Positions 1 to 43,362 are shown, numbered from the stretch's first letter. The stretch is DNA of 43,362 bases from Gammaproteobacteria bacterium (GCA_041493345.1 JBGPYQ010000002.1:1-43362); one strand, 5' to 3'. Notes: generated by a model from the letters alone, not told the origin. Numbers and translations: made by a program.

Positions 1-204
1 CACGCCGCCGCCCGCAGGACAGGCAACGACGATGCGCACCGGTTTGACGGGGAATGCCGGTCCCTTCGGCAGGCTCAGGGCAGGCTCTGAGCTTGTCGAA
101 GGGGCCTGTCCTGAGCTTGTCGAAGGGGCCTGCGCGAGCGCGGCAGCGCTGGCCGCCGTGGCGAGCAGGGCCAGGACGGATATCACGAAAAATCGCTTCA
201 TCAT
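1..204 (-). CDS. Bug/TctC-family tripartite tricarboxylate transporter substrate-binding protein, 5' part only (continues beyond base 1)
   Basis: Own minus-strand translation from ATG 204..202 (second ATG 201..199), with a GGAGAGGAG SD a few nt upstream. It reads MMKRFFVISVLALLATAASAAALAQAPSTSSGQAPSTSSEPALSLPKGPAFPVKPVRIVVACPAGGG. This is a signal peptide followed by the (Y/F)PxKPxRxxV..PxGG start shared with the other Bug paralogues. The frame is open to base 1. Confidence 0.55.
   Translation of the reverse strand, partial: MMKRFFVISVLALLATAASAAALAQAPSTSSGQAPSTSSEPALSLPKGPAFPVKPVRIVVACPAGGGV
55..129 (-). repeat. In-frame palindromic repeat insertion (about 1.5 element copies, 75 nt) at the signal-peptide/mature junction of the partial Bug gene
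   Basis: Plus-strand arms are cccttcggcaggctcag (62-78), ctgagcttgtcgaaggg (87-103) and a second ctgagcttgtcgaaggg (111-127). It encodes APSTSSGQAPSTSSEPALSLPKGPA between the AQ cleavage motif and FPVKP. Confidence 0.7.
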
Positions 205-238
205 CTTCTCCTCTCCCTTACCCGCTTGCGGGTGAGGG

Positions 239-1321
239 TCAAGCCTCGAGCGGCCGATCCGAAACGCGCAGCTTCGCGACGCCGGCGCGCGCGGCCTCTT
301 CCTGCAGTGTGGCGATCTCGCCGCCCGCGTACGGGATGCCGCTCCTGCGGCGTTTTTCTTCCTCGCGCGTTTCCGGCTCGCCGGGGATCAGGATTTCTTC
401 GAAGCCTGCCGCCTTCGGCACGGCGCGCACGCGCTCGATGAGCGTGTCCATGCGCGAGCGGTATTCCGCCATCGGCACGAACAGGTCCGGCTTCATGGCC
501 AGGAAGAAATGTCCGACGTCCTGCGGCCGGTCGAACACCTTGTACTGATCGGCGACGTTGCCCGCGTACGCCGCGCCCGAGAGCACGCCGCCGAAGATGT
601 CCATGAGCATCGAAAGGCCCGAGCCCTTGTACTCGCCGATCGGCAGCACCACGCCCTCGAGCGCGGCCTTGGGATCGGTGGTCGGGCGGCCTTCGGCGTC
701 GAGCGCGTAGCCGAGCGGAATCTTTTCGCCGCGGCGCAACGCGCGCCGGATCTTGCCGCGCGCCGCCACCGCCGGCGACATGTCCAATAAATACGGCCCG
801 AGCCGCCCGCCGGGCGCACCGGCCGCCAAAGGGCTGGTGCCGAGGAGTGCATCCTTGCCGCCCCAGGGCGGCATGGCGGGCGATGCGTTGGTGAAGACGA
901 GCGAGACAAAGCCGGCGTCCAGCGCCTGCAGGACGTAGCTGGCGGCCATGCCGAAGTGCGTGCTGCGCCGCGCGGCCACGATGCCGATGCCGGATTGTCC
1001 CGCCATCGCGATCGCTTCTTCCATCGCGCGCGTGCCGACCACGAAGCCGAAGCCGTTCTGGCCGTCGAGCGATGCTGCCACCGGCGTCACGCGTTGCGGA
1101 GAAAGCTGCGGCTTCGGATCGACGAGGCCGCGGCGCACGCGATCGAGATAGCCCGGCAATCGCAGCAGGCCGTGCGTGTCCACGCCGCGCAGATCGGCGC
1201 GAACCAGGCAACGGGCGACAATGGCGGCATCGCTCCCGGGTACGCCGTGCGCGGCGAGCAGCGCTCTGGCGAAAGCATCGGCCGCGTCGTGAGCGGCGTA
1301 CAGGCGCGCCGGCTCGCTCAT
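239..1321 (-). CDS. Ldh_2 family (malate/L-lactate/sulfolactate-type) NAD(P)H-dependent oxidoreductase
   Basis: 360-aa ORF with the family-typical ..DLRGVDTHGLLRLPGYL.. and ..STHFGMAASY.. segments. Its ATG overlaps the stop of the upstream aldolase gene (ATGA at 1318-1321). Confidence 0.88.
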   Translation of the reverse strand: MSEPARLYAAHDAADAFARALLAAHGVPGSDAAIVARCLVRADLRGVDTHGLLRLPGYLDRVRRGLVDPKPQLSPQRVTPVAASLDGQNGFGFVVGTRAMEEAIAMAGQSGIGIVAARRSTHFGMAASYVLQALDAGFVSLVFTNASPAMPPWGGKDALLGTSPLAAGAPGGRLGPYLLDMSPAVAARGKIRRALRRGEKIPLGYALDAEGRPTTDPKAALEGVVLPIGEYKGSGLSMLMDIFGGVLSGAAYAGNVADQYKVFDRPQDVGHFFLAMKPDLFVPMAEYRSRMDTLIERVRAVPKAAGFEEILIPGEPETREEEKRRRSGIPYAGGEIATLQEEAARAGVAKLRVSDRPLEA

Positions 1322-2124
1322 CGGAGATCGATGTCCCGCACCTGCTTCGCCTTGTCCGCGGCCGCCGCCAGGAGAAAAGCGAGGTCGGTGCCCGTCGAAA
1401 CATAGCGCGCGCCCATCTTCACGAATTCGGCGACGAGCTTCGGGCGGGTGGCGAGGCCCCCCACGCCGACGTGCTTGCCGTGCTTGCGGCAGGCGGCGAG
1501 GGTGCGCGCGTAGGCTTCGCGCACGCGCTCGTGCTCATATTGCCCGGGAAGGCCCATGTCGGCGAGCAGATCGTTGGTGCCGATGAGCACCATGTCGATG
1601 CCCTCGACCGCCGCGATCTCCTCGGCGCGCTCCAATGCATCCGCGGTCTCGAACTGCACGATGACCATGGTGGCTTCGTTCATCGCGGCGTTCGCCTCGG
1701 CCGCCGGAAAGGAGCGGTACTGCAGATGCGGCAGCGCGCCTGCCGCGGAGCGCTCGCCGAAGGGCGGGAATTTCGCCGCCGCGACGACCTCGCGCGCCTC
1801 TGCTGCCGAGCGGATGTGCGGGGCAATCACGCCCAGCGCCCCGCCGTCGAGCGCGCGCGAGACATGCTCGGGCCGCGTGCTCGGCACGCGAACGAAGGGT
1901 GCGATGCCGATTTCGAGCGCGGCGATGCAGATCTGGCTGGCGGACTCCATCGACAGGCTGCTGTGCTCGACGTCCACGTAGAGCGTGTCGAAGCCGGCGG
2001 TCTTGGCGATGCGCGCGATCTCGACCGAGCGCACCAGGCGCACGGTCATGGAAGCGACGACTTCGTCCCGCGCGAGCTTTTCCTTGACGTTGTTGCGCGC
2101 GAGATCGCGCGGCGATACGGACAT
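1318..2124 (-). CDS. HpcH/HpaI-family 2-keto-3-deoxy-acid aldolase
   Basis: 268-aa ORF with ..GFDTLYVDVEHS.. and ..VQFETADALERAEEIAAVEGIDMVLIGTNDL.. typical of HpcH/HpaI aldolases. GGAGG SD upstream of ATG 2124. Confidence 0.88.
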   Translation of the reverse strand: MSVSPRDLARNNVKEKLARDEVVASMTVRLVRSVEIARIAKTAGFDTLYVDVEHSSLSMESASQICIAALEIGIAPFVRVPSTRPEHVSRALDGGALGVIAPHIRSAAEAREVVAAAKFPPFGERSAAGALPHLQYRSFPAAEANAAMNEATMVIVQFETADALERAEEIAAVEGIDMVLIGTNDLLADMGLPGQYEHERVREAYARTLAACRKHGKHVGVGGLATRPKLVAEFVKMGARYVSTGTDLAFLLAAAADKAKQVRDIDLR

Positions 2125-2166
2125 GTCGCTTCCTCCCTGGCCTGTGCCTGAATCATACCCGGCGGC

Positions 2167-2199
2167 CCGGAATCGGCGTTATACTTTTCGCCGTTCCGG
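2167..2199. promoter_or_regulatory. Inverted repeat (candidate operator or 5'-UTR hairpin) in the divergent promoter region
   Basis: ccggaatcggcg (2167-2178) and cgccgttccgg (2189-2199) are near-perfect reverse complements separated by the AT-rich ttatactttt. The repeat lies 15 nt upstream of ATG 2215, between divergent genes. Confidence 0.3.
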
Positions 2200-2214
2200 T
2201 CCCAGGGATAAATC

Positions 2215-2991
2215 ATGGCCGTCCATTCGTTGAAAAAAGGCAAGACCGTCCGCCAGCAGGTGAGCACGAAGGAATGGGAAAAGCGCGTCGATCTCGCCGC
2301 GGCCTACCGCCTGATGGACGTGTACGCCATGACCGAGATGAGCGCCAACCACATCAGCACGCGGGTGCCCGGCGAAGAGGGCGCGTTCCTGATCAATCCC
2401 TACGGCCCGCTCTACGACCAGATGACCGCGTCGTGCTTCATCAAGCTCGATCTGGCCGGCAAGGTCCTGTTCAATCCCGGCGAATTCGGATTCAACAAGG
2501 CCGGCTACGTCATTCACAGCGCCATCCACGCCGCCCGGCACGACGTCGATTGCGTGATCCACACCCATACCATCGCCGGAATGGCGGTGTCGGCGATGAA
2601 GTGCGGCCTCTTGCCGATCGCGCAGACGTCGATGCGCTTCGCGAAGATCGCCTATCACGAATACGAGGGCATCGCGATCAACGTCGAGGAACAGGAGCGC
2701 CTCGTGAGCGACCTCGGCGAGCACGCTGGCATGATCCTGAAAAACCACGGCCTGCTGACCGTGGGCGGGAGCATTGCCGAGGCGTTCAACAACATTTTCC
2801 GGCTCGAGCGCGCCTGCCAGGTCCAGGTGGCGGCGCTGTCGTGCAACGTCGAGCTGCAGTTCCCGCCGGAGCACATCGTCAGCGAATCGTACCGGCTGTA
2901 CCTTCCCGAAACGCGCAGGCCCTTCGGCGTTCTCGAATGGCCGGCCCTGCTGAGGAAGCTCGACAAGATCGACCCGTCGTACCGCGACTGA
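2215..2991 (+). CDS. Class II aldolase/adducin-domain protein
   Basis: 258-aa ORF with ..NHISTRVPGEEGAFLINPYG.., ..CVIHTHTIAGMAVS.. and ..ILKNHGLLTVGGSIAEAF.. typical of the class II aldolase/adducin N-terminal domain. Confidence 0.88.
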   Translation: MAVHSLKKGKTVRQQVSTKEWEKRVDLAAAYRLMDVYAMTEMSANHISTRVPGEEGAFLINPYGPLYDQMTASCFIKLDLAGKVLFNPGEFGFNKAGYVIHSAIHAARHDVDCVIHTHTIAGMAVSAMKCGLLPIAQTSMRFAKIAYHEYEGIAINVEEQERLVSDLGEHAGMILKNHGLLTVGGSIAEAFNNIFRLERACQVQVAALSCNVELQFPPEHIVSESYRLYLPETRRPFGVLEWPALLRKLDKIDPSYRD

Positions 2992-3083
2992 CGAACTGGA
3001 AGGCCGGCCGGGCGGGACGTCGCGGGGAGGACGATGGAAAAACTTTCAGTCTTGTTCTTGTCGGCGCTTGCGCTCTCCCTAGA

Positions 3084-3218
3084 CTAGAACTCATCTCAAA
3101 ATTCTCCCTCACCCCAACCCTCTCCCGGAGGGAGAGGGAGAATCACCCTTCTCCCCTCGGGAGAAGGGCCGGGGATGAGGGGAAACGACGACACGACATA
3201 TTTTGAGATGAGATCTAG
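3084..3218. repeat. MITE-like nested palindromic element with 19-bp terminal inverted repeats
   Basis: ctagaactcatctcaaaat (3084-3102) matches the reverse complement of attttgagatgagatctag (3200-3218) at 18/19 positions. The core carries the hairpins ccctctcc-cgga-gggagaggg and cccttctcc-cctc-gggagaaggg plus ccctcacccc / ggggatgaggg. Confidence 0.65.
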
Positions 3219-3228
3219 AGAGCTACAG

Positions 3229-4104
3229 ATGTTGAAAGTGACAAGCAGCGGGCAATCGCTCGGCGCGACGATCGAGGGGCTCGATCTCGCCAGGCCGCTT
3301 TTGCAGGAGGAATTCGACACGGTCCTTCGCGCGCTGGGCGAGCGCGGCGTCCTGCGCTTCCCGCGCCAGACGCTTACGGTCCGGCAGCTAGCGGACTTCG
3401 GCGCGCGCTTCGGAAAGCTGGAGATCAACGTCGCCAACGCCTTCCAGGAGCCGGGGGTTCCGGAGGTGATGATCCTCTCCAACATCGTGGAAAACGGCAA
3501 GCCGATCGGCCTGGCGGATGCGGGGCAGGACTGGCACACCGACATGTCCTACAGCAGGACGATCGCGTTCGCGAACGTGCTCTACGGCATCAAGATCCCG
3601 AAGCGCGGCGGCAGGCCGCTCGGGGCGACCGAGTTCAGCAACATGCATGCCGCGTATGACGGCCTGCCGGCCGAAATGAAGCGGGACCTCGAAGGCATGA
3701 CCGTGCTTCACGACTTCAACAAGTTCTGGGAAATGATGAGGCGCGAGAAAGGCAGCAAGCGCCCGCCGCTCACCGAAGCTCAGAGCAGGGCGAAGCCTCC
3801 CGTGTCGCACCCGATTTTTCTCACGCACCCGATCACCGGCCGCAAGGTGCTCTACGCTAACCCCGGCTACTCGATCCGCATCAACGAGCTTCCGGAGAAG
3901 GAGGGCGAGCGGACGCTGGCGTTCCTGTTCGAGCACCAGTTGAAGCCCGAGTACCGCTACGCCTTTCACTGGCAGGAAGGCGACGTCCTGATGTGGGAGG
4001 ACATCGGCACCATCCACAACGCCGTCGCCGACTACGGCGCGGACGAACCTCGCCTCATCAAGCGCTGCCAGGTGATGGCGACGATGTTTTACGGCGCGCA
4101 ATGA
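3229..4104 (+). CDS. TauD/TfdA-family Fe(II)/2-oxoglutarate-dependent dioxygenase
   Basis: DWHTDMSY (HxD iron ligands) and C-terminal ..MWEDIGTIHNAV.. are present. I moved the start to ATG 3229 (MLKVTSSGQSLGATIEGLDL) because the 3175 start lies inside the repeat element. Confidence 0.88.
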   Translation: MLKVTSSGQSLGATIEGLDLARPLLQEEFDTVLRALGERGVLRFPRQTLTVRQLADFGARFGKLEINVANAFQEPGVPEVMILSNIVENGKPIGLADAGQDWHTDMSYSRTIAFANVLYGIKIPKRGGRPLGATEFSNMHAAYDGLPAEMKRDLEGMTVLHDFNKFWEMMRREKGSKRPPLTEAQSRAKPPVSHPIFLTHPITGRKVLYANPGYSIRINELPEKEGERTLAFLFEHQLKPEYRYAFHWQEGDVLMWEDIGTIHNAVADYGADEPRLIKRCQVMATMFYGAQ

Positions 4105-5024
4105 GATTGGCGAGCTATCGGGGCGCCGGTACGCAAATCCGGACCGGCGCGGTTGTGCGCGAGAGCGTGGTCGATCTCACCGATATCGTCGCCTCGATCG
4201 AAATTCCTGCCGATCGCGCCGAGGCGCTCGCGCAACGCGGAGTTTCCCTGCCCGCGGGCGGCATGCTGAGGCTCCTCTACGCGGGGCCGCGCGCCGTGCA
4301 CGAGCTCGCGCAGCGCGTTGAGGTGTTGGCGCGGGATCCAGCGCGCCGCCGCCCGCTCAAGGAGACTACGCTGCTCGCCCCGATTCCGCGGCCGGGAAAG
4401 ATCGTCGCCGTCGGACGCAACTACGCCGACCATGCCAGGGAAACCGGCGTCGATCCGTTCGAGAAGCCGCGAATCATAGCGAAACTTCCGTCGAGCGCGA
4501 CCGGACCGGGAGCGGCGGTGAAGCGCCCGGCCGCCGTGACGAAAATGGATTTCGAGGCGGAGCTCGCCGTCGTGATCGGCGAATTCGCCTCCGGCGTGCC
4601 GCGCGCGAAGGCGCTCGATTGCGTCGCCGGCTACACGGCGCTGAACGACCTCTCCGCGCGCGAATTCCAGTTCGACGTGTCGCCGCCGCAGACCACGTTC
4701 GCCAAGAGCATGGACGGCTTCTGCCCGATGGGGCCATGGCTCGTGACGAAGGACGAGATTCCCGATCCGCAGGCGCTGGAACTCGGCTGCCGCGTGAACG
4801 GCGAGGCGATGCAGCACGGCAGCACCGCGGATATGATCTTCCCGGTGGACCGCCTGATCGAATACCTCACGCAGTACATGACGCTCGAGCCCGGCGACGT
4901 GATCGCCACCGGCACGCCGGCGGGCGTGGGCGCGTTCCGCAAGCCGCCGGTTTGGCTCAAGCCCGGCGACCGCGTGCGGATCGAGATTTCGCGGGTGGGA
5001 ATTCTCGAGAACGCCATCGTATGA
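4101..5024 (+). CDS. Fumarylacetoacetate hydrolase (FAH) family hydratase/isomerase/decarboxylase
   Basis: ..VGRNYADHARE.., ..DFEAELAVVIG.. and ..GDVIATGTPAGVG.. are present. ATG 4101 overlaps the TauD stop (ATGA). The longer 3993 start would overlap TauD out of frame. Confidence 0.88.
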   Translation: MRLASYRGAGTQIRTGAVVRESVVDLTDIVASIEIPADRAEALAQRGVSLPAGGMLRLLYAGPRAVHELAQRVEVLARDPARRRPLKETTLLAPIPRPGKIVAVGRNYADHARETGVDPFEKPRIIAKLPSSATGPGAAVKRPAAVTKMDFEAELAVVIGEFASGVPRAKALDCVAGYTALNDLSAREFQFDVSPPQTTFAKSMDGFCPMGPWLVTKDEIPDPQALELGCRVNGEAMQHGSTADMIFPVDRLIEYLTQYMTLEPGDVIATGTPAGVGAFRKPPVWLKPGDRVRIEISRVGILENAIV

Positions 5025-5034
5025 AGGAGGAGCC

Positions 5035-6027
5035 ATGAAAATCGTCGCACCGGTGATCGCTGCGCTGTTGTCGCTCGCGAGCGCAGCCGCCTTTGCGCAG
5101 GGCCCTTCGACAGGCTCAGGGCAGGCCTATCCCGCGAAACCGGTCAAGGTCCTGGTCGGCTTCGCCGCAGGGGGGCCGACCGACGTGATTGCGCGGATCG
5201 TCGCGCAGGACATGACCGCGTCGCTCGGCCAGAGCTTCATCGTCGAGAACAGGCCCGGCGCGAACGCGATCATCGCCACCGAGGCGGTGGCGCGCTCCGC
5301 TCCCGACGGCCATACGCTGCTGTTTTCCTCGCTCTCGCTCCTCGTGAACGCGATCCTGCTCGAGAACAAGGCCAAGTACGATCCGTTCAGGGACTTCGCG
5401 CCCATCAGCAACGCGGCCGTGCTGCCGATGGTGGTGGTGACGAGCCCGGAGACCCGGCTCAACGCGATGAAGGATCTCGTGGCGCTCGCCAGGGTGAAAC
5501 CCGGCGAGGTGAGCTACGGAACGTCCGGCAACGGCGGCTCGACGCATCTGGCCGGCGCGATGCTCGAAAACTTCACCGGCACGAAGATGATCAACGTTCC
5601 CTTCAAGGGCAATGGTCCGGCACTGGCCGAAGTGATGGCTGGACGCGTGACCTTCATGTTCTATCCCATCGTCGGCATCGCCGACCAGGTCTCGGCAAAG
5701 AGGCTGAAGGTGCTGGCGGTGGGTACGGCAAAACCCCACCCCGACTTTCCCTCGGTTCCCACCCTGGACGACGCGGGCTTTCCGGGATTCGACGAAACCG
5801 CGCCCTGGGTGGGCATGCTGGCTCCCGCCGGAACGCCCGCGGCGATCGTCAATCGCCTGAGCGACGAGATGCGAAAGTCGCTCGCCAGGCCCGAATCGAA
5901 GGAACGGTTCAAGGCGCTGGGCGCCATCACCGTCGGCGACACGCCCGCCGAATTTTCCGCTTTTCTGAAGAAAGATCACGAGCGCTGGGCGCGCGTCATC
6001 AAGGCTTCGGGGGTGACGGCGGAATGA
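5035..6027 (+). CDS. Bug/TctC-family substrate-binding protein
   Basis: 330 aa: signal peptide, then YPAKPVKVLVGF..GGPTD.., ..GTSGNGGSTHLAG.., ..VPFKGNGPA... GGAGGAG SD upstream. Confidence 0.93.
   Translation: MKIVAPVIAALLSLASAAAFAQGPSTGSGQAYPAKPVKVLVGFAAGGPTDVIARIVAQDMTASLGQSFIVENRPGANAIIATEAVARSAPDGHTLLFSSLSLLVNAILLENKAKYDPFRDFAPISNAAVLPMVVVTSPETRLNAMKDLVALARVKPGEVSYGTSGNGGSTHLAGAMLENFTGTKMINVPFKGNGPALAEVMAGRVTFMFYPIVGIADQVSAKRLKVLAVGTAKPHPDFPSVPTLDDAGFPGFDETAPWVGMLAPAGTPAAIVNRLSDEMRKSLARPESKERFKALGAITVGDTPAEFSAFLKKDHERWARVIKASGVTAE
5101..5127 (+). repeat. In-frame half palindromic element (27 nt) at the signal-peptide/mature junction
   Basis: ggcccttcgacaggctcagggcaggcc encodes GPSTGSGQA, inserted between AQ and YPAKP. 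It has the same left arm as the elements at 7331 and 15727. Confidence 0.7.
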
Positions 6028-7265
6028 AAGCGAACGATCTCGAAGCCGCGGCGGGCGCGCCGGCAACCGCAGCGTCCTCCTGCGCGATCTCGCGGCGCGC
6101 CTCCGCGCGCGTCCTGCGCGCCTGGAACATCGCGGACCTGCGCGGGATCGCGAAAAAGCGCCTGCCCCGCGCGGTGTTCGATTTCTTCGACGGCGGCGCC
6201 GAGGACGAATTGACGCTTCGCGACAACCGCGCCGCCTTCGAGCGCGTGCGTATTGCGCCGAGGGTGCTCGCCGGCGTGGCGCAGATCGACACGTCGGCCG
6301 CGATTCTCGGCGCGCGCTCGAAGCTGCCGATCACCGTCGGCCCCACGGGCGGCATCGGCTTCGGCTGGCCGTTCGCAGACGTCGGCATCGCGCGCGCGGC
6401 AGCCGCGGCCGGAATCCCGTATACGCTCTCGACCATGGCGACGTCCTCGATCGAGCGCATCGCGCGCGAGGCGGGCGGGCGCCTGTGGTTCCAGGCCTAC
6501 ATCTTCCGCCAGAGCGACATGACCCTGGGTCTCGTCGAGCGCGCGCGGCAGTTCGGCTACGAGGCGCTGATGGTCACGGTAGACGTCCCCGTGGGCGGCA
6601 AGCGCGAGCGCGACTTCCGCAACGATTTTGCGATCCGCTTCCGCTTTACGCCGAGGAACGTGCTCGATTTCGCCTCGCGTCCCGGTTGGGTGCTCTCGGT
6701 GCTCCGCCACGGCATGCCGGTGCTGGAAAACGTGGTGGATCTGGCTCCGGAGGCGAAAAGCACCGCCGAGATCGCGTCCTCGGTCGGGCAATTCTGGGAC
6801 GCGGGCTTCGACTGGGACGGCCTGAAGCGGATGCGCGACCGCTGGCCGGGGAAGATGCTCGTCAAAGGGATCCTCCGCGCCGACGACGCCGAGCGGCTCG
6901 CAGGCCTGGGCGTCGACGCGGTCGTCGTCTCCAACCACGGCGGGCGCCAGCTCGATGGTGCGGTCGCGGCGCTCGACGCGCTTCCGCCGATCGTGCGCGC
7001 GGTGAAAGGCAGGATGAGCGTGCTGGTGGACGGCGGCGTGCGCCGCGGCGTGGACGTGGTGAAAGCCCTCGCGCTCGGCGCCGATGCGGTCATGCTCGGC
7101 CGCGCAACCCTGTACGGCGTCTGCGCGGCGGGCGAAGCGGGCGCCGCGCGTGCTCTCGAAATCCTGCGCGACGAGCTGGTGCGCGCGATGCAGCTCTCCG
7201 GCGTGCGGACGGTGCGCGAGATCGGCGCGGATCTGCTCGCGCCGCTTTCTGGAGGCGGCAGATGA
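6024..7265 (+). CDS. FMN-dependent alpha-hydroxy-acid dehydrogenase/oxidase (LldD/glycolate-oxidase family)
   Basis: ..LPRAVFDFFDGGAEDELTLRDN.., ..VVSNHGGRQLDG.. and ..DGGVRRGVDVVKALALGA.. are present. ATG 6024 overlaps the upstream stop (ATGA). The N-terminal ~35 aa are atypical, so the true start could be further downstream. Confidence 0.85.
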   Translation: MKANDLEAAAGAPATAASSCAISRRASARVLRAWNIADLRGIAKKRLPRAVFDFFDGGAEDELTLRDNRAAFERVRIAPRVLAGVAQIDTSAAILGARSKLPITVGPTGGIGFGWPFADVGIARAAAAAGIPYTLSTMATSSIERIAREAGGRLWFQAYIFRQSDMTLGLVERARQFGYEALMVTVDVPVGGKRERDFRNDFAIRFRFTPRNVLDFASRPGWVLSVLRHGMPVLENVVDLAPEAKSTAEIASSVGQFWDAGFDWDGLKRMRDRWPGKMLVKGILRADDAERLAGLGVDAVVVSNHGGRQLDGAVAALDALPPIVRAVKGRMSVLVDGGVRRGVDVVKALALGADAVMLGRATLYGVCAAGEAGAARALEILRDELVRAMQLSGVRTVREIGADLLAPLSGGGR

Positions 7266-8272
7266 ACCGGATCGCCGCCCGTCTTGCAGCGCTCGCCGCC
7301 CCGTTGATCGCGTCAGCCGCTCTGGCCCAGGCCCCTTCGACAGGCTCAGAGCCTGCCCTGAGCCTGTCGAAGGGACAGGCGTATCCGGTCAAGGCGGTCC
7401 GCGTCATCGTGCCCTGGCCCGCGGGCGGCACTGTCGACGGCGTCGCCCGGGTCATCGGTCCAAGCCTCGCGGCCGGACTCGGCCGCCCGGTGGTCGTGGA
7501 GAACAAGGCGGGAGCGGGCGGCTCGATCGGTGAGGCGGAAGCCGCGAAAGCGCCCGCGGACGGCCACACGCTCCTTCTGGTGTTCGACACGCACGCCGTA
7601 AACCATCTCTTGTACAAAAACCTCGGTTACGATCCCTTTCAGTCCTTCGAGCACATCAGCCTGCTCGTGACGTCGCCGCAGGTGCTCGTCGGCGCGACCC
7701 ACTTCGCGCCGTCCACGATCACGGAGCTGGTGGAATTTGCGAAGGCCAACCCGGGAATAGTGACGTACGCCACGGTGGGCGCCGGCAGCTCGAACCATCT
7801 GAACGCCCTGCTGCTCGCGAACCGCACCGGCATCGACATGGTGCACGTGCCCTACAAAGGCGGCGCGCCGATGATGATCGACCTGGTCGGCGGCCAGGTG
7901 AACGTCATGTTCGTATCCGCGCCGCAGGCCATTCCGCAGGTCAAGGGCGGCCGCATCAAGGCGCTCGCGGTCGGAGCCGCGCGCCGCATCCCTCAGCTTC
8001 CCGATACGCCGACCGTCGCCGAAACACTTCCCGGGTTCGCGGCGCAATCCTGGGTGGGGATGCTCGTCCCCGCGGGCACGCCGAAGGAGATCGTCGCGCG
8101 GCTGCACGGCGAGGCCACCCAAGCGCTCGCCGGTCCGGAGGTGCGCGGGAAGCTGGCCGGCCAGGGCTTCGACGTCGTGGGGAGCACGCCCGGGGAGTTT
8201 CTCGCTTTCGTGCGCGCGGAGTCGGGCAAATGGGCGAAGGTGATCCGCGACTACCAGATCCGGGTGGAGTAA
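7262..8272 (+). CDS. Bug/TctC-family substrate-binding protein
   Basis: ATG 7262 overlaps the upstream stop (ATGA). The product starts MNRIAARLAALAAPLIASAALAQA.., followed by YPVKAVRVIVPWPAGG.., ..ATVGAGSSNHL.. and ..VPYKGGAP... The track ORF 6485..8272 is an out-of-frame extension into the upstream gene. Confidence 0.92.
   Translation: MNRIAARLAALAAPLIASAALAQAPSTGSEPALSLSKGQAYPVKAVRVIVPWPAGGTVDGVARVIGPSLAAGLGRPVVVENKAGAGGSIGEAEAAKAPADGHTLLLVFDTHAVNHLLYKNLGYDPFQSFEHISLLVTSPQVLVGATHFAPSTITELVEFAKANPGIVTYATVGAGSSNHLNALLLANRTGIDMVHVPYKGGAPMMIDLVGGQVNVMFVSAPQAIPQVKGGRIKALAVGAARRIPQLPDTPTVAETLPGFAAQSWVGMLVPAGTPKEIVARLHGEATQALAGPEVRGKLAGQGFDVVGSTPGEFLAFVRAESGKWAKVIRDYQIRVE
7331..7381 (+). repeat. 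In-frame complete palindromic element (51 nt, perfect 17-bp stem) at the signal-peptide/mature junction
   Basis: cccttcgacaggctcag (7333-7349) and ctgagcctgtcgaaggg (7358-7374) are exact reverse complements around an 8-nt loop. The element encodes APSTGSEPALSLSKGQA between AQ and YPVK. Confidence 0.8.
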
Positions 8273-8383
8273 GGACGCGTGCGCGCCGGGTTTGATAGAG
8301 GCAAGGAAACTGCGCGGGGGATACGGGAGGTCAAGCTGATCGCGTAGGGCGATCTTTCCGCAGTCCGGCGCCTCTGCTCTACA

Positions 8384-8412
8384 TTGACGTCTGGACGTCT
8401 ATTAGATATCAT
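8384..8412 (+). promoter_or_regulatory. Candidate sigma70 promoter of the methyltransferase gene, overlapped by two GACGTC palindromes
   Basis: TTGACG (8384-8389), an exact 17-nt spacer, then TATCAT (8407-8412), about 30 nt upstream of the GTG at 8443. The -35/spacer region reads tGACGTCtgGACGTCt. Confidence 0.4.
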
Positions 8413-8442
8413 TCGCGTGTCGATTTCATTTGCAGCGGCTAC

Positions 8443-9564
8443 GTGAGAAGACGCCCAGGGGAAGTAAGGGACGCGATCGTGAAGGTGCTTGGGGCGCGCC
8501 CTCGTGGAGCTACGGTCGGAGAGATAACGGATCAAGTCACAGCGATGATCGGCGCTGTTCCTGCCTCGTCTGTCCGGTCTTATCTGCAACTCAACACGCC
8601 TACGCTGTTCGCGCGCACGGACCGCGCTCAGTACGTGTTGAATGGCTTTTCGTATCAGCCCGCGAAGGCTGTCAGGAAGTCCGACCCGCGCTCTTTTGCG
8701 TTTGGCAAGGCTACTCTCATTCAGGAGGAATGCCTGGCTTGGCTCGAAAGGCAGCCAACGAACTCGGTACACGCGGTCGTGACTGATCCGCCTTACGGAT
8801 TGGTTGAATACTCCGAGATTGAGCAACGGAAGCTCAGGGCTGGTAGGGGCGGAATTTGGAGAATTCCGCCGTCTTTTGACGGATCAAAGCGATCGCCTCT
8901 GCCTCGATTCACGGTACTTAAACAGACTGATCTTGATGCGCTTGAGCAATTCTTCACTGCTTGGGCTGCACGCTTGCTCCCTGTTCTCGTGCCCGGCGCA
9001 AACGTTATCGTTGCGAGCAATCCCCTGCTTTCCCACATTGTTTCGAATGCGCTGTCTCGATCCGGTTTGGAGCGCAGAGGAGAGATTGTCAGGCTGGTGA
9101 TGACAATGCGTGGTGGCGATCGTCCCAAGCATGCGCACGTCGAATTTTCCGATGTCAGCGTAATGCCGCGTTCCATGTGGGAACCGTGGCTGGTTTTTCG
9201 CAAGCCGCTCGACGGGCGGGTGCAGGACAATCTTCGGAAGTGGGGCACCGGCGGGTTCCAGAGGATTTCAGCCAGCCGGCCATTTGGCGACGTGATCGAA
9301 TCTTCGCCAACGCGGCCCTCGGAGCGCGCACTGGCGCCTCACCCGAGCTTGAAACCTCAATTCTTCCTGCGACAACTGGTGCGGGGAGTACTGCCGCTCG
9401 GAAAAGGAGTTGTGCTTGATCCGTTTGCAGGTTCGGGTTCGACTTTGGCTGCGTGCGAGGTGATCGGGTATGAAAGCGTGGGTCTGGAAAAGGATGCTGA
9501 TTACTTCAATATCGCAGTTAGCGCGATTCCGAAACTTGCGAAGCTCTCGATGAACGGAGGTTAG
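8443..9564 (+). CDS. Site-specific DNA methyltransferase, beta-class (N6-adenine or N4-cytosine), with N-terminal winged-HTH (HARE-HTH-like) domain
   Basis: Motif IV VVTDPPYG precedes ..HPSLKPQFFLRQLV.. and motif I ..LDPFAGSGSTLAA.. near the C-terminus (beta permutation). The first ~70 aa (VRDAIVKVLGARPRGATVGEITDQV....VRSYLQLNTPTLFARTDRAQYVL) look like a HARE-HTH/wHTH domain. The start is GTG, and its exact position is uncertain. Confidence 0.85.
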   Translation: MRRRPGEVRDAIVKVLGARPRGATVGEITDQVTAMIGAVPASSVRSYLQLNTPTLFARTDRAQYVLNGFSYQPAKAVRKSDPRSFAFGKATLIQEECLAWLERQPTNSVHAVVTDPPYGLVEYSEIEQRKLRAGRGGIWRIPPSFDGSKRSPLPRFTVLKQTDLDALEQFFTAWAARLLPVLVPGANVIVASNPLLSHIVSNALSRSGLERRGEIVRLVMTMRGGDRPKHAHVEFSDVSVMPRSMWEPWLVFRKPLDGRVQDNLRKWGTGGFQRISASRPFGDVIESSPTRPSERALAPHPSLKPQFFLRQLVRGVLPLGKGVVLDPFAGSGSTLAACEVIGYESVGLEKDADYFNIAVSAIPKLAKLSMNGG

Positions 9565-10163
9565 ATTTTGTAAACCCAGTTCTCCCGGAGCTTGGCGATG
9601 CCTTTTGCGTGGAGAGTTGCGGTCTTTGTGCCAAGTTCTCCCCGAAGGTTCTTTCGAAAGTCCGATAGCACGACTTGGCCTAAGTAGATCTCCGTAAACT
9701 GGAGTGGGGTACGGGCTGTTGCTGGCTCAGCTGCGTTGTCGACCTCATAGACAAATACGCACATCCATTGGTTGCGGGCGCCGTGAGTATCAACTGCGCC
9801 GCCGGCCTTGCGCGTCGTCTTGATCTCGATGCCGTGCTCTCCCGCCTTCACGCTGTTGTTAGCGTACTTCCCCTTGACGACCAGGTCGGGATGGCCGTTA
9901 AAGTACAAATTCTCCACCAGAGTTCTGGAATGTTTGGCGAGGCTCGCGGTGAGCATGTCAGACAGCACCCCGGACATGATTGCGGGTCGAAGCATGTCAT
10001 CAAGCCGGTCGAGACCCTTCTCGACGAGATGGGAATTTACGTCGAAAAAGAAATCATAGACATCCTGCATAGCCGATTTGAAATCTTCGAGCCGAAGCTC
10101 GTACGGCAGTTTGGCGGCTTGATTAAGTCCGCTCGTCACGACTTGATTGCGAGTTACTGTCAT
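9561..10163 (-). CDS. Putative type II restriction endonuclease (PD-(D/E)xK fold)
   Basis: It is convergent with the methyltransferase, and the stops overlap (TTAG at 9561-9564). It carries ..GHPDLVVKGKYANNSVKAGEHGIEIKTTRK.. (PD ...20 aa... ExK). I chose ATG 10163 (MTVTRNQVV). It sits in the same lower-G+C patch as the methyltransferase. Confidence 0.55.
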   Translation of the reverse strand: MTVTRNQVVTSGLNQAAKLPYELRLEDFKSAMQDVYDFFFDVNSHLVEKGLDRLDDMLRPAIMSGVLSDMLTASLAKHSRTLVENLYFNGHPDLVVKGKYANNSVKAGEHGIEIKTTRKAGGAVDTHGARNQWMCVFVYEVDNAAEPATARTPLQFTEIYLGQVVLSDFRKNLRGELGTKTATLHAKGIAKLRENWVYKI

Positions 10164-10197
10164 GGATGGCTCGCTTGAATGGATGGCTCGCTTGATT
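10164..10197. repeat. 17-bp tandem duplication abutting the endonuclease start codon
   Basis: ggatggctcgcttgaat (10164-10180) is followed by ggatggctcgcttgatt (10181-10197). On the coding strand this is tcaagcgagccatccat twice, with the second copy running into the ATG. Confidence 0.75.
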
Positions 10198-10273
10198 GCA
10201 GGAGAGGCGTCCGTCCCCTGATGTAACGCGCTATTGTATGCTTCCGCGCGCAGGCCAAGAAAGAGAGGCAAGG

Positions 10274-11434
10274 ATGTCCTCAGGCAGCACCTGGATTGAT
10301 CATTTTCCCGGCAATTTCATGTGGTCGAACGCGACTCTGGTCTGCAAGGGCATGGCGCCCTATGGCGCGGTCGCGATCGGGGAGATCGACCGCATCGGGG
10401 AGCGGCTGGCTGCGCGCGGGATGGACGACGCCGACGCGTGGTGGCAGGAGTGGTGCGCGATGGCGGAGCGGAACGAGAAGCTCGCCGACGCCGCCGCGGT
10501 CGATGGCCGCGACTTCACCGCCGGGGACCATTACCTGCGCGCGGGCAATTACTACTACACCGGCGAGCGCTTCGTTCCGCCGGGCGAGCGCAAGCTCGGC
10601 ATCTACAAGAAGGCGCTGCGCTGCTATCAGGAGGGGCTGAAGCGCCGGCACGGGAACATCGAGTTCGTCGAGGTGCCCTACGAAGGCAAGACGCTGCCGG
10701 CGTACTTCATGAAGGCTCAAGACGCGAAGGGTCGCGCACCGACGGTGGTGCTGTTCGACGGCATGGACAACTGCAAGGAAATGAGCGTGCTCTTCGCCGG
10801 GCTCGAATTCGCCCGGCGCGGGATGAACACGCTCGCGATCGACGGGCCGGGACAGGGCGAGGCGCTGCGCCTTCGCAAGATCTACGCGCGCCACGACTAC
10901 GAAGTGCCGGGCACGGCGGCGTACGAATACGTGGCGAAACGGCCCGATGTGGATCCAAAGAAAGTGGTGATCATGGGCTACAGCTTCGGCGGTTATTACG
11001 CGCCGCGCATCGCCGCGTTCGAAAAACGCTACGCCGCCTGCGTGTGCCTCGGCGCCCTGCACTGGGACCTGCACGCGTGGCAGCGGCAAATCAAGGAGCA
11101 GCTCAAGGCCGACCCGAAGAAAAGCGCGCAGTCGAATTTCCAATTCCAGTGGATACTGGGCTTGAACGACTCGGACGCCGCGCTCGAGCGCGCGAAGCAG
11201 TTCTCGCTCGCCGGCGTCGCGGATAAAATCACCTGCCCGGTGCTGATCACGCACGGGGCGAACGACCGCGTCGTTCCGGTAGACGCGGCGCACAAGCTCT
11301 ACGCCGCGCTCACGACAAAGAAGAAGACGCTCAAGATCTTCACCGCCGAAGAGGGCGGGGCCGAGCACTGCCACGTGGACAACCGGCCGCTGGGGATCGG
11401 CTATATTGCGGACTGGATTGCGGCGAACATCTAA
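10274..11434 (+). CDS. Alpha/beta hydrolase (FrsA/DUF1100 / 2,6-dihydropseudooxynicotine-hydrolase-like)
   Basis: The product starts MSSGSTWIDHFPGNF and has the nucleophile elbow GYSFGGY and a C-terminal ..ITHGANDRVVP..GGAEHCH.. segment. The overall layout resembles DHPON-hydrolase-type C-C hydrolases. ATG 10274 has an AGAGAGG SD. Confidence 0.8.
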   Translation: MSSGSTWIDHFPGNFMWSNATLVCKGMAPYGAVAIGEIDRIGERLAARGMDDADAWWQEWCAMAERNEKLADAAAVDGRDFTAGDHYLRAGNYYYTGERFVPPGERKLGIYKKALRCYQEGLKRRHGNIEFVEVPYEGKTLPAYFMKAQDAKGRAPTVVLFDGMDNCKEMSVLFAGLEFARRGMNTLAIDGPGQGEALRLRKIYARHDYEVPGTAAYEYVAKRPDVDPKKVVIMGYSFGGYYAPRIAAFEKRYAACVCLGALHWDLHAWQRQIKEQLKADPKKSAQSNFQFQWILGLNDSDAALERAKQFSLAGVADKITCPVLITHGANDRVVPVDAAHKLYAALTTKKKTLKIFTAEEGGAEHCHVDNRPLGIGYIADWIAANI

Positions 11435-11435
11435 G

Positions 11436-11538
11436 ATGTCATCCTGAGCCCTACGCATTCGCTCAGGGTAAACTCTGCGAAGGATCTCTTCCGGCACGGC
11501 GTGGGTTAGGAGATCCCTCGCTTCGCTCGGGATGACAT
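11436..11538. repeat. 103-bp palindromic extragenic element (gtcatcc(t/c)gagc ... gctcgggatgac type)
   Basis: atgtcatcctgagc (11436-11449) pairs with gctcgggatgacat (11525-11538). Internally, gcgaaggatctc pairs with gagatccctcgc. It fills the gap between the hydrolase stop and the next Bug gene. Confidence 0.7.
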
Positions 11539-11550
11539 ACGAGGGGTTAT

Positions 11551-12513
11551 ATGAACCGTGCACGGATTCTTTGTCTCGCGCTGCTGTTCGGTGCAGCAGG
11601 CAGCGCCTTTGCGCAGTATCCCGCCAAGCCTATCCGCCTCGTCGTGCCGTTTCCCGCCGGCGAATCCGTGGACGCCACCGCGCGGCTGGTGAGCCAATCC
11701 TGGTCGGCGGCGCTCGGCCAGCAGATCGTGGTGGACAACCGCGGCGGCGCGGGCGGAACCATCGGCAGCGAGGCGGTCGCAAGATCGAATCCCGATGGCT
11801 ACACGCTCCTGTGGGGCAACGTCGGGCCGCTCGCGATCGGGCCGGGGCTCTACAAGAAGCTCGGCTACGACGTGGCGAAGGATTTCGAGCCGGTGTCGCT
11901 CGTCGCGACTTTGCCCTTCGTGCTGTTCGCGAGCCCGGTGCTGCCGGCGAATTCGGTGACCGAGCTCGTCGCCTACGCCAAGGCGCATCCCGGCGAAATC
12001 AATTTCGGCTCGACCGGCGTCGGCTCGGGCCTGCATCTCATTGCCGAACTCTTCAAGAGCGTCGCCGGCATCCAGATCGTGCACGTGCCCTACAAGGGCG
12101 TGGCACAGGCGCTGCCCGAGATGATGTCGGGCAAGGTGCAGATTGCCTTTAATACGATTCCCGCCTTCCTGCCGCACGTGAAAGCCGGGCGCCTGAAGGC
12201 GCTCGCGATCACGGCAGCATCGCGCTCGCCGCTTTTGCCCGATGTGCCCGCTATGCCGGAAGTGGGCCTCGCCGCCGTGCAGGGCGGGTCCTGGCACGCC
12301 GTGGTCGCGCCCGCCGGCACGCCGCGCGATATTCTCGCGCGGCTGAACCAGACGCTGGTGGCGACGATAGCCGCGCCCGAACTGCGCACGCAACTCACGA
12401 ACCAGGGCGCGCAGCCGGTGGGAAGCTCTCCGGAAGAGCTGGGAAAATTCATGCAGGCCGAAGCGGAAAAATGGGGACGCGTCATCCAGTCCTCCGGCGC
12501 GCGCGCCGATTGA
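11551..12513 (+). CDS. Bug/TctC-family substrate-binding protein
   Basis: 320 aa: signal peptide ..AFAQ then YPAKPIRLVVPFPAGE.., ..GSTGVGSGLHL.., ..VPYKGVAQA... Confidence 0.93.
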   Translation: MNRARILCLALLFGAAGSAFAQYPAKPIRLVVPFPAGESVDATARLVSQSWSAALGQQIVVDNRGGAGGTIGSEAVARSNPDGYTLLWGNVGPLAIGPGLYKKLGYDVAKDFEPVSLVATLPFVLFASPVLPANSVTELVAYAKAHPGEINFGSTGVGSGLHLIAELFKSVAGIQIVHVPYKGVAQALPEMMSGKVQIAFNTIPAFLPHVKAGRLKALAITAASRSPLLPDVPAMPEVGLAAVQGGSWHAVVAPAGTPRDILARLNQTLVATIAAPELRTQLTNQGAQPVGSSPEELGKFMQAEAEKWGRVIQSSGARAD

Positions 12514-12538
12514 GAACCAGTGCAATGGGAGAAGGACC

Positions 12539-13510
12539 ATGGACTTATATGAAGGCAATCGTTTTTGCAACATCGTGGCGGCGGTCGCCGTTCTCGCCGC
12601 GATGACCGGTGGGGTGTCCGCGCAGGAAAAAACCGTTGTGATGCTCGGCACGGCGACGCCGGGCGGCGGCTTCCAGATCTATGGCGCCGCGTACGCGGCC
12701 GCGCTCGGCGAGGCGGATGCGACGCTGGTGATCGAGCAGCGCAGCACCAAAGGCAGCACCGAGAACGTGCCGCTGCTCGCGGAAGGCAAGATCGACGTCG
12801 GCCTTGCCACCGGAGAAGTCACCTACGAGGCGCTCGCGGGCATCGGTCGTGCGCCTGTGAACCTGAAAATCATCAACGCGATGTATCCGAACTCCGGCAT
12901 GTTCATCGTGCGCGGCGACAGCCCGTATCGCACGCTCGCCGACCTGAAGGGCAGGCCGATCGCCTGGGGCGCGAGCGGTTCGGGCTTCGTGGTGCTTGCG
13001 CGCTACGTGTTTGACGGCCTGGGCATGGACATCAACAAGGATTTCACGCCGATCTTTCTCGAGCACGCCGGAGACGGCTCGAAGATGGTGCTCGACGGCC
13101 GCGCGGCGGCGCTGTGGGGCGGCGGGGTGGGCTGGCCGGGATTCGTCGAGATATCGAAAGCGCCGTCAGGCGCGCGCTTCATCACGCCCGACGCCGACGG
13201 CATGAAGCGCATCCTCGCGAAATATCCGTTCATCAAGCCGATCACGCTGCCTGCGGGCAGCTATCCCGGCCAGAATGCGCCGGTCGCGGCGCTCGGCTCG
13301 TGGTCGCTCGTGCTCGCGCGGCCGGGGCTGCCCGACGAAGTCGCCTATAAACTGGCACGCGCGCTTCACAAGGCCGAAGCGGCGCTCGGCGCGAAGCTCG
13401 CGCAGGCGAAGGAATCGACGCTCGCCAACACGCTCGCCGCCGCGCCGCGCCAGGATCTGATCCATCCGGGCGTGCTGCGCTACATGCGCGAAGCCGGCAT
13501 ATTGCGCTGA
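12539..13510 (+). CDS. TAXI-family TRAP-type solute-binding protein
   Basis: 323 aa: signal peptide, then ..VVMLGTATPGGGFQIYGAAYA.., ..STENVPLLAEGKIDVGLATGE.. and ..LPAGSYPGQ.., typical of TAXI (immunogenic-protein-type) receptors. Confidence 0.85.
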   Translation: MDLYEGNRFCNIVAAVAVLAAMTGGVSAQEKTVVMLGTATPGGGFQIYGAAYAAALGEADATLVIEQRSTKGSTENVPLLAEGKIDVGLATGEVTYEALAGIGRAPVNLKIINAMYPNSGMFIVRGDSPYRTLADLKGRPIAWGASGSGFVVLARYVFDGLGMDINKDFTPIFLEHAGDGSKMVLDGRAAALWGGGVGWPGFVEISKAPSGARFITPDADGMKRILAKYPFIKPITLPAGSYPGQNAPVAALGSWSLVLARPGLPDEVAYKLARALHKAEAALGAKLAQAKESTLANTLAAAPRQDLIHPGVLRYMREAGILR

Positions 13511-13524
13511 CAAGTGAAGAAACC

Positions 13525-14502
13525 ATGAGAAAAATATTCAAGCTCGCGTCGGCCGCGGCGCTCGCCGCGTTTTCGTTCGCTTCGGCAAACATTGTCTTTG
13601 CCCAGGACTATCCGGTAAGGCCGGTAAAAATCATCATCCCGCTCACGCCGGGCTCGGGCGCCGACATCGCCGGGCGCATCGTGGCGAAGCACATGGGCGA
13701 CGCCTTCAAGCAGCCGGTGATCGTGGAGAACCGCCCCGGGGCCGGCGGCCAGATCGGCACGCAGGCGGTGGTAAACGCCGAGGCCGACGGCTACACGCTG
13801 CTGGTGCAATCGGCCTCGCACGCCGCCAACTCCGCGATCTACAAGAGCCTTGCGTACGATCCGTTGAAGGATCTCGTGGATGTCGCGATACTCGGCGTCA
13901 CCCCCTACGTCATGGTGACGGCGAAGGGCGGCGCCTATCCGTCGCTCAAGGCGCTGATCGACGCCGCCAAGGCGAAGCCCGGCGCCATTCCTTTCGCCTC
14001 GGCGGGCGTCGGCAGCTCCACGCACCTCGCGGCGGAATATTTTGCGCAGGTCGCGGGCGTGAAGATGCTGCACATTCCGTACAAGGGTTCTCCCGAGGCG
14101 ATCCAGGACTCGATGGCCGGGCGCACGGCGTTCTACATGGCGCCGATCAATACCGCGGTCGGCCAGCTCAAGGAAGGCAGGCTCGCCGCGCTCGGCGTCT
14201 CCACCGCGAAGCGGGCGGAGGTGCTGCCCGAGGTGCCCTCGATCGCCGAGCAGGGCCTCGCAAATTTCGACATCTCGCTCTGGTTCGGCATGTGGACGCG
14301 CACGGGGACGCCGCAAGCGGTCGTGCGCAAGCTCAACGCCCAGGTGAACGCGATCGTTCAAGGGCCCGAGGTGCGCGAGCAGTTCGACAAGCTCGGCATT
14401 ACGCCCGCGCCCATGCAGCCCGAGGCCTTTGCGAAATTCGTTCGCGAGCAGATCGTCATCTATCAGCGCATCGTCAGGGAGGCCGATATCCAGCCGCAGT
14501 GA
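13525..14502 (+). CDS. Bug/TctC-family substrate-binding protein
   Basis: 325 aa: ..VFAQDYPVRPVKIIIPLTPGSGAD.., ..ASAGVGSSTHL.., ..IPYKGSPEA... Confidence 0.93.
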   Translation: MRKIFKLASAAALAAFSFASANIVFAQDYPVRPVKIIIPLTPGSGADIAGRIVAKHMGDAFKQPVIVENRPGAGGQIGTQAVVNAEADGYTLLVQSASHAANSAIYKSLAYDPLKDLVDVAILGVTPYVMVTAKGGAYPSLKALIDAAKAKPGAIPFASAGVGSSTHLAAEYFAQVAGVKMLHIPYKGSPEAIQDSMAGRTAFYMAPINTAVGQLKEGRLAALGVSTAKRAEVLPEVPSIAEQGLANFDISLWFGMWTRTGTPQAVVRKLNAQVNAIVQGPEVREQFDKLGITPAPMQPEAFAKFVREQIVIYQRIVREADIQPQ

Positions 14503-14600
14503 CGGCGGCCACGGCATTCCCTCCAATTTCCGGGGCGCGACGTGAATATTCGCGCGGAGCCGGTTTCATTCAGGCGCGCCGGTTCACCGAAGGAGGAGCG

Positions 14601-15596
14601 ATGAAGGTCTTTCGATTTTCCGTATTGCCGGTCGCGGCGCTGCTCGCCGCGGCGGCGTGCGCGGTCCATGCCCAGACCAAAGGCAGCGACGCGGCCGCCG
14701 ACTATCCGGCGAAGCCGATCCACATCGTCGTCGGCTTCACCCCCGGGGGCGGACCCGACATTACCGCGCGCTACATCGCGCAAAAGCTCGGTGAAACCTG
14801 GAAGCAGCAGGTTATTGTGGACAACCGGCCCGGGGCGGGCGGCACGGTCGCCGCCGGGCTGGTGGCCCGCGCAACTCCGGACGGCTACACGCTGCTCTCC
14901 GTGTCTTCGGCGCACGCCGTCGCGCCCGCGATCTACTCGAAGCTTTCCTACGATCCGTTCAAGGACCTCTCGGGCATCACCGAGACCGCGAGCTCCAGCT
15001 ACGTGCTGGTCGCCGCGCCCGCGCTCGGAATCCGGACGGTCGGCGACCTGATCGCGGCGGCAAAGGCGAAGCCCGGGCAGCTCAATTTCTCCTCCGCGGG
15101 CGTGGGCAGCGGCACGCACTTCGCCGCCGAGATGTTCAAGGCGATGGCGGCGATCGACGTGGTGCACGTGCCCTTCAAAGGCATACCCGAGTCGCTCACC
15201 GAGACGATGACCGGCCGCGTGCAGTTCTTCATGGCGCCGATAGCGAACGGAGTGAATCTCGTCAGGGACGGCAAGCTCGCCGGGCTCGCCGTTTCATCGG
15301 CGAAGCGCGACCCGCTTTTGCCGCAGGTGCCGACCGTCGCCGAAGCCGGCGTGCCGGGCTACGAGTCGATACTCTGGTTCGGGCTGCTCACGTCTTCCGG
15401 CGTGCCCAAAGCGATCGTGGTGAAGCTCAACCGCGAAATCGTGCGCATCCTCAACGATGCCGAGGTGTTGCAGCGCTGGACCCCGATCGGCCTCGAGCCG
15501 CGGCCGACGACCCCCGAGGCGTTCGACCAGCTGATCCGCGACGACGTCGCCGTCTTCACAAGAATCGCGCGCGCGGCGAACATCAGGGCGGACTGA
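14601..15596 (+). CDS. Bug/TctC-family substrate-binding protein
   Basis: ATG 14601 follows an AGGAGGAG SD. The product starts MKVFRFSVLPVAALLAAAACAVHAQ.., followed by ..DYPAKPIHIVVGFTPGGGPD.., ..SSAGVGSGTHF.. and ..VPFKGIPES... The track ORF start at 14292 is an unsupported extension. Confidence 0.92.
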   Translation: MKVFRFSVLPVAALLAAAACAVHAQTKGSDAAADYPAKPIHIVVGFTPGGGPDITARYIAQKLGETWKQQVIVDNRPGAGGTVAAGLVARATPDGYTLLSVSSAHAVAPAIYSKLSYDPFKDLSGITETASSSYVLVAAPALGIRTVGDLIAAAKAKPGQLNFSSAGVGSGTHFAAEMFKAMAAIDVVHVPFKGIPESLTETMTGRVQFFMAPIANGVNLVRDGKLAGLAVSSAKRDPLLPQVPTVAEAGVPGYESILWFGLLTSSGVPKAIVVKLNREIVRILNDAEVLQRWTPIGLEPRPTTPEAFDQLIRDDVAVFTRIARAANIRAD

Positions 15597-15657
15597 GCTA
15601 CACTTTAGTACGGCTCTGCGAATTCAAATGACGACGAATCTGATGGAGGAAAAACCC

Positions 15658-16671
15658 ATGAAATTCCCGACTCGGCTGCTGATTTTCGCGGTGGCGGCGC
15701 TTGTGTCCGGCGTGGTTCTTGCGCAGGCCCCTTCGACAAGCTCAGAGTCTGCCCTGAGCCCGTCGAAGGGACAGGCCTATCCGTCCAGGCCCGTGCGCCT
15801 GATCGTGGGTTTCCCGGCCGGAGGCCCGGCGGATCTGTTCGGACGCGTGCTCGCGCAGGCGATGGGCGCGAATCTCGGCCAGCAGATCGTGGTGGAGAAC
15901 AAGAGCGGCGTGGGCGGAGTGCTCGGGATTGACGCCGTGGCCAAGGCCGTCCCCGACGGCTACATGCTGGGGCTGAACAACCAGGGGTCCGTGGCGATGG
16001 CGCCGTTCGCGCTGTCGAGCATGCCCTACAACCCGCAGAAGGACCTCGCATTGATCACGACCGTGGTCAAGGTTCCCGAGGTTATCGTCGTGCATCCGTC
16101 GGTCCAGGTGAATAGCCTCGCCGAGCTCATCGCCTACGCCAGGGCGAACCCGGGAAAGGTCAACTACGGCTCCGCGGGAGCGGGCGGCATTACCCATCTC
16201 GCGGCGGAGCTGCTCAAGGCCGAGGCGAAAATCGATATCGTGCACGTGCCGTACAAGGGCGCGGCGCCCGCGGTGAGCGACCTGCTCGGCGGCCAGGTGC
16301 AGATGGGAATCTTCGACGTCCCGGTCGTTCTGCCGCACATCAGGTCGGGCAAGTTCAAGGCGCTCGCGGCGACGAGCGCCAGGCGCGCGCCGTCGCTGCC
16401 CGATATCCCGACCACGGGCGAGGCCGGTTATCCCAAAGTAATTTCCGACAATTGGTACGGCCTCGTTGCGCCGGCGAAAACGCCGGCGGACGTGCTCAAG
16501 CGAATTCACGCCGCGGCGATCGCGGCGCTGCAATCGCCCGCGCTCCTCGATCAGTTCGCCAAGGTGAGCGGAATCGCCTTTCCTTCGACGCCGGAAGAGT
16601 ATGCCGTTTTCCTCTCCGAGGAGCAGGCCAGGTGGAGCGCGATCATCGGGGCGATCGGGTTCAAGGAGTAA
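15658..16671 (+). CDS. Bug/TctC-family substrate-binding protein
   Basis: ATG 15658 (MKFPTRLLIFAVAALVSGVVLAQA) follows a GGAGGA SD. Then YPSRPVRLIVGFPAGGPAD.., ..GSAGAGGITHL.., ..VPYKGAAPA... Confidence 0.92.
   Translation: MKFPTRLLIFAVAALVSGVVLAQAPSTSSESALSPSKGQAYPSRPVRLIVGFPAGGPADLFGRVLAQAMGANLGQQIVVENKSGVGGVLGIDAVAKAVPDGYMLGLNNQGSVAMAPFALSSMPYNPQKDLALITTVVKVPEVIVVHPSVQVNSLAELIAYARANPGKVNYGSAGAGGITHLAAELLKAEAKIDIVHVPYKGAAPAVSDLLGGQVQMGIFDVPVVLPHIRSGKFKALAATSARRAPSLPDIPTTGEAGYPKVISDNWYGLVAPAKTPADVLKRIHAAAIAALQSPALLDQFAKVSGIAFPSTPEEYAVFLSEEQARWSAIIGAIGFKE
15727..15777 (+). repeat. In-frame complete palindromic element (51 nt) at the signal-peptide/mature junction
   Basis: cccttcgacaagctcag (15729-15745) pairs with ctgagcccgtcgaaggg (15754-15770), giving a 17-bp stem with 2 central mismatches. 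The element encodes APSTSSESALSPSKGQA between AQ and YPSRP. Confidence 0.8.
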
Positions 16672-16736
16672 GGCCCTTCGACAAGCTCAGGGCGAACGGT
16701 CATTCAAGAGCCCGTTCGTGGTGAGCTTGTCGAACC
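16672..16736. repeat. Intergenic full-length palindromic element of the same family (possible bidirectional terminator)
   Basis: ttcgacaagctca (16677-16689) pairs with tgagcttgtcgaa (16722-16734), and the inner cgaacgg (16693-16699) pairs with ccgttcg (16712-16718). It lies between convergent genes (Bug stop 16671, SDR stop 16749). Confidence 0.7.
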
Positions 16737-16748
16737 ACGAACCGCGCC

Positions 16749-17549
16749 TCAGTCGCAACGCGCGGTCATGCCGCCGTCGACGATGATCTCGGTTCCGGTG
16801 ACGAAACGCGCCTCGTCGGAGGCGAGGAACAGCGCGGCGTTCGCCGTGTCGCGCCCGTCGCCTTCGATCGGCAGCGGAATGCGCTTCTGGCGTTGCGCGA
16901 GCAGCACCTGGATGTCGCCGCCTGCGCGTTGTTTGGCGAGGCGCGCTTCCACCATCGGCGTATGCAACTGCCCGGGCACGACGGTGTTCACGCGGATCCC
17001 TTTGGCAGCGTATTGCACTGCGACGACGCGCGAGAGCTGGATGACGCCGGCCTTGGTCGCCGCGTAGGCCACCTGCGCCGAGCCGGTCCAGCGCAGGCCG
17101 GACGACGACGCGATATTGACGATGGCGCCGCTCTTCTGCCGTTCCATGACCGGAATCACATGCTTGCAGGTCAGAAAGACGCTCTTCAGGTTGAAGTCGA
17201 CCTGCGCATCCCAGACTTCTTCCGTCATTTCGACCGGGCCGCCGGCCGCCGAGCCGCCGACATTGTTCACGAGCACGTCGATTCGCCCCCACGCCTTCAC
17301 GCAGGCCTGCACCATGGCGGCGACCGAGCCCCCGTCCGTGACATCGCATTGATGCGTCTCGATCCGTCCGCCTGCCTTGTTGACGAGCTCGACGGTGTCG
17401 CGAAGTCTTTCAAGGTCGCGATCCACCGCGAAGATCTTCGCTCCCTCTTCGGCAAAACGCACCGCGATCGCCCGGCCGTTGCCCCAGCCGGGACCGACCG
17501 AGCCGGCGCCGGTAACGATCGCAATCTTGTCCTGCAGGCGTTTCGTCAT
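16749..17549 (-). CDS. Short-chain dehydrogenase/reductase (SDR)
   Basis: ATG 17549 (MTKRLQDKIAIVTGAGSVGPGWGNG..) overlaps the upstream stop (ATGA). It has the TGxxxGxG Rossmann motif, the ..NIASSSG.. catalytic Ser region, YAATKAG (YxxxK) and PG..HTP. Confidence 0.9.
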   Translation of the reverse strand: MTKRLQDKIAIVTGAGSVGPGWGNGRAIAVRFAEEGAKIFAVDRDLERLRDTVELVNKAGGRIETHQCDVTDGGSVAAMVQACVKAWGRIDVLVNNVGGSAAGGPVEMTEEVWDAQVDFNLKSVFLTCKHVIPVMERQKSGAIVNIASSSGLRWTGSAQVAYAATKAGVIQLSRVVAVQYAAKGIRVNTVVPGQLHTPMVEARLAKQRAGGDIQVLLAQRQKRIPLPIEGDGRDTANAALFLASDEARFVTGTEIIVDGGMTARCD

Positions 17550-18433
17550 GGGCTGTGCGAAAGTCTTTTGGGAAAGCCGTAGAAGCGTTTCGGATTGTCT
17601 ACGAGCAGCGCCTGCCTTTGCGCTGTGGAGGGCGCGATTTCGGACAGCAGATCGACGAGGATGCCGTCGTCGGGAACATGGGCGAGGTTCGGATGCGGCC
17701 AGTCGGTGCCCCACAAGCTGCGGTCGCCGAACTCCGCGACCAGCTTGCGCGCAAACGGAATCGAATCCTCCCAGGGCGGGGGCTTGCGGGAATTACGCTC
17801 GGAGCCGCTCACCTTGACGCGGAAGCGCTTGTCGCGCATCAGCTCGAGTAGTAGCCGGAAGGCCGGCTGGTCCACGCCCCGGGACGAGTCCATGCGCCCC
17901 ATGTGATCGATGACGACGGGCACGGCGGAGCGCTTGAGCCAGGGCGAAAGTTCTTCGATCAGCGAGCTCTCGAAATGCACCTGCAAATGCCAGCCCAGGT
18001 CCGCGAGCCGCTTGCCGAGGGCGATCGCATCCTCGATGCCTGCGCTCTTGCCCAGGTGCTTCATGAAATTGAAACGCACCCCGCAGAATCCCAGCGCGTC
18101 CAGGCGCCGCAGCTCGGCGTCGGCGACCGTCACCGGCAGCAGCGCGACGCCGCAATAGGCGCCGTTCTTCGCCGCGATTGCATCGGCGACGACGGCGTTG
18201 TCGAATCCGTGGCAGGTGGACTGCACGATCACGCAGTGCTCGATGCCCATCTGCGCGTGCATCGCGAACAGCTTTTCCTTGGGCGCGTCGGCGGGCGTGA
18301 ACGGGCGGTTCCCGGCGAACGGGAATTTGCTCTGCGGCCCGAAAACGTGGACGTGCGCATCGCATGCGCCTGCCGGAAGCCGAAGCTTCGGCTTGCCCGG
18401 CGAGGGATGATAAGAGGGAGCCGGATCATTCAT
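17546..18433 (-). CDS. Amidohydrolase-2 family (LigI/2-pyrone-4,6-dicarboxylate-lactonase-like) hydrolase
   Basis: 295 aa with ..CDAHVHVFGP.. near the N-terminus and ..VIDHMGR.. and ..WGTDWPHP.. later, the typical PF04909-type metal/lactonase signature. Confidence 0.88.
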   Translation of the reverse strand: MNDPAPSYHPSPGKPKLRLPAGACDAHVHVFGPQSKFPFAGNRPFTPADAPKEKLFAMHAQMGIEHCVIVQSTCHGFDNAVVADAIAAKNGAYCGVALLPVTVADAELRRLDALGFCGVRFNFMKHLGKSAGIEDAIALGKRLADLGWHLQVHFESSLIEELSPWLKRSAVPVVIDHMGRMDSSRGVDQPAFRLLLELMRDKRFRVKVSGSERNSRKPPPWEDSIPFARKLVAEFGDRSLWGTDWPHPNLAHVPDDGILVDLLSEIAPSTAQRQALLVDNPKRFYGFPKRLSHSP

Positions 18434-18466
18434 CGTCGGGTCGCTTGTGCAGGACTCTCTGCTATT

Positions 18467-18499
18467 CCCTCTCCCTCGGGGAGAGGACCAGGGTGAGGG
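18467..18499. repeat. ccctctccc/gggagagg + gggtgaggg palindromic repeat (same family as the core of 3084-3218, opposite orientation)
   Basis: ccctctccctcggggagaggaccagggtgaggg lies between the Bug stop (18506) and the amidohydrolase start (18433). Compare ccctcaccccaaccctctcccggagggagaggg at 3107-3139. Confidence 0.6.
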
Positions 18500-18505
18500 T
18501 AGTCC

Positions 18506-19471
18506 TCACTCCACTTTTACGCCGCCCGCCTTCACCACCTTCGACCAGAGCTCGTATTCGCCCCGGATTCGCGCGGTCAGCTCGTCGGGCCCGCTTCCCA
18601 CGGCGATCGAGCCCTGGACGAGGAGGCTCCCTTTCATCTCCGGCGCGTTGACGATCGCGGAGATCTCGCGCTGGAGCTGCTCGATGACCGGCGCGGGCAG
18701 GCCCGCCGGCCCGAGCACCGCGTACCAGTAGTCGATCTCGAATCCCTTCAGCCCCGCTTCCGCCGCGGTGGGCACCTCCGGCAGCCCCGGATAGCGGTTG
18801 CGGCTCGCGATCGCCAGCGCCTTGAGCCGGCCGCTCTTGAAGTGCTGCAGCGCGGACAGCACCGCCGGAAAGGTCACGTCCGTTTCTCCCCCGAGCATCG
18901 CGGTCATGGCCGGAGCGATGCCCTTGTACGGCACGTGGGTCATACGGATGCCGGTCAGCTGCATCATCAGCTCGCCCCCAAGATGCACGGGCGTGCCCAC
19001 GCCCGAGGAGGCGAACTTGACGGCCCCCGGACGCGATCTTGCGTACTCGATCAGTTCGGCGAGGCTCTTCGCGGGGACCGAAGGATTCACGGCCACCACC
19101 ACGGGCGCCGTTGCCACCAGCGTCACCGAAGTGAAATCCTTGTTGATGTCGAAAGGCAGATTGGGATAGAGCGCCGGATTGCTCGCGTGCGAGGAAAACG
19201 CCATGATCAGCGTATAGCCATCGGGCGCGCTCCTCGCCACGATCTCGGTTGCAATATTGCCGGCGGCCCCCGCCCGGTTGTCCACGACCACCGTCTTTCC
19301 CCAGCGCTCGCCGAGCTTCTGCGCGACCAGCCGCGAGATGATGTCCACGCCGCCTCCCGGCGTGAAACCCACCAGCAGGCGCACCGGCTTCGCCGGATAT
19401 TGCGCCGAGGCGGGAAAGGCAGCGAACACGGACAAAACGGACAGCGCAAGTACGTGGAGAAGTGTTTTCAT
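18506..19471 (-). CDS. Bug/TctC-family substrate-binding protein
   Basis: 321 aa: MKTLLHVLALSVLSVFAAFPASAQYPAKPVRLLVGFTPGGGVD.., ..ASSGVGTPVHL.., ..VPYKGIAPA... Confidence 0.93.
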   Translation of the reverse strand: MKTLLHVLALSVLSVFAAFPASAQYPAKPVRLLVGFTPGGGVDIISRLVAQKLGERWGKTVVVDNRAGAAGNIATEIVARSAPDGYTLIMAFSSHASNPALYPNLPFDINKDFTSVTLVATAPVVVAVNPSVPAKSLAELIEYARSRPGAVKFASSGVGTPVHLGGELMMQLTGIRMTHVPYKGIAPAMTAMLGGETDVTFPAVLSALQHFKSGRLKALAIASRNRYPGLPEVPTAAEAGLKGFEIDYWYAVLGPAGLPAPVIEQLQREISAIVNAPEMKGSLLVQGSIAVGSGPDELTARIRGEYELWSKVVKAGGVKVE

Positions 19472-19569
19472 TTAGGCCCCGAGGGCAACTGTGCCACGCT
19501 CATGTTACCCGGCGAATACCAGACACGCGAACCCGCGCTTCTTTACCTGCACGCCGAGGCCGTCTGCCA

Positions 19570-20433
19570 TCAGAATTTGAATAGGCGTTGCGGATTGTCC
19601 ACCAGGATCCTGCGCCGGGCCGCTTCATCCGGCGCCCACTTCCCGAGGAGGTTCCACAATTCCATCGAGCCTGCCTTGTCGGCGAATGAAAGATGCGGGT
19701 AATCGCTGCCCCAGATCATCCGGTCGGGCGCCGCTTCGATCAGCGCTTGCGCCATCGGCGCCACGTCGGCAAATCCCTTGGCGACGGACATGCGATACAC
19801 CCCGGTGAGCTTGACCCAGCAGCGCCCGTCGCCGTGGCGCAGGAGATCGAGCAGTTGCTGAAAGCCTGCCTGCTTCACGCCGTCCTTCGCCGGGAACATG
19901 CCGAAATGGGCGACAGTGAAATCGACGTCGAGCTTCTTCAAGACGGGCATCAGCTCGCTCGTCAGCCAGCCCGGCGTCAGGAAATCGAGCTGCCACCCGA
20001 TCTCGGCGAAGCGCGCGCGCAGGCGCTCGATGCGCGGCAGCAGCTTCGCGGCGAACCCCGCCTCGGGCGGCTTTATCGGAGGAACGTTGATGCGCACGCC
20101 GCGCACGCCCAGGGAGTGCAGGTGCGCGAGCTCCGCGTCGGGAACGTTTTCGTCCACATCGACGATCCCGCGGCATTTCGTCCCGACTTCGCGCATCGCA
20201 TCCAGCATGCAGAGGTTGTCGCGGCCGTAGGCGCTGGGCTGGACGAACACGAAGCGCTCCAGCCCCATGCGGCGCGAGAGCGCGAGAAAGTCCCCGAGCG
20301 GCGCGAGCGGCGGCGGGTAGCGAAGGTCGCTTCCGTACGAATAGCGCTCGGACGGGCCGAACACGTGAAAGTGACAGTCGCAGCCCAATGGCGGCGACCT
20401 GAAATCGGGATTCCCTTCTGCGTGCGGCGGCAT
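19570..20433 (-). CDS. Amidohydrolase-2 family (LigI-like) hydrolase
   Basis: ATG 20433 (MPPHAEGNPDFRSPPLGCDCHFHVFGP..), then ..VAHFGMF.. and ..WGSDYPH... It is a paralogue of 17546..18433. Confidence 0.85.
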   Translation of the reverse strand: MPPHAEGNPDFRSPPLGCDCHFHVFGPSERYSYGSDLRYPPPLAPLGDFLALSRRMGLERFVFVQPSAYGRDNLCMLDAMREVGTKCRGIVDVDENVPDAELAHLHSLGVRGVRINVPPIKPPEAGFAAKLLPRIERLRARFAEIGWQLDFLTPGWLTSELMPVLKKLDVDFTVAHFGMFPAKDGVKQAGFQQLLDLLRHGDGRCWVKLTGVYRMSVAKGFADVAPMAQALIEAAPDRMIWGSDYPHLSFADKAGSMELWNLLGKWAPDEAARRRILVDNPQRLFKF

Positions 20434-20452
20434 ATTCACGGTCCGGCCTGAT

Positions 20453-20608
20453 GCGCGACCGTCACGATAATCGAAAAGAATCAATCGGTGCAATCCGGGC
20501 CGACCGGAAGGCAACCCTCGCGGCCCTAAATGGGATCTATCGTTTTTTCATCCGCTGGACGCTACAATCGCGGGTGCCAAGGATGATCCTCCGCGGCCCC
20601 GCGAGGAA
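20453..20608 (+). repeat. Direct repeat copy 1 (156 bp) bracketing the DarAB-like cassette
   Basis: 20453-20494 matches 26768-26809 (42 bp, 1 mismatch). 20495-20608 matches 26940-27052 (4 substitutions + 1 indel, counted by hand). Confidence 0.85.
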
Positions 20609-20657
20609 GCAATTGACAATCAACAAGCTAGTAGAAGCCCCTGCTATCCGATCGCGA

Positions 20658-20685
20658 TTCACAACGTGGCGGCAGGCGATAAAAT
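20658..20685 (+). promoter_or_regulatory. Candidate sigma70 promoter giving a leaderless or near-leaderless darA-like transcript
   Basis: TTCACA (20658-20663), a 16-nt spacer, then TAAAAT (20680-20685), which ends 7 nt before ATG 20693. There is no Shine-Dalgarno between them. Confidence 0.3.
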
Positions 20686-20692
20686 TCAATAC

Positions 20693-21610
20693 ATGAAACG
20701 CGTACTGGTTGTTCATTTTTCGCAAACGGGGCAGCTCGCGCGCGTAATACGGCAATTGGTGTCGCCGCTGGCGTTGGCTGCGGACGTGGAGCTGGTGGAG
20801 GAGGTGCTGCGCCCGCGTCAGCCGTATCCGTTTCCCTGGCCGTTCTGGAGTTTTCTAGACGTCATGCCGGACACCGTGCTGCTCGAACCGCCGGTGCTCG
20901 AACCGCTGTCGGTGCGCGCGGGCGAGCATTTCGAGCTCATCGTGCTGGCGTATCAGGTGTGGTATCTAGCGCCCTCGGGTCCGATGACGGCGTTTCTCAA
21001 GAGCCGGACCGGCCAGCAACTGTTACGTGGCCGACCGGTGGTGACGGCGATCGCGTGCCGCAACATGTGGTTGATGGCGCAGGAGACGGTCAAGCGACTG
21101 ATCCAGGATGCAGGCGGGCAGTTGCGCGACAACGTCGTCTTCACCGACCAGGGGAGCGCGTTGGCGACCTTCATTACTACACCGCGCTGGTTGCTGACCG
21201 GTCGGCGCGACGCGTTCTGGGGCCTGCCGGCGGCGGGCGTGGCGGAGGAGGAGATCGCGAATGCCGATCGCTTCGGTAGCGCGCTGCTGAGCGCCCTGCG
21301 CACAGATCGCGAGCGCGAAAACGCGCCGATGCTCGCCGGTCTGGGCGCCGCGAGCGTGGACTCACGGCTGATTTTCAGCGAGTGTGCCGGGCAGCGCGCG
21401 TTTTCGGCATGGTCGCGCTTGATCCGTTTCGGCGGGGCGCCGGGTTCGACAGGCCGCTCACTGGTGCTCGCGTTGTTTTGCGTCTATCTTGTTGCGATGA
21501 TACTTACTGTTGTGCCGGCGAGCCTGCTGTTGCAGCGGTTGATGCGTCCGCTGTTCGCGGGGCGACTGGAATTGCAAAGGGCGTACTACGAGTTGCCGTC
21601 AGGGCGATAA
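20693..21610 (+). CDS. darA: DarA-like protein (flavodoxin-like N-terminus, C-terminal TM helix), putative dialkylresorcinol-pathway partner of the adjacent KAS III-like enzyme
   Basis: It starts MKRVLVVHFSQTGQL.. (flavodoxin-like beta1-loop) and has ..ELIVLAYQVWYLAPSGPM.. and a hydrophobic ..LVLALFCVYLVAMILTVVPASLLL.. near the C-terminus. It lies immediately upstream of a DarB-type ketosynthase. The family call is from memory of DarA annotations and is not verified. Confidence 0.55.
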   Translation: MKRVLVVHFSQTGQLARVIRQLVSPLALAADVELVEEVLRPRQPYPFPWPFWSFLDVMPDTVLLEPPVLEPLSVRAGEHFELIVLAYQVWYLAPSGPMTAFLKSRTGQQLLRGRPVVTAIACRNMWLMAQETVKRLIQDAGGQLRDNVVFTDQGSALATFITTPRWLLTGRRDAFWGLPAAGVAEEEIANADRFGSALLSALRTDRERENAPMLAGLGAASVDSRLIFSECAGQRAFSAWSRLIRFGGAPGSTGRSLVLALFCVYLVAMILTVVPASLLLQRLMRPLFAGRLELQRAYYELPSGR

Positions 21611-21647
21611 CGGACATCGCAATGCGGAAACAAACGAAGAATCGGGC

Positions 21648-22805
21648 ATGAATCGTCATACCGCTTATATCACGCGCACCTCGGTTTGTTTGCCGAACGC
21701 TCCGGTCGAGAACAATGATACGGAAGCGATCCTGGGCCAGGTGGGCGAGCGCCCGTCGCGCACGCGGCGCATCATCCAGCGCAGCAACGGCATCCGCCGC
21801 CGCTATTACGTCATCGATCCGGCCACCGGCGAGCCGAACTACACAAATGCCAGCCTGACCGCCGATGCGGTCAGGGGATTGGCCGGCGACGGTTTCGCCC
21901 TCGAGGACATGGCGTGCCTAGTATCCGGAACGTCCAACCCGGACCAGCTATTGCCCAACCACGCCGTCATGGTCCACGGCGAACTTGGAGCATCGGTGTG
22001 CGAAGTGGCGGCCACGGCCGGCGTCTGTCTTTCGGGCGTCACGGCCCTGAAGTACGGCTGGCTGTCAGTGATGTCGGGCAGCGCGCGCAACGCGGTCGTG
22101 ACCGCTTCGGAGGTTTCTTCGCTGGGTTTGCGCGCGCACAACTATGGTGCCGAGTGTCATGGCGATTCGCAGGTACAGGAAGCGCATCCCGAGCTCGCGT
22201 TCGAGAAGGACTTTCTGCGCTGGATGCTGTCCGACGGCGCGGCCGCGCTGCTGCTCGAGCCGAAGCCTCGCCCCGGGCTCAATCTGCGCATCGAATGGAT
22301 GGACATCTTCTCCTATGCGCACCTGTTGCCGGCATGCATGTACTTGGGCGCGGAAAAGCAGCCTGACGGTAGGCTGCGCGGCTGGATGCGTTATTCGGCG
22401 CACGAGCGCGAAACGAAATCGCTGTTCGCGTTGAAGCAGGACATCAGATTGCTCAACGACGAGGTCGTGGAGCATACCTTGGTGAAGCCGCTCCGCCGCG
22501 TTGTTGCGCAACGTTCTATTTCCGTTGGAGACGTGGACTGGTTCCTGCCGCACATCTCGTCGGAATTTTTCCGCGCGCCGGTCGCCAGCGGGCTCGCTCA
22601 CGCGGGATTGCCAGTCCCCGCGGAGCGTTGGTTCACCAATCTCACATGGGTGGGCAATGCTGGGTCCGCCTCGATTTTTATCATGCTCGACGAACTGTTG
22701 CGCAGCGGCCGACTGCGTGAAGGGCAACATCTCCTGTGCTTCGTACCGGAGAGCGGACGCTTTTCGAGCGGCTTCATTTATCTCACGGCGACGGCAAATG
22801 CGTGA
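21648..22805 (+). CDS. darB: KAS III (FabH)-like condensing enzyme, DarB-like
   Basis: 385 aa with the N-terminus ..AYITRTSVCLPNAPVENNDTEAILG..PSRTRRIIQRSNGIRRRYYV... The Cys-His-Asn triad candidates are ..TAGVCLSGV.., ..WFLPHISS.. and ..WVGNAGSASIFIMLDEL... Confidence 0.72.
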   Translation: MNRHTAYITRTSVCLPNAPVENNDTEAILGQVGERPSRTRRIIQRSNGIRRRYYVIDPATGEPNYTNASLTADAVRGLAGDGFALEDMACLVSGTSNPDQLLPNHAVMVHGELGASVCEVAATAGVCLSGVTALKYGWLSVMSGSARNAVVTASEVSSLGLRAHNYGAECHGDSQVQEAHPELAFEKDFLRWMLSDGAAALLLEPKPRPGLNLRIEWMDIFSYAHLLPACMYLGAEKQPDGRLRGWMRYSAHERETKSLFALKQDIRLLNDEVVEHTLVKPLRRVVAQRSISVGDVDWFLPHISSEFFRAPVASGLAHAGLPVPAERWFTNLTWVGNAGSASIFIMLDELLRSGRLREGQHLLCFVPESGRFSSGFIYLTATANA

Positions 22806-23202
22806 GCGCGACGTGCCGCAGGAGGGCAACACCGCGCTTGCGGGCCGCCGCAAGGCGATTTTTGCGGTCGGCGACGACGGAAAGTTGCGGCTCGTGCCCT
22901 CGCGCGGCTGGGAAGTGGAAGAGATCGTCACGCGCCAGGCGGTGGAGGACCTGGAGCGGCGCGCGCAAGAGGCGAAGGAACGCGTCCTCGCCGGCCAGAC
23001 CTCGCCCCTCGAATACCATATGTATCGGGCGCGCATGGACATCGCCTTGCTGTCGCAGAGCACCGGCTTGTGGCGCTGGCGGGTGCGGCGTCACTTCAAG
23101 CCGCACGTGTTCGCGCGCTTGCCGCTGTCGCTGCGCGAGCTTTATGCCGGGGCGCTCGGCATTTCCGTGGAAGCCTTGGCAAAGGTGGAGGAGCGGTGGT
23201 GA
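22798..23202 (+). CDS. Small helix-turn-helix (XRE/Cro-like C-terminal domain) protein
   Basis: ATG 22798 overlaps the DarB-like stop by 8 nt. It is 134 aa, and the C-terminal ..MDIALLSQSTGLWRWRVRRHFKPHVFARLPLSLRELYAGALGISVEAL.. fits an XRE-type HTH pattern. Confidence 0.6.
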   Translation: MRERDVPQEGNTALAGRRKAIFAVGDDGKLRLVPSRGWEVEEIVTRQAVEDLERRAQEAKERVLAGQTSPLEYHMYRARMDIALLSQSTGLWRWRVRRHFKPHVFARLPLSLRELYAGALGISVEALAKVEERW

Positions 23203-24203
23203 CCGCTTTCACGCACCGACGCGCCTCGCATTGCGAATCCGGCGTGATGTCATCGCTATTGCACCACCACGGCTTGCCGATGTCCGAGCCGATGGCGTTC
23301 GGCCTGTCGTCGGCGCTGGCGTTCGCCTACCTGCCGTGCATCCGCATCAACGGGATGCCGCTGGTGGCGTTTCGCATGCCGCCACGCGCGATCGTCAAGG
23401 GCCTGCAGCGCGGCTTGGGATTCGGTATGCGTTTCGAGACTTTTCGCTCGCCTGAGAGCGGTACGGCGCGCCTCGATGCGCTGCTCGACGCGGGCAGGCT
23501 TGTCGGATTGCAGGCGGGCATCTACTGGCTGCCGTATTTTCCGCCCGACCTGCGGTTTCACTTCAACGCACACAACCTGCTGGTTTACGGCCGCGAGGGC
23601 GACGACTATCTCGTCAGCGATCCGGTGGCCGAGGCGTCGGTTCGCTGCGCGCGCAAGGACATGGAGAAGGCGCGCTTCGCGAAAGGAGTGCTTGCGCCCA
23701 AAGGGCTGCTCTATTACGTGACCACACCGCCGTCGGAGCCTGACTGGGCGCGTCTCGGCCGGCGTGCCCTCGCCCGCACCGCGGATATCATGCTGCGCAC
23801 CCCCTTGCCGCTGATCGGCGTGCGCGGGATCGGAATGCTGGCACGTCGCGTCAAGCGACTGCCTCTCGACGGCGGCGGCGAGCGTGCTCGCCTCTATATC
23901 GGCCACATCGTGCGCATGCAGGAGGAAATCGGCACCGGCGGCGGCGGGTTCCGTTTCATGTACGCGTCGTTTCTGCAGGAGCTGGCCGGCAAGACCGGCT
24001 ATACTCCGCTCGATGGACTTGCGGTTCGCCTGATTGAAATCGGCGACCGCTGGCAGGAGTTCGCCGTCGCGGCCGCGCGCATGATCCGTCGTCGCGACCC
24101 GCTGGCGCCGCCGGCGCTGGCAGAGCGCCTGCGCGCGCTTGCCCGCGACGAAAGGCTTTTCTTCCAGGAGTTGCGCAGCGTTCAGCGCGCATGGGCATGC
24201 TGA
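23196..24203 (+). CDS. BtrH_N-domain (papain-like, ACP-acyltransferase-related) + DUF4872-like protein
   Basis: GTG start (23196 or 23199) overlaps the upstream stop (GTGGTGA) and follows an AAGGTGGAGGAG SD. The N-terminus ..FTHRRASHCESGVMSSLLHHHGLPMSEPMAFGLSSALAFAYLP.. is the typical BtrH_N opening. Confidence 0.65.
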   Translation: MVTAFTHRRASHCESGVMSSLLHHHGLPMSEPMAFGLSSALAFAYLPCIRINGMPLVAFRMPPRAIVKGLQRGLGFGMRFETFRSPESGTARLDALLDAGRLVGLQAGIYWLPYFPPDLRFHFNAHNLLVYGREGDDYLVSDPVAEASVRCARKDMEKARFAKGVLAPKGLLYYVTTPPSEPDWARLGRRALARTADIMLRTPLPLIGVRGIGMLARRVKRLPLDGGGERARLYIGHIVRMQEEIGTGGGGFRFMYASFLQELAGKTGYTPLDGLAVRLIEIGDRWQEFAVAAARMIRRRDPLAPPALAERLRALARDERLFFQELRSVQRAWAC

Positions 24204-25120
24204 ACATCGAGGGATTGTCATTTCACTATCCCGGCAGCACCGAAACGGTGCTGGATGGCGTGACCCTCGTCATCCCGGACGACGGGATATTCGGATTGCT
24301 GGGGCCGAACGGGGCCGGCAAGACCACGTTGATCTCGATACTCGCCGGCCAACTGCGCGGCGCGACCGGACGCATAGCCGTCAGCGGCGAGCCGCTCGAA
24401 AGCGTGCGCCGTCGCCAGCCGCACTGCCTCGGACTGGTGCCACAGGAGTGCGCGTTCTACCCCATGCTGACCTGCCTGGAGAATCTGCACTTCTTCGGCG
24501 GCGTGCAGGGGCTGCGCGGCGTCCGGCTCAGGCAACGCGTCGAGAGCGTGGTCGGGTTCACCCGCATCGAGGGAGTGCTCAAGCGTCGCGCCGGGCAGTT
24601 GTCCGGCGGTCTCAAGCGCCGCCTGAATCTCGCCATCGGCCTGCTCACGGAACCGGAAATGCTGCTGCTCGATGAGCCGACCGTGGGCGTGGATCCGCAA
24701 TCACGCGCGTTTCTCCTCGATTCCATCCGCTCGCTCGCAGGCAAGGGCAGGATCATCCTCTACACGAGTCACTACATGGAGGAGGTGCAGGCGATCTGCG
24801 ATAGCGCTGCGATCATCGACCGTGGCCGGGTGCTGGTGTCTGGGAGGCTGGCCGAGGTGCTGCTGGACGGGTCCGGTTCGCTGACGTTGCGTTTGCGCGC
24901 GCAGCTGCCGGACGCGCTCGCCGCGGACTGGCGGGCGCGCTACGCGCTGCGCGAGGATGGCGTGGCGCGCTACCACCTGCGCGTGTCTTCGGCCGCGGCG
25001 GCGGCGCAGGTGATCGAGGCAGCGCGAGCCGCTGACTGCGAGCCGGTCGCGATCAGCTACGGGCAGCGCGACCTCGAGCAGCTCTTCATGCAACTGACCA
25101 ACCGTTCGCTGCGCGACTGA
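24191..25120 (+). CDS. ABC transporter ATP-binding protein (ABC-2/drug-export type)
   Basis: Walker A GPNGAGKTT, signature LSGGLKRRL and Walker B LLLDEPT are present. An alternative start is ATG 24197. Confidence 0.92.
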   Translation: MGMLNIEGLSFHYPGSTETVLDGVTLVIPDDGIFGLLGPNGAGKTTLISILAGQLRGATGRIAVSGEPLESVRRRQPHCLGLVPQECAFYPMLTCLENLHFFGGVQGLRGVRLRQRVESVVGFTRIEGVLKRRAGQLSGGLKRRLNLAIGLLTEPEMLLLDEPTVGVDPQSRAFLLDSIRSLAGKGRIILYTSHYMEEVQAICDSAAIIDRGRVLVSGRLAEVLLDGSGSLTLRLRAQLPDALAADWRARYALREDGVARYHLRVSSAAAAAQVIEAARAADCEPVAISYGQRDLEQLFMQLTNRSLRD

Positions 25121-26307
25121 TGCACCGCCTGCTTGCCATGTGGAAGAAAGAATGGCTCGCGCTCGCGCGCGATGTCCACGGTCTCGCGGTCCTGTTCGTG
25201 ATGCCCGCGGCGTTCATCGTCATCATGTCGCTGGCGTTGAGCGACGCGTTCAAGGCCGATACCGGCCACCAGACCGATTTCGCAGTGCTGGCCGCCGATG
25301 GCTCGAACTTGGCGGAACGGCTTGCACGAAGACTGGAGGGCGACGGTTTTCGCGCCGCACCCGCGCCAGACGATGAAGCTGCGGCGCGCGCCGGCGTACG
25401 CCAGGGAAAACCCGGATTGGTCCTGCTCGTGCCGCGCGCATTCGAGCGCGGCTTGCGCGAGCCTCCGGATCGAACGAATCCTTCGCAGGCGCTTACGCTG
25501 CTCGCCGATCCCGCGTTGCCGCCTGCGCAGCTCGCTGTCTTCCAGCATCGCGTCCTAGGCATGGTGCTGGGACTGCGCGTGTCTGCCGCGGCTCGTATCT
25601 CCGGCATTGCGGACGATACCGGCGCGTTCGACCTGAAACGGGCGGCGACATTGAGCATCGAAGTGGTCGGCAATCCACGCGCCGGTCGTCCCTCCTCGGT
25701 GCAGCAAAACGTGCCGGCATGGCTCATCTTCGGCATGTTCTTCGTGGTAATGCCGATCTCCTCGCTGTTCATCGTCGAACGGCGCGAGGGCACGCTCGCG
25801 CGCTTGGCGAGCCAGCAGGTTCCATTCTCGCTGCTGTTGCTTGGCAAGGTGGTGCCGTTCTTCGTTGTCAATCTGGGGCAGGCGGCGCTGATGCTGCTGG
25901 CCGGCCGCACGCTGGTGCCGTGGCTAGGCGGCGAACAGCTGGCGCTGCCGGCGCGCTGGGACCTCCTCGCCGCCGTCGCGGCAAGCACGAGCCTGGCCGC
26001 GATAGGCTGGGGCTTGCTGGTAGCGGTATGTGCGCGCACGATGGAACAGGCGACCGTGATCGGCGGCGTCGGAAATATTCTCGCTGCCGCCATGGGCGGT
26101 ATCATGGTGCCGCGTTTCGTGATGCCCGACACCATGCAGGCCTGGGTGGATCTGTCGCCCATGGCCTGGGCGCTGGACGGATTTCATGCCGTGATTTTGC
26201 GGCAGGGCGGCGTGTTGGACATCCTCGCGCCGTGCCTCAAGCTGTTGTTGCTTGCCGCCGTGCTGTTCGCCGCCACGCTCTGGGCGCATCATCGGCGCCG
26301 CATCTAG
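25120..26307 (+). CDS. ABC-2 family transporter permease
   Basis: TGATG overlap with the ATPase gene. 395 aa with an N-terminal TM helix, a large extracytoplasmic loop and a C-terminal bundle of hydrophobic helices (..WLIFGMFFVVMPISSLFIVERREGTL..), typical of YhhJ/YbhS-type ABC-2 permeases. Confidence 0.88.
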   Translation: MHRLLAMWKKEWLALARDVHGLAVLFVMPAAFIVIMSLALSDAFKADTGHQTDFAVLAADGSNLAERLARRLEGDGFRAAPAPDDEAAARAGVRQGKPGLVLLVPRAFERGLREPPDRTNPSQALTLLADPALPPAQLAVFQHRVLGMVLGLRVSAAARISGIADDTGAFDLKRAATLSIEVVGNPRAGRPSSVQQNVPAWLIFGMFFVVMPISSLFIVERREGTLARLASQQVPFSLLLLGKVVPFFVVNLGQAALMLLAGRTLVPWLGGEQLALPARWDLLAAVAASTSLAAIGWGLLVAVCARTMEQATVIGGVGNILAAAMGGIMVPRFVMPDTMQAWVDLSPMAWALDGFHAVILRQGGVLDILAPCLKLLLLAAVLFAATLWAHHRRRI

Positions 26308-26350
26308 AATCCTGCGCCATGGCACAGCGCGATGCATGGGATGCGGGACC

Positions 26351-26484
26351 CTACGGCCTGATCTGCGACCACAGCTTGTCGAGGCGCTTGTAGGAGACCG
26401 GGTACGGGGTCTTGAGTTCCTGGGCAAAGAGCGAGACGCGCAACTCCTCGATGCGCCAGCGGAAATCCTCCAGCCGGGGATCGG
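26351..26484 (-). pseudogene. hrpA: 3'-terminal remnant of an hrpA-type ATP-dependent helicase gene
   Basis: Own minus-strand translation gives ..ETDPRLEDFRWRIEELRVSLFAQELKTPYPVSYKRLDKLWSQIRP* (stop 26353..26351). This matches the conserved extreme C-terminus of HrpA (..RW..EELRVSLFAQ.L.T..PVS.KRL...W). No upstream helicase body is present. Confidence 0.6.
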
Positions 26485-26490
26485 TTTCGC

Positions 26491-26580
26491 CCGCTCGCCT
26501 TCCACCGACAGCTCAACGCGACCCACTGTCCACGGCGCAACCAAGCCCAGAAGCTGTTGATACAGTTCGACGTCTCGCAT
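26491..26580 (-). pseudogene. 5' remnant (about 30 codons) of an ISL3-family transposase gene
   Basis: MRDVELYQQLLGLVAPWTVGRVELSVEGE matches the conserved ISL3 transposase N-terminus (..ELY..LLGL..PW.V..V.L....). The SD AAGGAGG sits in a ggcctc/gaggcc hairpin just upstream. The reading frame then loses similarity and abuts the hrpA stub. Confidence 0.6.
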
Positions 26581-26767
26581 GGCCTCGACCCTCCTTTGAG
26601 GCCATTTCTACACCATCCGCCCCTACTGACCCACGCAAAACCCGGATGAACCGGAAAATCAATCGCGCCCCGGCGAGTTTCCTGCGATCGGTCGTAATAC
26701 GCCGCATCGCAGGCTCTGACATGCGACGGCACGGATCGAATTTTCCTTCGCCTTGTCGTTGGATTAA

Positions 26768-27052
26768 GCGCGACCGTCACGATAATCGAAAAGAATCAAT
26801 CGGCGCAATATACCAGCGAGCGGTTTGATGGCGCTGGCGAAGAATGGATCTTCCGGTCCTTTGTTTCCTGAAGCTTCACCCGCTCGCCCGCAGACACCGC
26901 TGCCTGGCGGCGCCTCGCCCCAACGTCAAACACCGCCTTCCGGGTCGACCGGAGGGCAACCCTCGCGGCCTAAATGGGATCTATCGTTTTTTCATCCGCT
27001 GGACGCTACAATCGCGGGTGCCAAGGATTATCCTCAGCGGCCCCGCGAGGAA
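26768..27052 (+). repeat. Direct repeat copy 2, split by a 130-bp insertion (26810-26939)
   Basis: See copy 1. 26768-26809 and 26940-27052 are the homologous parts. It lies immediately upstream of the DUF2846/beta-barrel gene. Confidence 0.85.
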
Positions 27053-27083
27053 AACGAGGAAAAAACAGGATGGAGATCCGCCC

Positions 27084-28136
27084 ATGAATCAGCTGCGCGC
27101 ATGCCTTTCGGTGAGCGGCGCTCTCTTGCTCGCCGGTCTGTTTTCTGCCCCGCCCGCGCACGCCCAGGACGATGCCCGGCAGGCCACCCCGCCGCCCGGC
27201 AAGGCGCTGGTGTTCGTTTTTCGCAGCGAGCGTGAGCCGGTAGCCGCGCGGGTGCCGGTGCTCGTGAATCTGGAGCCCGTCGGCGAGCTGGAAAACGGCA
27301 CCTTCACAACCGCGACCGTCAGTCCGGGAAGGACTCACCTGCGTGTCGGCGATCGCGTGCTGACCATAATCTCGCTCGAGGCCGCGGCCGACCAGAGCTA
27401 TTTCGTGTGGGTTGAGGCCCTCGCCGGCCTGACGCCGGTGCGAACAGAGGTGCGTGTGGTGAGCGAATCCGAGGGTCGCCGCTCGATCGCGCAAAGCCGC
27501 TTCGTCGAGGTCGCGCCGGCGACGAGGGCCGTCGCGCCGCGCTCCCAGCAGCCGATCTACGCCGCCAAGCCTGCTGCAACGCAACCGGCAGCTGCCCGGA
27601 CGATACCCGCCTCCACAGAGTCGGGCCGCGACTGGGACTTTGCGCTCATCGCGAACGGGGGTACGTTCAAATTGGCCAATGGCAACCAGGTGATCGCCGG
27701 CCTCGCAAGTACCTACGATACGACTTCCAATCCCGTATTCGGTGTTGAGGCCGAGTGGCGCAGCAAGACGGGCATTGCCGTGGGCGGCGAGGTCTTTTAT
27801 TACAAGAATGATCTGGTCGCGACCGGAACCATTCTCAGTGGCCAGCAGGAAGTGCTCGCATTAATGGTGAACGGAAAGTATTACTTCCGCGCGGCAAGCT
27901 GGTTCTATCCTTTCGTGGGCGCCGGTATCGGTTCCGCCACTGCCACCTATAGTGGTGACATCACGGGGACGGGGACAGGTCTGGCTTATCAGGGCCTGGC
28001 GGGCGCGGAATTCCGCTTCGAGCACGTCGGTCTCTATGTGCAGTACAAGCGTCTTTCCTCCACCACCGGGAGTTCCGGCAAAGAGGTGAAGGTCGGCGGC
28101 AGCGGTATTCTTGCCGGAGTAAGTATCATCTTCTGA
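27084..28136 (+). CDS. Outer-membrane protein: N-terminal DUF2846-like domain fused to a C-terminal 8-strand-type beta-barrel
   Basis: ATG 27084 starts MNQLRACLSVSGALLLAGLFSAPPAHAQ (signal peptide). ..GKALVFVFRSE..GTFTTATVSPGRTHLRV..SYFVWVEA.. is DUF2846-like. An A/P/Q-rich linker follows, then alternating-hydrophobic strands ending ..GILAGVSIIF (terminal Phe). Confidence 0.75.
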   Translation: MNQLRACLSVSGALLLAGLFSAPPAHAQDDARQATPPPGKALVFVFRSEREPVAARVPVLVNLEPVGELENGTFTTATVSPGRTHLRVGDRVLTIISLEAAADQSYFVWVEALAGLTPVRTEVRVVSESEGRRSIAQSRFVEVAPATRAVAPRSQQPIYAAKPAATQPAAARTIPASTESGRDWDFALIANGGTFKLANGNQVIAGLASTYDTTSNPVFGVEAEWRSKTGIAVGGEVFYYKNDLVATGTILSGQQEVLALMVNGKYYFRAASWFYPFVGAGIGSATATYSGDITGTGTGLAYQGLAGAEFRFEHVGLYVQYKRLSSTTGSSGKEVKVGGSGILAGVSIIF

Positions 28137-28208
28137 GGCGCGAGCGCAGCGCGCCGACGCGCCCGGCGCCGACGATGGTGATTCCCAGTGCGCTCCGTCA
28201 TCGCGCCA

Positions 28209-29186
28209 TTACTCCGGCTTGATGCCGGCTTCGCGCACGAGCCGGCCTTTCTTTTCAAATTCCGCCCTGACGTGCTCGGTGAACTCCTCGGGCGATGCGC
28301 TCGCTTTGAGCTCGACGCCGCGCTCGAGGAAACGGTTGCGCAGGTCCGGCGCGCGCACGGCGCTATTGACTGCTTCGTTCAGGCGCGCCAGGATCTCGCG
28401 CGGCGTTCCCGCCGGGGCCATGAGGCCGTTGAAGGTGATATCTTCGTAGCCCGGCACGCCCGACTCGTCCACCGTGGGCACATCGGGAAGGAGCGGCGAG
28501 CGCTTCAGGCTCGTGACGGCCAGCGCCCGCAATTTTCCCGCCTTGATGTGAGACGCCGAAGTGCTCACCTGGTCGTACATCATCATGACTTGACCGCTGA
28601 TCACGTCGACCAGCGCCTGCGAATTGCCCTTGTAAGGGACGTGCAGCATTTTCACCCCCGCCTGGCGGTTGAAGAGCTCGGCCGCCATATGGCCGGTGGA
28701 GCCGTTTCCCGCGGACGCGTAGGAAATCTCACCCGGCCGCGCTTTGGCAAGCGCGATCAGCTCCTTTACCGACTGCGCGGGCAGCGCGGGATTCGCGACC
28801 AGCACCTGCGGCACAAGGCAGGTGAGCGTGACACCGGCAAAGTCCTTCAGCGGATCGTAGCCGGGGTTCGCCACGATCAGGGGCACGGTGGCGAAGGTGT
28901 TGGCCATCGCGAGCAGCGTATAGCCGTCCGCGGCCGACTTCGCGACGAACTGCGTGCCCACGAGGCTCGACGCGCCGGGCCGGTTCTCGACGAGGACCGG
29001 CTGGCCGAATCCCCTCGCGATCTGCTCCGCGATCGTGCGCGCGACGATATCCACGTTGCCGCCCGCCGCGAGCGGAACGATGATCCGGATCGCGCGGTTG
29101 GGATAATCGGCCGCACTCTGGCCGGGCGCGGCGGCCGAAAAACCTGCCGCAAGAACCACCGCAGAAAAAATGCGGGCGAATTTCAT
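28209..29186 (-). CDS. Bug/TctC-family substrate-binding protein
   Basis: 325 aa: MKFARIFSAVVLAAGFSAAAPGQSAADYPNRAIRIIVPLAAGGNVD.., ..ASAGNGSTGHM.., ..VPYKGNSQA... Confidence 0.93.
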   Translation of the reverse strand: MKFARIFSAVVLAAGFSAAAPGQSAADYPNRAIRIIVPLAAGGNVDIVARTIAEQIARGFGQPVLVENRPGASSLVGTQFVAKSAADGYTLLAMANTFATVPLIVANPGYDPLKDFAGVTLTCLVPQVLVANPALPAQSVKELIALAKARPGEISYASAGNGSTGHMAAELFNRQAGVKMLHVPYKGNSQALVDVISGQVMMMYDQVSTSASHIKAGKLRALAVTSLKRSPLLPDVPTVDESGVPGYEDITFNGLMAPAGTPREILARLNEAVNSAVRAPDLRNRFLERGVELKASASPEEFTEHVRAEFEKKGRLVREAGIKPE

Positions 29187-29225
29187 CGTGGTTCTAATCG
29201 CTCCGCCGGCGCGCCGGAATCCCGT

Positions 29226-29993
29226 CTAGGGAGCAGCGTACCTGACCAGAATGCGCGCGACGCGGGACTTCTCGCCCCAGTGCACGAATCCCTGGCAGAT
29301 CTGCCTGGTCGCTTCGATGTCCGGCCGTTCGAACGATTTTTTCACAAAGCGGGCCTGGCCCGCGTCCTGCCCGCGCTGCACGCGGCTCTCCGGCCAGGGT
29401 TCGTGCGAATCCTCAAAGCGCGTGTAAAGCAGCAGCTCGGTGACGGTTGCCTTTGCCGGGATCCTCGCGCATACGGCGACGCGCATCGCGCTCTGCTCGC
29501 TGCAAGGCTGCCTGGTTCCGGACGGCCGGGGTCCGGACGGCAGGGTACTTTGCGGCTTGCACGGACCGACCACGATACTTGCCGCAGCGCCTTCCTCGCC
29601 CCGGTGCGAGGCTTCGGTGCGGCGTACGCCGGTTTCGATCTGCTCGCGCTCGGTCAGCCGGGCCTGCTCCAGCCGAGCCGCGCTCGCGCTGATCTCGGTG
29701 AGCTTGGCCTGCAGATCGGCGCGCAGCGCGTCCCGGTCGGCGCGCAGCGTATCCCGGTCGCCTTCGCGCAATGAAACGAAATATTGCGAAAGAGCAAAGC
29801 CGCCCGCGGCCGCCGCGATCATCAGAACCATGACGGCGAACACCGGTCCGCGCCGCGTTTTCTTCGAGATGGGCTGTCCGCGTTCGCGCTCTCTCAACTC
29901 TCTCTTCCAGGAAATACGAAGCTGGACGAGCGTGGCCAGCACCGTGGCGGTGGCGCCGATGATCGCGGCGTAAAGGGGCTCGGAGAAGTTCAT
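29226..29993 (-). CDS. Hypothetical membrane protein (2 TM helices, coiled-coil with heptad DNA repeat, Cys-containing C-terminal domain)
   Basis: ATG 29993 starts MNFSEPLYAAIIGATATVLATLVQL..; the TTG at 30005 is an alternative start. The second TM is ..VFAVMVLMIAAAAGGFALSQYF... The product has no recognisable family. A 21-bp tandem repeat at 29715-29756 encodes RDTLRAD/RDALRAD. Confidence 0.55.
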   Translation of the reverse strand: MNFSEPLYAAIIGATATVLATLVQLRISWKRELRERERGQPISKKTRRGPVFAVMVLMIAAAAGGFALSQYFVSLREGDRDTLRADRDALRADLQAKLTEISASAARLEQARLTEREQIETGVRRTEASHRGEEGAAASIVVGPCKPQSTLPSGPRPSGTRQPCSEQSAMRVAVCARIPAKATVTELLLYTRFEDSHEPWPESRVQRGQDAGQARFVKKSFERPDIEATRQICQGFVHWGEKSRVARILVRYAAP

Positions 29994-30208
29994 GAAAAGG
30001 GCCAATGATACGAGATCGCGCCCGGGAAGAAAATGAGCAGGCCCGGAACGCCGTGAACTGCGTCACGCCGCGCGGGGGCGCGCCGCGCCCCGGGCCCCGG
30101 CCGCGCGAATCTCCGGATCGGACGCGGTGGGCGTAATCGTGAAAGAATAGCCGGGGCGAATCCCGACCGGTTCGCAGCCTGTAAGGAATATATTCGCCAG
30201 GGAGGGGA

Positions 30209-31612
30209 ATGGATTCTCAGGGTCCCGTCGGCTCGCTGCTGGCCCGGATGGCTGAACGACTCAATGCGTTCTGGGTCCGCTGGGGCCTTGCGCTCATCGG
30301 GTTCACCTTCTTTCTGGCGGTCGCCCTGGCCGGCAGCGCCGTCCTCAATCTCGAGACGAACCGCCTCGATGCGCGGCAAAGAGTCGAGCTGGTCTCCTTC
30401 GGGTCGCTGCTGCAGGCGCGCTTGAACCGCGAACTGAGCGGCGTGCTGTTCCTCGCCAGCGGACTGAGCAGCTACCTCGCCGTGCGCGAGGGGAAGCTGA
30501 ACAGAAGCGAGGTAGAGGCGATCCTGGCGAGGCTCTACGCAGAGGCGCGTCACGTCCGATATTTCGGCATTGTGGTCGGCTACAGGCAGACCTACGTTTA
30601 TCCGGTCAAGGGCAATGAACGGGCGATCGGTCTGTACTATCCCGATGTGCCGTCCCAGTGGCCTTACGTCAAGCGCGCGAGCGAAAGCGGCAAGCCGGTT
30701 CTCGCCGGCCCGCTGCAGGTCGTCCAGGGAGGACGCGTCCTGATCTACCGCGTTCCCGTATCGATTCGCGGAAAATACTGGGGCATGTTCTCAACCATCA
30801 TCGATGCCAACCATCTGTTCGCCGACACGTTCGGGGAAGCGTCATCGGAGAACGTGGCGCTGGCCGTGCGGGGCAAGGACGGGCTCGGCATGAAAGGCGA
30901 GGTATTTTGGGGTGAACCCCGGTTGTTCGAACGAAGCGACGTCGAGCTGATCGACGTCGAAGTGCCCGACGGAAAATGGATCATCGCGCTGCAGGCAAAA
31001 TCCCTGCCCGGGGAGGACAGCGGGCTTCTGCGCTTGCGCATCCTGATATGGGTGGTCGCGGCCTTTCTGGGCTGGGGCATTTACGCGCTGCTTGCCCAGC
31101 GCGCCCGGCTTGCGCGCCTCGCGCTGTTCGATCAGCTTACGGGATTGCCCAACCGAAGCCTGATCGAGGACCGGTTGAGCCGCGCGATTTCCGTTCAGCG
31201 CCGCAACCCGTCCACCTTGTCCGCGCTCCTGTTTGTCGATCTCGACGGATTCAAGAGCATCAACGACCTATATGGGCATCGGGCCGGGGACGCGGTCCTG
31301 CATGGCGTGGCAACGCGCGCGCAGCACGCAGTGCGCGACATCGACAGCGTGGGCCGGTGGGGAGGCGACGAATTGATTGTGGTGCTGGAGAACGCGGACC
31401 GCCGGACAGTCCCCGAGCTGATCGAGCGCGTTCGCGAGGCGGTGGAAACTCCGATCGAGTTCGCCGGGCAATCCCTCAAAGTCGGCGCCTCGATCGGATC
31501 GGCCATCGTGCCCGATGACGGCGAATCGGCCGGCGATCTCATCCGGCTCGCAGACCGCCGGATGTATGAAGACAAGCAGAACAGGAAACGGTTTACCCGC
31601 GAGGAAGGCTGA
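30209..31612 (+). CDS. Membrane sensor diguanylate cyclase (periplasmic CHASE-like domain + GGDEF-family domain with GGDEL motif and RxxD I-site)
   Basis: There are two TM segments flanking a ~250-aa periplasmic region (..AIGLYYPDVPSQWPYVKRASESGKPVLAGPLQVVQGGRVLIYRVPV..). This is followed by ..DQLTGLPNR.., ..FVDLDGFKSINDLYGH..GD.. and ..RDIDSVGRWGGDELIVVL... Confidence 0.85.
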   Translation: MDSQGPVGSLLARMAERLNAFWVRWGLALIGFTFFLAVALAGSAVLNLETNRLDARQRVELVSFGSLLQARLNRELSGVLFLASGLSSYLAVREGKLNRSEVEAILARLYAEARHVRYFGIVVGYRQTYVYPVKGNERAIGLYYPDVPSQWPYVKRASESGKPVLAGPLQVVQGGRVLIYRVPVSIRGKYWGMFSTIIDANHLFADTFGEASSENVALAVRGKDGLGMKGEVFWGEPRLFERSDVELIDVEVPDGKWIIALQAKSLPGEDSGLLRLRILIWVVAAFLGWGIYALLAQRARLARLALFDQLTGLPNRSLIEDRLSRAISVQRRNPSTLSALLFVDLDGFKSINDLYGHRAGDAVLHGVATRAQHAVRDIDSVGRWGGDELIVVLENADRRTVPELIERVREAVETPIEFAGQSLKVGASIGSAIVPDDGESAGDLIRLADRRMYEDKQNRKRFTREEG

Positions 31613-31633
31613 CGGCCCGCACCAGCCCCTACA

Positions 31634-32629
31634 ATGGCCCGCCCGGCAAAGCCCAGGACCCAATCCGGAATCAAGCGCGCCCCGGCGAAACGCACGCCGC
31701 GCAAGGCGGCGGCAAAATCGCGCGGGCTCATGCCCGGTGAGTGCCGGCTCGAATCGCTCTCGGGCGCGGCCGCAGAAGTCCGCGGCCGGGTGGAAAAGGA
31801 GGGCGGCATCGTGCTGGGCTGCTACAACGATCCACTGGGCAGGAACCCGCTACTTTTCGCGATCCTTCCCATCGACCGCATCGAGCCGACGCCCTTTCAG
31901 CGCGATCTGTCGGAGGTCCACCATCGACGGCTCGCCGACGTCCTTCACCGCACGGGAATGTTTCTCGACCCCGTGATCGCGGTCACGGCGCCGAACGAAG
32001 GCTTCTGGACGCCGAACGGCCGGCACCGGCTCGAAGCGATGCGCAGGCTCGGGGCGCGCTCGATCACGGCGCTCATCGTCCCGAAGCGCGAGATCGCCTG
32101 GCAGATTCTCGCGCTCAACACCGAAAAGGCGCACAACCTGCGCGAGAAGGCGCTCGAAGTGATCCGCATCGTCCGCGGCCTGATCGAGGAGGACGCGAAG
32201 CGCCCCGAATCGGGCTTCGCCTTCTACCTGGAGCAAGCCTCGCTCGTGACGCTCGGCCTCTGCTACGAAAAGAACGGCAAGTTCGCCGGCGGCGCCTACA
32301 ACCCGATCGTGCGCCGGCTGGAAGCTTTCTCGGACGAGCCTCTGTCCAAGGCCATCGCGGTCCACGAAAAGCACGCCGGCATGCTGATGGAGCTCGATGC
32401 GCGCGTCGCCGAAGTCATGGCGAAGCTGAAACAGCGCGGCTTCGTCAGCCCCTACCTGCGCGCCTTCGTCGTCGCGCGCATCAACCCGCTGCGCTGGATC
32501 CAGGGCGAGCCGCCGCCACTGGAGGAAGTCCTCAAGACCATGCGCGAGCGCGCGGCGAAATTCAACACCGAAAAGATCAAGCAGGAAGACCTGGCCACTG
32601 CGGCCGGCGCGGCGGACGAGCCGGAATGA
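31634..32629 (+). CDS. ParB/Srx-fold (ParB N-terminal nuclease-like) domain protein, orphan
   Basis: ..LPIDRIEPTPFQRDL.. and ..PNGRHRLEAMRRLGARSITALIVP.. fit the ParB N-terminal domain. It has a basic K/R/P-rich N-terminal tail, and there is no parA nearby. It starts 21 nt after the cyclase gene. Confidence 0.7.
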   Translation: MARPAKPRTQSGIKRAPAKRTPRKAAAKSRGLMPGECRLESLSGAAAEVRGRVEKEGGIVLGCYNDPLGRNPLLFAILPIDRIEPTPFQRDLSEVHHRRLADVLHRTGMFLDPVIAVTAPNEGFWTPNGRHRLEAMRRLGARSITALIVPKREIAWQILALNTEKAHNLREKALEVIRIVRGLIEEDAKRPESGFAFYLEQASLVTLGLCYEKNGKFAGGAYNPIVRRLEAFSDEPLSKAIAVHEKHAGMLMELDARVAEVMAKLKQRGFVSPYLRAFVVARINPLRWIQGEPPPLEEVLKTMRERAAKFNTEKIKQEDLATAAGAADEPE

Positions 32630-32740
32630 ACATCAGAAAGTCATCCTGCCCGTTGCACGGCTCTGTCTTGCTGGCCAGTCCGAAAAGGCGCATCCTGATG
32701 CCCGAAAAAAGTCAGGTCATTCCGATACAGGAGGACGTTC

Positions 32741-33217
32741 ATGGCAAAGCTCAACATCAACGGCAGGACCCGTGACGTGCAGGTGGAGGCCGACACGCCA
32801 CTGCTGTGGGTCATCCGCGAGCAGGTCGGCCTCACCGGCACGAAATATGGCTGCGGCGTCGCGCAGTGCGGCGCCTGCTCCGTGCACTTGAACGGCGAGG
32901 TGGTGCGCTCCTGCTCCATCCCGGTCGGGCGCGTGAAAGCCAGCGACAAGATCGTCACCATCGAAGGCCTGTCGGCCACCAGTTCGAACCCCGTGCAGAA
33001 GGCCTGGGCGGCGCTCGACGTGCCGCAGTGCGGCTATTGCCAGTCGGGGCAGATCATGGCGGCCACGGCGCTGCTGAAGAAAAACCCCCAGCCGACCGAT
33101 GCCGACATCGACGAAGCGATGACCAATATCTGCCGCTGCGGCACTTATCAGCGCATCCGGGCCGCCGTGCACATGGCGGCCGCGCAGGTTAGATCCGACG
33201 GCAAGTCCAAAGTCTAG
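32741..33217 (+). CDS. (2Fe-2S)-binding small subunit of an IorAB/aldehyde-oxidoreductase-type molybdoenzyme
   Basis: 158 aa with ..[16 protein letters not shown].. and ..[17 protein letters not shown].. (the two [2Fe-2S] cysteine clusters). AGGAGGA SD upstream. Confidence 0.92.
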
Positions 33218-33226
33218 GGGGCTACC

Positions 33227-35434
33227 ATGAAAAAGCAGAACCTCAGCCGGATCGAAAAAGCGGCCACCAATCTTTCGCGCCGCAAGTTCATCGTCGGCAC
33301 CGCAGCCGCGGGCGGCGGGCTGGCGCTCGGATTTCACCTGCCGTTTATAGCAGCGGCCGAGGCCGCGGCCAGCGCAGGCACCGAGCTCAATATCTGGGTC
33401 GTCGTCAAGCCCGACAACACCTGCGTGATCCGCATCGCGCGCTCGGAGATGGGGCAGGGCACGCTCACCGGTCTTGCTCAGCTCGTTGCCGAAGAGCTCG
33501 AGTGCGATTGGAAGAAAGTGGCCACGGAGACGGTAACCCCGGGCCGCAGCCTCGCCCGCAAACGCATCTGGGGCGACATGTCGACCGGTGGCAGCCGCGG
33601 CATCCGCGCCTCGCAGGACTATGTCCGCCGCGCCGGCGCCACCGCGCGCATCATGCTGCTGCAGGCGGCGGCGGATCAGTGGAAGGTGCCGCTCGGCGAG
33701 CTCACCGTCACCGACGGCGTCATCACGCATGCGGCCTCGAAGCGCTCGACTACTTATGGCAAGGTTTCCGTGGCGGCGGGCAAGCTGACCGCGCCGGATC
33801 CGAAGAGCATCAAGCTCAAGGATCCGAAGGACTGGAAGATCGCCGGCAAGCCGATGAAGCGGCTGGACACGGCCGACAAGCTCAACGGCAGCAAGGTCTA
33901 CGCGATCGACATCAAGCTGCCGGGCATGCTGCACGCGGCGGTCAAGGCTTGCCCGGTGTTCGGCGGCAAGCTCGTGAGCTACGACGAGGCCAAGGTTTCG
34001 GGCCGGCCCGGAGTGCGCCGCGCCGTGAAGGTCAGCGACACGGCCGTCGCCGTCGTCGCCGATACCTGGTGGCACGCGAAGACCGCGCTCGAAGCGCTGC
34101 CGATTGTCTGGGATGAAGGCGCCGGCGCGACGCAATCGAGCGCGACGATCGCGGAGCGCTTGAAGGAGGGTCTGACGGCGACGGACGCGTACGCCGGACG
34201 CAATGAAGGCGACGCGCTCAAGGTCATCGCGGGCGCCGCGAAAAAAGTTGAAGCGGTCTACAGCACGCCGTTTCTTTCCCACGCGACCATGGAGCCGATG
34301 AACTGCACGGCCAAAGTTTCGGCGGACGGGGTCGAGGTGTGGGTGCCGACCCAGAGCGCGGAGGCTTCGCTCGCCGCCGCGACCGAGGAGGCGGGATTGC
34401 CGCTCGAGAAAGGCGAGGTCCACCGGCACGACCTCGGCGGCGGCTTCGGCCGGCGCGGCGGTACTCAGGATTACACGCGCCAGGCCGTCGCCATCGCCAG
34501 GCAGTTTCCGGGCGTCCCGGTCAAGCTGATCTGGAGCCGCGAGGAGGATCAGGCGCACGACTTCTACCGGCCGATCTCGCAGTGCAAGCTGACGGCCGGC
34601 CTCGATGAGGGCGGCAAGCTCCTCGCGCTGCACGTACGCCTGTCCGGCCAGTCGATCAATGCGACGCTGAATCCGCCGGCAGCCAAGGGCGGCGCCGACG
34701 AACGCCAGCTCCAGGGGTGGTGGGAAAAACCCGGCGATGCGCAGCTCGGCTACAGCGTCCCGAACCTGCTCATCGAATACGCGATGCGCAATACGCACGT
34801 GCCGGTCGGCCCCTGGCGCGGCGTCAACACCAACCAGAACGGCGTGTACATGGAATGTTTCATCGAGGAAGTGGCCCGGGCCGCCGGCGCCGACTCGCTC
34901 GAATTCCGCCGCGCCCTCATGAGCAAGCATCCGAAGCATCTCGCCGTCCTGAACGCCGCGGCGGAGAAGGCCGATTGGGGCAAGCCGCTGCCTGCCGGCG
35001 TGCATCGCGGCATCGCGCAGTTCATGGGCTATGGCAGCTACTCGGCGGCCGTCGCCGAGGTCTCGGTGAACGGCGAGGGCAAGCTCAAGGTCCATCGCAT
35101 GGTGCTGGCGCTCGATTGCGGCCATACGGTCAATCCCGGCCAGATCGCAGCGCAAATCGAAGGCTCGGTGGCCTATGGTCTGTCCGCCGCGCTCTATGGC
35201 GAGGTTACGGTCCAGAACGGGCGCATGGCGGAGCTCAACTTCCACAACTACCGGATCCTGCGCCTCGCTGAAATGCCGAAGATCGAGACGGTTCTCGTGC
35301 CGTCCTACGACTTCTGGGGCGGAGTCGGCGAGCCGACCATCTGCGTGGTGATACCTTCGGTTCTCAACGCCATCCACGCGGCAACCGGCAAGCCGGTGCG
35401 CAGCCTGCCGCTGAAGAACATCAGGCTCGTGTAA
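33227..35434 (+). CDS. Molybdopterin-binding large subunit (xanthine dehydrogenase family, IorB-like) with Tat signal
   Basis: 735 aa with a twin-arginine leader ..LSRRKFIVGTAAAGGGLALG.. and ..EMGQGTLTGLAQLVAEEL.. plus other XDH-family segments. It lies 10 nt downstream of the 2Fe-2S subunit gene. Confidence 0.9.
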   Translation: MKKQNLSRIEKAATNLSRRKFIVGTAAAGGGLALGFHLPFIAAAEAAASAGTELNIWVVVKPDNTCVIRIARSEMGQGTLTGLAQLVAEELECDWKKVATETVTPGRSLARKRIWGDMSTGGSRGIRASQDYVRRAGATARIMLLQAAADQWKVPLGELTVTDGVITHAASKRSTTYGKVSVAAGKLTAPDPKSIKLKDPKDWKIAGKPMKRLDTADKLNGSKVYAIDIKLPGMLHAAVKACPVFGGKLVSYDEAKVSGRPGVRRAVKVSDTAVAVVADTWWHAKTALEALPIVWDEGAGATQSSATIAERLKEGLTATDAYAGRNEGDALKVIAGAAKKVEAVYSTPFLSHATMEPMNCTAKVSADGVEVWVPTQSAEASLAAATEEAGLPLEKGEVHRHDLGGGFGRRGGTQDYTRQAVAIARQFPGVPVKLIWSREEDQAHDFYRPISQCKLTAGLDEGGKLLALHVRLSGQSINATLNPPAAKGGADERQLQGWWEKPGDAQLGYSVPNLLIEYAMRNTHVPVGPWRGVNTNQNGVYMECFIEEVARAAGADSLEFRRALMSKHPKHLAVLNAAAEKADWGKPLPAGVHRGIAQFMGYGSYSAAVAEVSVNGEGKLKVHRMVLALDCGHTVNPGQIAAQIEGSVAYGLSAALYGEVTVQNGRMAELNFHNYRILRLAEMPKIETVLVPSYDFWGGVGEPTICVVIPSVLNAIHAATGKPVRSLPLKNIRLV

Positions 35435-35738
35435 AACGGCACGGAACTACGCCGGTCGCGGCCGCACGTCGCGCGCGCCGGCGTGATTTTCCAGGCGCTG
35501 CATTACTGCGGCGTTGCTTCGGCACGAACGCGGCGTAGTGCATGAGAAGCTCGGTGGAACTGCCGCGCTCGCCGAGCTCGCTGATCTACTGCGCGAAATG
35601 ACTGTGGCCGGCTCTGAGCGTTCCGCAAAAGACGATGGCCGACCCACAAGACCGGGGCCAGCACACCGCAGAGGATCCCGGCCTTGAGCAGGCCGCGCCT
35701 TTCCGGGCCGGACGCGTCCTCGTGCCGTGTGCCGTTCA

Positions 35739-36722
35739 TCAATCCAGCTTCGCTCCGCTCTCCTTGACGAGCTTCGCCCATTTGGCGAGGTCGGCGAGCA
35801 TGAAGAGACGGAAGTCCTCGGGCGTGGTGCCGGCCGGCTCCGAGCCGTCCGCCACGATACGCTCGCGTATGTCGGGCCGGTTGAGGATCTTGACGAGCTC
35901 GTCGTGCAGCCGCGTGACGATGGGCCTGGGCATCCCGGCGGGACCGACTATGCCGTACCAGCCCACGACTTCGAAGCCCGGCAGCACTTCCGCCATGGCC
36001 GGGAGCTCGGGCAGGACCGCGAGGCGCTTGGGCGCGGTGACCGCGAGCCCGCGCAGCTTCCCGGACCGCGCCAGGGTTTGCGCCGCCTGAATGCCGGCGA
36101 AATTGAAGTGGTATTGCCCGGCGAGCAGGTCCATCAGCGCCGGCCCCGAGCCCTTGTACGGGATGTGCTCGGCCTTCACGCCGGTCATCAGCTTGAAGAG
36201 CTCGCCCGCGAGATGCCCGCCGGTGCCGTTGCCGGCCGAACCGTAATTGAGCGGCCCCTTGAAGTTCTTGGTCCAGTCCATGAATTCCTTGAGGTTCGTC
36301 ACCGGCGTCGCCGGGTTCACCACCAGCATCAACCCGGCGGTCGTGAGCTGCGTGATCGGCGTGAAACTGTTCACCGGGTGATAGGGCAACTTCGGATTCA
36401 GCGCCGCGTTCACCGTGTGCTGGTGATAGGCGAGGAGCAGCGTGTAGCCGTCGGGCGGCGCGTTCGCCGTCAACTCCCCGGCGATCACGCCCGATGCGCT
36501 CGCGCGGTTGTCCACCAGCACCGGCTGCTTGAGCACGTCGCTCAACTGCGCACCGAACACCCGCGCGAGAATATCGGACGTGCCGCCCGCCGCCGCCGCC
36601 GTGATCAGGCGGATCGGGCGGGTGGGGTAGTCCTGCTGCGCTTGGGCCGGAGCGGCGAGGGCGAGGCCGAGCGGTAGGAGGAGTGCGCTGAAGGCACGGG
36701 AAAGCGAAGGGCGGGATTTCAT
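35739..36722 (-). CDS. Bug/TctC-family substrate-binding protein
   Basis: ATG 36722 starts MKSRPSLSRAFSALLLPLGLALAAPAQAQQDYPTRPIRLITAAAAGGTSD.., followed by ..GSAGNGTGGHL.. and ..IPYKGSGPA... The track ORF start at 36980 is an extension through a low-G+C spacer. Confidence 0.92.
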   Translation of the reverse strand: MKSRPSLSRAFSALLLPLGLALAAPAQAQQDYPTRPIRLITAAAAGGTSDILARVFGAQLSDVLKQPVLVDNRASASGVIAGELTANAPPDGYTLLLAYHQHTVNAALNPKLPYHPVNSFTPITQLTTAGLMLVVNPATPVTNLKEFMDWTKNFKGPLNYGSAGNGTGGHLAGELFKLMTGVKAEHIPYKGSGPALMDLLAGQYHFNFAGIQAAQTLARSGKLRGLAVTAPKRLAVLPELPAMAEVLPGFEVVGWYGIVGPAGMPRPIVTRLHDELVKILNRPDIRERIVADGSEPAGTTPEDFRLFMLADLAKWAKLVKESGAKLD

Positions 36723-36871
36723 GGCGCTTGTCCTCGGTTGGAGCAGACACTGGGTCCAATGATGGACTCCTTCTGATACCGGCTCAACGCCGGCCGCCGG
36801 GGCGCGCAGCGCAGAGGGAACCCGAAAGCGCAGCTTTTTGGGCGGGTCCGGTTGAGCGCCGTGTCCGGCTC

Positions 36872-36961
36872 TCAACGACGGGTGTTGGCGGCAGCCTCGC
36901 GGACGACGAGAACGAGCCCAACTATCAAAATAACAAGTGCAAGTATAGGAGCCCAAGCCAT
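36872..36961 (-). CDS. Candidate 29-aa hydrophobic small protein
   Basis: Own translation gives MAWAPILALVILIVGLVLVVREAAANTRR*. A GGAGA SD lies 7 nt upstream of ATG 36961. It sits in a low-G+C spacer upstream of the Bug gene. There is no other support. Confidence 0.25.
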   Translation of the reverse strand: MAWAPILALVILIVGLVLVVREAAANTRR

Positions 36962-37015
36962 TAGAGATTCTCCAATTCACTTATTTTACTATCGCTTTGA
37001 TACACTGCCCGATCA

Positions 37016-38302
37016 ATGAACCGACAGCTCGTCAGTCCGATGATGCCGTCCTGGATCGAAAGAATGACACCGGGTTGTTGGTATCGCATTTCGGGAGATC
37101 GTCCTGATCTCGATTTACGGCCGACGCCGCGCGGCACTCGCTATCTGTGCGACACCGACCCCGCTGGCGATCGAACTCTGAATCCTCCCATCAGTTTCAA
37201 AGAACGTCTACGCCGGCTGCTGGGGCGGCGACCCTATTCACCTTGGCAAGGACAATGTGGTTTCCCGGCGATTACCGAAGCGTGGAACGGCGCGGTGTTC
37301 GCGTCTCGCTTCGGCGCGAGCGGTTCGATGATTATCTTTGGCGGCGGCCACGATGACTATTTCGGCTCAAGCGTGCACGCGTTCGATATTGCCGCGCGTC
37401 AATGGTCGCGTATCTCTGACGGCTACGTTTCCGGCAGCGCGAATGAGTACGGCGAGGGTGCGGCTTATCCCAACGCCGTATATCCGGATAGCTCGCCTTT
37501 GCCGCCACATACTTACGCTTACGTGCAATACGACCCGGTGGGCAATGACTATTTGCTGTTCAAAGGCCAAACCGAATTAGGACCGAACGTAAAAGCGACT
37601 CCGATTCCGCACATGCTCAATCTGGATTCGCTGACGTGGCGCAGAGGGCCGAAACATCCCTCGGCGATCCTGGGATCGGGCGGCTGGACGACGTGGGATG
37701 CAACGCGACGAATCCTGTGGGGCCATTCGGGCGACAGCGGCAATGGTTTTACCGGTTTTTGCCCGGACGGCGACAACAGCGATGGAACGTTTGGTTCATG
37801 GACGACGCTCTATCCAAAAAAGATCCGGACGGCGGATCATAATGCGATGGCGTTCGATCCCGTGCGGGATATTGTCGCGGTGATCGCAGGCGCAATTAAT
37901 ACGCTTTATGCCATCGACCCGAGAGCCCCGGACCGGGAGATCGTGCGGCTTTCCTCTTCTGGAGACCCGCCGAAGATTTCGGAATACGCCGCGCTGGAGT
38001 ACGCACCTAACCGTGAGCGATTTGTTTATTACTCTGCGAACGATGGACCGCACATCTATTCGATTGCGGCCCCGGCAGGCTCCAAATGGCCAGACCTGAC
38101 GGCCGGAGTTTGGAACTGGGATAAATTTCTCAACGAACGAAACAACCTGGATCCGGTCGCACATGCTCACGCGATCTCAAATTGCGCCGTGAATAGATCT
38201 CACACTTTTGGGCGCTTTCGAGTCGCTACGTACGGAACCATCGACGTAGCCATTTTGGTGCGGCACATGGACACGCCTGTTTACGCCATGAGGTTAAATT
38301 AA
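37016..38302 (+). CDS. Hypothetical protein, Kelch/galactose-oxidase-like beta-propeller, no signal peptide
   Basis: 428-aa ORF with visibly lower G+C. It shows repeated blade-like segments (..MIIFGGGHDDYFGSSVHAFD.., ..YVQYDPVGNDYLLFKG.., ..TTWDATRRILWGH.., ..AMAFDPVRDIVAV.., ..LEYAPNRERFVYYS..). There is no convincing SD. Confidence 0.6.
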   Translation: MNRQLVSPMMPSWIERMTPGCWYRISGDRPDLDLRPTPRGTRYLCDTDPAGDRTLNPPISFKERLRRLLGRRPYSPWQGQCGFPAITEAWNGAVFASRFGASGSMIIFGGGHDDYFGSSVHAFDIAARQWSRISDGYVSGSANEYGEGAAYPNAVYPDSSPLPPHTYAYVQYDPVGNDYLLFKGQTELGPNVKATPIPHMLNLDSLTWRRGPKHPSAILGSGGWTTWDATRRILWGHSGDSGNGFTGFCPDGDNSDGTFGSWTTLYPKKIRTADHNAMAFDPVRDIVAVIAGAINTLYAIDPRAPDREIVRLSSSGDPPKISEYAALEYAPNRERFVYYSANDGPHIYSIAAPAGSKWPDLTAGVWNWDKFLNERNNLDPVAHAHAISNCAVNRSHTFGRFRVATYGTIDVAILVRHMDTPVYAMRLN

Positions 38303-38469
38303 CGAAATGTACTGGAATGGATCTTGATCCGGTAGTCCCGCTCCGCTGCTTCGACAGATACGTAACCACGCGGCAGGTCGCGCTCGACGAGCTCCCGCGG
38401 CCGTTCCGACTGCGCTCCGTAATCTCCTCCGCCGCCGGTTTCGACGATGATCGAATCGCCGGGCCCGAG
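38299..38469 (-). pseudogene. 3'-terminal remnant of a hydantoinase B/oxoprolinase (HyuB) family gene
   Basis: ..LGPGDSIIVETGGGGDYGAQSERPRELVERDLPRGYVSVEAAERDYRI.. matches the conserved HyuB C-terminus (PGD..x..GGGG(Y/D)G.P..R....V..D...G.VS...A...Y.V). No upstream body is present. It is a high-G+C stub between two low-G+C stretches. Confidence 0.6.
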
Positions 38470-38621
38470 CGGCCGAGCGCCATAAGCGAGACAAATGCAC
38501 AAGATTTGAAACGTTTTGGCAAGAATACGAAAGACAACCTCGGCTCTATGTCATTAGCATTCGATGCGGTCCTATCCCTTCAGGCGCGATCTCAAGCTGT
38601 TTCCGAAATGAGGAGTGAAAC

Positions 38622-40403
38622 GTGAAAATGCAACGATCGCTGCTTCTCGCGCTCGGCGCGATCCTGTTCGCACCGATTACGGCGTTGGCGCTGCCGACCT
38701 GCACGGAGCTCAGGGACAACCCCGCGTACGGCTTGGCGGGACGCCCGGACGTCCTCAATCTCACGGCAAGCCTGACGACCACCGGAGCCAACGCCCGCTG
38801 CGAGATCAATTTCATCTATTCGTCGCGGGGCGGGCCGGAATTTGGTTACGACGAAGGCGAGAAGCAACGCGTGGCCATACGGATTGGGCTGCCCCGCAAC
38901 AGCCTCGATGGCGGCACGGGCGGCGTCGAGGGCGCCTGGAATGGACGCACGCGTGCGCTTGGCGGCGGGGGCTGCGTCGGCTCGGTCGGTGCGGTCACTT
39001 CAGCCACCAGCACGGGATACGCAGGCTCCTCGACCGATTCCGGTCACGTCGGCGGCGACTGTCTGTTCGCCCTGCAGCCCACTCCCACCCGGTTGAACGT
39101 CGGCAGGCTTAATGACTTCATCGTCGACAGCCTCCTCGCCCAGGTGCGCTGGTCCAAGGTCATCGCCGAGACCTATTACGGGCTGGTGCCGGCGCGCAAT
39201 TACTGGGATGGCTGCTCGACTGGCGGGCGCCAGGGCTTCGCGCTCGCGCAGAAATATCCGGAAGAGCTGGACGGCTGGCTCGTCGGCGCGCCGGGCGTCA
39301 ATTACGGGCGCTTTCGCCTCGCACAACTCTGGGGACCGATCGCGATGAAGGATCTCGCGGGCGGGCCGATCTCCTCAGCCAAGACCAACCAGGCCACCGC
39401 CTCGGCGACCGCCGCCTGCGATGCTGCTGACGGCGTGATCGACGGCATCATCAACGAGCCGCGCAGCTGCAAGTTCAGCGCCAAAGCCAACGTCTGCGGC
39501 GAGCCGGGCGCGCCGGCGACCAACTGCCTGACGCCGCAGGAGGCTGCCGCGATCGACCTGATCTGGGACGGGCCGCGCAATACCTACGGCAAGCAGGTCT
39601 TTCCGGGACTGTCGCGCGGCGCGCAGATCAGCGCGCTGAGCGGCACCACGCCTTCGCAGACCGCGACCAGCCAGCTGCAGTGGAACCACTCGGATGCGAG
39701 CGTCGACTGGCACACGCTGACGCTGGCAGACTACGGCAGCGAAGCGCAGCTCGGCTCCAATACGACCGGCGACATCATCAACACGAACGACGTACGGCTC
39801 GAGCGCGTGAGGAATGCCGGCAAGAAAATCCTCATGTGGCAGGGCACCGCCGACCAGCTGATCACCGACGCGAACTCGGTGGACTACTACATCCGCGTGG
39901 CCGCGTACTTCGGCAAGGGCACACCGGATTTCGGCGTGCTGCAGCCGTGGTTCCGCTACTTCCGGGCGCCCGGGGTCGCGCATTGCGGCGGCGGCAGCGG
40001 ACCGCAGCCGCAAGCGCTGTTCGAGACGATGGTGAACTGGGTGGAGAATCGCGTCGCGCCAGAAACAATCCTCGCCTCGGGCGGCGGCCGCACGCGCCCG
40101 CTGTGCCCGTTCCCGCAAACCGCCGTCTACAACGGCTCTGGCAACCCGAATCTGGCCAGCAGCTTTACCTGCGGCGGGAACGTGCAGACGAAGGACAACG
40201 TCTGCCAGGCCATCGTCACCAAGTACAAGCACGAGAGCGAAGACGACCTTCAGGCTTACGGCAAGTACAATCCCGCCGCTTGCAACGAGAACTCGAAAGT
40301 GCCGCTCGACGGCCAGCCCGGCACGCATGCCGTGGTCGCCGTGGACTACGCGGCTGACCCGGACGGCATCGACCGCAACGTCAATACCGACAGCAACGAG
40401 TGA
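38622..40403 (+). CDS. Tannase/feruloyl-esterase family alpha/beta hydrolase (MHETase family), secreted
   Basis: It has a signal peptide, the nucleophile motif GCSTGGRQG, ..WQGTADQLI.. (Asp), ..APGVAHCGGG.. (His) and ..RPLCPFPQTAVYNGSGNPNLASSFTC... The start is GTG 38622 or ATG 38628, after an AGGAG SD. Confidence 0.88.
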   Translation: MKMQRSLLLALGAILFAPITALALPTCTELRDNPAYGLAGRPDVLNLTASLTTTGANARCEINFIYSSRGGPEFGYDEGEKQRVAIRIGLPRNSLDGGTGGVEGAWNGRTRALGGGGCVGSVGAVTSATSTGYAGSSTDSGHVGGDCLFALQPTPTRLNVGRLNDFIVDSLLAQVRWSKVIAETYYGLVPARNYWDGCSTGGRQGFALAQKYPEELDGWLVGAPGVNYGRFRLAQLWGPIAMKDLAGGPISSAKTNQATASATAACDAADGVIDGIINEPRSCKFSAKANVCGEPGAPATNCLTPQEAAAIDLIWDGPRNTYGKQVFPGLSRGAQISALSGTTPSQTATSQLQWNHSDASVDWHTLTLADYGSEAQLGSNTTGDIINTNDVRLERVRNAGKKILMWQGTADQLITDANSVDYYIRVAAYFGKGTPDFGVLQPWFRYFRAPGVAHCGGGSGPQPQALFETMVNWVENRVAPETILASGGGRTRPLCPFPQTAVYNGSGNPNLASSFTCGGNVQTKDNVCQAIVTKYKHESEDDLQAYGKYNPAACNENSKVPLDGQPGTHAVVAVDYAADPDGIDRNVNTDSNE

Positions 40404-40414
40404 GGAGCACGACC

Positions 40415-42187
40415 ATGCAACGACGACTGATTGCGTCTTCCGGGATCGCGCTCGGCGCGATGCTGTTAGCACCGGCAACCGCGTTGGCGCAGATGAGCTG
40501 CACGAACCTCGGCGCTTATCTGGCAGCACAGCCGCCTGTGGCTCAGGTCAACGCCACGACGCCTCTGACCACGCTGACATCGACCGGAACGAGCCCCCGC
40601 TGCGAGGCCAACTTCATCTATTCCACGCGCGGCGGCACGGCCGACGGCTACGCTGAGGGCCAGAACCAGCGCATCGTGCTTCGCATCGGCTTGCCACGCA
40701 ACAGCATCGACGGCGGCACGGGAGGCGTGCAGGGCGCCTGGAACGGCAAAGTGCAGAATCTCGGCGGCGGCGGCCTGGTCGGCAATGTCGGCGGGGTCAC
40801 CGCCGCGACCAATGCCGGCTATGTTGGCTCGTCGACCGACTCAGGTCACCCGTCTTCGGAGAACCCCAACTTCGCAGTCGTGCAGGCGACGCATACCCTG
40901 AATTACGGCAGGCTCGACGACTTCCTCATCGAAAGCCTGCGCCAGCAGTACCAATGGGCACTCGGGCTCGGCAAGACCTATTACGGCATGCCCGCCACGC
41001 GCAATTACTGGAACGGCTGCTCGACCGGCGGCCGCCAAGGGCTTTCGCTCGCGTTGAACCACGGCGCAGACTTTGATGGCTTCCTCGTCGGCGCGCCGGC
41101 CAACTACAACACGCGCCTGCAGGTCATGACGCTGTGGCCCTGGTGGGTCAACAAGGACATCGCGAACAATTCCGTCACCAGCGCCAAGTTCGCCGCCGCC
41201 AACGCCTCGGCGATCGCGGCTTGCGACGCCATTGACGGCGTGGTGGACGGCATTCTCGGCGATCCGCGCAAGTGCACTTTCGATGCCAACGCCAACGTCT
41301 GCGGCCAGCCCGGCGCGCCGGCGACCAATTGCCTAACGCCGCAGGAAGCGCAGGCGATCAATATGATGTGGGACGGGGCGCGCAACGACAAGGGAACGCG
41401 CATCTGGTTCCCGTTCGAGCGCGGCGCGAATGCGAGCGTCTCGTCGAGCGCGACCTGCGGCAACCTCGGCTCGCAATGCTGGGCTCACAGGGACACCACG
41501 TTCGACTGGCACCCGCTGCCGCTGTCACAGTTCGACGATGAAACGGAGCTGGCGACCCGGGTGGTCGCTCCCTACAGTGACATCATGAGCACCGCGTTGC
41601 AGGCGGCAAGGGACAGGGGCGCGAAGATCCTGATGTACCACGGCGGCGCCGATCCCCTCATTCCGCATCGCCAGTCGATTCACTACTACAACGAGGCGAT
41701 GGCAACGTTCGGCGGACTCGACCAGTTGACGCCCTGGTTCCGCTTTTTTGTGGCGCCGGGCATGGGCCATTGCAGCGGCGGCGTCGGGCCGCAGCCGCAG
41801 AACCTGTTCGGCGTGCTGGTGGACTGGCTCGAAAACGGCAACGCTCCGGACAGCATTCTCTCGACGAACACGAGCGGCGGGGTCGTCACCCGCAGCCGTC
41901 CGCTTTGCCCGTGGCCGCAGACCGCGATCTACAACGGCTCGAGCGACCCGAACAACGTGAGCAGCTTCCATTGCGGTGGCAACGTCGAAACCAAGGAAAC
42001 CGCCTGTCTCGCGCTGATTGCGAAGTTCCAGAAAGAGACCTCGAACGCCTACGACACGTCCGGACGGCGCAATCCGGCGACCTGCAACGAGAACTCGAAC
42101 GTGCCGCTCGACAAGCTGCTCGATCCCAAGGCGGTGAAGGCGGCGGATATCCCGGCTGACGACGTCGCTGAGCGCGTCGAGGAATAA
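40415..42187 (+). CDS. Tannase/feruloyl-esterase family alpha/beta hydrolase, tandem paralogue
   Basis: ATG 40415 (MQRRLIASSGIALGAMLLAPATALAQ) lies 7 nt after a GAGGAG SD. It has GCSTGGRQG, ..YHGGADPLI.., ..APGMGHCSGG.. and ..RPLCPWPQTAIYNGSSDPNNVSSFHC... Confidence 0.88.
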   Translation: MQRRLIASSGIALGAMLLAPATALAQMSCTNLGAYLAAQPPVAQVNATTPLTTLTSTGTSPRCEANFIYSTRGGTADGYAEGQNQRIVLRIGLPRNSIDGGTGGVQGAWNGKVQNLGGGGLVGNVGGVTAATNAGYVGSSTDSGHPSSENPNFAVVQATHTLNYGRLDDFLIESLRQQYQWALGLGKTYYGMPATRNYWNGCSTGGRQGLSLALNHGADFDGFLVGAPANYNTRLQVMTLWPWWVNKDIANNSVTSAKFAAANASAIAACDAIDGVVDGILGDPRKCTFDANANVCGQPGAPATNCLTPQEAQAINMMWDGARNDKGTRIWFPFERGANASVSSSATCGNLGSQCWAHRDTTFDWHPLPLSQFDDETELATRVVAPYSDIMSTALQAARDRGAKILMYHGGADPLIPHRQSIHYYNEAMATFGGLDQLTPWFRFFVAPGMGHCSGGVGPQPQNLFGVLVDWLENGNAPDSILSTNTSGGVVTRSRPLCPWPQTAIYNGSSDPNNVSSFHCGGNVETKETACLALIAKFQKETSNAYDTSGRRNPATCNENSNVPLDKLLDPKAVKAADIPADDVAERVEE

Positions 42188-42229
42188 GGAGGCACCACGC
42201 TGAGTCTTCGCCAGAAGGTCGCATTCACG

Positions 42230-43150
42230 GGCATCGTGCTCCTTGCCTGGGCTGCCGCATCGCCGCGCGGCTACTCTCGCAGGCCTGCGCAGAGGCGCTG
42301 CCAGGTGGCAGGCCGGGATTGATCCTCTTCGTTCAGACCTTCGGCGATCTGGTCAACTTCAACCCGCACGTACCCGTGCTCGCCACCGACGGAGCATTCC
42401 TGCCCGATGGGCGCTTTGTCACGCTGCCGGCTGTGCCGGGAAGTCTGCTTGGCTAGAGGGCTTTGGGCGTGCGGTGCTGGAGTTTCTGGTCAATAACGAC
42501 GCACTCTCGGAGGGCTTCGCCGCCGCAGGCTTGGCTGGCGCCATTGCGGCTTCGCGAGCGCACGGTGCGAGTGCCGGCCGAGGATGCCGAAGGGAGAAAG
42601 AAACTCGCCGGCACCATGCTGCGCGCCCCGATGTCCCTTGAGAAGATGACCTACGACCCCGCCACGGGCACGCTGAATCTACCGCTCGAAGAGGCCTCTC
42701 GGGTTGAAGCGGAACTTCCAAGTGATGCCGGGGGTTCCAGTGGCTGGCGCTGCTGTGCAAGCACCTTCCCGATCGCTACGAACACCTCGTTCGCTACCTC
42801 GGCGGGTACTCGAACCGGGCACGCGGCGAGCGGGCAAAGGAAGCATCGCCGCACGCCAGTGCCGCGCTCACCTCGCGCCAGGCGAGTAACCCAGCACCGA
42901 GTTCTGCCCGTGCCAAGGCTACGTGGGCGCGGCTGATCCGCAAAGTCTATGAGGCCGATCCCCTGGAATGCCCCCAAAGACGGGGGAGGGACCCTGTCTT
43001 CCCTCCCGGGCCGAAGTGTAAAAAGCGGGCCGATGCGCGTCATCGGGCTTGAATCGAGGATCCGGCAGTCATCCGTCGCATCCTCGAGCACCTGGGGCGG
43101 TGGGCGCCGCGGGCGATGCGACGCACGCTACACGCTGGCCTGCCAGGACC
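42230..43150 (+). mobile_element. IS91-family (Y2/HUH rolling-circle) transposase gene remnant, 5'-truncated and multiply frameshifted
   Basis: Own three-frame reading gives RIAARLLSQACAEALPGGRPGLILFVQTFGDLVNFNPHVPVLATDGAFLPDGRFVTLPAVPGSLL(stop). After a shift comes EGFGRAVLEFLVNNDALSEGF... After another shift comes VRVPAEDAEGRKKLAGTMLRAPMSLEKMTYDPATGT... A further shift gives QWLALLCKHLPDRYEHLVRYLGGYSNRARGE...KATWARLIRKVYEADPLECP.., and a final shift gives IEDPAVIRRILEHLGRWAP. All of these are typical C-terminal IS91-transposase segments. Confidence 0.7.
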
Positions 43151-43154
43151 TCAC

Positions 43155-43362
43155 ATGAACGAGTTGCCGCTTAATCGACCTGTACCACCCAAGGCTCCGC
43201 CTGCTACTACCAGCTTCGCGCTATGGAACCTGGGTTTTCGCCCGTTTTACCTGCTGGCCAGCATCTTCAGTGCCATCAGCGTGCTGCTTTGGGCAGCGCA
43301 GTTCTCAGGCTACCTTCCTTCCGCGTACCTGCAGGGGCCGGTATGGCACGGCCACGAAATGC
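43155..43362 (+). CDS. nnrS: NnrS-family membrane protein, 5' part only (runs off window)
   Basis: Own translation from ATG 43155 gives MNELPLNRPVPPKAPPATTSFALWNLGFRPFYLLASIFSAISVLLWAAQFSGYLPSAYLQGPVWHGHEM. The ..LGFRPF(F/Y)L.. and ..WH.HEM.. segments are NnrS hallmarks. Confidence 0.75.
   Translation, partial: MNELPLNRPVPPKAPPATTSFALWNLGFRPFYLLASIFSAISVLLWAAQFSGYLPSAYLQGPVWHGHEM

Follow-up and report, generated by a model that had tools for sequence, protein, structure and literature searches.

Four of the ten Bug (TctC, PF03401) receptor genes in the 43,362-nt stretch of DNA analysed here (the window) carry 27, 51, 51 and 75 extra in-frame bases, and in all four carriers these bases follow the Gln at the end of the signal peptide and precede the conserved (Y/F)P. 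In our reading, which we give a probability of roughly 0.7, these inserts are copies of a non-autonomous palindromic repeat that independently entered diverged Bug genes and have persisted there as tolerated in-frame tails. The inserts had been pointed out in an earlier note on the same DNA, and both their positions and their translations were reproduced in our analysis, as were the six insert-free junctions of the remaining Bug genes (11551, 13525, 14601, 18506, 28209 and 35739). One of these genes, 14601, has a natural linker at the junction, QTKGSDAAAD|YP. Nine of the Bug ORFs are complete, and one runs off the start of the window; the full gene of this carrier was found on a sister contig (L001:4034-5077). 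The same contig holds a fifth carrier, which adjoins the window on its left side (L001:2171-3190, peptide SHSTSSEPALSPSKGQA). One other signal-peptide gene was examined in the window, that of a TAXI-like binding protein (12539), and it was found to be without an insert.

The inserts share a common arm, CCCTTCGACARGCTCAG, which with at most one mismatch occurs nine times in the window (G+C content 64.9%), where shuffled sequences give an expectation of 0.25 and none of 100 shuffles reached 10 matches. Eight of the nine arms are found inside the four Bug genes, exactly at Gln|(Y/F)P, and the ninth is part of an intergenic palindrome (Table 1). Counting the window and L001 together, five of the six element sites are intragenic.

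Table 1 Inserts, palindromic elements and arms in the window.
Feature	Position	Strand	Context
Insert, 51 nt, peptide APSTGSEPALSLSKGQA	7331-7381	+	Between Gln23 and Tyr41 in Bug gene 7262-8272
Perfect palindrome core	7333-7374	+	In the 7331-7381 insert; followed by tail ACAGGCG
Half-form insert, 27 nt, peptide GPSTGSGQA	5101-5127	+	Bug gene 5035-6027; one arm plus tail GGCAGGCC
Insert, 51 nt, peptide APSTSSESALSPSKGQA	15727-15777	+	Bug gene 15658-16671; stem with 2 mismatches
Insert, 75 nt, peptide APSTSSGQAPSTSSEPALSLPKGPA	55-129	-	Bug gene starting near 201-204 and running off the window start
Intergenic long form of the repeat family	16672-16736		Starts 1 base past the TAA of Bug gene 15658-16671
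Arms	62-78(+), 87-103(-), 111-127(-), 5103-5119, 7333-7349, 7358-7374(-), 15729-15745, 15754-15770(-), 16674-16690

The full element is approximately 48-51 nt long and can be described by four modules: the arm X, a loop Y' (AGCCTGCC), the inverse arm X', and a tail Y, (G/A)CAGGC, which is the inverse of the loop. In these terms the 51-nt form is GC-X-Y'-X'-Y and the 27-nt form is X-Y, i.e. the full form less the 24 nt of the loop and one arm, while in the 75-nt form the 24-nt unit is duplicated in tandem, giving X-Y and then X-Y'-X'-Y. At the protein level the 55-129 insert reads APSTSSGQA followed by PSTSSEPALSLPKGPA, i.e. the 24-nt half unit in tandem with a full palindrome. Because X/X' and Y'/Y are interleaved, alternative pairing registers are possible, and these could plausibly drive the rearrangements that lead to the 27-nt and 75-nt forms. 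The perfect 17-bp stem claimed for 7333-7374 was confirmed, and with its 8-nt loop it folds with a dG of -40.2 kcal/mol (z -6.25). Folding of the insert at 15727-15777 gave a dG of -31.1 (z -4.7) and that of the 75-nt copy a dG of -41.9 (z -4.4), and the 27-nt half copy showed no structure (z +0.7). The previous statement that the same arms occur in the non-coding element at 16672-16736 holds for the first arm, which is identical; the second arm has diverged to GTGAGCTTGTCGAACC, and the element contains an additional inner stem formed by GGCGAACGG and CCGTTCGTGG. No Rfam family matched the window at its gathering score, and relaxed scans returned generic miRNA-hairpin noise far below the cut-offs.

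The genes receiving the inserts are typical Bug/TctC receptors of tripartite tricarboxylate transporters (PF03401; BugD 2F5X, BugE 2DVZ, TphC 7NDR) in sequence as well as in predicted fold, and they sit here in the usual large paralogous clusters. By Pfam the carriers were assigned to TctC/Bug with E values of 1e-59 to 1e-77 and bit scores of 200-260, compared to a cut-off of 27. Gene 7262-8272 on the plus strand encodes a periplasmic solute receptor of 336 aa with the PF03401 domain (E 3.9e-70) starting at residue 61, and its start codon shares bases with the stop of the gene before it (ATGA). Inspection by eye revealed an ATG and a signal peptide in frame upstream of the insert in each of the insert-bearing genes, with recognizable N-, h- and c-regions, e.g. 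MNRIAARLAALAAPLIASAALA|QA. A Shine-Dalgarno sequence was present in both genes checked, GGAGG located 5 nt ahead of the ATG at 7262 and GGAGGA ahead of 15658, and the open frame continues through the insert. Cleavage by signal peptidase follows the -3/-1 rule, and a Pro residue at +1 blocks signal peptidase I. Judged by these two rules, cleavage is expected at A-x-A|Q, which would place the insert at residues +2 to +18 of the mature protein.

When the 7262 product was modelled with AlphaFold2 from a 42-sequence alignment, a confident Bug fold was obtained (mean pLDDT 87.9), in which residues 14-34 have pLDDT values below 50, the insert comprises residues 24-40, and the first secondary structure is a strand at residues 46-50. 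Foldseek returned target-normalised TM scores of 0.93-0.94 to BugD, BugE, TphC and an Ideonella terephthalate-binding protein, with 2F5X, 2DVZ and 8HKB among the structures so scored. These alignments extend over approximately 295-300 columns, i.e. the mature domain only, and the solved Bug fold begins at the YP motif. The model predicts that the insert forms a disordered N-terminal tail outside an intact Bug fold. Repeat-derived N-terminal tails on Bug receptors are not mentioned in the literature that our searches returned.

The insert might of course be an untranslated 5' leader, with the true start codon downstream of it as the earlier note had considered, or a hairpin artefact of assembly, and Di Nocera et al. 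(2013, PMC3733652) have warned that many REPs found at N-termini are annotation artefacts. We find this very improbable. An intact, complete signal peptide with its ATG lies in frame ahead of each insert, with a Shine-Dalgarno sequence where this was checked, and in 13 distinct genes the frame is open across the insert, starting at a signal-peptide-like N-terminus; a downstream start would, since the fold starts at YP, give a truncated receptor that is not exported. The sequence furthermore recurs in independent JGI and NCBI assemblies, and in-frame copies are found in the middle of enzymes elsewhere (see below).

Orthologues of the 7262-8272 gene were retrieved with full-length and profile searches, which were used instead of short N-terminal protein queries that gave short fragments only. 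An empty AQ|YP site, reading ..AQ|YP(S/A/N)KP(I/V)R, was found in 118 of 119 close orthologues (best full-length matches, 79-88% identity), and the last one (P0219) has a half form, VTSTGSGQA, at the site of the insert. Among the short orthologous fragments none of 65 had the insert. At the DNA level the junction exists in three states: empty (GCTCAA|TATCCG), with 27 extra nt, and with 51 extra nt. Two JGI metagenome contigs and one NCBI MAG contain the locus. The 51-nt form is retained on the JGI sister contig, which matches the window at 99.86% identity over 15.8 kb, and at the same position, between identical flanks, the allele in MAG GCA_041483095.1 has an insert of 27 nt; the 336-aa and 328-aa proteins resulting from these two alleles belong to the same 90% cluster. 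Aligned in the way that had been proposed earlier, the orthologues show the insert to be polymorphic both in presence and in length, and they do not share the segment as a conserved linker.

Within the window the mature parts of the carrier paralogues are 33-45% identical, similar to carriers compared with insert-free paralogues, and the tree is star-like. Over the 60 nt downstream of the junction the identity is 61% between carriers and likewise 61% between carriers and non-carriers. For a broader comparison 13 distinct carrier Bug genes were collected from the window, L001, a Burkholderiales MAG (L160), a Betaproteobacteria MAG (L224) and six metagenome loci (L249, L254, L255, L262, L266 and L273). 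The proteins of these 13 genes are 33-54% identical and are interleaved with insert-free genes in a neighbour-joining tree, whereas the DNA of their inserts is 82-98% identical with a mean of 90.6%. From the divergent and interleaved hosts, the equal flank identity and the nearly identical inserts it follows that inheritance by gene duplication and long gene-conversion tracts are both excluded: a single ancestral insertion followed by duplication does not agree with paralogues that are ancient (33-45% identical) and carriers that form no clade, and long conversion tracts do not agree with downstream flanks that are equally identical in carriers and non-carriers. The inserts originate from a repeat and were acquired independently by the Bug genes. 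The repeated insertion of a palindrome at tolerated in-frame sites, suggested in the earlier note, is thus supported by the empty orthologues, the divergent hosts and the near identity of the inserts.

The same comparisons bear on two other explanations. According to the first, a Bug subfamily received the segment from its common ancestor as a normal linker, and the DNA is palindromic by coincidence. Natural linkers do occur at the junction, as in gene 14601, but the explanation is extremely improbable when insert DNA is approximately 90% identical in host proteins that are approximately 40% identical, when orthologues have empty sites and carriers form no clade, and when the identical palindrome is found in other phyla and in other genes. 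According to the second, one or a few founding insertions were copied to other Bug paralogues and genomes at the junction codons (GCNCAGGC .. TAYCC), through gene conversion or short-homology recombination and not by transposition. This would agree with an orientation that never varies, with a left flank resembling the tail at approximately four of five positions, and with the presence of five carriers within 20 kb; moreover, Bug genes reach hundreds in some genomes (PMC5994714), offering many similar targets. We nevertheless hold it to be rather unlikely, as flank identity beyond approximately 5-8 nt is no higher between carriers than between carriers and non-carriers (61% versus 61% over 60 nt) and far below what RecA-type conversion needs, and as the element is also present in unrelated enzymes and in intergenic DNA, in phyla with few or no Bug genes.

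The differences between the 13 inserts are distributed over codon positions 1, 2 and 3 as 16:9:13, comprising 25 non-synonymous and 13 synonymous changes, and the stems contain 0-3 mismatches. Judged from these changes, neither the peptide nor the hairpin looks strongly constrained.

A search of species-representative genomes for the arm-loop-arm arrangement gave, among the matches listed, Anaerolineae, Aquificaceae, Leucothrix, Vineibacter, Acidobacteriaceae, Binatia and Burkholderiales, as well as Dehalococcoidia, Desulfobacteraceae, Agreia, Oscillochloris, Ignavibacteriae and Bacteroidetes, showing that the palindrome spans Acidobacteriota, Chloroflexota, Proteobacteria and other phyla. The same listed matches include a Leucothrix MAG with dozens of copies and 28 copies with an 8-nt loop, many of them with the AGCCTGCC loop of the window and a one-sided (G/A)CAGGC tail. 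Several in-frame copies from the genome scan were confirmed by Pfam, in POR_N, LarC (Ni_insertion), NDH-2, alpha-amylase and aconitase family genes, and in two TctC genes with a copy at the signal-peptide junction.

A flank-blind exact scan of metagenome contigs, from a collection that lacks the source samples, yielded 29 contigs. In 16 of the 29 the copy is located in frame inside an identified gene, and in 8 of the 29 it occupies a Bug junction, representing 7 distinct genes of the form AQ(A/T/D/G)|PST..KGQ(A/T)|(Y/F)P. The other eight in-frame copies belong to homoserine dehydrogenase (two contigs), TruB (L256), GT2 glycosyltransferase, CHAD, RNase HII-like, RNase H and DUF5320 proteins, with Pfam confirming homoserine dehydrogenase, TruB, GT2 and CHAD among these hosts. 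The excess of in-frame and junction-located copies that the earlier note had proposed to look for is accordingly large. All of the approximately 20 verified intragenic copies are read in the frame xPSTxS..ALS(L/P)(S/P)KG, and none uses the alternative open frame PFD(K/R)LRACPE(L/P)VEG. All Bug copies have the tail on the YP side, i.e. in constant orientation, and among approximately 57 flank-blind copies in the matches listed no signal-peptide junction other than those of Bug genes, and no other secreted family, was seen. Many more Bug N-termini emerged when 1.84 billion representative proteins were searched with a profile; these contain half forms, and arrays reaching at least four ASTSSGQA units. 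The same search brought up a permuted form, ASTEPVLSLSKGSGQA.

The long form of the element was found by BLAST on plasmids and chromids at 236 places in 59 records, in multiple copies and mostly with no annotated feature beneath; the host replicons are from Sphingobium, Comamonas, Moraxella, Polaromonas and Methylotuvimicrobium. The short form had practically no matches in the plasmid BLAST. A lone short-form match under a 'transposase' annotation, on a Trichlorobacter plasmid (57% coverage, E 0.09), appears incidental. On viral contigs a single arm is very common among the matches listed, usually followed by GGCGAACGG, GGCAGGC or GACAGGC, and in the same matches single arms are sometimes arranged in tandem arrays.

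With a site, an orientation and a frame that recur in at least 13 unrelated Bug genes, one may ask whether the insert is kept because it is useful, either as a flexible N-terminal linker, as a Ser/Thr-rich modification site (low-complexity Ser/Ala/Pro tracts could, for example, be substrates for general O-glycosylation), or as an mRNA hairpin that slows translation after the signal-peptide codons. The many further Bug N-termini with one to at least four tandem ASTSSGQA units, the lack of other secreted families among the flank-blind matches and the high stability of the hairpin speak for such a use. We consider it unlikely, because 118 of 119 orthologues manage without the insert and because the hairpin can be dispensed with: the 27-nt forms, which include a strain-level allele of the 7262 gene, no longer have it, and in other copies it has decayed to 2-3 mismatches. 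In addition, the peptide varies by non-synonymous changes over all codon positions, and the same peptide is contained in cytoplasmic enzymes.

Insertion of a tolerated repeat accounts best for these observations, in the following way. A short GC-rich non-autonomous palindromic repeat, from a family nearly unchanged over many bacterial phyla, would supply the copies, and these would enter several anciently diverged Bug genes independently at the codon boundary Gln|Tyr/Phe, where Gln is the putative first residue past the signal-peptidase cleavage (A-x-A|Q) and the conserved YPxKP(I/V)R of the fold starts with Tyr/Phe. Three properties would allow the copies to persist, namely an insert length that is a multiple of three, a frame that has no stop and encodes small flexible residues, and a site in the free N-terminal tail of a mature periplasmic protein; taken together they would allow translation of the insert, which the protein would then bear as a disordered extension. 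Once in place, the copies would collect stem mismatches and non-synonymous changes and would undergo rearrangements, either losing the loop and one arm, from which the 27-nt half form results, or duplicating the 24-nt unit in tandem. We infer that the insert is retained in the mature protein and is near-neutral. Survival of a repeat-derived insertion where it is harmless, followed by decay and slippage, is supported by the data above. Permissiveness alone, however, does not explain why, in the copies seen, the only secreted proteins hit were Bug receptors, why the orientation is constant in the Bug copies, or why a single reading frame is used, and these three features point to either a targeting rule or selection on the peptide.

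Our best guess is that insertion is a sequence- or microhomology-guided event at ..CAG(GC)|TAYCC. In the flank alignments an average of approximately four of five positions agree between the left flank, CA(G/A)(G/A)N, and the CAGGC tail of the element, which could reflect a microhomology-guided templated insertion or a target preference, but could equally reflect merely common AQA codons. No duplicated bases, i.e. no target-site duplication, were found when the empty GCTCAA|TATCCG was aligned with the filled CAG-[51 nt]-TAT. A 5-nt duplication of CAGGC would fit if the ancestral site was AQA|YP. As a candidate it was unsupported by the filled/empty alignment and by the one-sided tails of the intergenic copies; since the latter have CAGGC on one side only, the CAGGC beside YP belongs to the element. 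No ORF resembling a transposase, such as the RAYT (TnpA_REP) gene that REPs flank, was found in the 36 intervals between element pairs, in a weak test where the ORFs were read by eye only, and no parent element was found. As neither a transposase, a clean target-site duplication nor a parent element turned up, the mobility of the repeat is deduced from its distribution only.

A wider reading, which is possible but which we put forward only tentatively, is that the repeat is a coding-compatible mobile module that is conserved across phyla, has its own sequence-guided insertion route, and specifically colonises Bug Gln|Tyr junctions and enzyme surface loops, always in one benign Ser/Thr/Gly/Pro/Ala frame. 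Candidate routes would be a transposase acting on single-strand hairpins, or templated microhomology insertion at ..CAGGC|TAYCC, and the Bug tails may in that case have been co-opted as N-terminal linkers of variable length. Such a module would be a bacteria-wide counterpart of the Rickettsia palindromic elements (RPEs).

The RPEs, reportedly described by Ogata et al. in 2000, are approximately 100-150 bp long and confined to Rickettsia, where they are found in frame in many unrelated genes, and no transposase is known for them. The present element resembles the RPEs in being an in-frame palindromic repeat in diverse genes with empty sites in orthologues and a peptide outside the fold, in showing presence/absence polymorphism between relatives, and in that no transposase is known for it. 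The description of the RPEs sets the present inserts apart, as these are 27-75 nt long, probably unrelated in sequence, and are found in a betaproteobacterial MAG and many phyla; unlike RPEs, the element is more than 90% conserved across phyla and strongly prefers one site in one protein family. MITEs, for their part, have terminal inverted repeats round a non-palindromic core, a target-site duplication and usually a recognizable parent IS, and none of these was found here.

To regard the RPEs as the only precedent, as had been done, is too narrow in view of intragenic REPs (PMC3733652) and the intragenic small repeats of enterobacteria (Delihas 2007, PMC2759123). REPs of the GTAG/CGTC super-families are mostly extragenic in the several species studied, but in-gene monomers and dimers encode 10-30 aa, with an excess near N-termini and with truB as a recurrent host (Di Nocera et al. 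2013, PMC3733652). Like these, our element is a short GC-rich palindrome inside known genes, with TruB as a host common to both, and as a short imperfect palindrome in many copies (with 17-bp arms here, REPs measuring approximately 20-40 nt) it is REP-like. It differs from REPs in its arms, since the GTAG/CGTC tag was absent beside them in every aligned copy, in that genes contain more than half of the exact short-form copies in our sample, compared to a small minority of REPs, and in N-terminal copies that are demonstrably coding. The mostly extragenic location of REPs, which typically lie directly 3' of genes, is found for the long form (16672-16736 and most of the plasmid matches) but not for the short form. 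Neither the element nor its peptides appear in the text or the supplementary tables of Di Nocera et al. (PMC3733652), and no relevant paper was returned by literature searches for the arm sequence or for the peptides of the three frames. Bacterial MITEs and small mobile sequences in ORFs (Delihas 2007/2008/2011; PMC2759123, PMC2229807, PMC3184786; reviewed in PMC10969869) are similar in being small and non-autonomous, in their inverted symmetry, and in contributing peptides within genes. The element behaves like the RPEs and like the intragenic REPs of Di Nocera et al., and more loosely like the intragenic small mobile sequences described by Delihas. Its new aspects are the conservation across phyla, the large share of intragenic copies, the use of one reading frame and the recurrence at the Bug junction.

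Palindromes that colonise genes in frame have usually been regarded as peculiar to Rickettsia, apart from a few REP cases in other bacteria. Here, one palindrome of approximately 50 nt is more than 90% conserved from Acidobacteriota to Betaproteobacteria, has more than half of its sampled copies inside identified genes, and has entered at least 13 unrelated genes of a single receptor family at an identical codon boundary, so that small selfish repeats can remodel proteins well outside Rickettsia. If a targeting rule or an enzyme underlies the pattern, it would represent a new route from selfish DNA to protein length variation, and possibly a natural insertion site for N-terminal tags in periplasmic receptors. 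The 51/27-nt polymorphism between strains makes the dynamics directly testable in metagenomic time series. On a practical note, the element yields characteristic spurious or extended ORFs (PFDKLRA.., LRQAQ.. and ..SLSKG) by which annotators can recognize it.

The main palindromic element, found in frame at the junction between the signal peptide and the mature protein of Bug genes, is also present in a larger composite version, in which an outer inverted repeat (GCGGACACT .. GCAGGCTTTGTCCGC) encloses the core palindrome in the metagenome contigs L245, L247, L250, L253, L258, L261, and L265. In two of these, L253 and L258, the element is located at the identical place in the homoserine dehydrogenase gene, and a copy in a further metagenome contig, L256, lies within truB (see the table), a gene in which, according to an earlier study of other species (PMC3733652), REP and RPE insertions recur. 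Since the TAA stop codon of the Bug gene at 15658-16671 is followed, one base further, by the long intergenic form of the same repeat family (16672-16736), this gene has copies of the family at both ends, in frame at the 5' end and directly after the stop at the 3' end.

Besides the main element, a second, GC-rich palindromic repeat family was observed, CCCTCACCC..CCTCTCCC..GGGAGAGGG..GGGTGAGGG. Upstream from the minus-strand Bug gene that runs off the start of the window, the sister contig L001 exceeds the window by approximately 93 nt of this repeat, showing that the second family is likewise polymorphic between strains. In the same comparison, window positions 1-226, which include the 5' end of this insert-bearing Bug gene, are only 95.1% identical to L001:4877-5102, while the adjoining 15.8 kb are 99.86% identical. 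The 226-nt patch is a local mosaic or divergent segment.

Repeats and paralogous genes in the window and in other contigs
Feature	Location	Description
Second GC-rich palindromic repeat	about 190-225	
Second GC-rich palindromic repeat	3106-3139	
Second GC-rich palindromic repeat	18466-18499	
Second GC-rich palindromic repeat	L001:5103-5195	
Main element	L256:5068-5109	Within TruB_N domain of TruB
Intergenic direct repeat	20525-20608 and 26969-27052	84 nt, 98% identical
Tandem pair of paralogous genes	38622-40403 and 40400-42187	About 594 aa

Seven database 'Bug' proteins (P0327, P0337, P0343, P0349, P0351, P0353, and P0360) have two N-termini each, joined by ..GGR(V/T)GSRRGG.CWGGDGA.., and look like either chimeras from fold-back assembly or the result of read-through of some other inserted repeat.

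Within the window, the ORFs at 20666-21610 and 26844-28136 both have the direct repeat upstream, and it may be a regulatory region common to the two. The tandem paralogues share 72-75% DNA identity across long stretches.

Follow-up and report, generated by a model that had tools for sequence, protein, structure and literature searches.

DarB forms a cyclohexanedione and DarA aromatises the product, and a dialkylresorcinol (DAR) esterified to an aryl polyene, as in arcuflavin and flexirubin, is already known for this type of gene cluster. Schoner et al. 2014 (PMC3949708, Table 1 and Tables S1-S2) described an extended gene order, in which DarA and DarB are followed by a small protein, a BtrH-like protein and two ABC transporter components, in Azoarcus BH72, Dechloromonas aromatica RCB and Variovorax paradoxus S110. 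The corresponding loci are azo0283-0293 (Azoarcus sp. BH72, arcuflavin pathway), Daro_2367-2375 and Vapar_3382-3390. When produced on their own in E. coli, the dar proteins of Azoarcus yielded free DAR; the native product is arcuflavin, a xanthomonadin-DAR ester, and although the dar and arc loci are unlinked in this species, DAR goes into the pigment and free DAR was not detected (PMC3949708).

Here we analyse a stretch of 43,362 nucleotides from a Gammaproteobacteria bacterium, hereafter called the window. The genes at positions 20693-26307 most probably form a six-gene variant of the 'extended' dar cluster, a type found in Betaproteobacteria and numerous other Gram-negatives. Clusters of this type are already described and supply the dialkylresorcinol moiety of yellow aryl-polyene pigments. 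The window copy is unusual only in that the customary ACP and ketosynthase genes are absent and that it has moved away from the pigment cluster.

Gene content of the cassette

An earlier note on this DNA, made from the sequence alone, had placed six + strand genes here and proposed a dar cassette. All six ORFs were confirmed at 20693-26307, with gene ends that overlap or abut. The proposed identity also stands: the DarB, DarG and DarH family scores exceed the curated cut-offs and the gene order is that of the published dar clusters. Compared with relatives, none of the six reading frames is disrupted or shifted, and the start/stop overlaps are conserved.

The darB gene (21648-22805, + strand, 385 aa) encodes an StlD/DarB-family ketosynthase (cyclase). 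It scores 547.3 bits against the NCBIfam StlD/DarB family model NF005293 (cut-off 450), with residues 6-381 covering profile positions 1-377 of 378, and 451 bits over the full length of the StlD structure 5gk0, whereas FabH models and structures stay at 34-70 bits, with 44 bits for the best FabH structure. The triad Cys127/His302/Asn337 aligns with StlD motifs, the His being marked by the H-to-A variant 5gk2. We thus retain the previous reading of this enzyme as DarB/StlD-type and not FabH. Its score is below the cut-off of the specific, exception-level model NF053539, 'resorcinol_DarB' (460.8 versus 550 bits), so that it is filed at family level only. A search with NCBIfam DarA and DarB models had been recommended as a check; the DarB half of this check is therefore positive for the family model and negative for the specific one.

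For the DarA-like protein, the recommended search had no matching model. The gene (20693-21610, + strand, 305 aa) encodes a flavodoxin-fold N-terminal domain and C-terminal membrane helices, and its product matched no Pfam or NCBIfam family, even at E<=10, in libraries that may hold no DarA model. Relatives at 78% identity carry the NCBI name 'dialkylresorcinol condensing enzyme'. FMN_red and Flavodoxin_4 are matched by members of the family, and a profile search also gave Flavoprotein. The AF2 model combines a flavodoxin/WrbA-like N-terminal domain (Foldseek flavodoxin/WrbA, E~1e-5) with long C-terminal helices. Its gene directly 5' of darB, its orthology to DarA-annotated proteins, its flavodoxin-like fold and its membrane anchor make this protein the presumed aromatase that converts cyclohexanedione to DAR.

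The small protein encoded by darG (22798-23202, + strand, 134 aa; the NCBIfam name, 'darD' in Schoner 2014) scores 161.8 bits against NF053536 DarG_fam (cut-off 70) and 119.5 bits against the flexirubin_DarG equivalog NF053545, below the cut-off of 170. Its previous description as an XRE-type HTH protein finds support at the level of the fold only. In the AF2 model (pLDDT 73), the C-terminal half appears to adopt a Cro/C1(XRE)-like helix-turn-helix fold, for which the best Foldseek hit is NGO0477 (3kxa, E 0.02). Many HTH proteins of the XRE family come next, with probabilities of 0.5-0.9, and no hit reaches E<=1e-3. Pfam HTH_26 was found in 3 of 30 DarG-family members, with E>=0.086, and a DarG profile run against PDB sequences returned only noise.

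The next gene, darH (23196-24203, + strand, 335 aa; the NCBIfam name, 'darE, BtrH-like peptidase' in Schoner 2014), encodes a protein that matches both Pfam families suggested for verification from end to end: PF14399 BtrH_N (1-134 of 134) and PF16169 DUF4872 (1-173 of 173). It scores 446 bits against the NCBIfam equivalog NF053550 DarH_acyl (cut-off 300) and contains an invariant H-C-E-S-G motif (His12-Gly16). No solved structure was matched among PDB sequences. In the open literature, we found no biochemical test of DarG or DarH, and our literature searches gave no open paper from which these two NCBIfam names originate. The cassette ends with an ABC transporter ATPase ('darF', 24191-25120, + strand, 309 aa) and an ABC-2 type permease ('darI', 25120-26307, + strand, 395 aa). 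The ATPase contains PF00005 ABC_tran and is most similar to drrA/nodI-type exporters, its best NCBIfam match being the drrA subfamily, under the cut-off; the permease contains PF12698 ABC2_membrane_3 and PF01061.

Conservation of the gene order

The earlier note regarded the partners of darA and darB as unusual, a view that our synteny survey contradicts. In 80 species genomes, providing 72 testable loci for DarA-B-G-H and 60 for the ABC, ACP and ketosynthase genes, 70 of the 72 loci, spread over at least eight phyla or classes, had the full DarA-B-G-H set, with the darA-like gene always 5' of darB and darG kept between darB and darH. The ABC pair was present in 55 of 60 loci, an ACP adjoining the permease in 52 and a ketosynthase in 55. 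Recurrence beside darAB of the small HTH-like protein, the BtrH_N protein and the ABC genes, another check proposed at the outset, is thus established. DarG, DarH and the ABC-2 exporter are standard companions of darAB, published in 2014, and DarG and DarH are NCBIfam-curated.

The closest relatives by DarH identity (L093, 95%; L094, 91%; L009-L011, 87%) have the same six-gene, ACP-less cassette, divergent from an adjoining aryl-polyene cluster. The latter has its own ACP, two AMP-ligases, an ApeI-like dehydratase, an acyltransferase, LolA_3 and MMPL. A convergent hrpA gene follows the permease in L009-L011, whose contigs are long enough to show it. The cassette is present at this hrpA/aryl-polyene junction in some contigs and absent in others, the empty-site contigs coming from a metagenome scan with the AMP-ligase, and in L009 it is bracketed by intact and decayed copies of the hrpA tail. 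In L008, pcnB and folK flank a six-gene cassette, and no polyene genes lie closer to it than 10 kb.

Absence of ACP, ketosynthase and DarK genes

The lack of an ACP gene, already noticed in the cassette, extends to the whole window: no ACP-like sequence was found at E<=0.1 across the 43 kb and no annotated gene has a PP-binding match. No ketosynthase or DarK that would complete the usual trio was detectable in the 43-kb window, nor were aryl-polyene genes. Where this ACP-ketosynthase-DarK trio would follow the permease, the window has an hrpA remnant. Its cassette therefore has neither the dedicated darC of canonical darABC nor the full nine-gene set darA-B-D-E-F-I-C-J-K. The ACP-less state is a minority condition, since 52 of 60 loci carry an ACP beside the permease. 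It predates the move of the cassette, because L009, L093 and L094 share it.

We infer that an aryl-polyene cluster may lie elsewhere in the window's genome. When JGI metagenomes were searched with the AMP-ligase from the aryl-polyene cluster of the nearest relative, none of the matches listed came from the window's own samples, Ga0534148/Ga0534149.

Borders and relocation

Downstream of the permease, on the - strand, lie the last ~45 codons of hrpA with their stop (26351-26497). This remnant matches DUF3418 (540-582 of 582, E 6e-17) and TIGR01967 HrpA (1243-1284 of 1284), its translation corresponds to the C-terminus of HrpA in L009, and a DNA alignment agrees with this. Abutting it is the N-terminal stub of an ISL3-family transposase (26491-26580, - strand, 30 codons), which matches the N-termini of ISL3 transposases in a tblastn search against annotated plasmids (47-60% identity, E 3e-4); being very short, it has no Pfam or NCBIfam match. 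On the other side, ~95 nt of native darA upstream DNA (20600-20692, + strand) was carried with the cassette. It aligns with L093, L094 and L009, and homology to the relatives begins in this region. A promoter scan gave one sigma-70-like match (20658-20685), no more than expected by chance.

The whole block is framed by a direct repeat. Copy 1 (20453-20608, 156 nt), at the left edge, is a duplicated piece of the intergenic region between an amidohydrolase gene and an OMP gene. Copy 2 (26768-26809 and 26926-27052), at the right edge and just before the OMP gene (27084-28136), is interrupted by ~116 nt. The window has only these two copies, against a chance expectation of zero. Bracketing by repeats and IS debris, as first reported, is therefore real, the debris being the ISL3 stub beside the hrpA 3' remnant. 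A composite transposon or IS-bounded island was considered and rejected: the stub is the only IS trace, on one side, and what lies at the borders is directly repeated host intergenic DNA instead of IS ends. The reported deviation in codon choice was also recovered, with more CGT (0.15 versus 0.04), TTG (0.21 versus 0.07) and GTT (0.11 versus 0.07) in the cassette than in the flanks, a GC3 of 0.80 versus 0.85 and a codon chi2 of 170 (41 df).

The cassette of the window has been relocated from the hrpA/aryl-polyene junction, hrpA being its ancestral neighbour, and now stands among TctC-receptor and amidohydrolase genes. The arrangement is not an assembly chimera, because it was recovered in five independent assemblies from different samples. 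A search for the empty target site (amidohydrolase adjoining OMP, without the cassette) using the exact OMP protein returned only the window's own arrangement. Of the horizontal acquisition suggested earlier, relocation is what the hrpA remnant, the repeats and the ISL3 stub demonstrate; the cassette may have come from elsewhere in this genome or from a different one. One could speculate that the six-gene ACP-less block is a self-contained, repeatedly relocated module. Its occurrence pattern, variable at the hrpA/aryl-polyene junction and found also between pcnB and folK and, between the 156-nt duplications, in the TctC island, would then suggest movement through a circular intermediate that integrates by recombination, duplicating 50-150 nt of target, and in its new place it may make free exported resorcinols uncoupled from the pigment; we hold this whole reading unlikely.

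Proposed biosynthetic role

By analogy with the published chemistry, DarB would condense two thioesters derived from fatty acids, head to head, to give a 2,5-dialkyl-cyclohexanedione, which the membrane-anchored, flavodoxin-fold DarA would oxidise to DAR. DarH, a BtrH-related papain-like acyltransferase, would most likely esterify DAR with an ACP-bound aryl-polyene acid, yielding an arcuflavin- or flexirubin-type pigment, and the ABC-2 transporter may extract this lipid from the inner membrane. To DarG, with its HTH-like fold, we assign no step. As the trio normally found after the permease has been lost from the window's lineage, either the housekeeping fatty-acid synthase or the ACP of an aryl-polyene cluster would have to supply the acyl substrates. 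The acyl-modified resorcinol imagined in the earlier note fits the DAR-aryl polyene ester known for this cluster type, and is not a new product class.

Could the cassette instead act alone, as the earlier note essentially proposed, and produce free dialkylresorcinols or cyclohexanediones for export by the ABC-2 transporter, with an antimicrobial or signalling function? The distance from any aryl-polyene gene, in the window as in L008, the possession of an exporter, the retained upstream DNA and the free DAR obtained from the Azoarcus proteins in E. coli are consistent with this. However, the unlinked dar and arc loci of Azoarcus still put DAR into pigment (PMC3949708), the cassette of the nearest relatives adjoins an aryl-polyene cluster, and purifying selection has preserved DarH (dN/dS 0.13-0.25), so that an additional acylation step is implied. 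We therefore regard a stand-alone producer as unlikely, and favour DAR supply to an aryl-polyene pigment.

It is still less probable that the cassette is a dead or redundant copy, a by-product stranded by IS-mediated rearrangement, unexpressed and heading to decay. The ISL3 stub, gene fragment and duplicated intergenic DNA around it, the missing ACP, ketosynthase and DarK and the atypical codon usage may evoke such a fate. Yet the intact frames described above are accompanied by dN/dS values of 0.12-0.29 across the six genes (against five relatives), a measure that spans the whole divergence and not the time since relocation; the sequence is identical in the five assemblies, and the ACP-less state is older than the move. 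As for a generic fatty-acid or efflux operon, made of a housekeeping FabH and an unrelated ABC pump, the ACP_syn_III_C domain of the ketosynthase and the drrA/nodI-type affinity of the ATPase are all that point to it. The gap between the DarB/StlD and FabH scores, the matches to DarG- and DarH-specific models and the conserved darA synteny refute this reading, to which we attach practically no probability.

Under the preferred reading, a DAR cassette serving an aryl-polyene pigment, the apparently odd gene set is a standard, widely distributed dar cluster, and little is at stake in its composition. DarG and DarH, which accompany DarAB almost universally and for which we found no biochemical study in the open literature, mark the real gap in our view of DAR, flexirubin and arcuflavin biosynthesis. 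ACP-less six-gene cassettes that change their locus offer natural experiments on the question of which ACP serves DarB, and on whether DAR production can be separated from the aryl-polyene pigment.

Comparison with known systems

The first six genes of the extended dar clusters of Azoarcus, Dechloromonas and Variovorax have the order and orientation seen in the window, and loci from Dechloromonas, Variovorax and an Azoarcus MAG, kin of the published organisms, encode proteins with 49-63% identity to those of the window. The published extended clusters all have an ACP (darC), a ketosynthase (darJ) and darK after the permease, which the window lacks, while the PhD/PilT toxin-antitoxin pair between the two ABC genes of Azoarcus is absent from the window.

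With the classical darABC of Pseudomonas and with StlD of Photorhabdus, a stilbene/cyclohexanedione ketosynthase, the window shares a DarB/StlD-type triad ketosynthase, and in the window a DarA-like gene lies directly upstream of it. It differs from the three-gene darABC in having no DarC ACP and in the presence of DarG, DarH and an ABC exporter. Bacteroidota flexirubin clusters follow the same chemical logic, with DAR and an aryl polyene joined by an ester; however, DarG of the window stays below the flexirubin equivalog cut-off and the window's relatives are proteobacterial.

The closest match is found in uncultured soil Burkholderiales (L009-L011, L093, L094, L099, L125, L138), which have the window's six genes at 80-95% identity, also with no ACP, ketosynthase or DarK. 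There, the cassette lies next to an aryl-polyene cluster of xanthomonadin/arcuflavin-like genes, whereas in the window it is surrounded by TctC-receptor and amidohydrolase genes, ~156-nt repeats and the ISL3 stub.

Gene content of the cassette

Six plus-strand open reading frames, overlapping or abutting at their ends, occupy exactly the coordinates first assigned to them. Curated models recognise a StlD/DarB-family ketosynthase (21648-22805; NCBIfam NF005293, 547 bits, cut-off 450), a DarG-family protein (22798-23202; NF053536, 162 bits, cut-off 70) and the BtrH-related acyltransferase DarH (23196-24203; equivalog NF053550, 446 bits, cut-off 300), the last covered end to end by BtrH_N and DUF4872. 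Pfam and NCBIfam scans place an ABC ATPase (24191-25120) and an ABC-2 permease (25120-26307) downstream. The ketosynthase aligns over its full length with the StlD structure 5gk0 (451 bits, versus 44 bits for the best FabH structure) and retains a conserved Cys127/His302/Asn337 triad; in DarH, the H-C-E-S-G motif is invariant across the family columns. These matches bear out the identification as a dar cassette.

The darA-like product (20693-21610) matched no curated Pfam or NCBIfam model, even at E<=10. It has thousands of homologues, some of which, at 78% identity, are named 'dialkylresorcinol condensing enzyme' by NCBI. In 29 diverse loci, members of the family matched FMN_red (7/29) or Flavodoxin_4 (6/29), and, among PDB entries, the family profile hit an FMN flavoprotein (E 0.0027). 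In the AlphaFold2 model (pLDDT 72, pTM 0.76), long C-terminal helices follow a flavodoxin-like domain of five strands, and the model resembles flavodoxins, WrbA and FMN flavoproteins (E~1e-5). The description of this protein as flavodoxin-like/TM is therefore supported.

Is DarG an XRE-type HTH protein, as the earlier note had it? Sequence methods are nearly blank: HTH_26 was matched in 3 of 30 family members, always at E>=0.086, and the family profile returned only noise against PDB sequences. The model (pLDDT 73) starts with a hairpin, continues through a long helix and ends in a bundle of five helices. NGO0477 (3kxa, E 0.02, probability 1.0) is the closest structural neighbour of the model, followed by a series of XRE-family HTH proteins. 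An XRE-type HTH is plausible at the level of the predicted fold, short of an established assignment.

All six reading frames are intact, and dN/dS lies between 0.12 and 0.29 for every gene in comparisons with five related loci (L093, L094, L009, L008 and L006). Such values point to purifying selection over the whole divergence and are not specific to the time since relocation. A promoter scan gave no informative signal.

A widespread set of partners

The earlier note regarded the partners of darA and darB as unusual. Published clusters contradict this. In Azoarcus sp. BH72 the order is darA, darB, darD (conserved hypothetical), darE (BtrH-like peptidase), darF (ABC ATPase), darI (ABC permease), darC (ACP), darJ (ketosynthase) and darK, with a PhD/PilT pair between the two ABC genes (Schoner et al. 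2014, PMC3949708). The same order recurs in Dechloromonas aromatica RCB and Variovorax paradoxus S110, and the polyene cluster of Sideroxydans lithotrophicus contains a darA-darB-hypothetical-BtrH-like quartet (supplementary tables, PMC3949708). The names clash: the DarG and DarH of NCBIfam (NF053536 and NF053550) are darD and darE in Table 1 of that paper, where 'darG' and 'darH' denote something unrelated, the toxin-antitoxin genes (PhD/PilT) that interrupt the Azoarcus cluster.

Our own survey, and the very existence of curated DarG and DarH models, argue the same way. A DarH profile scan, with one genome per species, matched at least 586 genomes, and synteny was analysed by tblastn in the best 80 loci. 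DarA-DarB-DarG-DarH was complete in 70 of the 72 loci, among these 80, with enough upstream sequence. Where at least 6.5 kb was available downstream (60 loci), the ABC pair was present in 55, the ketosynthase in 55 and an ACP beside the permease in 52. The ABC pair was co-directional in 32 loci; in 23 others, most of them from Pseudomonas and other Gammaproteobacteria, it was convergent. In Pseudomonas-type loci (L031, L041, L044, L045, L048, L049 and others) and in several other Gammaproteobacteria, the ABC-ACP-ketosynthase part converges on darABGH across a gap of 1-3 kb. The surveyed loci span Beta- and Gammaproteobacteria, Verrucomicrobiota, Desulfobulbia, Holophaga, Planctomycetota, Leptospirales and Sulfurospirillum. 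The cassette in the window belongs to this cluster type, which is already published, has curated models and is very widespread; here it is reduced and displaced.

Absence of the ACP, ketosynthase and DarK genes

We found no ACP, DarJ-type ketosynthase or DarK in the 43-kb window, in agreement with the earlier remark on the ACP. Loci lacking this trio are a minority, and the window is not unique among them. In locus L008 (77% DarH identity), pcnB and folK flank the six-gene form; at the same place L006 and L007, of similar identity, carry the nine-gene form. The six-gene form is also that of the closest relatives, from uncultured soil Burkholderiales: L093 (95% DarH identity), L094 (91%) and L009-L011 (87%). 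The trio was therefore lost before the event behind the window's arrangement.

In these relatives the cassette is divergent from an adjoining aryl-polyene cluster that encodes a 99-aa ACP, two AMP-ligases, an ApeI-like dehydratase, a lipid A-type acyltransferase, LolA_3 and an MMPL exporter. At the ancestral site, then, the cassette had an ACP gene in its immediate neighbour, the aryl-polyene cluster.

Relocation of the cassette

In L009-L011 a convergent, full-length hrpA lies directly 3' of the permease. At this place in the window, translation and alignment reveal the last ~45 codons and stop of hrpA (26351-26497, minus strand), matching positions 540-582 of 582 in DUF3418 (E 6e-17) and 1243-1284 of 1284 in TIGR01967 HrpA. 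Abutting this remnant is a 30-codon stub, matched best by annotated ISL3 transposases at their N-termini. At the left edge, the sequence becomes homologous to the DNA upstream of darA in the relatives ~95 nt before the ATG, exactly at the end of a 156-nt direct repeat. The repeat has one copy at 20453-20608 and a second, which immediately precedes the next host gene, at 26768-26809 and 26926-27052; the window has no further copies. About 116 nt (26810-26925), absent from copy 1, split copy 2. The hrpA tail, the stub, the homology edge and the two-copy repeat show that ~5.9 kb, from the darA upstream region to the hrpA tail, was inserted with IS debris into an amidohydrolase-OMP intergenic region, duplicating that region. 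The junctions are identical in five independent assemblies.

Codon choice also differs from that of the 27 flanking genes, as noted earlier (CGT 0.15 versus 0.04, TTG 0.21 versus 0.07, GC3 0.80 versus 0.85; chi2 170, 41 df), yet a few flanking genes are as atypical. Of the proposed horizontal acquisition, relocation is what the data show; the donor may have been the same genome or another one.

The relatives offer a parallel. In four soil contigs (L108, L112, L115 and L116) hrpA directly adjoins the first aryl-polyene genes (h131 gene), with no dar cassette. In L009 the cassette sits between hrpA and the aryl-polyene cluster; the hrpA tail at one of its edges is intact, and at the other edge lies a decayed orphan copy of that tail (54 nt, 80%; L009:7307-7360 and 13178-13231). 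Cassette-free contigs and flanking tails suggest repeated insertion or loss of the six-gene cassette as one block, with a stretch of target DNA duplicated on each occasion.

Genomic neighbourhood

At least eight TctC/Bug-type periplasmic receptor paralogues (5035-6027, 11551-12513, 13525-14502, 14601-15596, 15628-16671, 18506-19471, 28209-29186 and 35739-36980) are interspersed with amidohydrolases, dehydrogenases and two tandem tannase/feruloyl-esterase genes (38622-42187). Such a catabolic neighbourhood is usual for Burkholderiales and has no relation to dar. In a low-GC patch (0.56-0.61), an N6/N4 DNA methyltransferase (8443-9564, plus strand) converges with a 236-aa frame lacking any Pfam match (9561-10271, minus strand); the two probably form a restriction-modification pair acquired separately from the dar block. 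The dar cluster of L006 likewise has an N6_N4 methyltransferase and a XhoI-type endonuclease (15620-17351) within a few kb, and that of L007 a methyltransferase; the proximity is probably coincidental. A second low-GC patch (0.58-0.59) holds a 428-aa frame (37016-38302, plus strand) with only a sub-threshold Kelch-repeat match.

Proposed function and comparison with known clusters

From a beta-ketoacyl thioester and an alpha,beta-unsaturated acyl thioester, DarB enzymes build a cyclohexanedione, which DarA aromatises. The window's DarB and DarA would act in this way and, because darC, darJ and darK are absent, the general fatty-acid synthase or, if the genome has a polyene cluster, the ACP of that cluster would have to provide the acyl donors. 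DarH, with its invariant H-C-E-S-G motif and papain-like BtrH_N domain, is probably an acyltransferase that passes the ACP-bound aryl-polyenoyl group on to a hydroxyl of the dialkylresorcinol (DAR), and the ABC-2 pump may handle the lipid product.

The Azoarcus dar proteins yield DAR in E. coli, and the native product, arcuflavin, is a xanthomonadin-type aryl polyene esterified to the DAR (PMC3949708). With the clusters of Azoarcus BH72, D. aromatica and V. paradoxus, the window shares the first six genes, in order; unlike them, it is without darC, darJ and darK.
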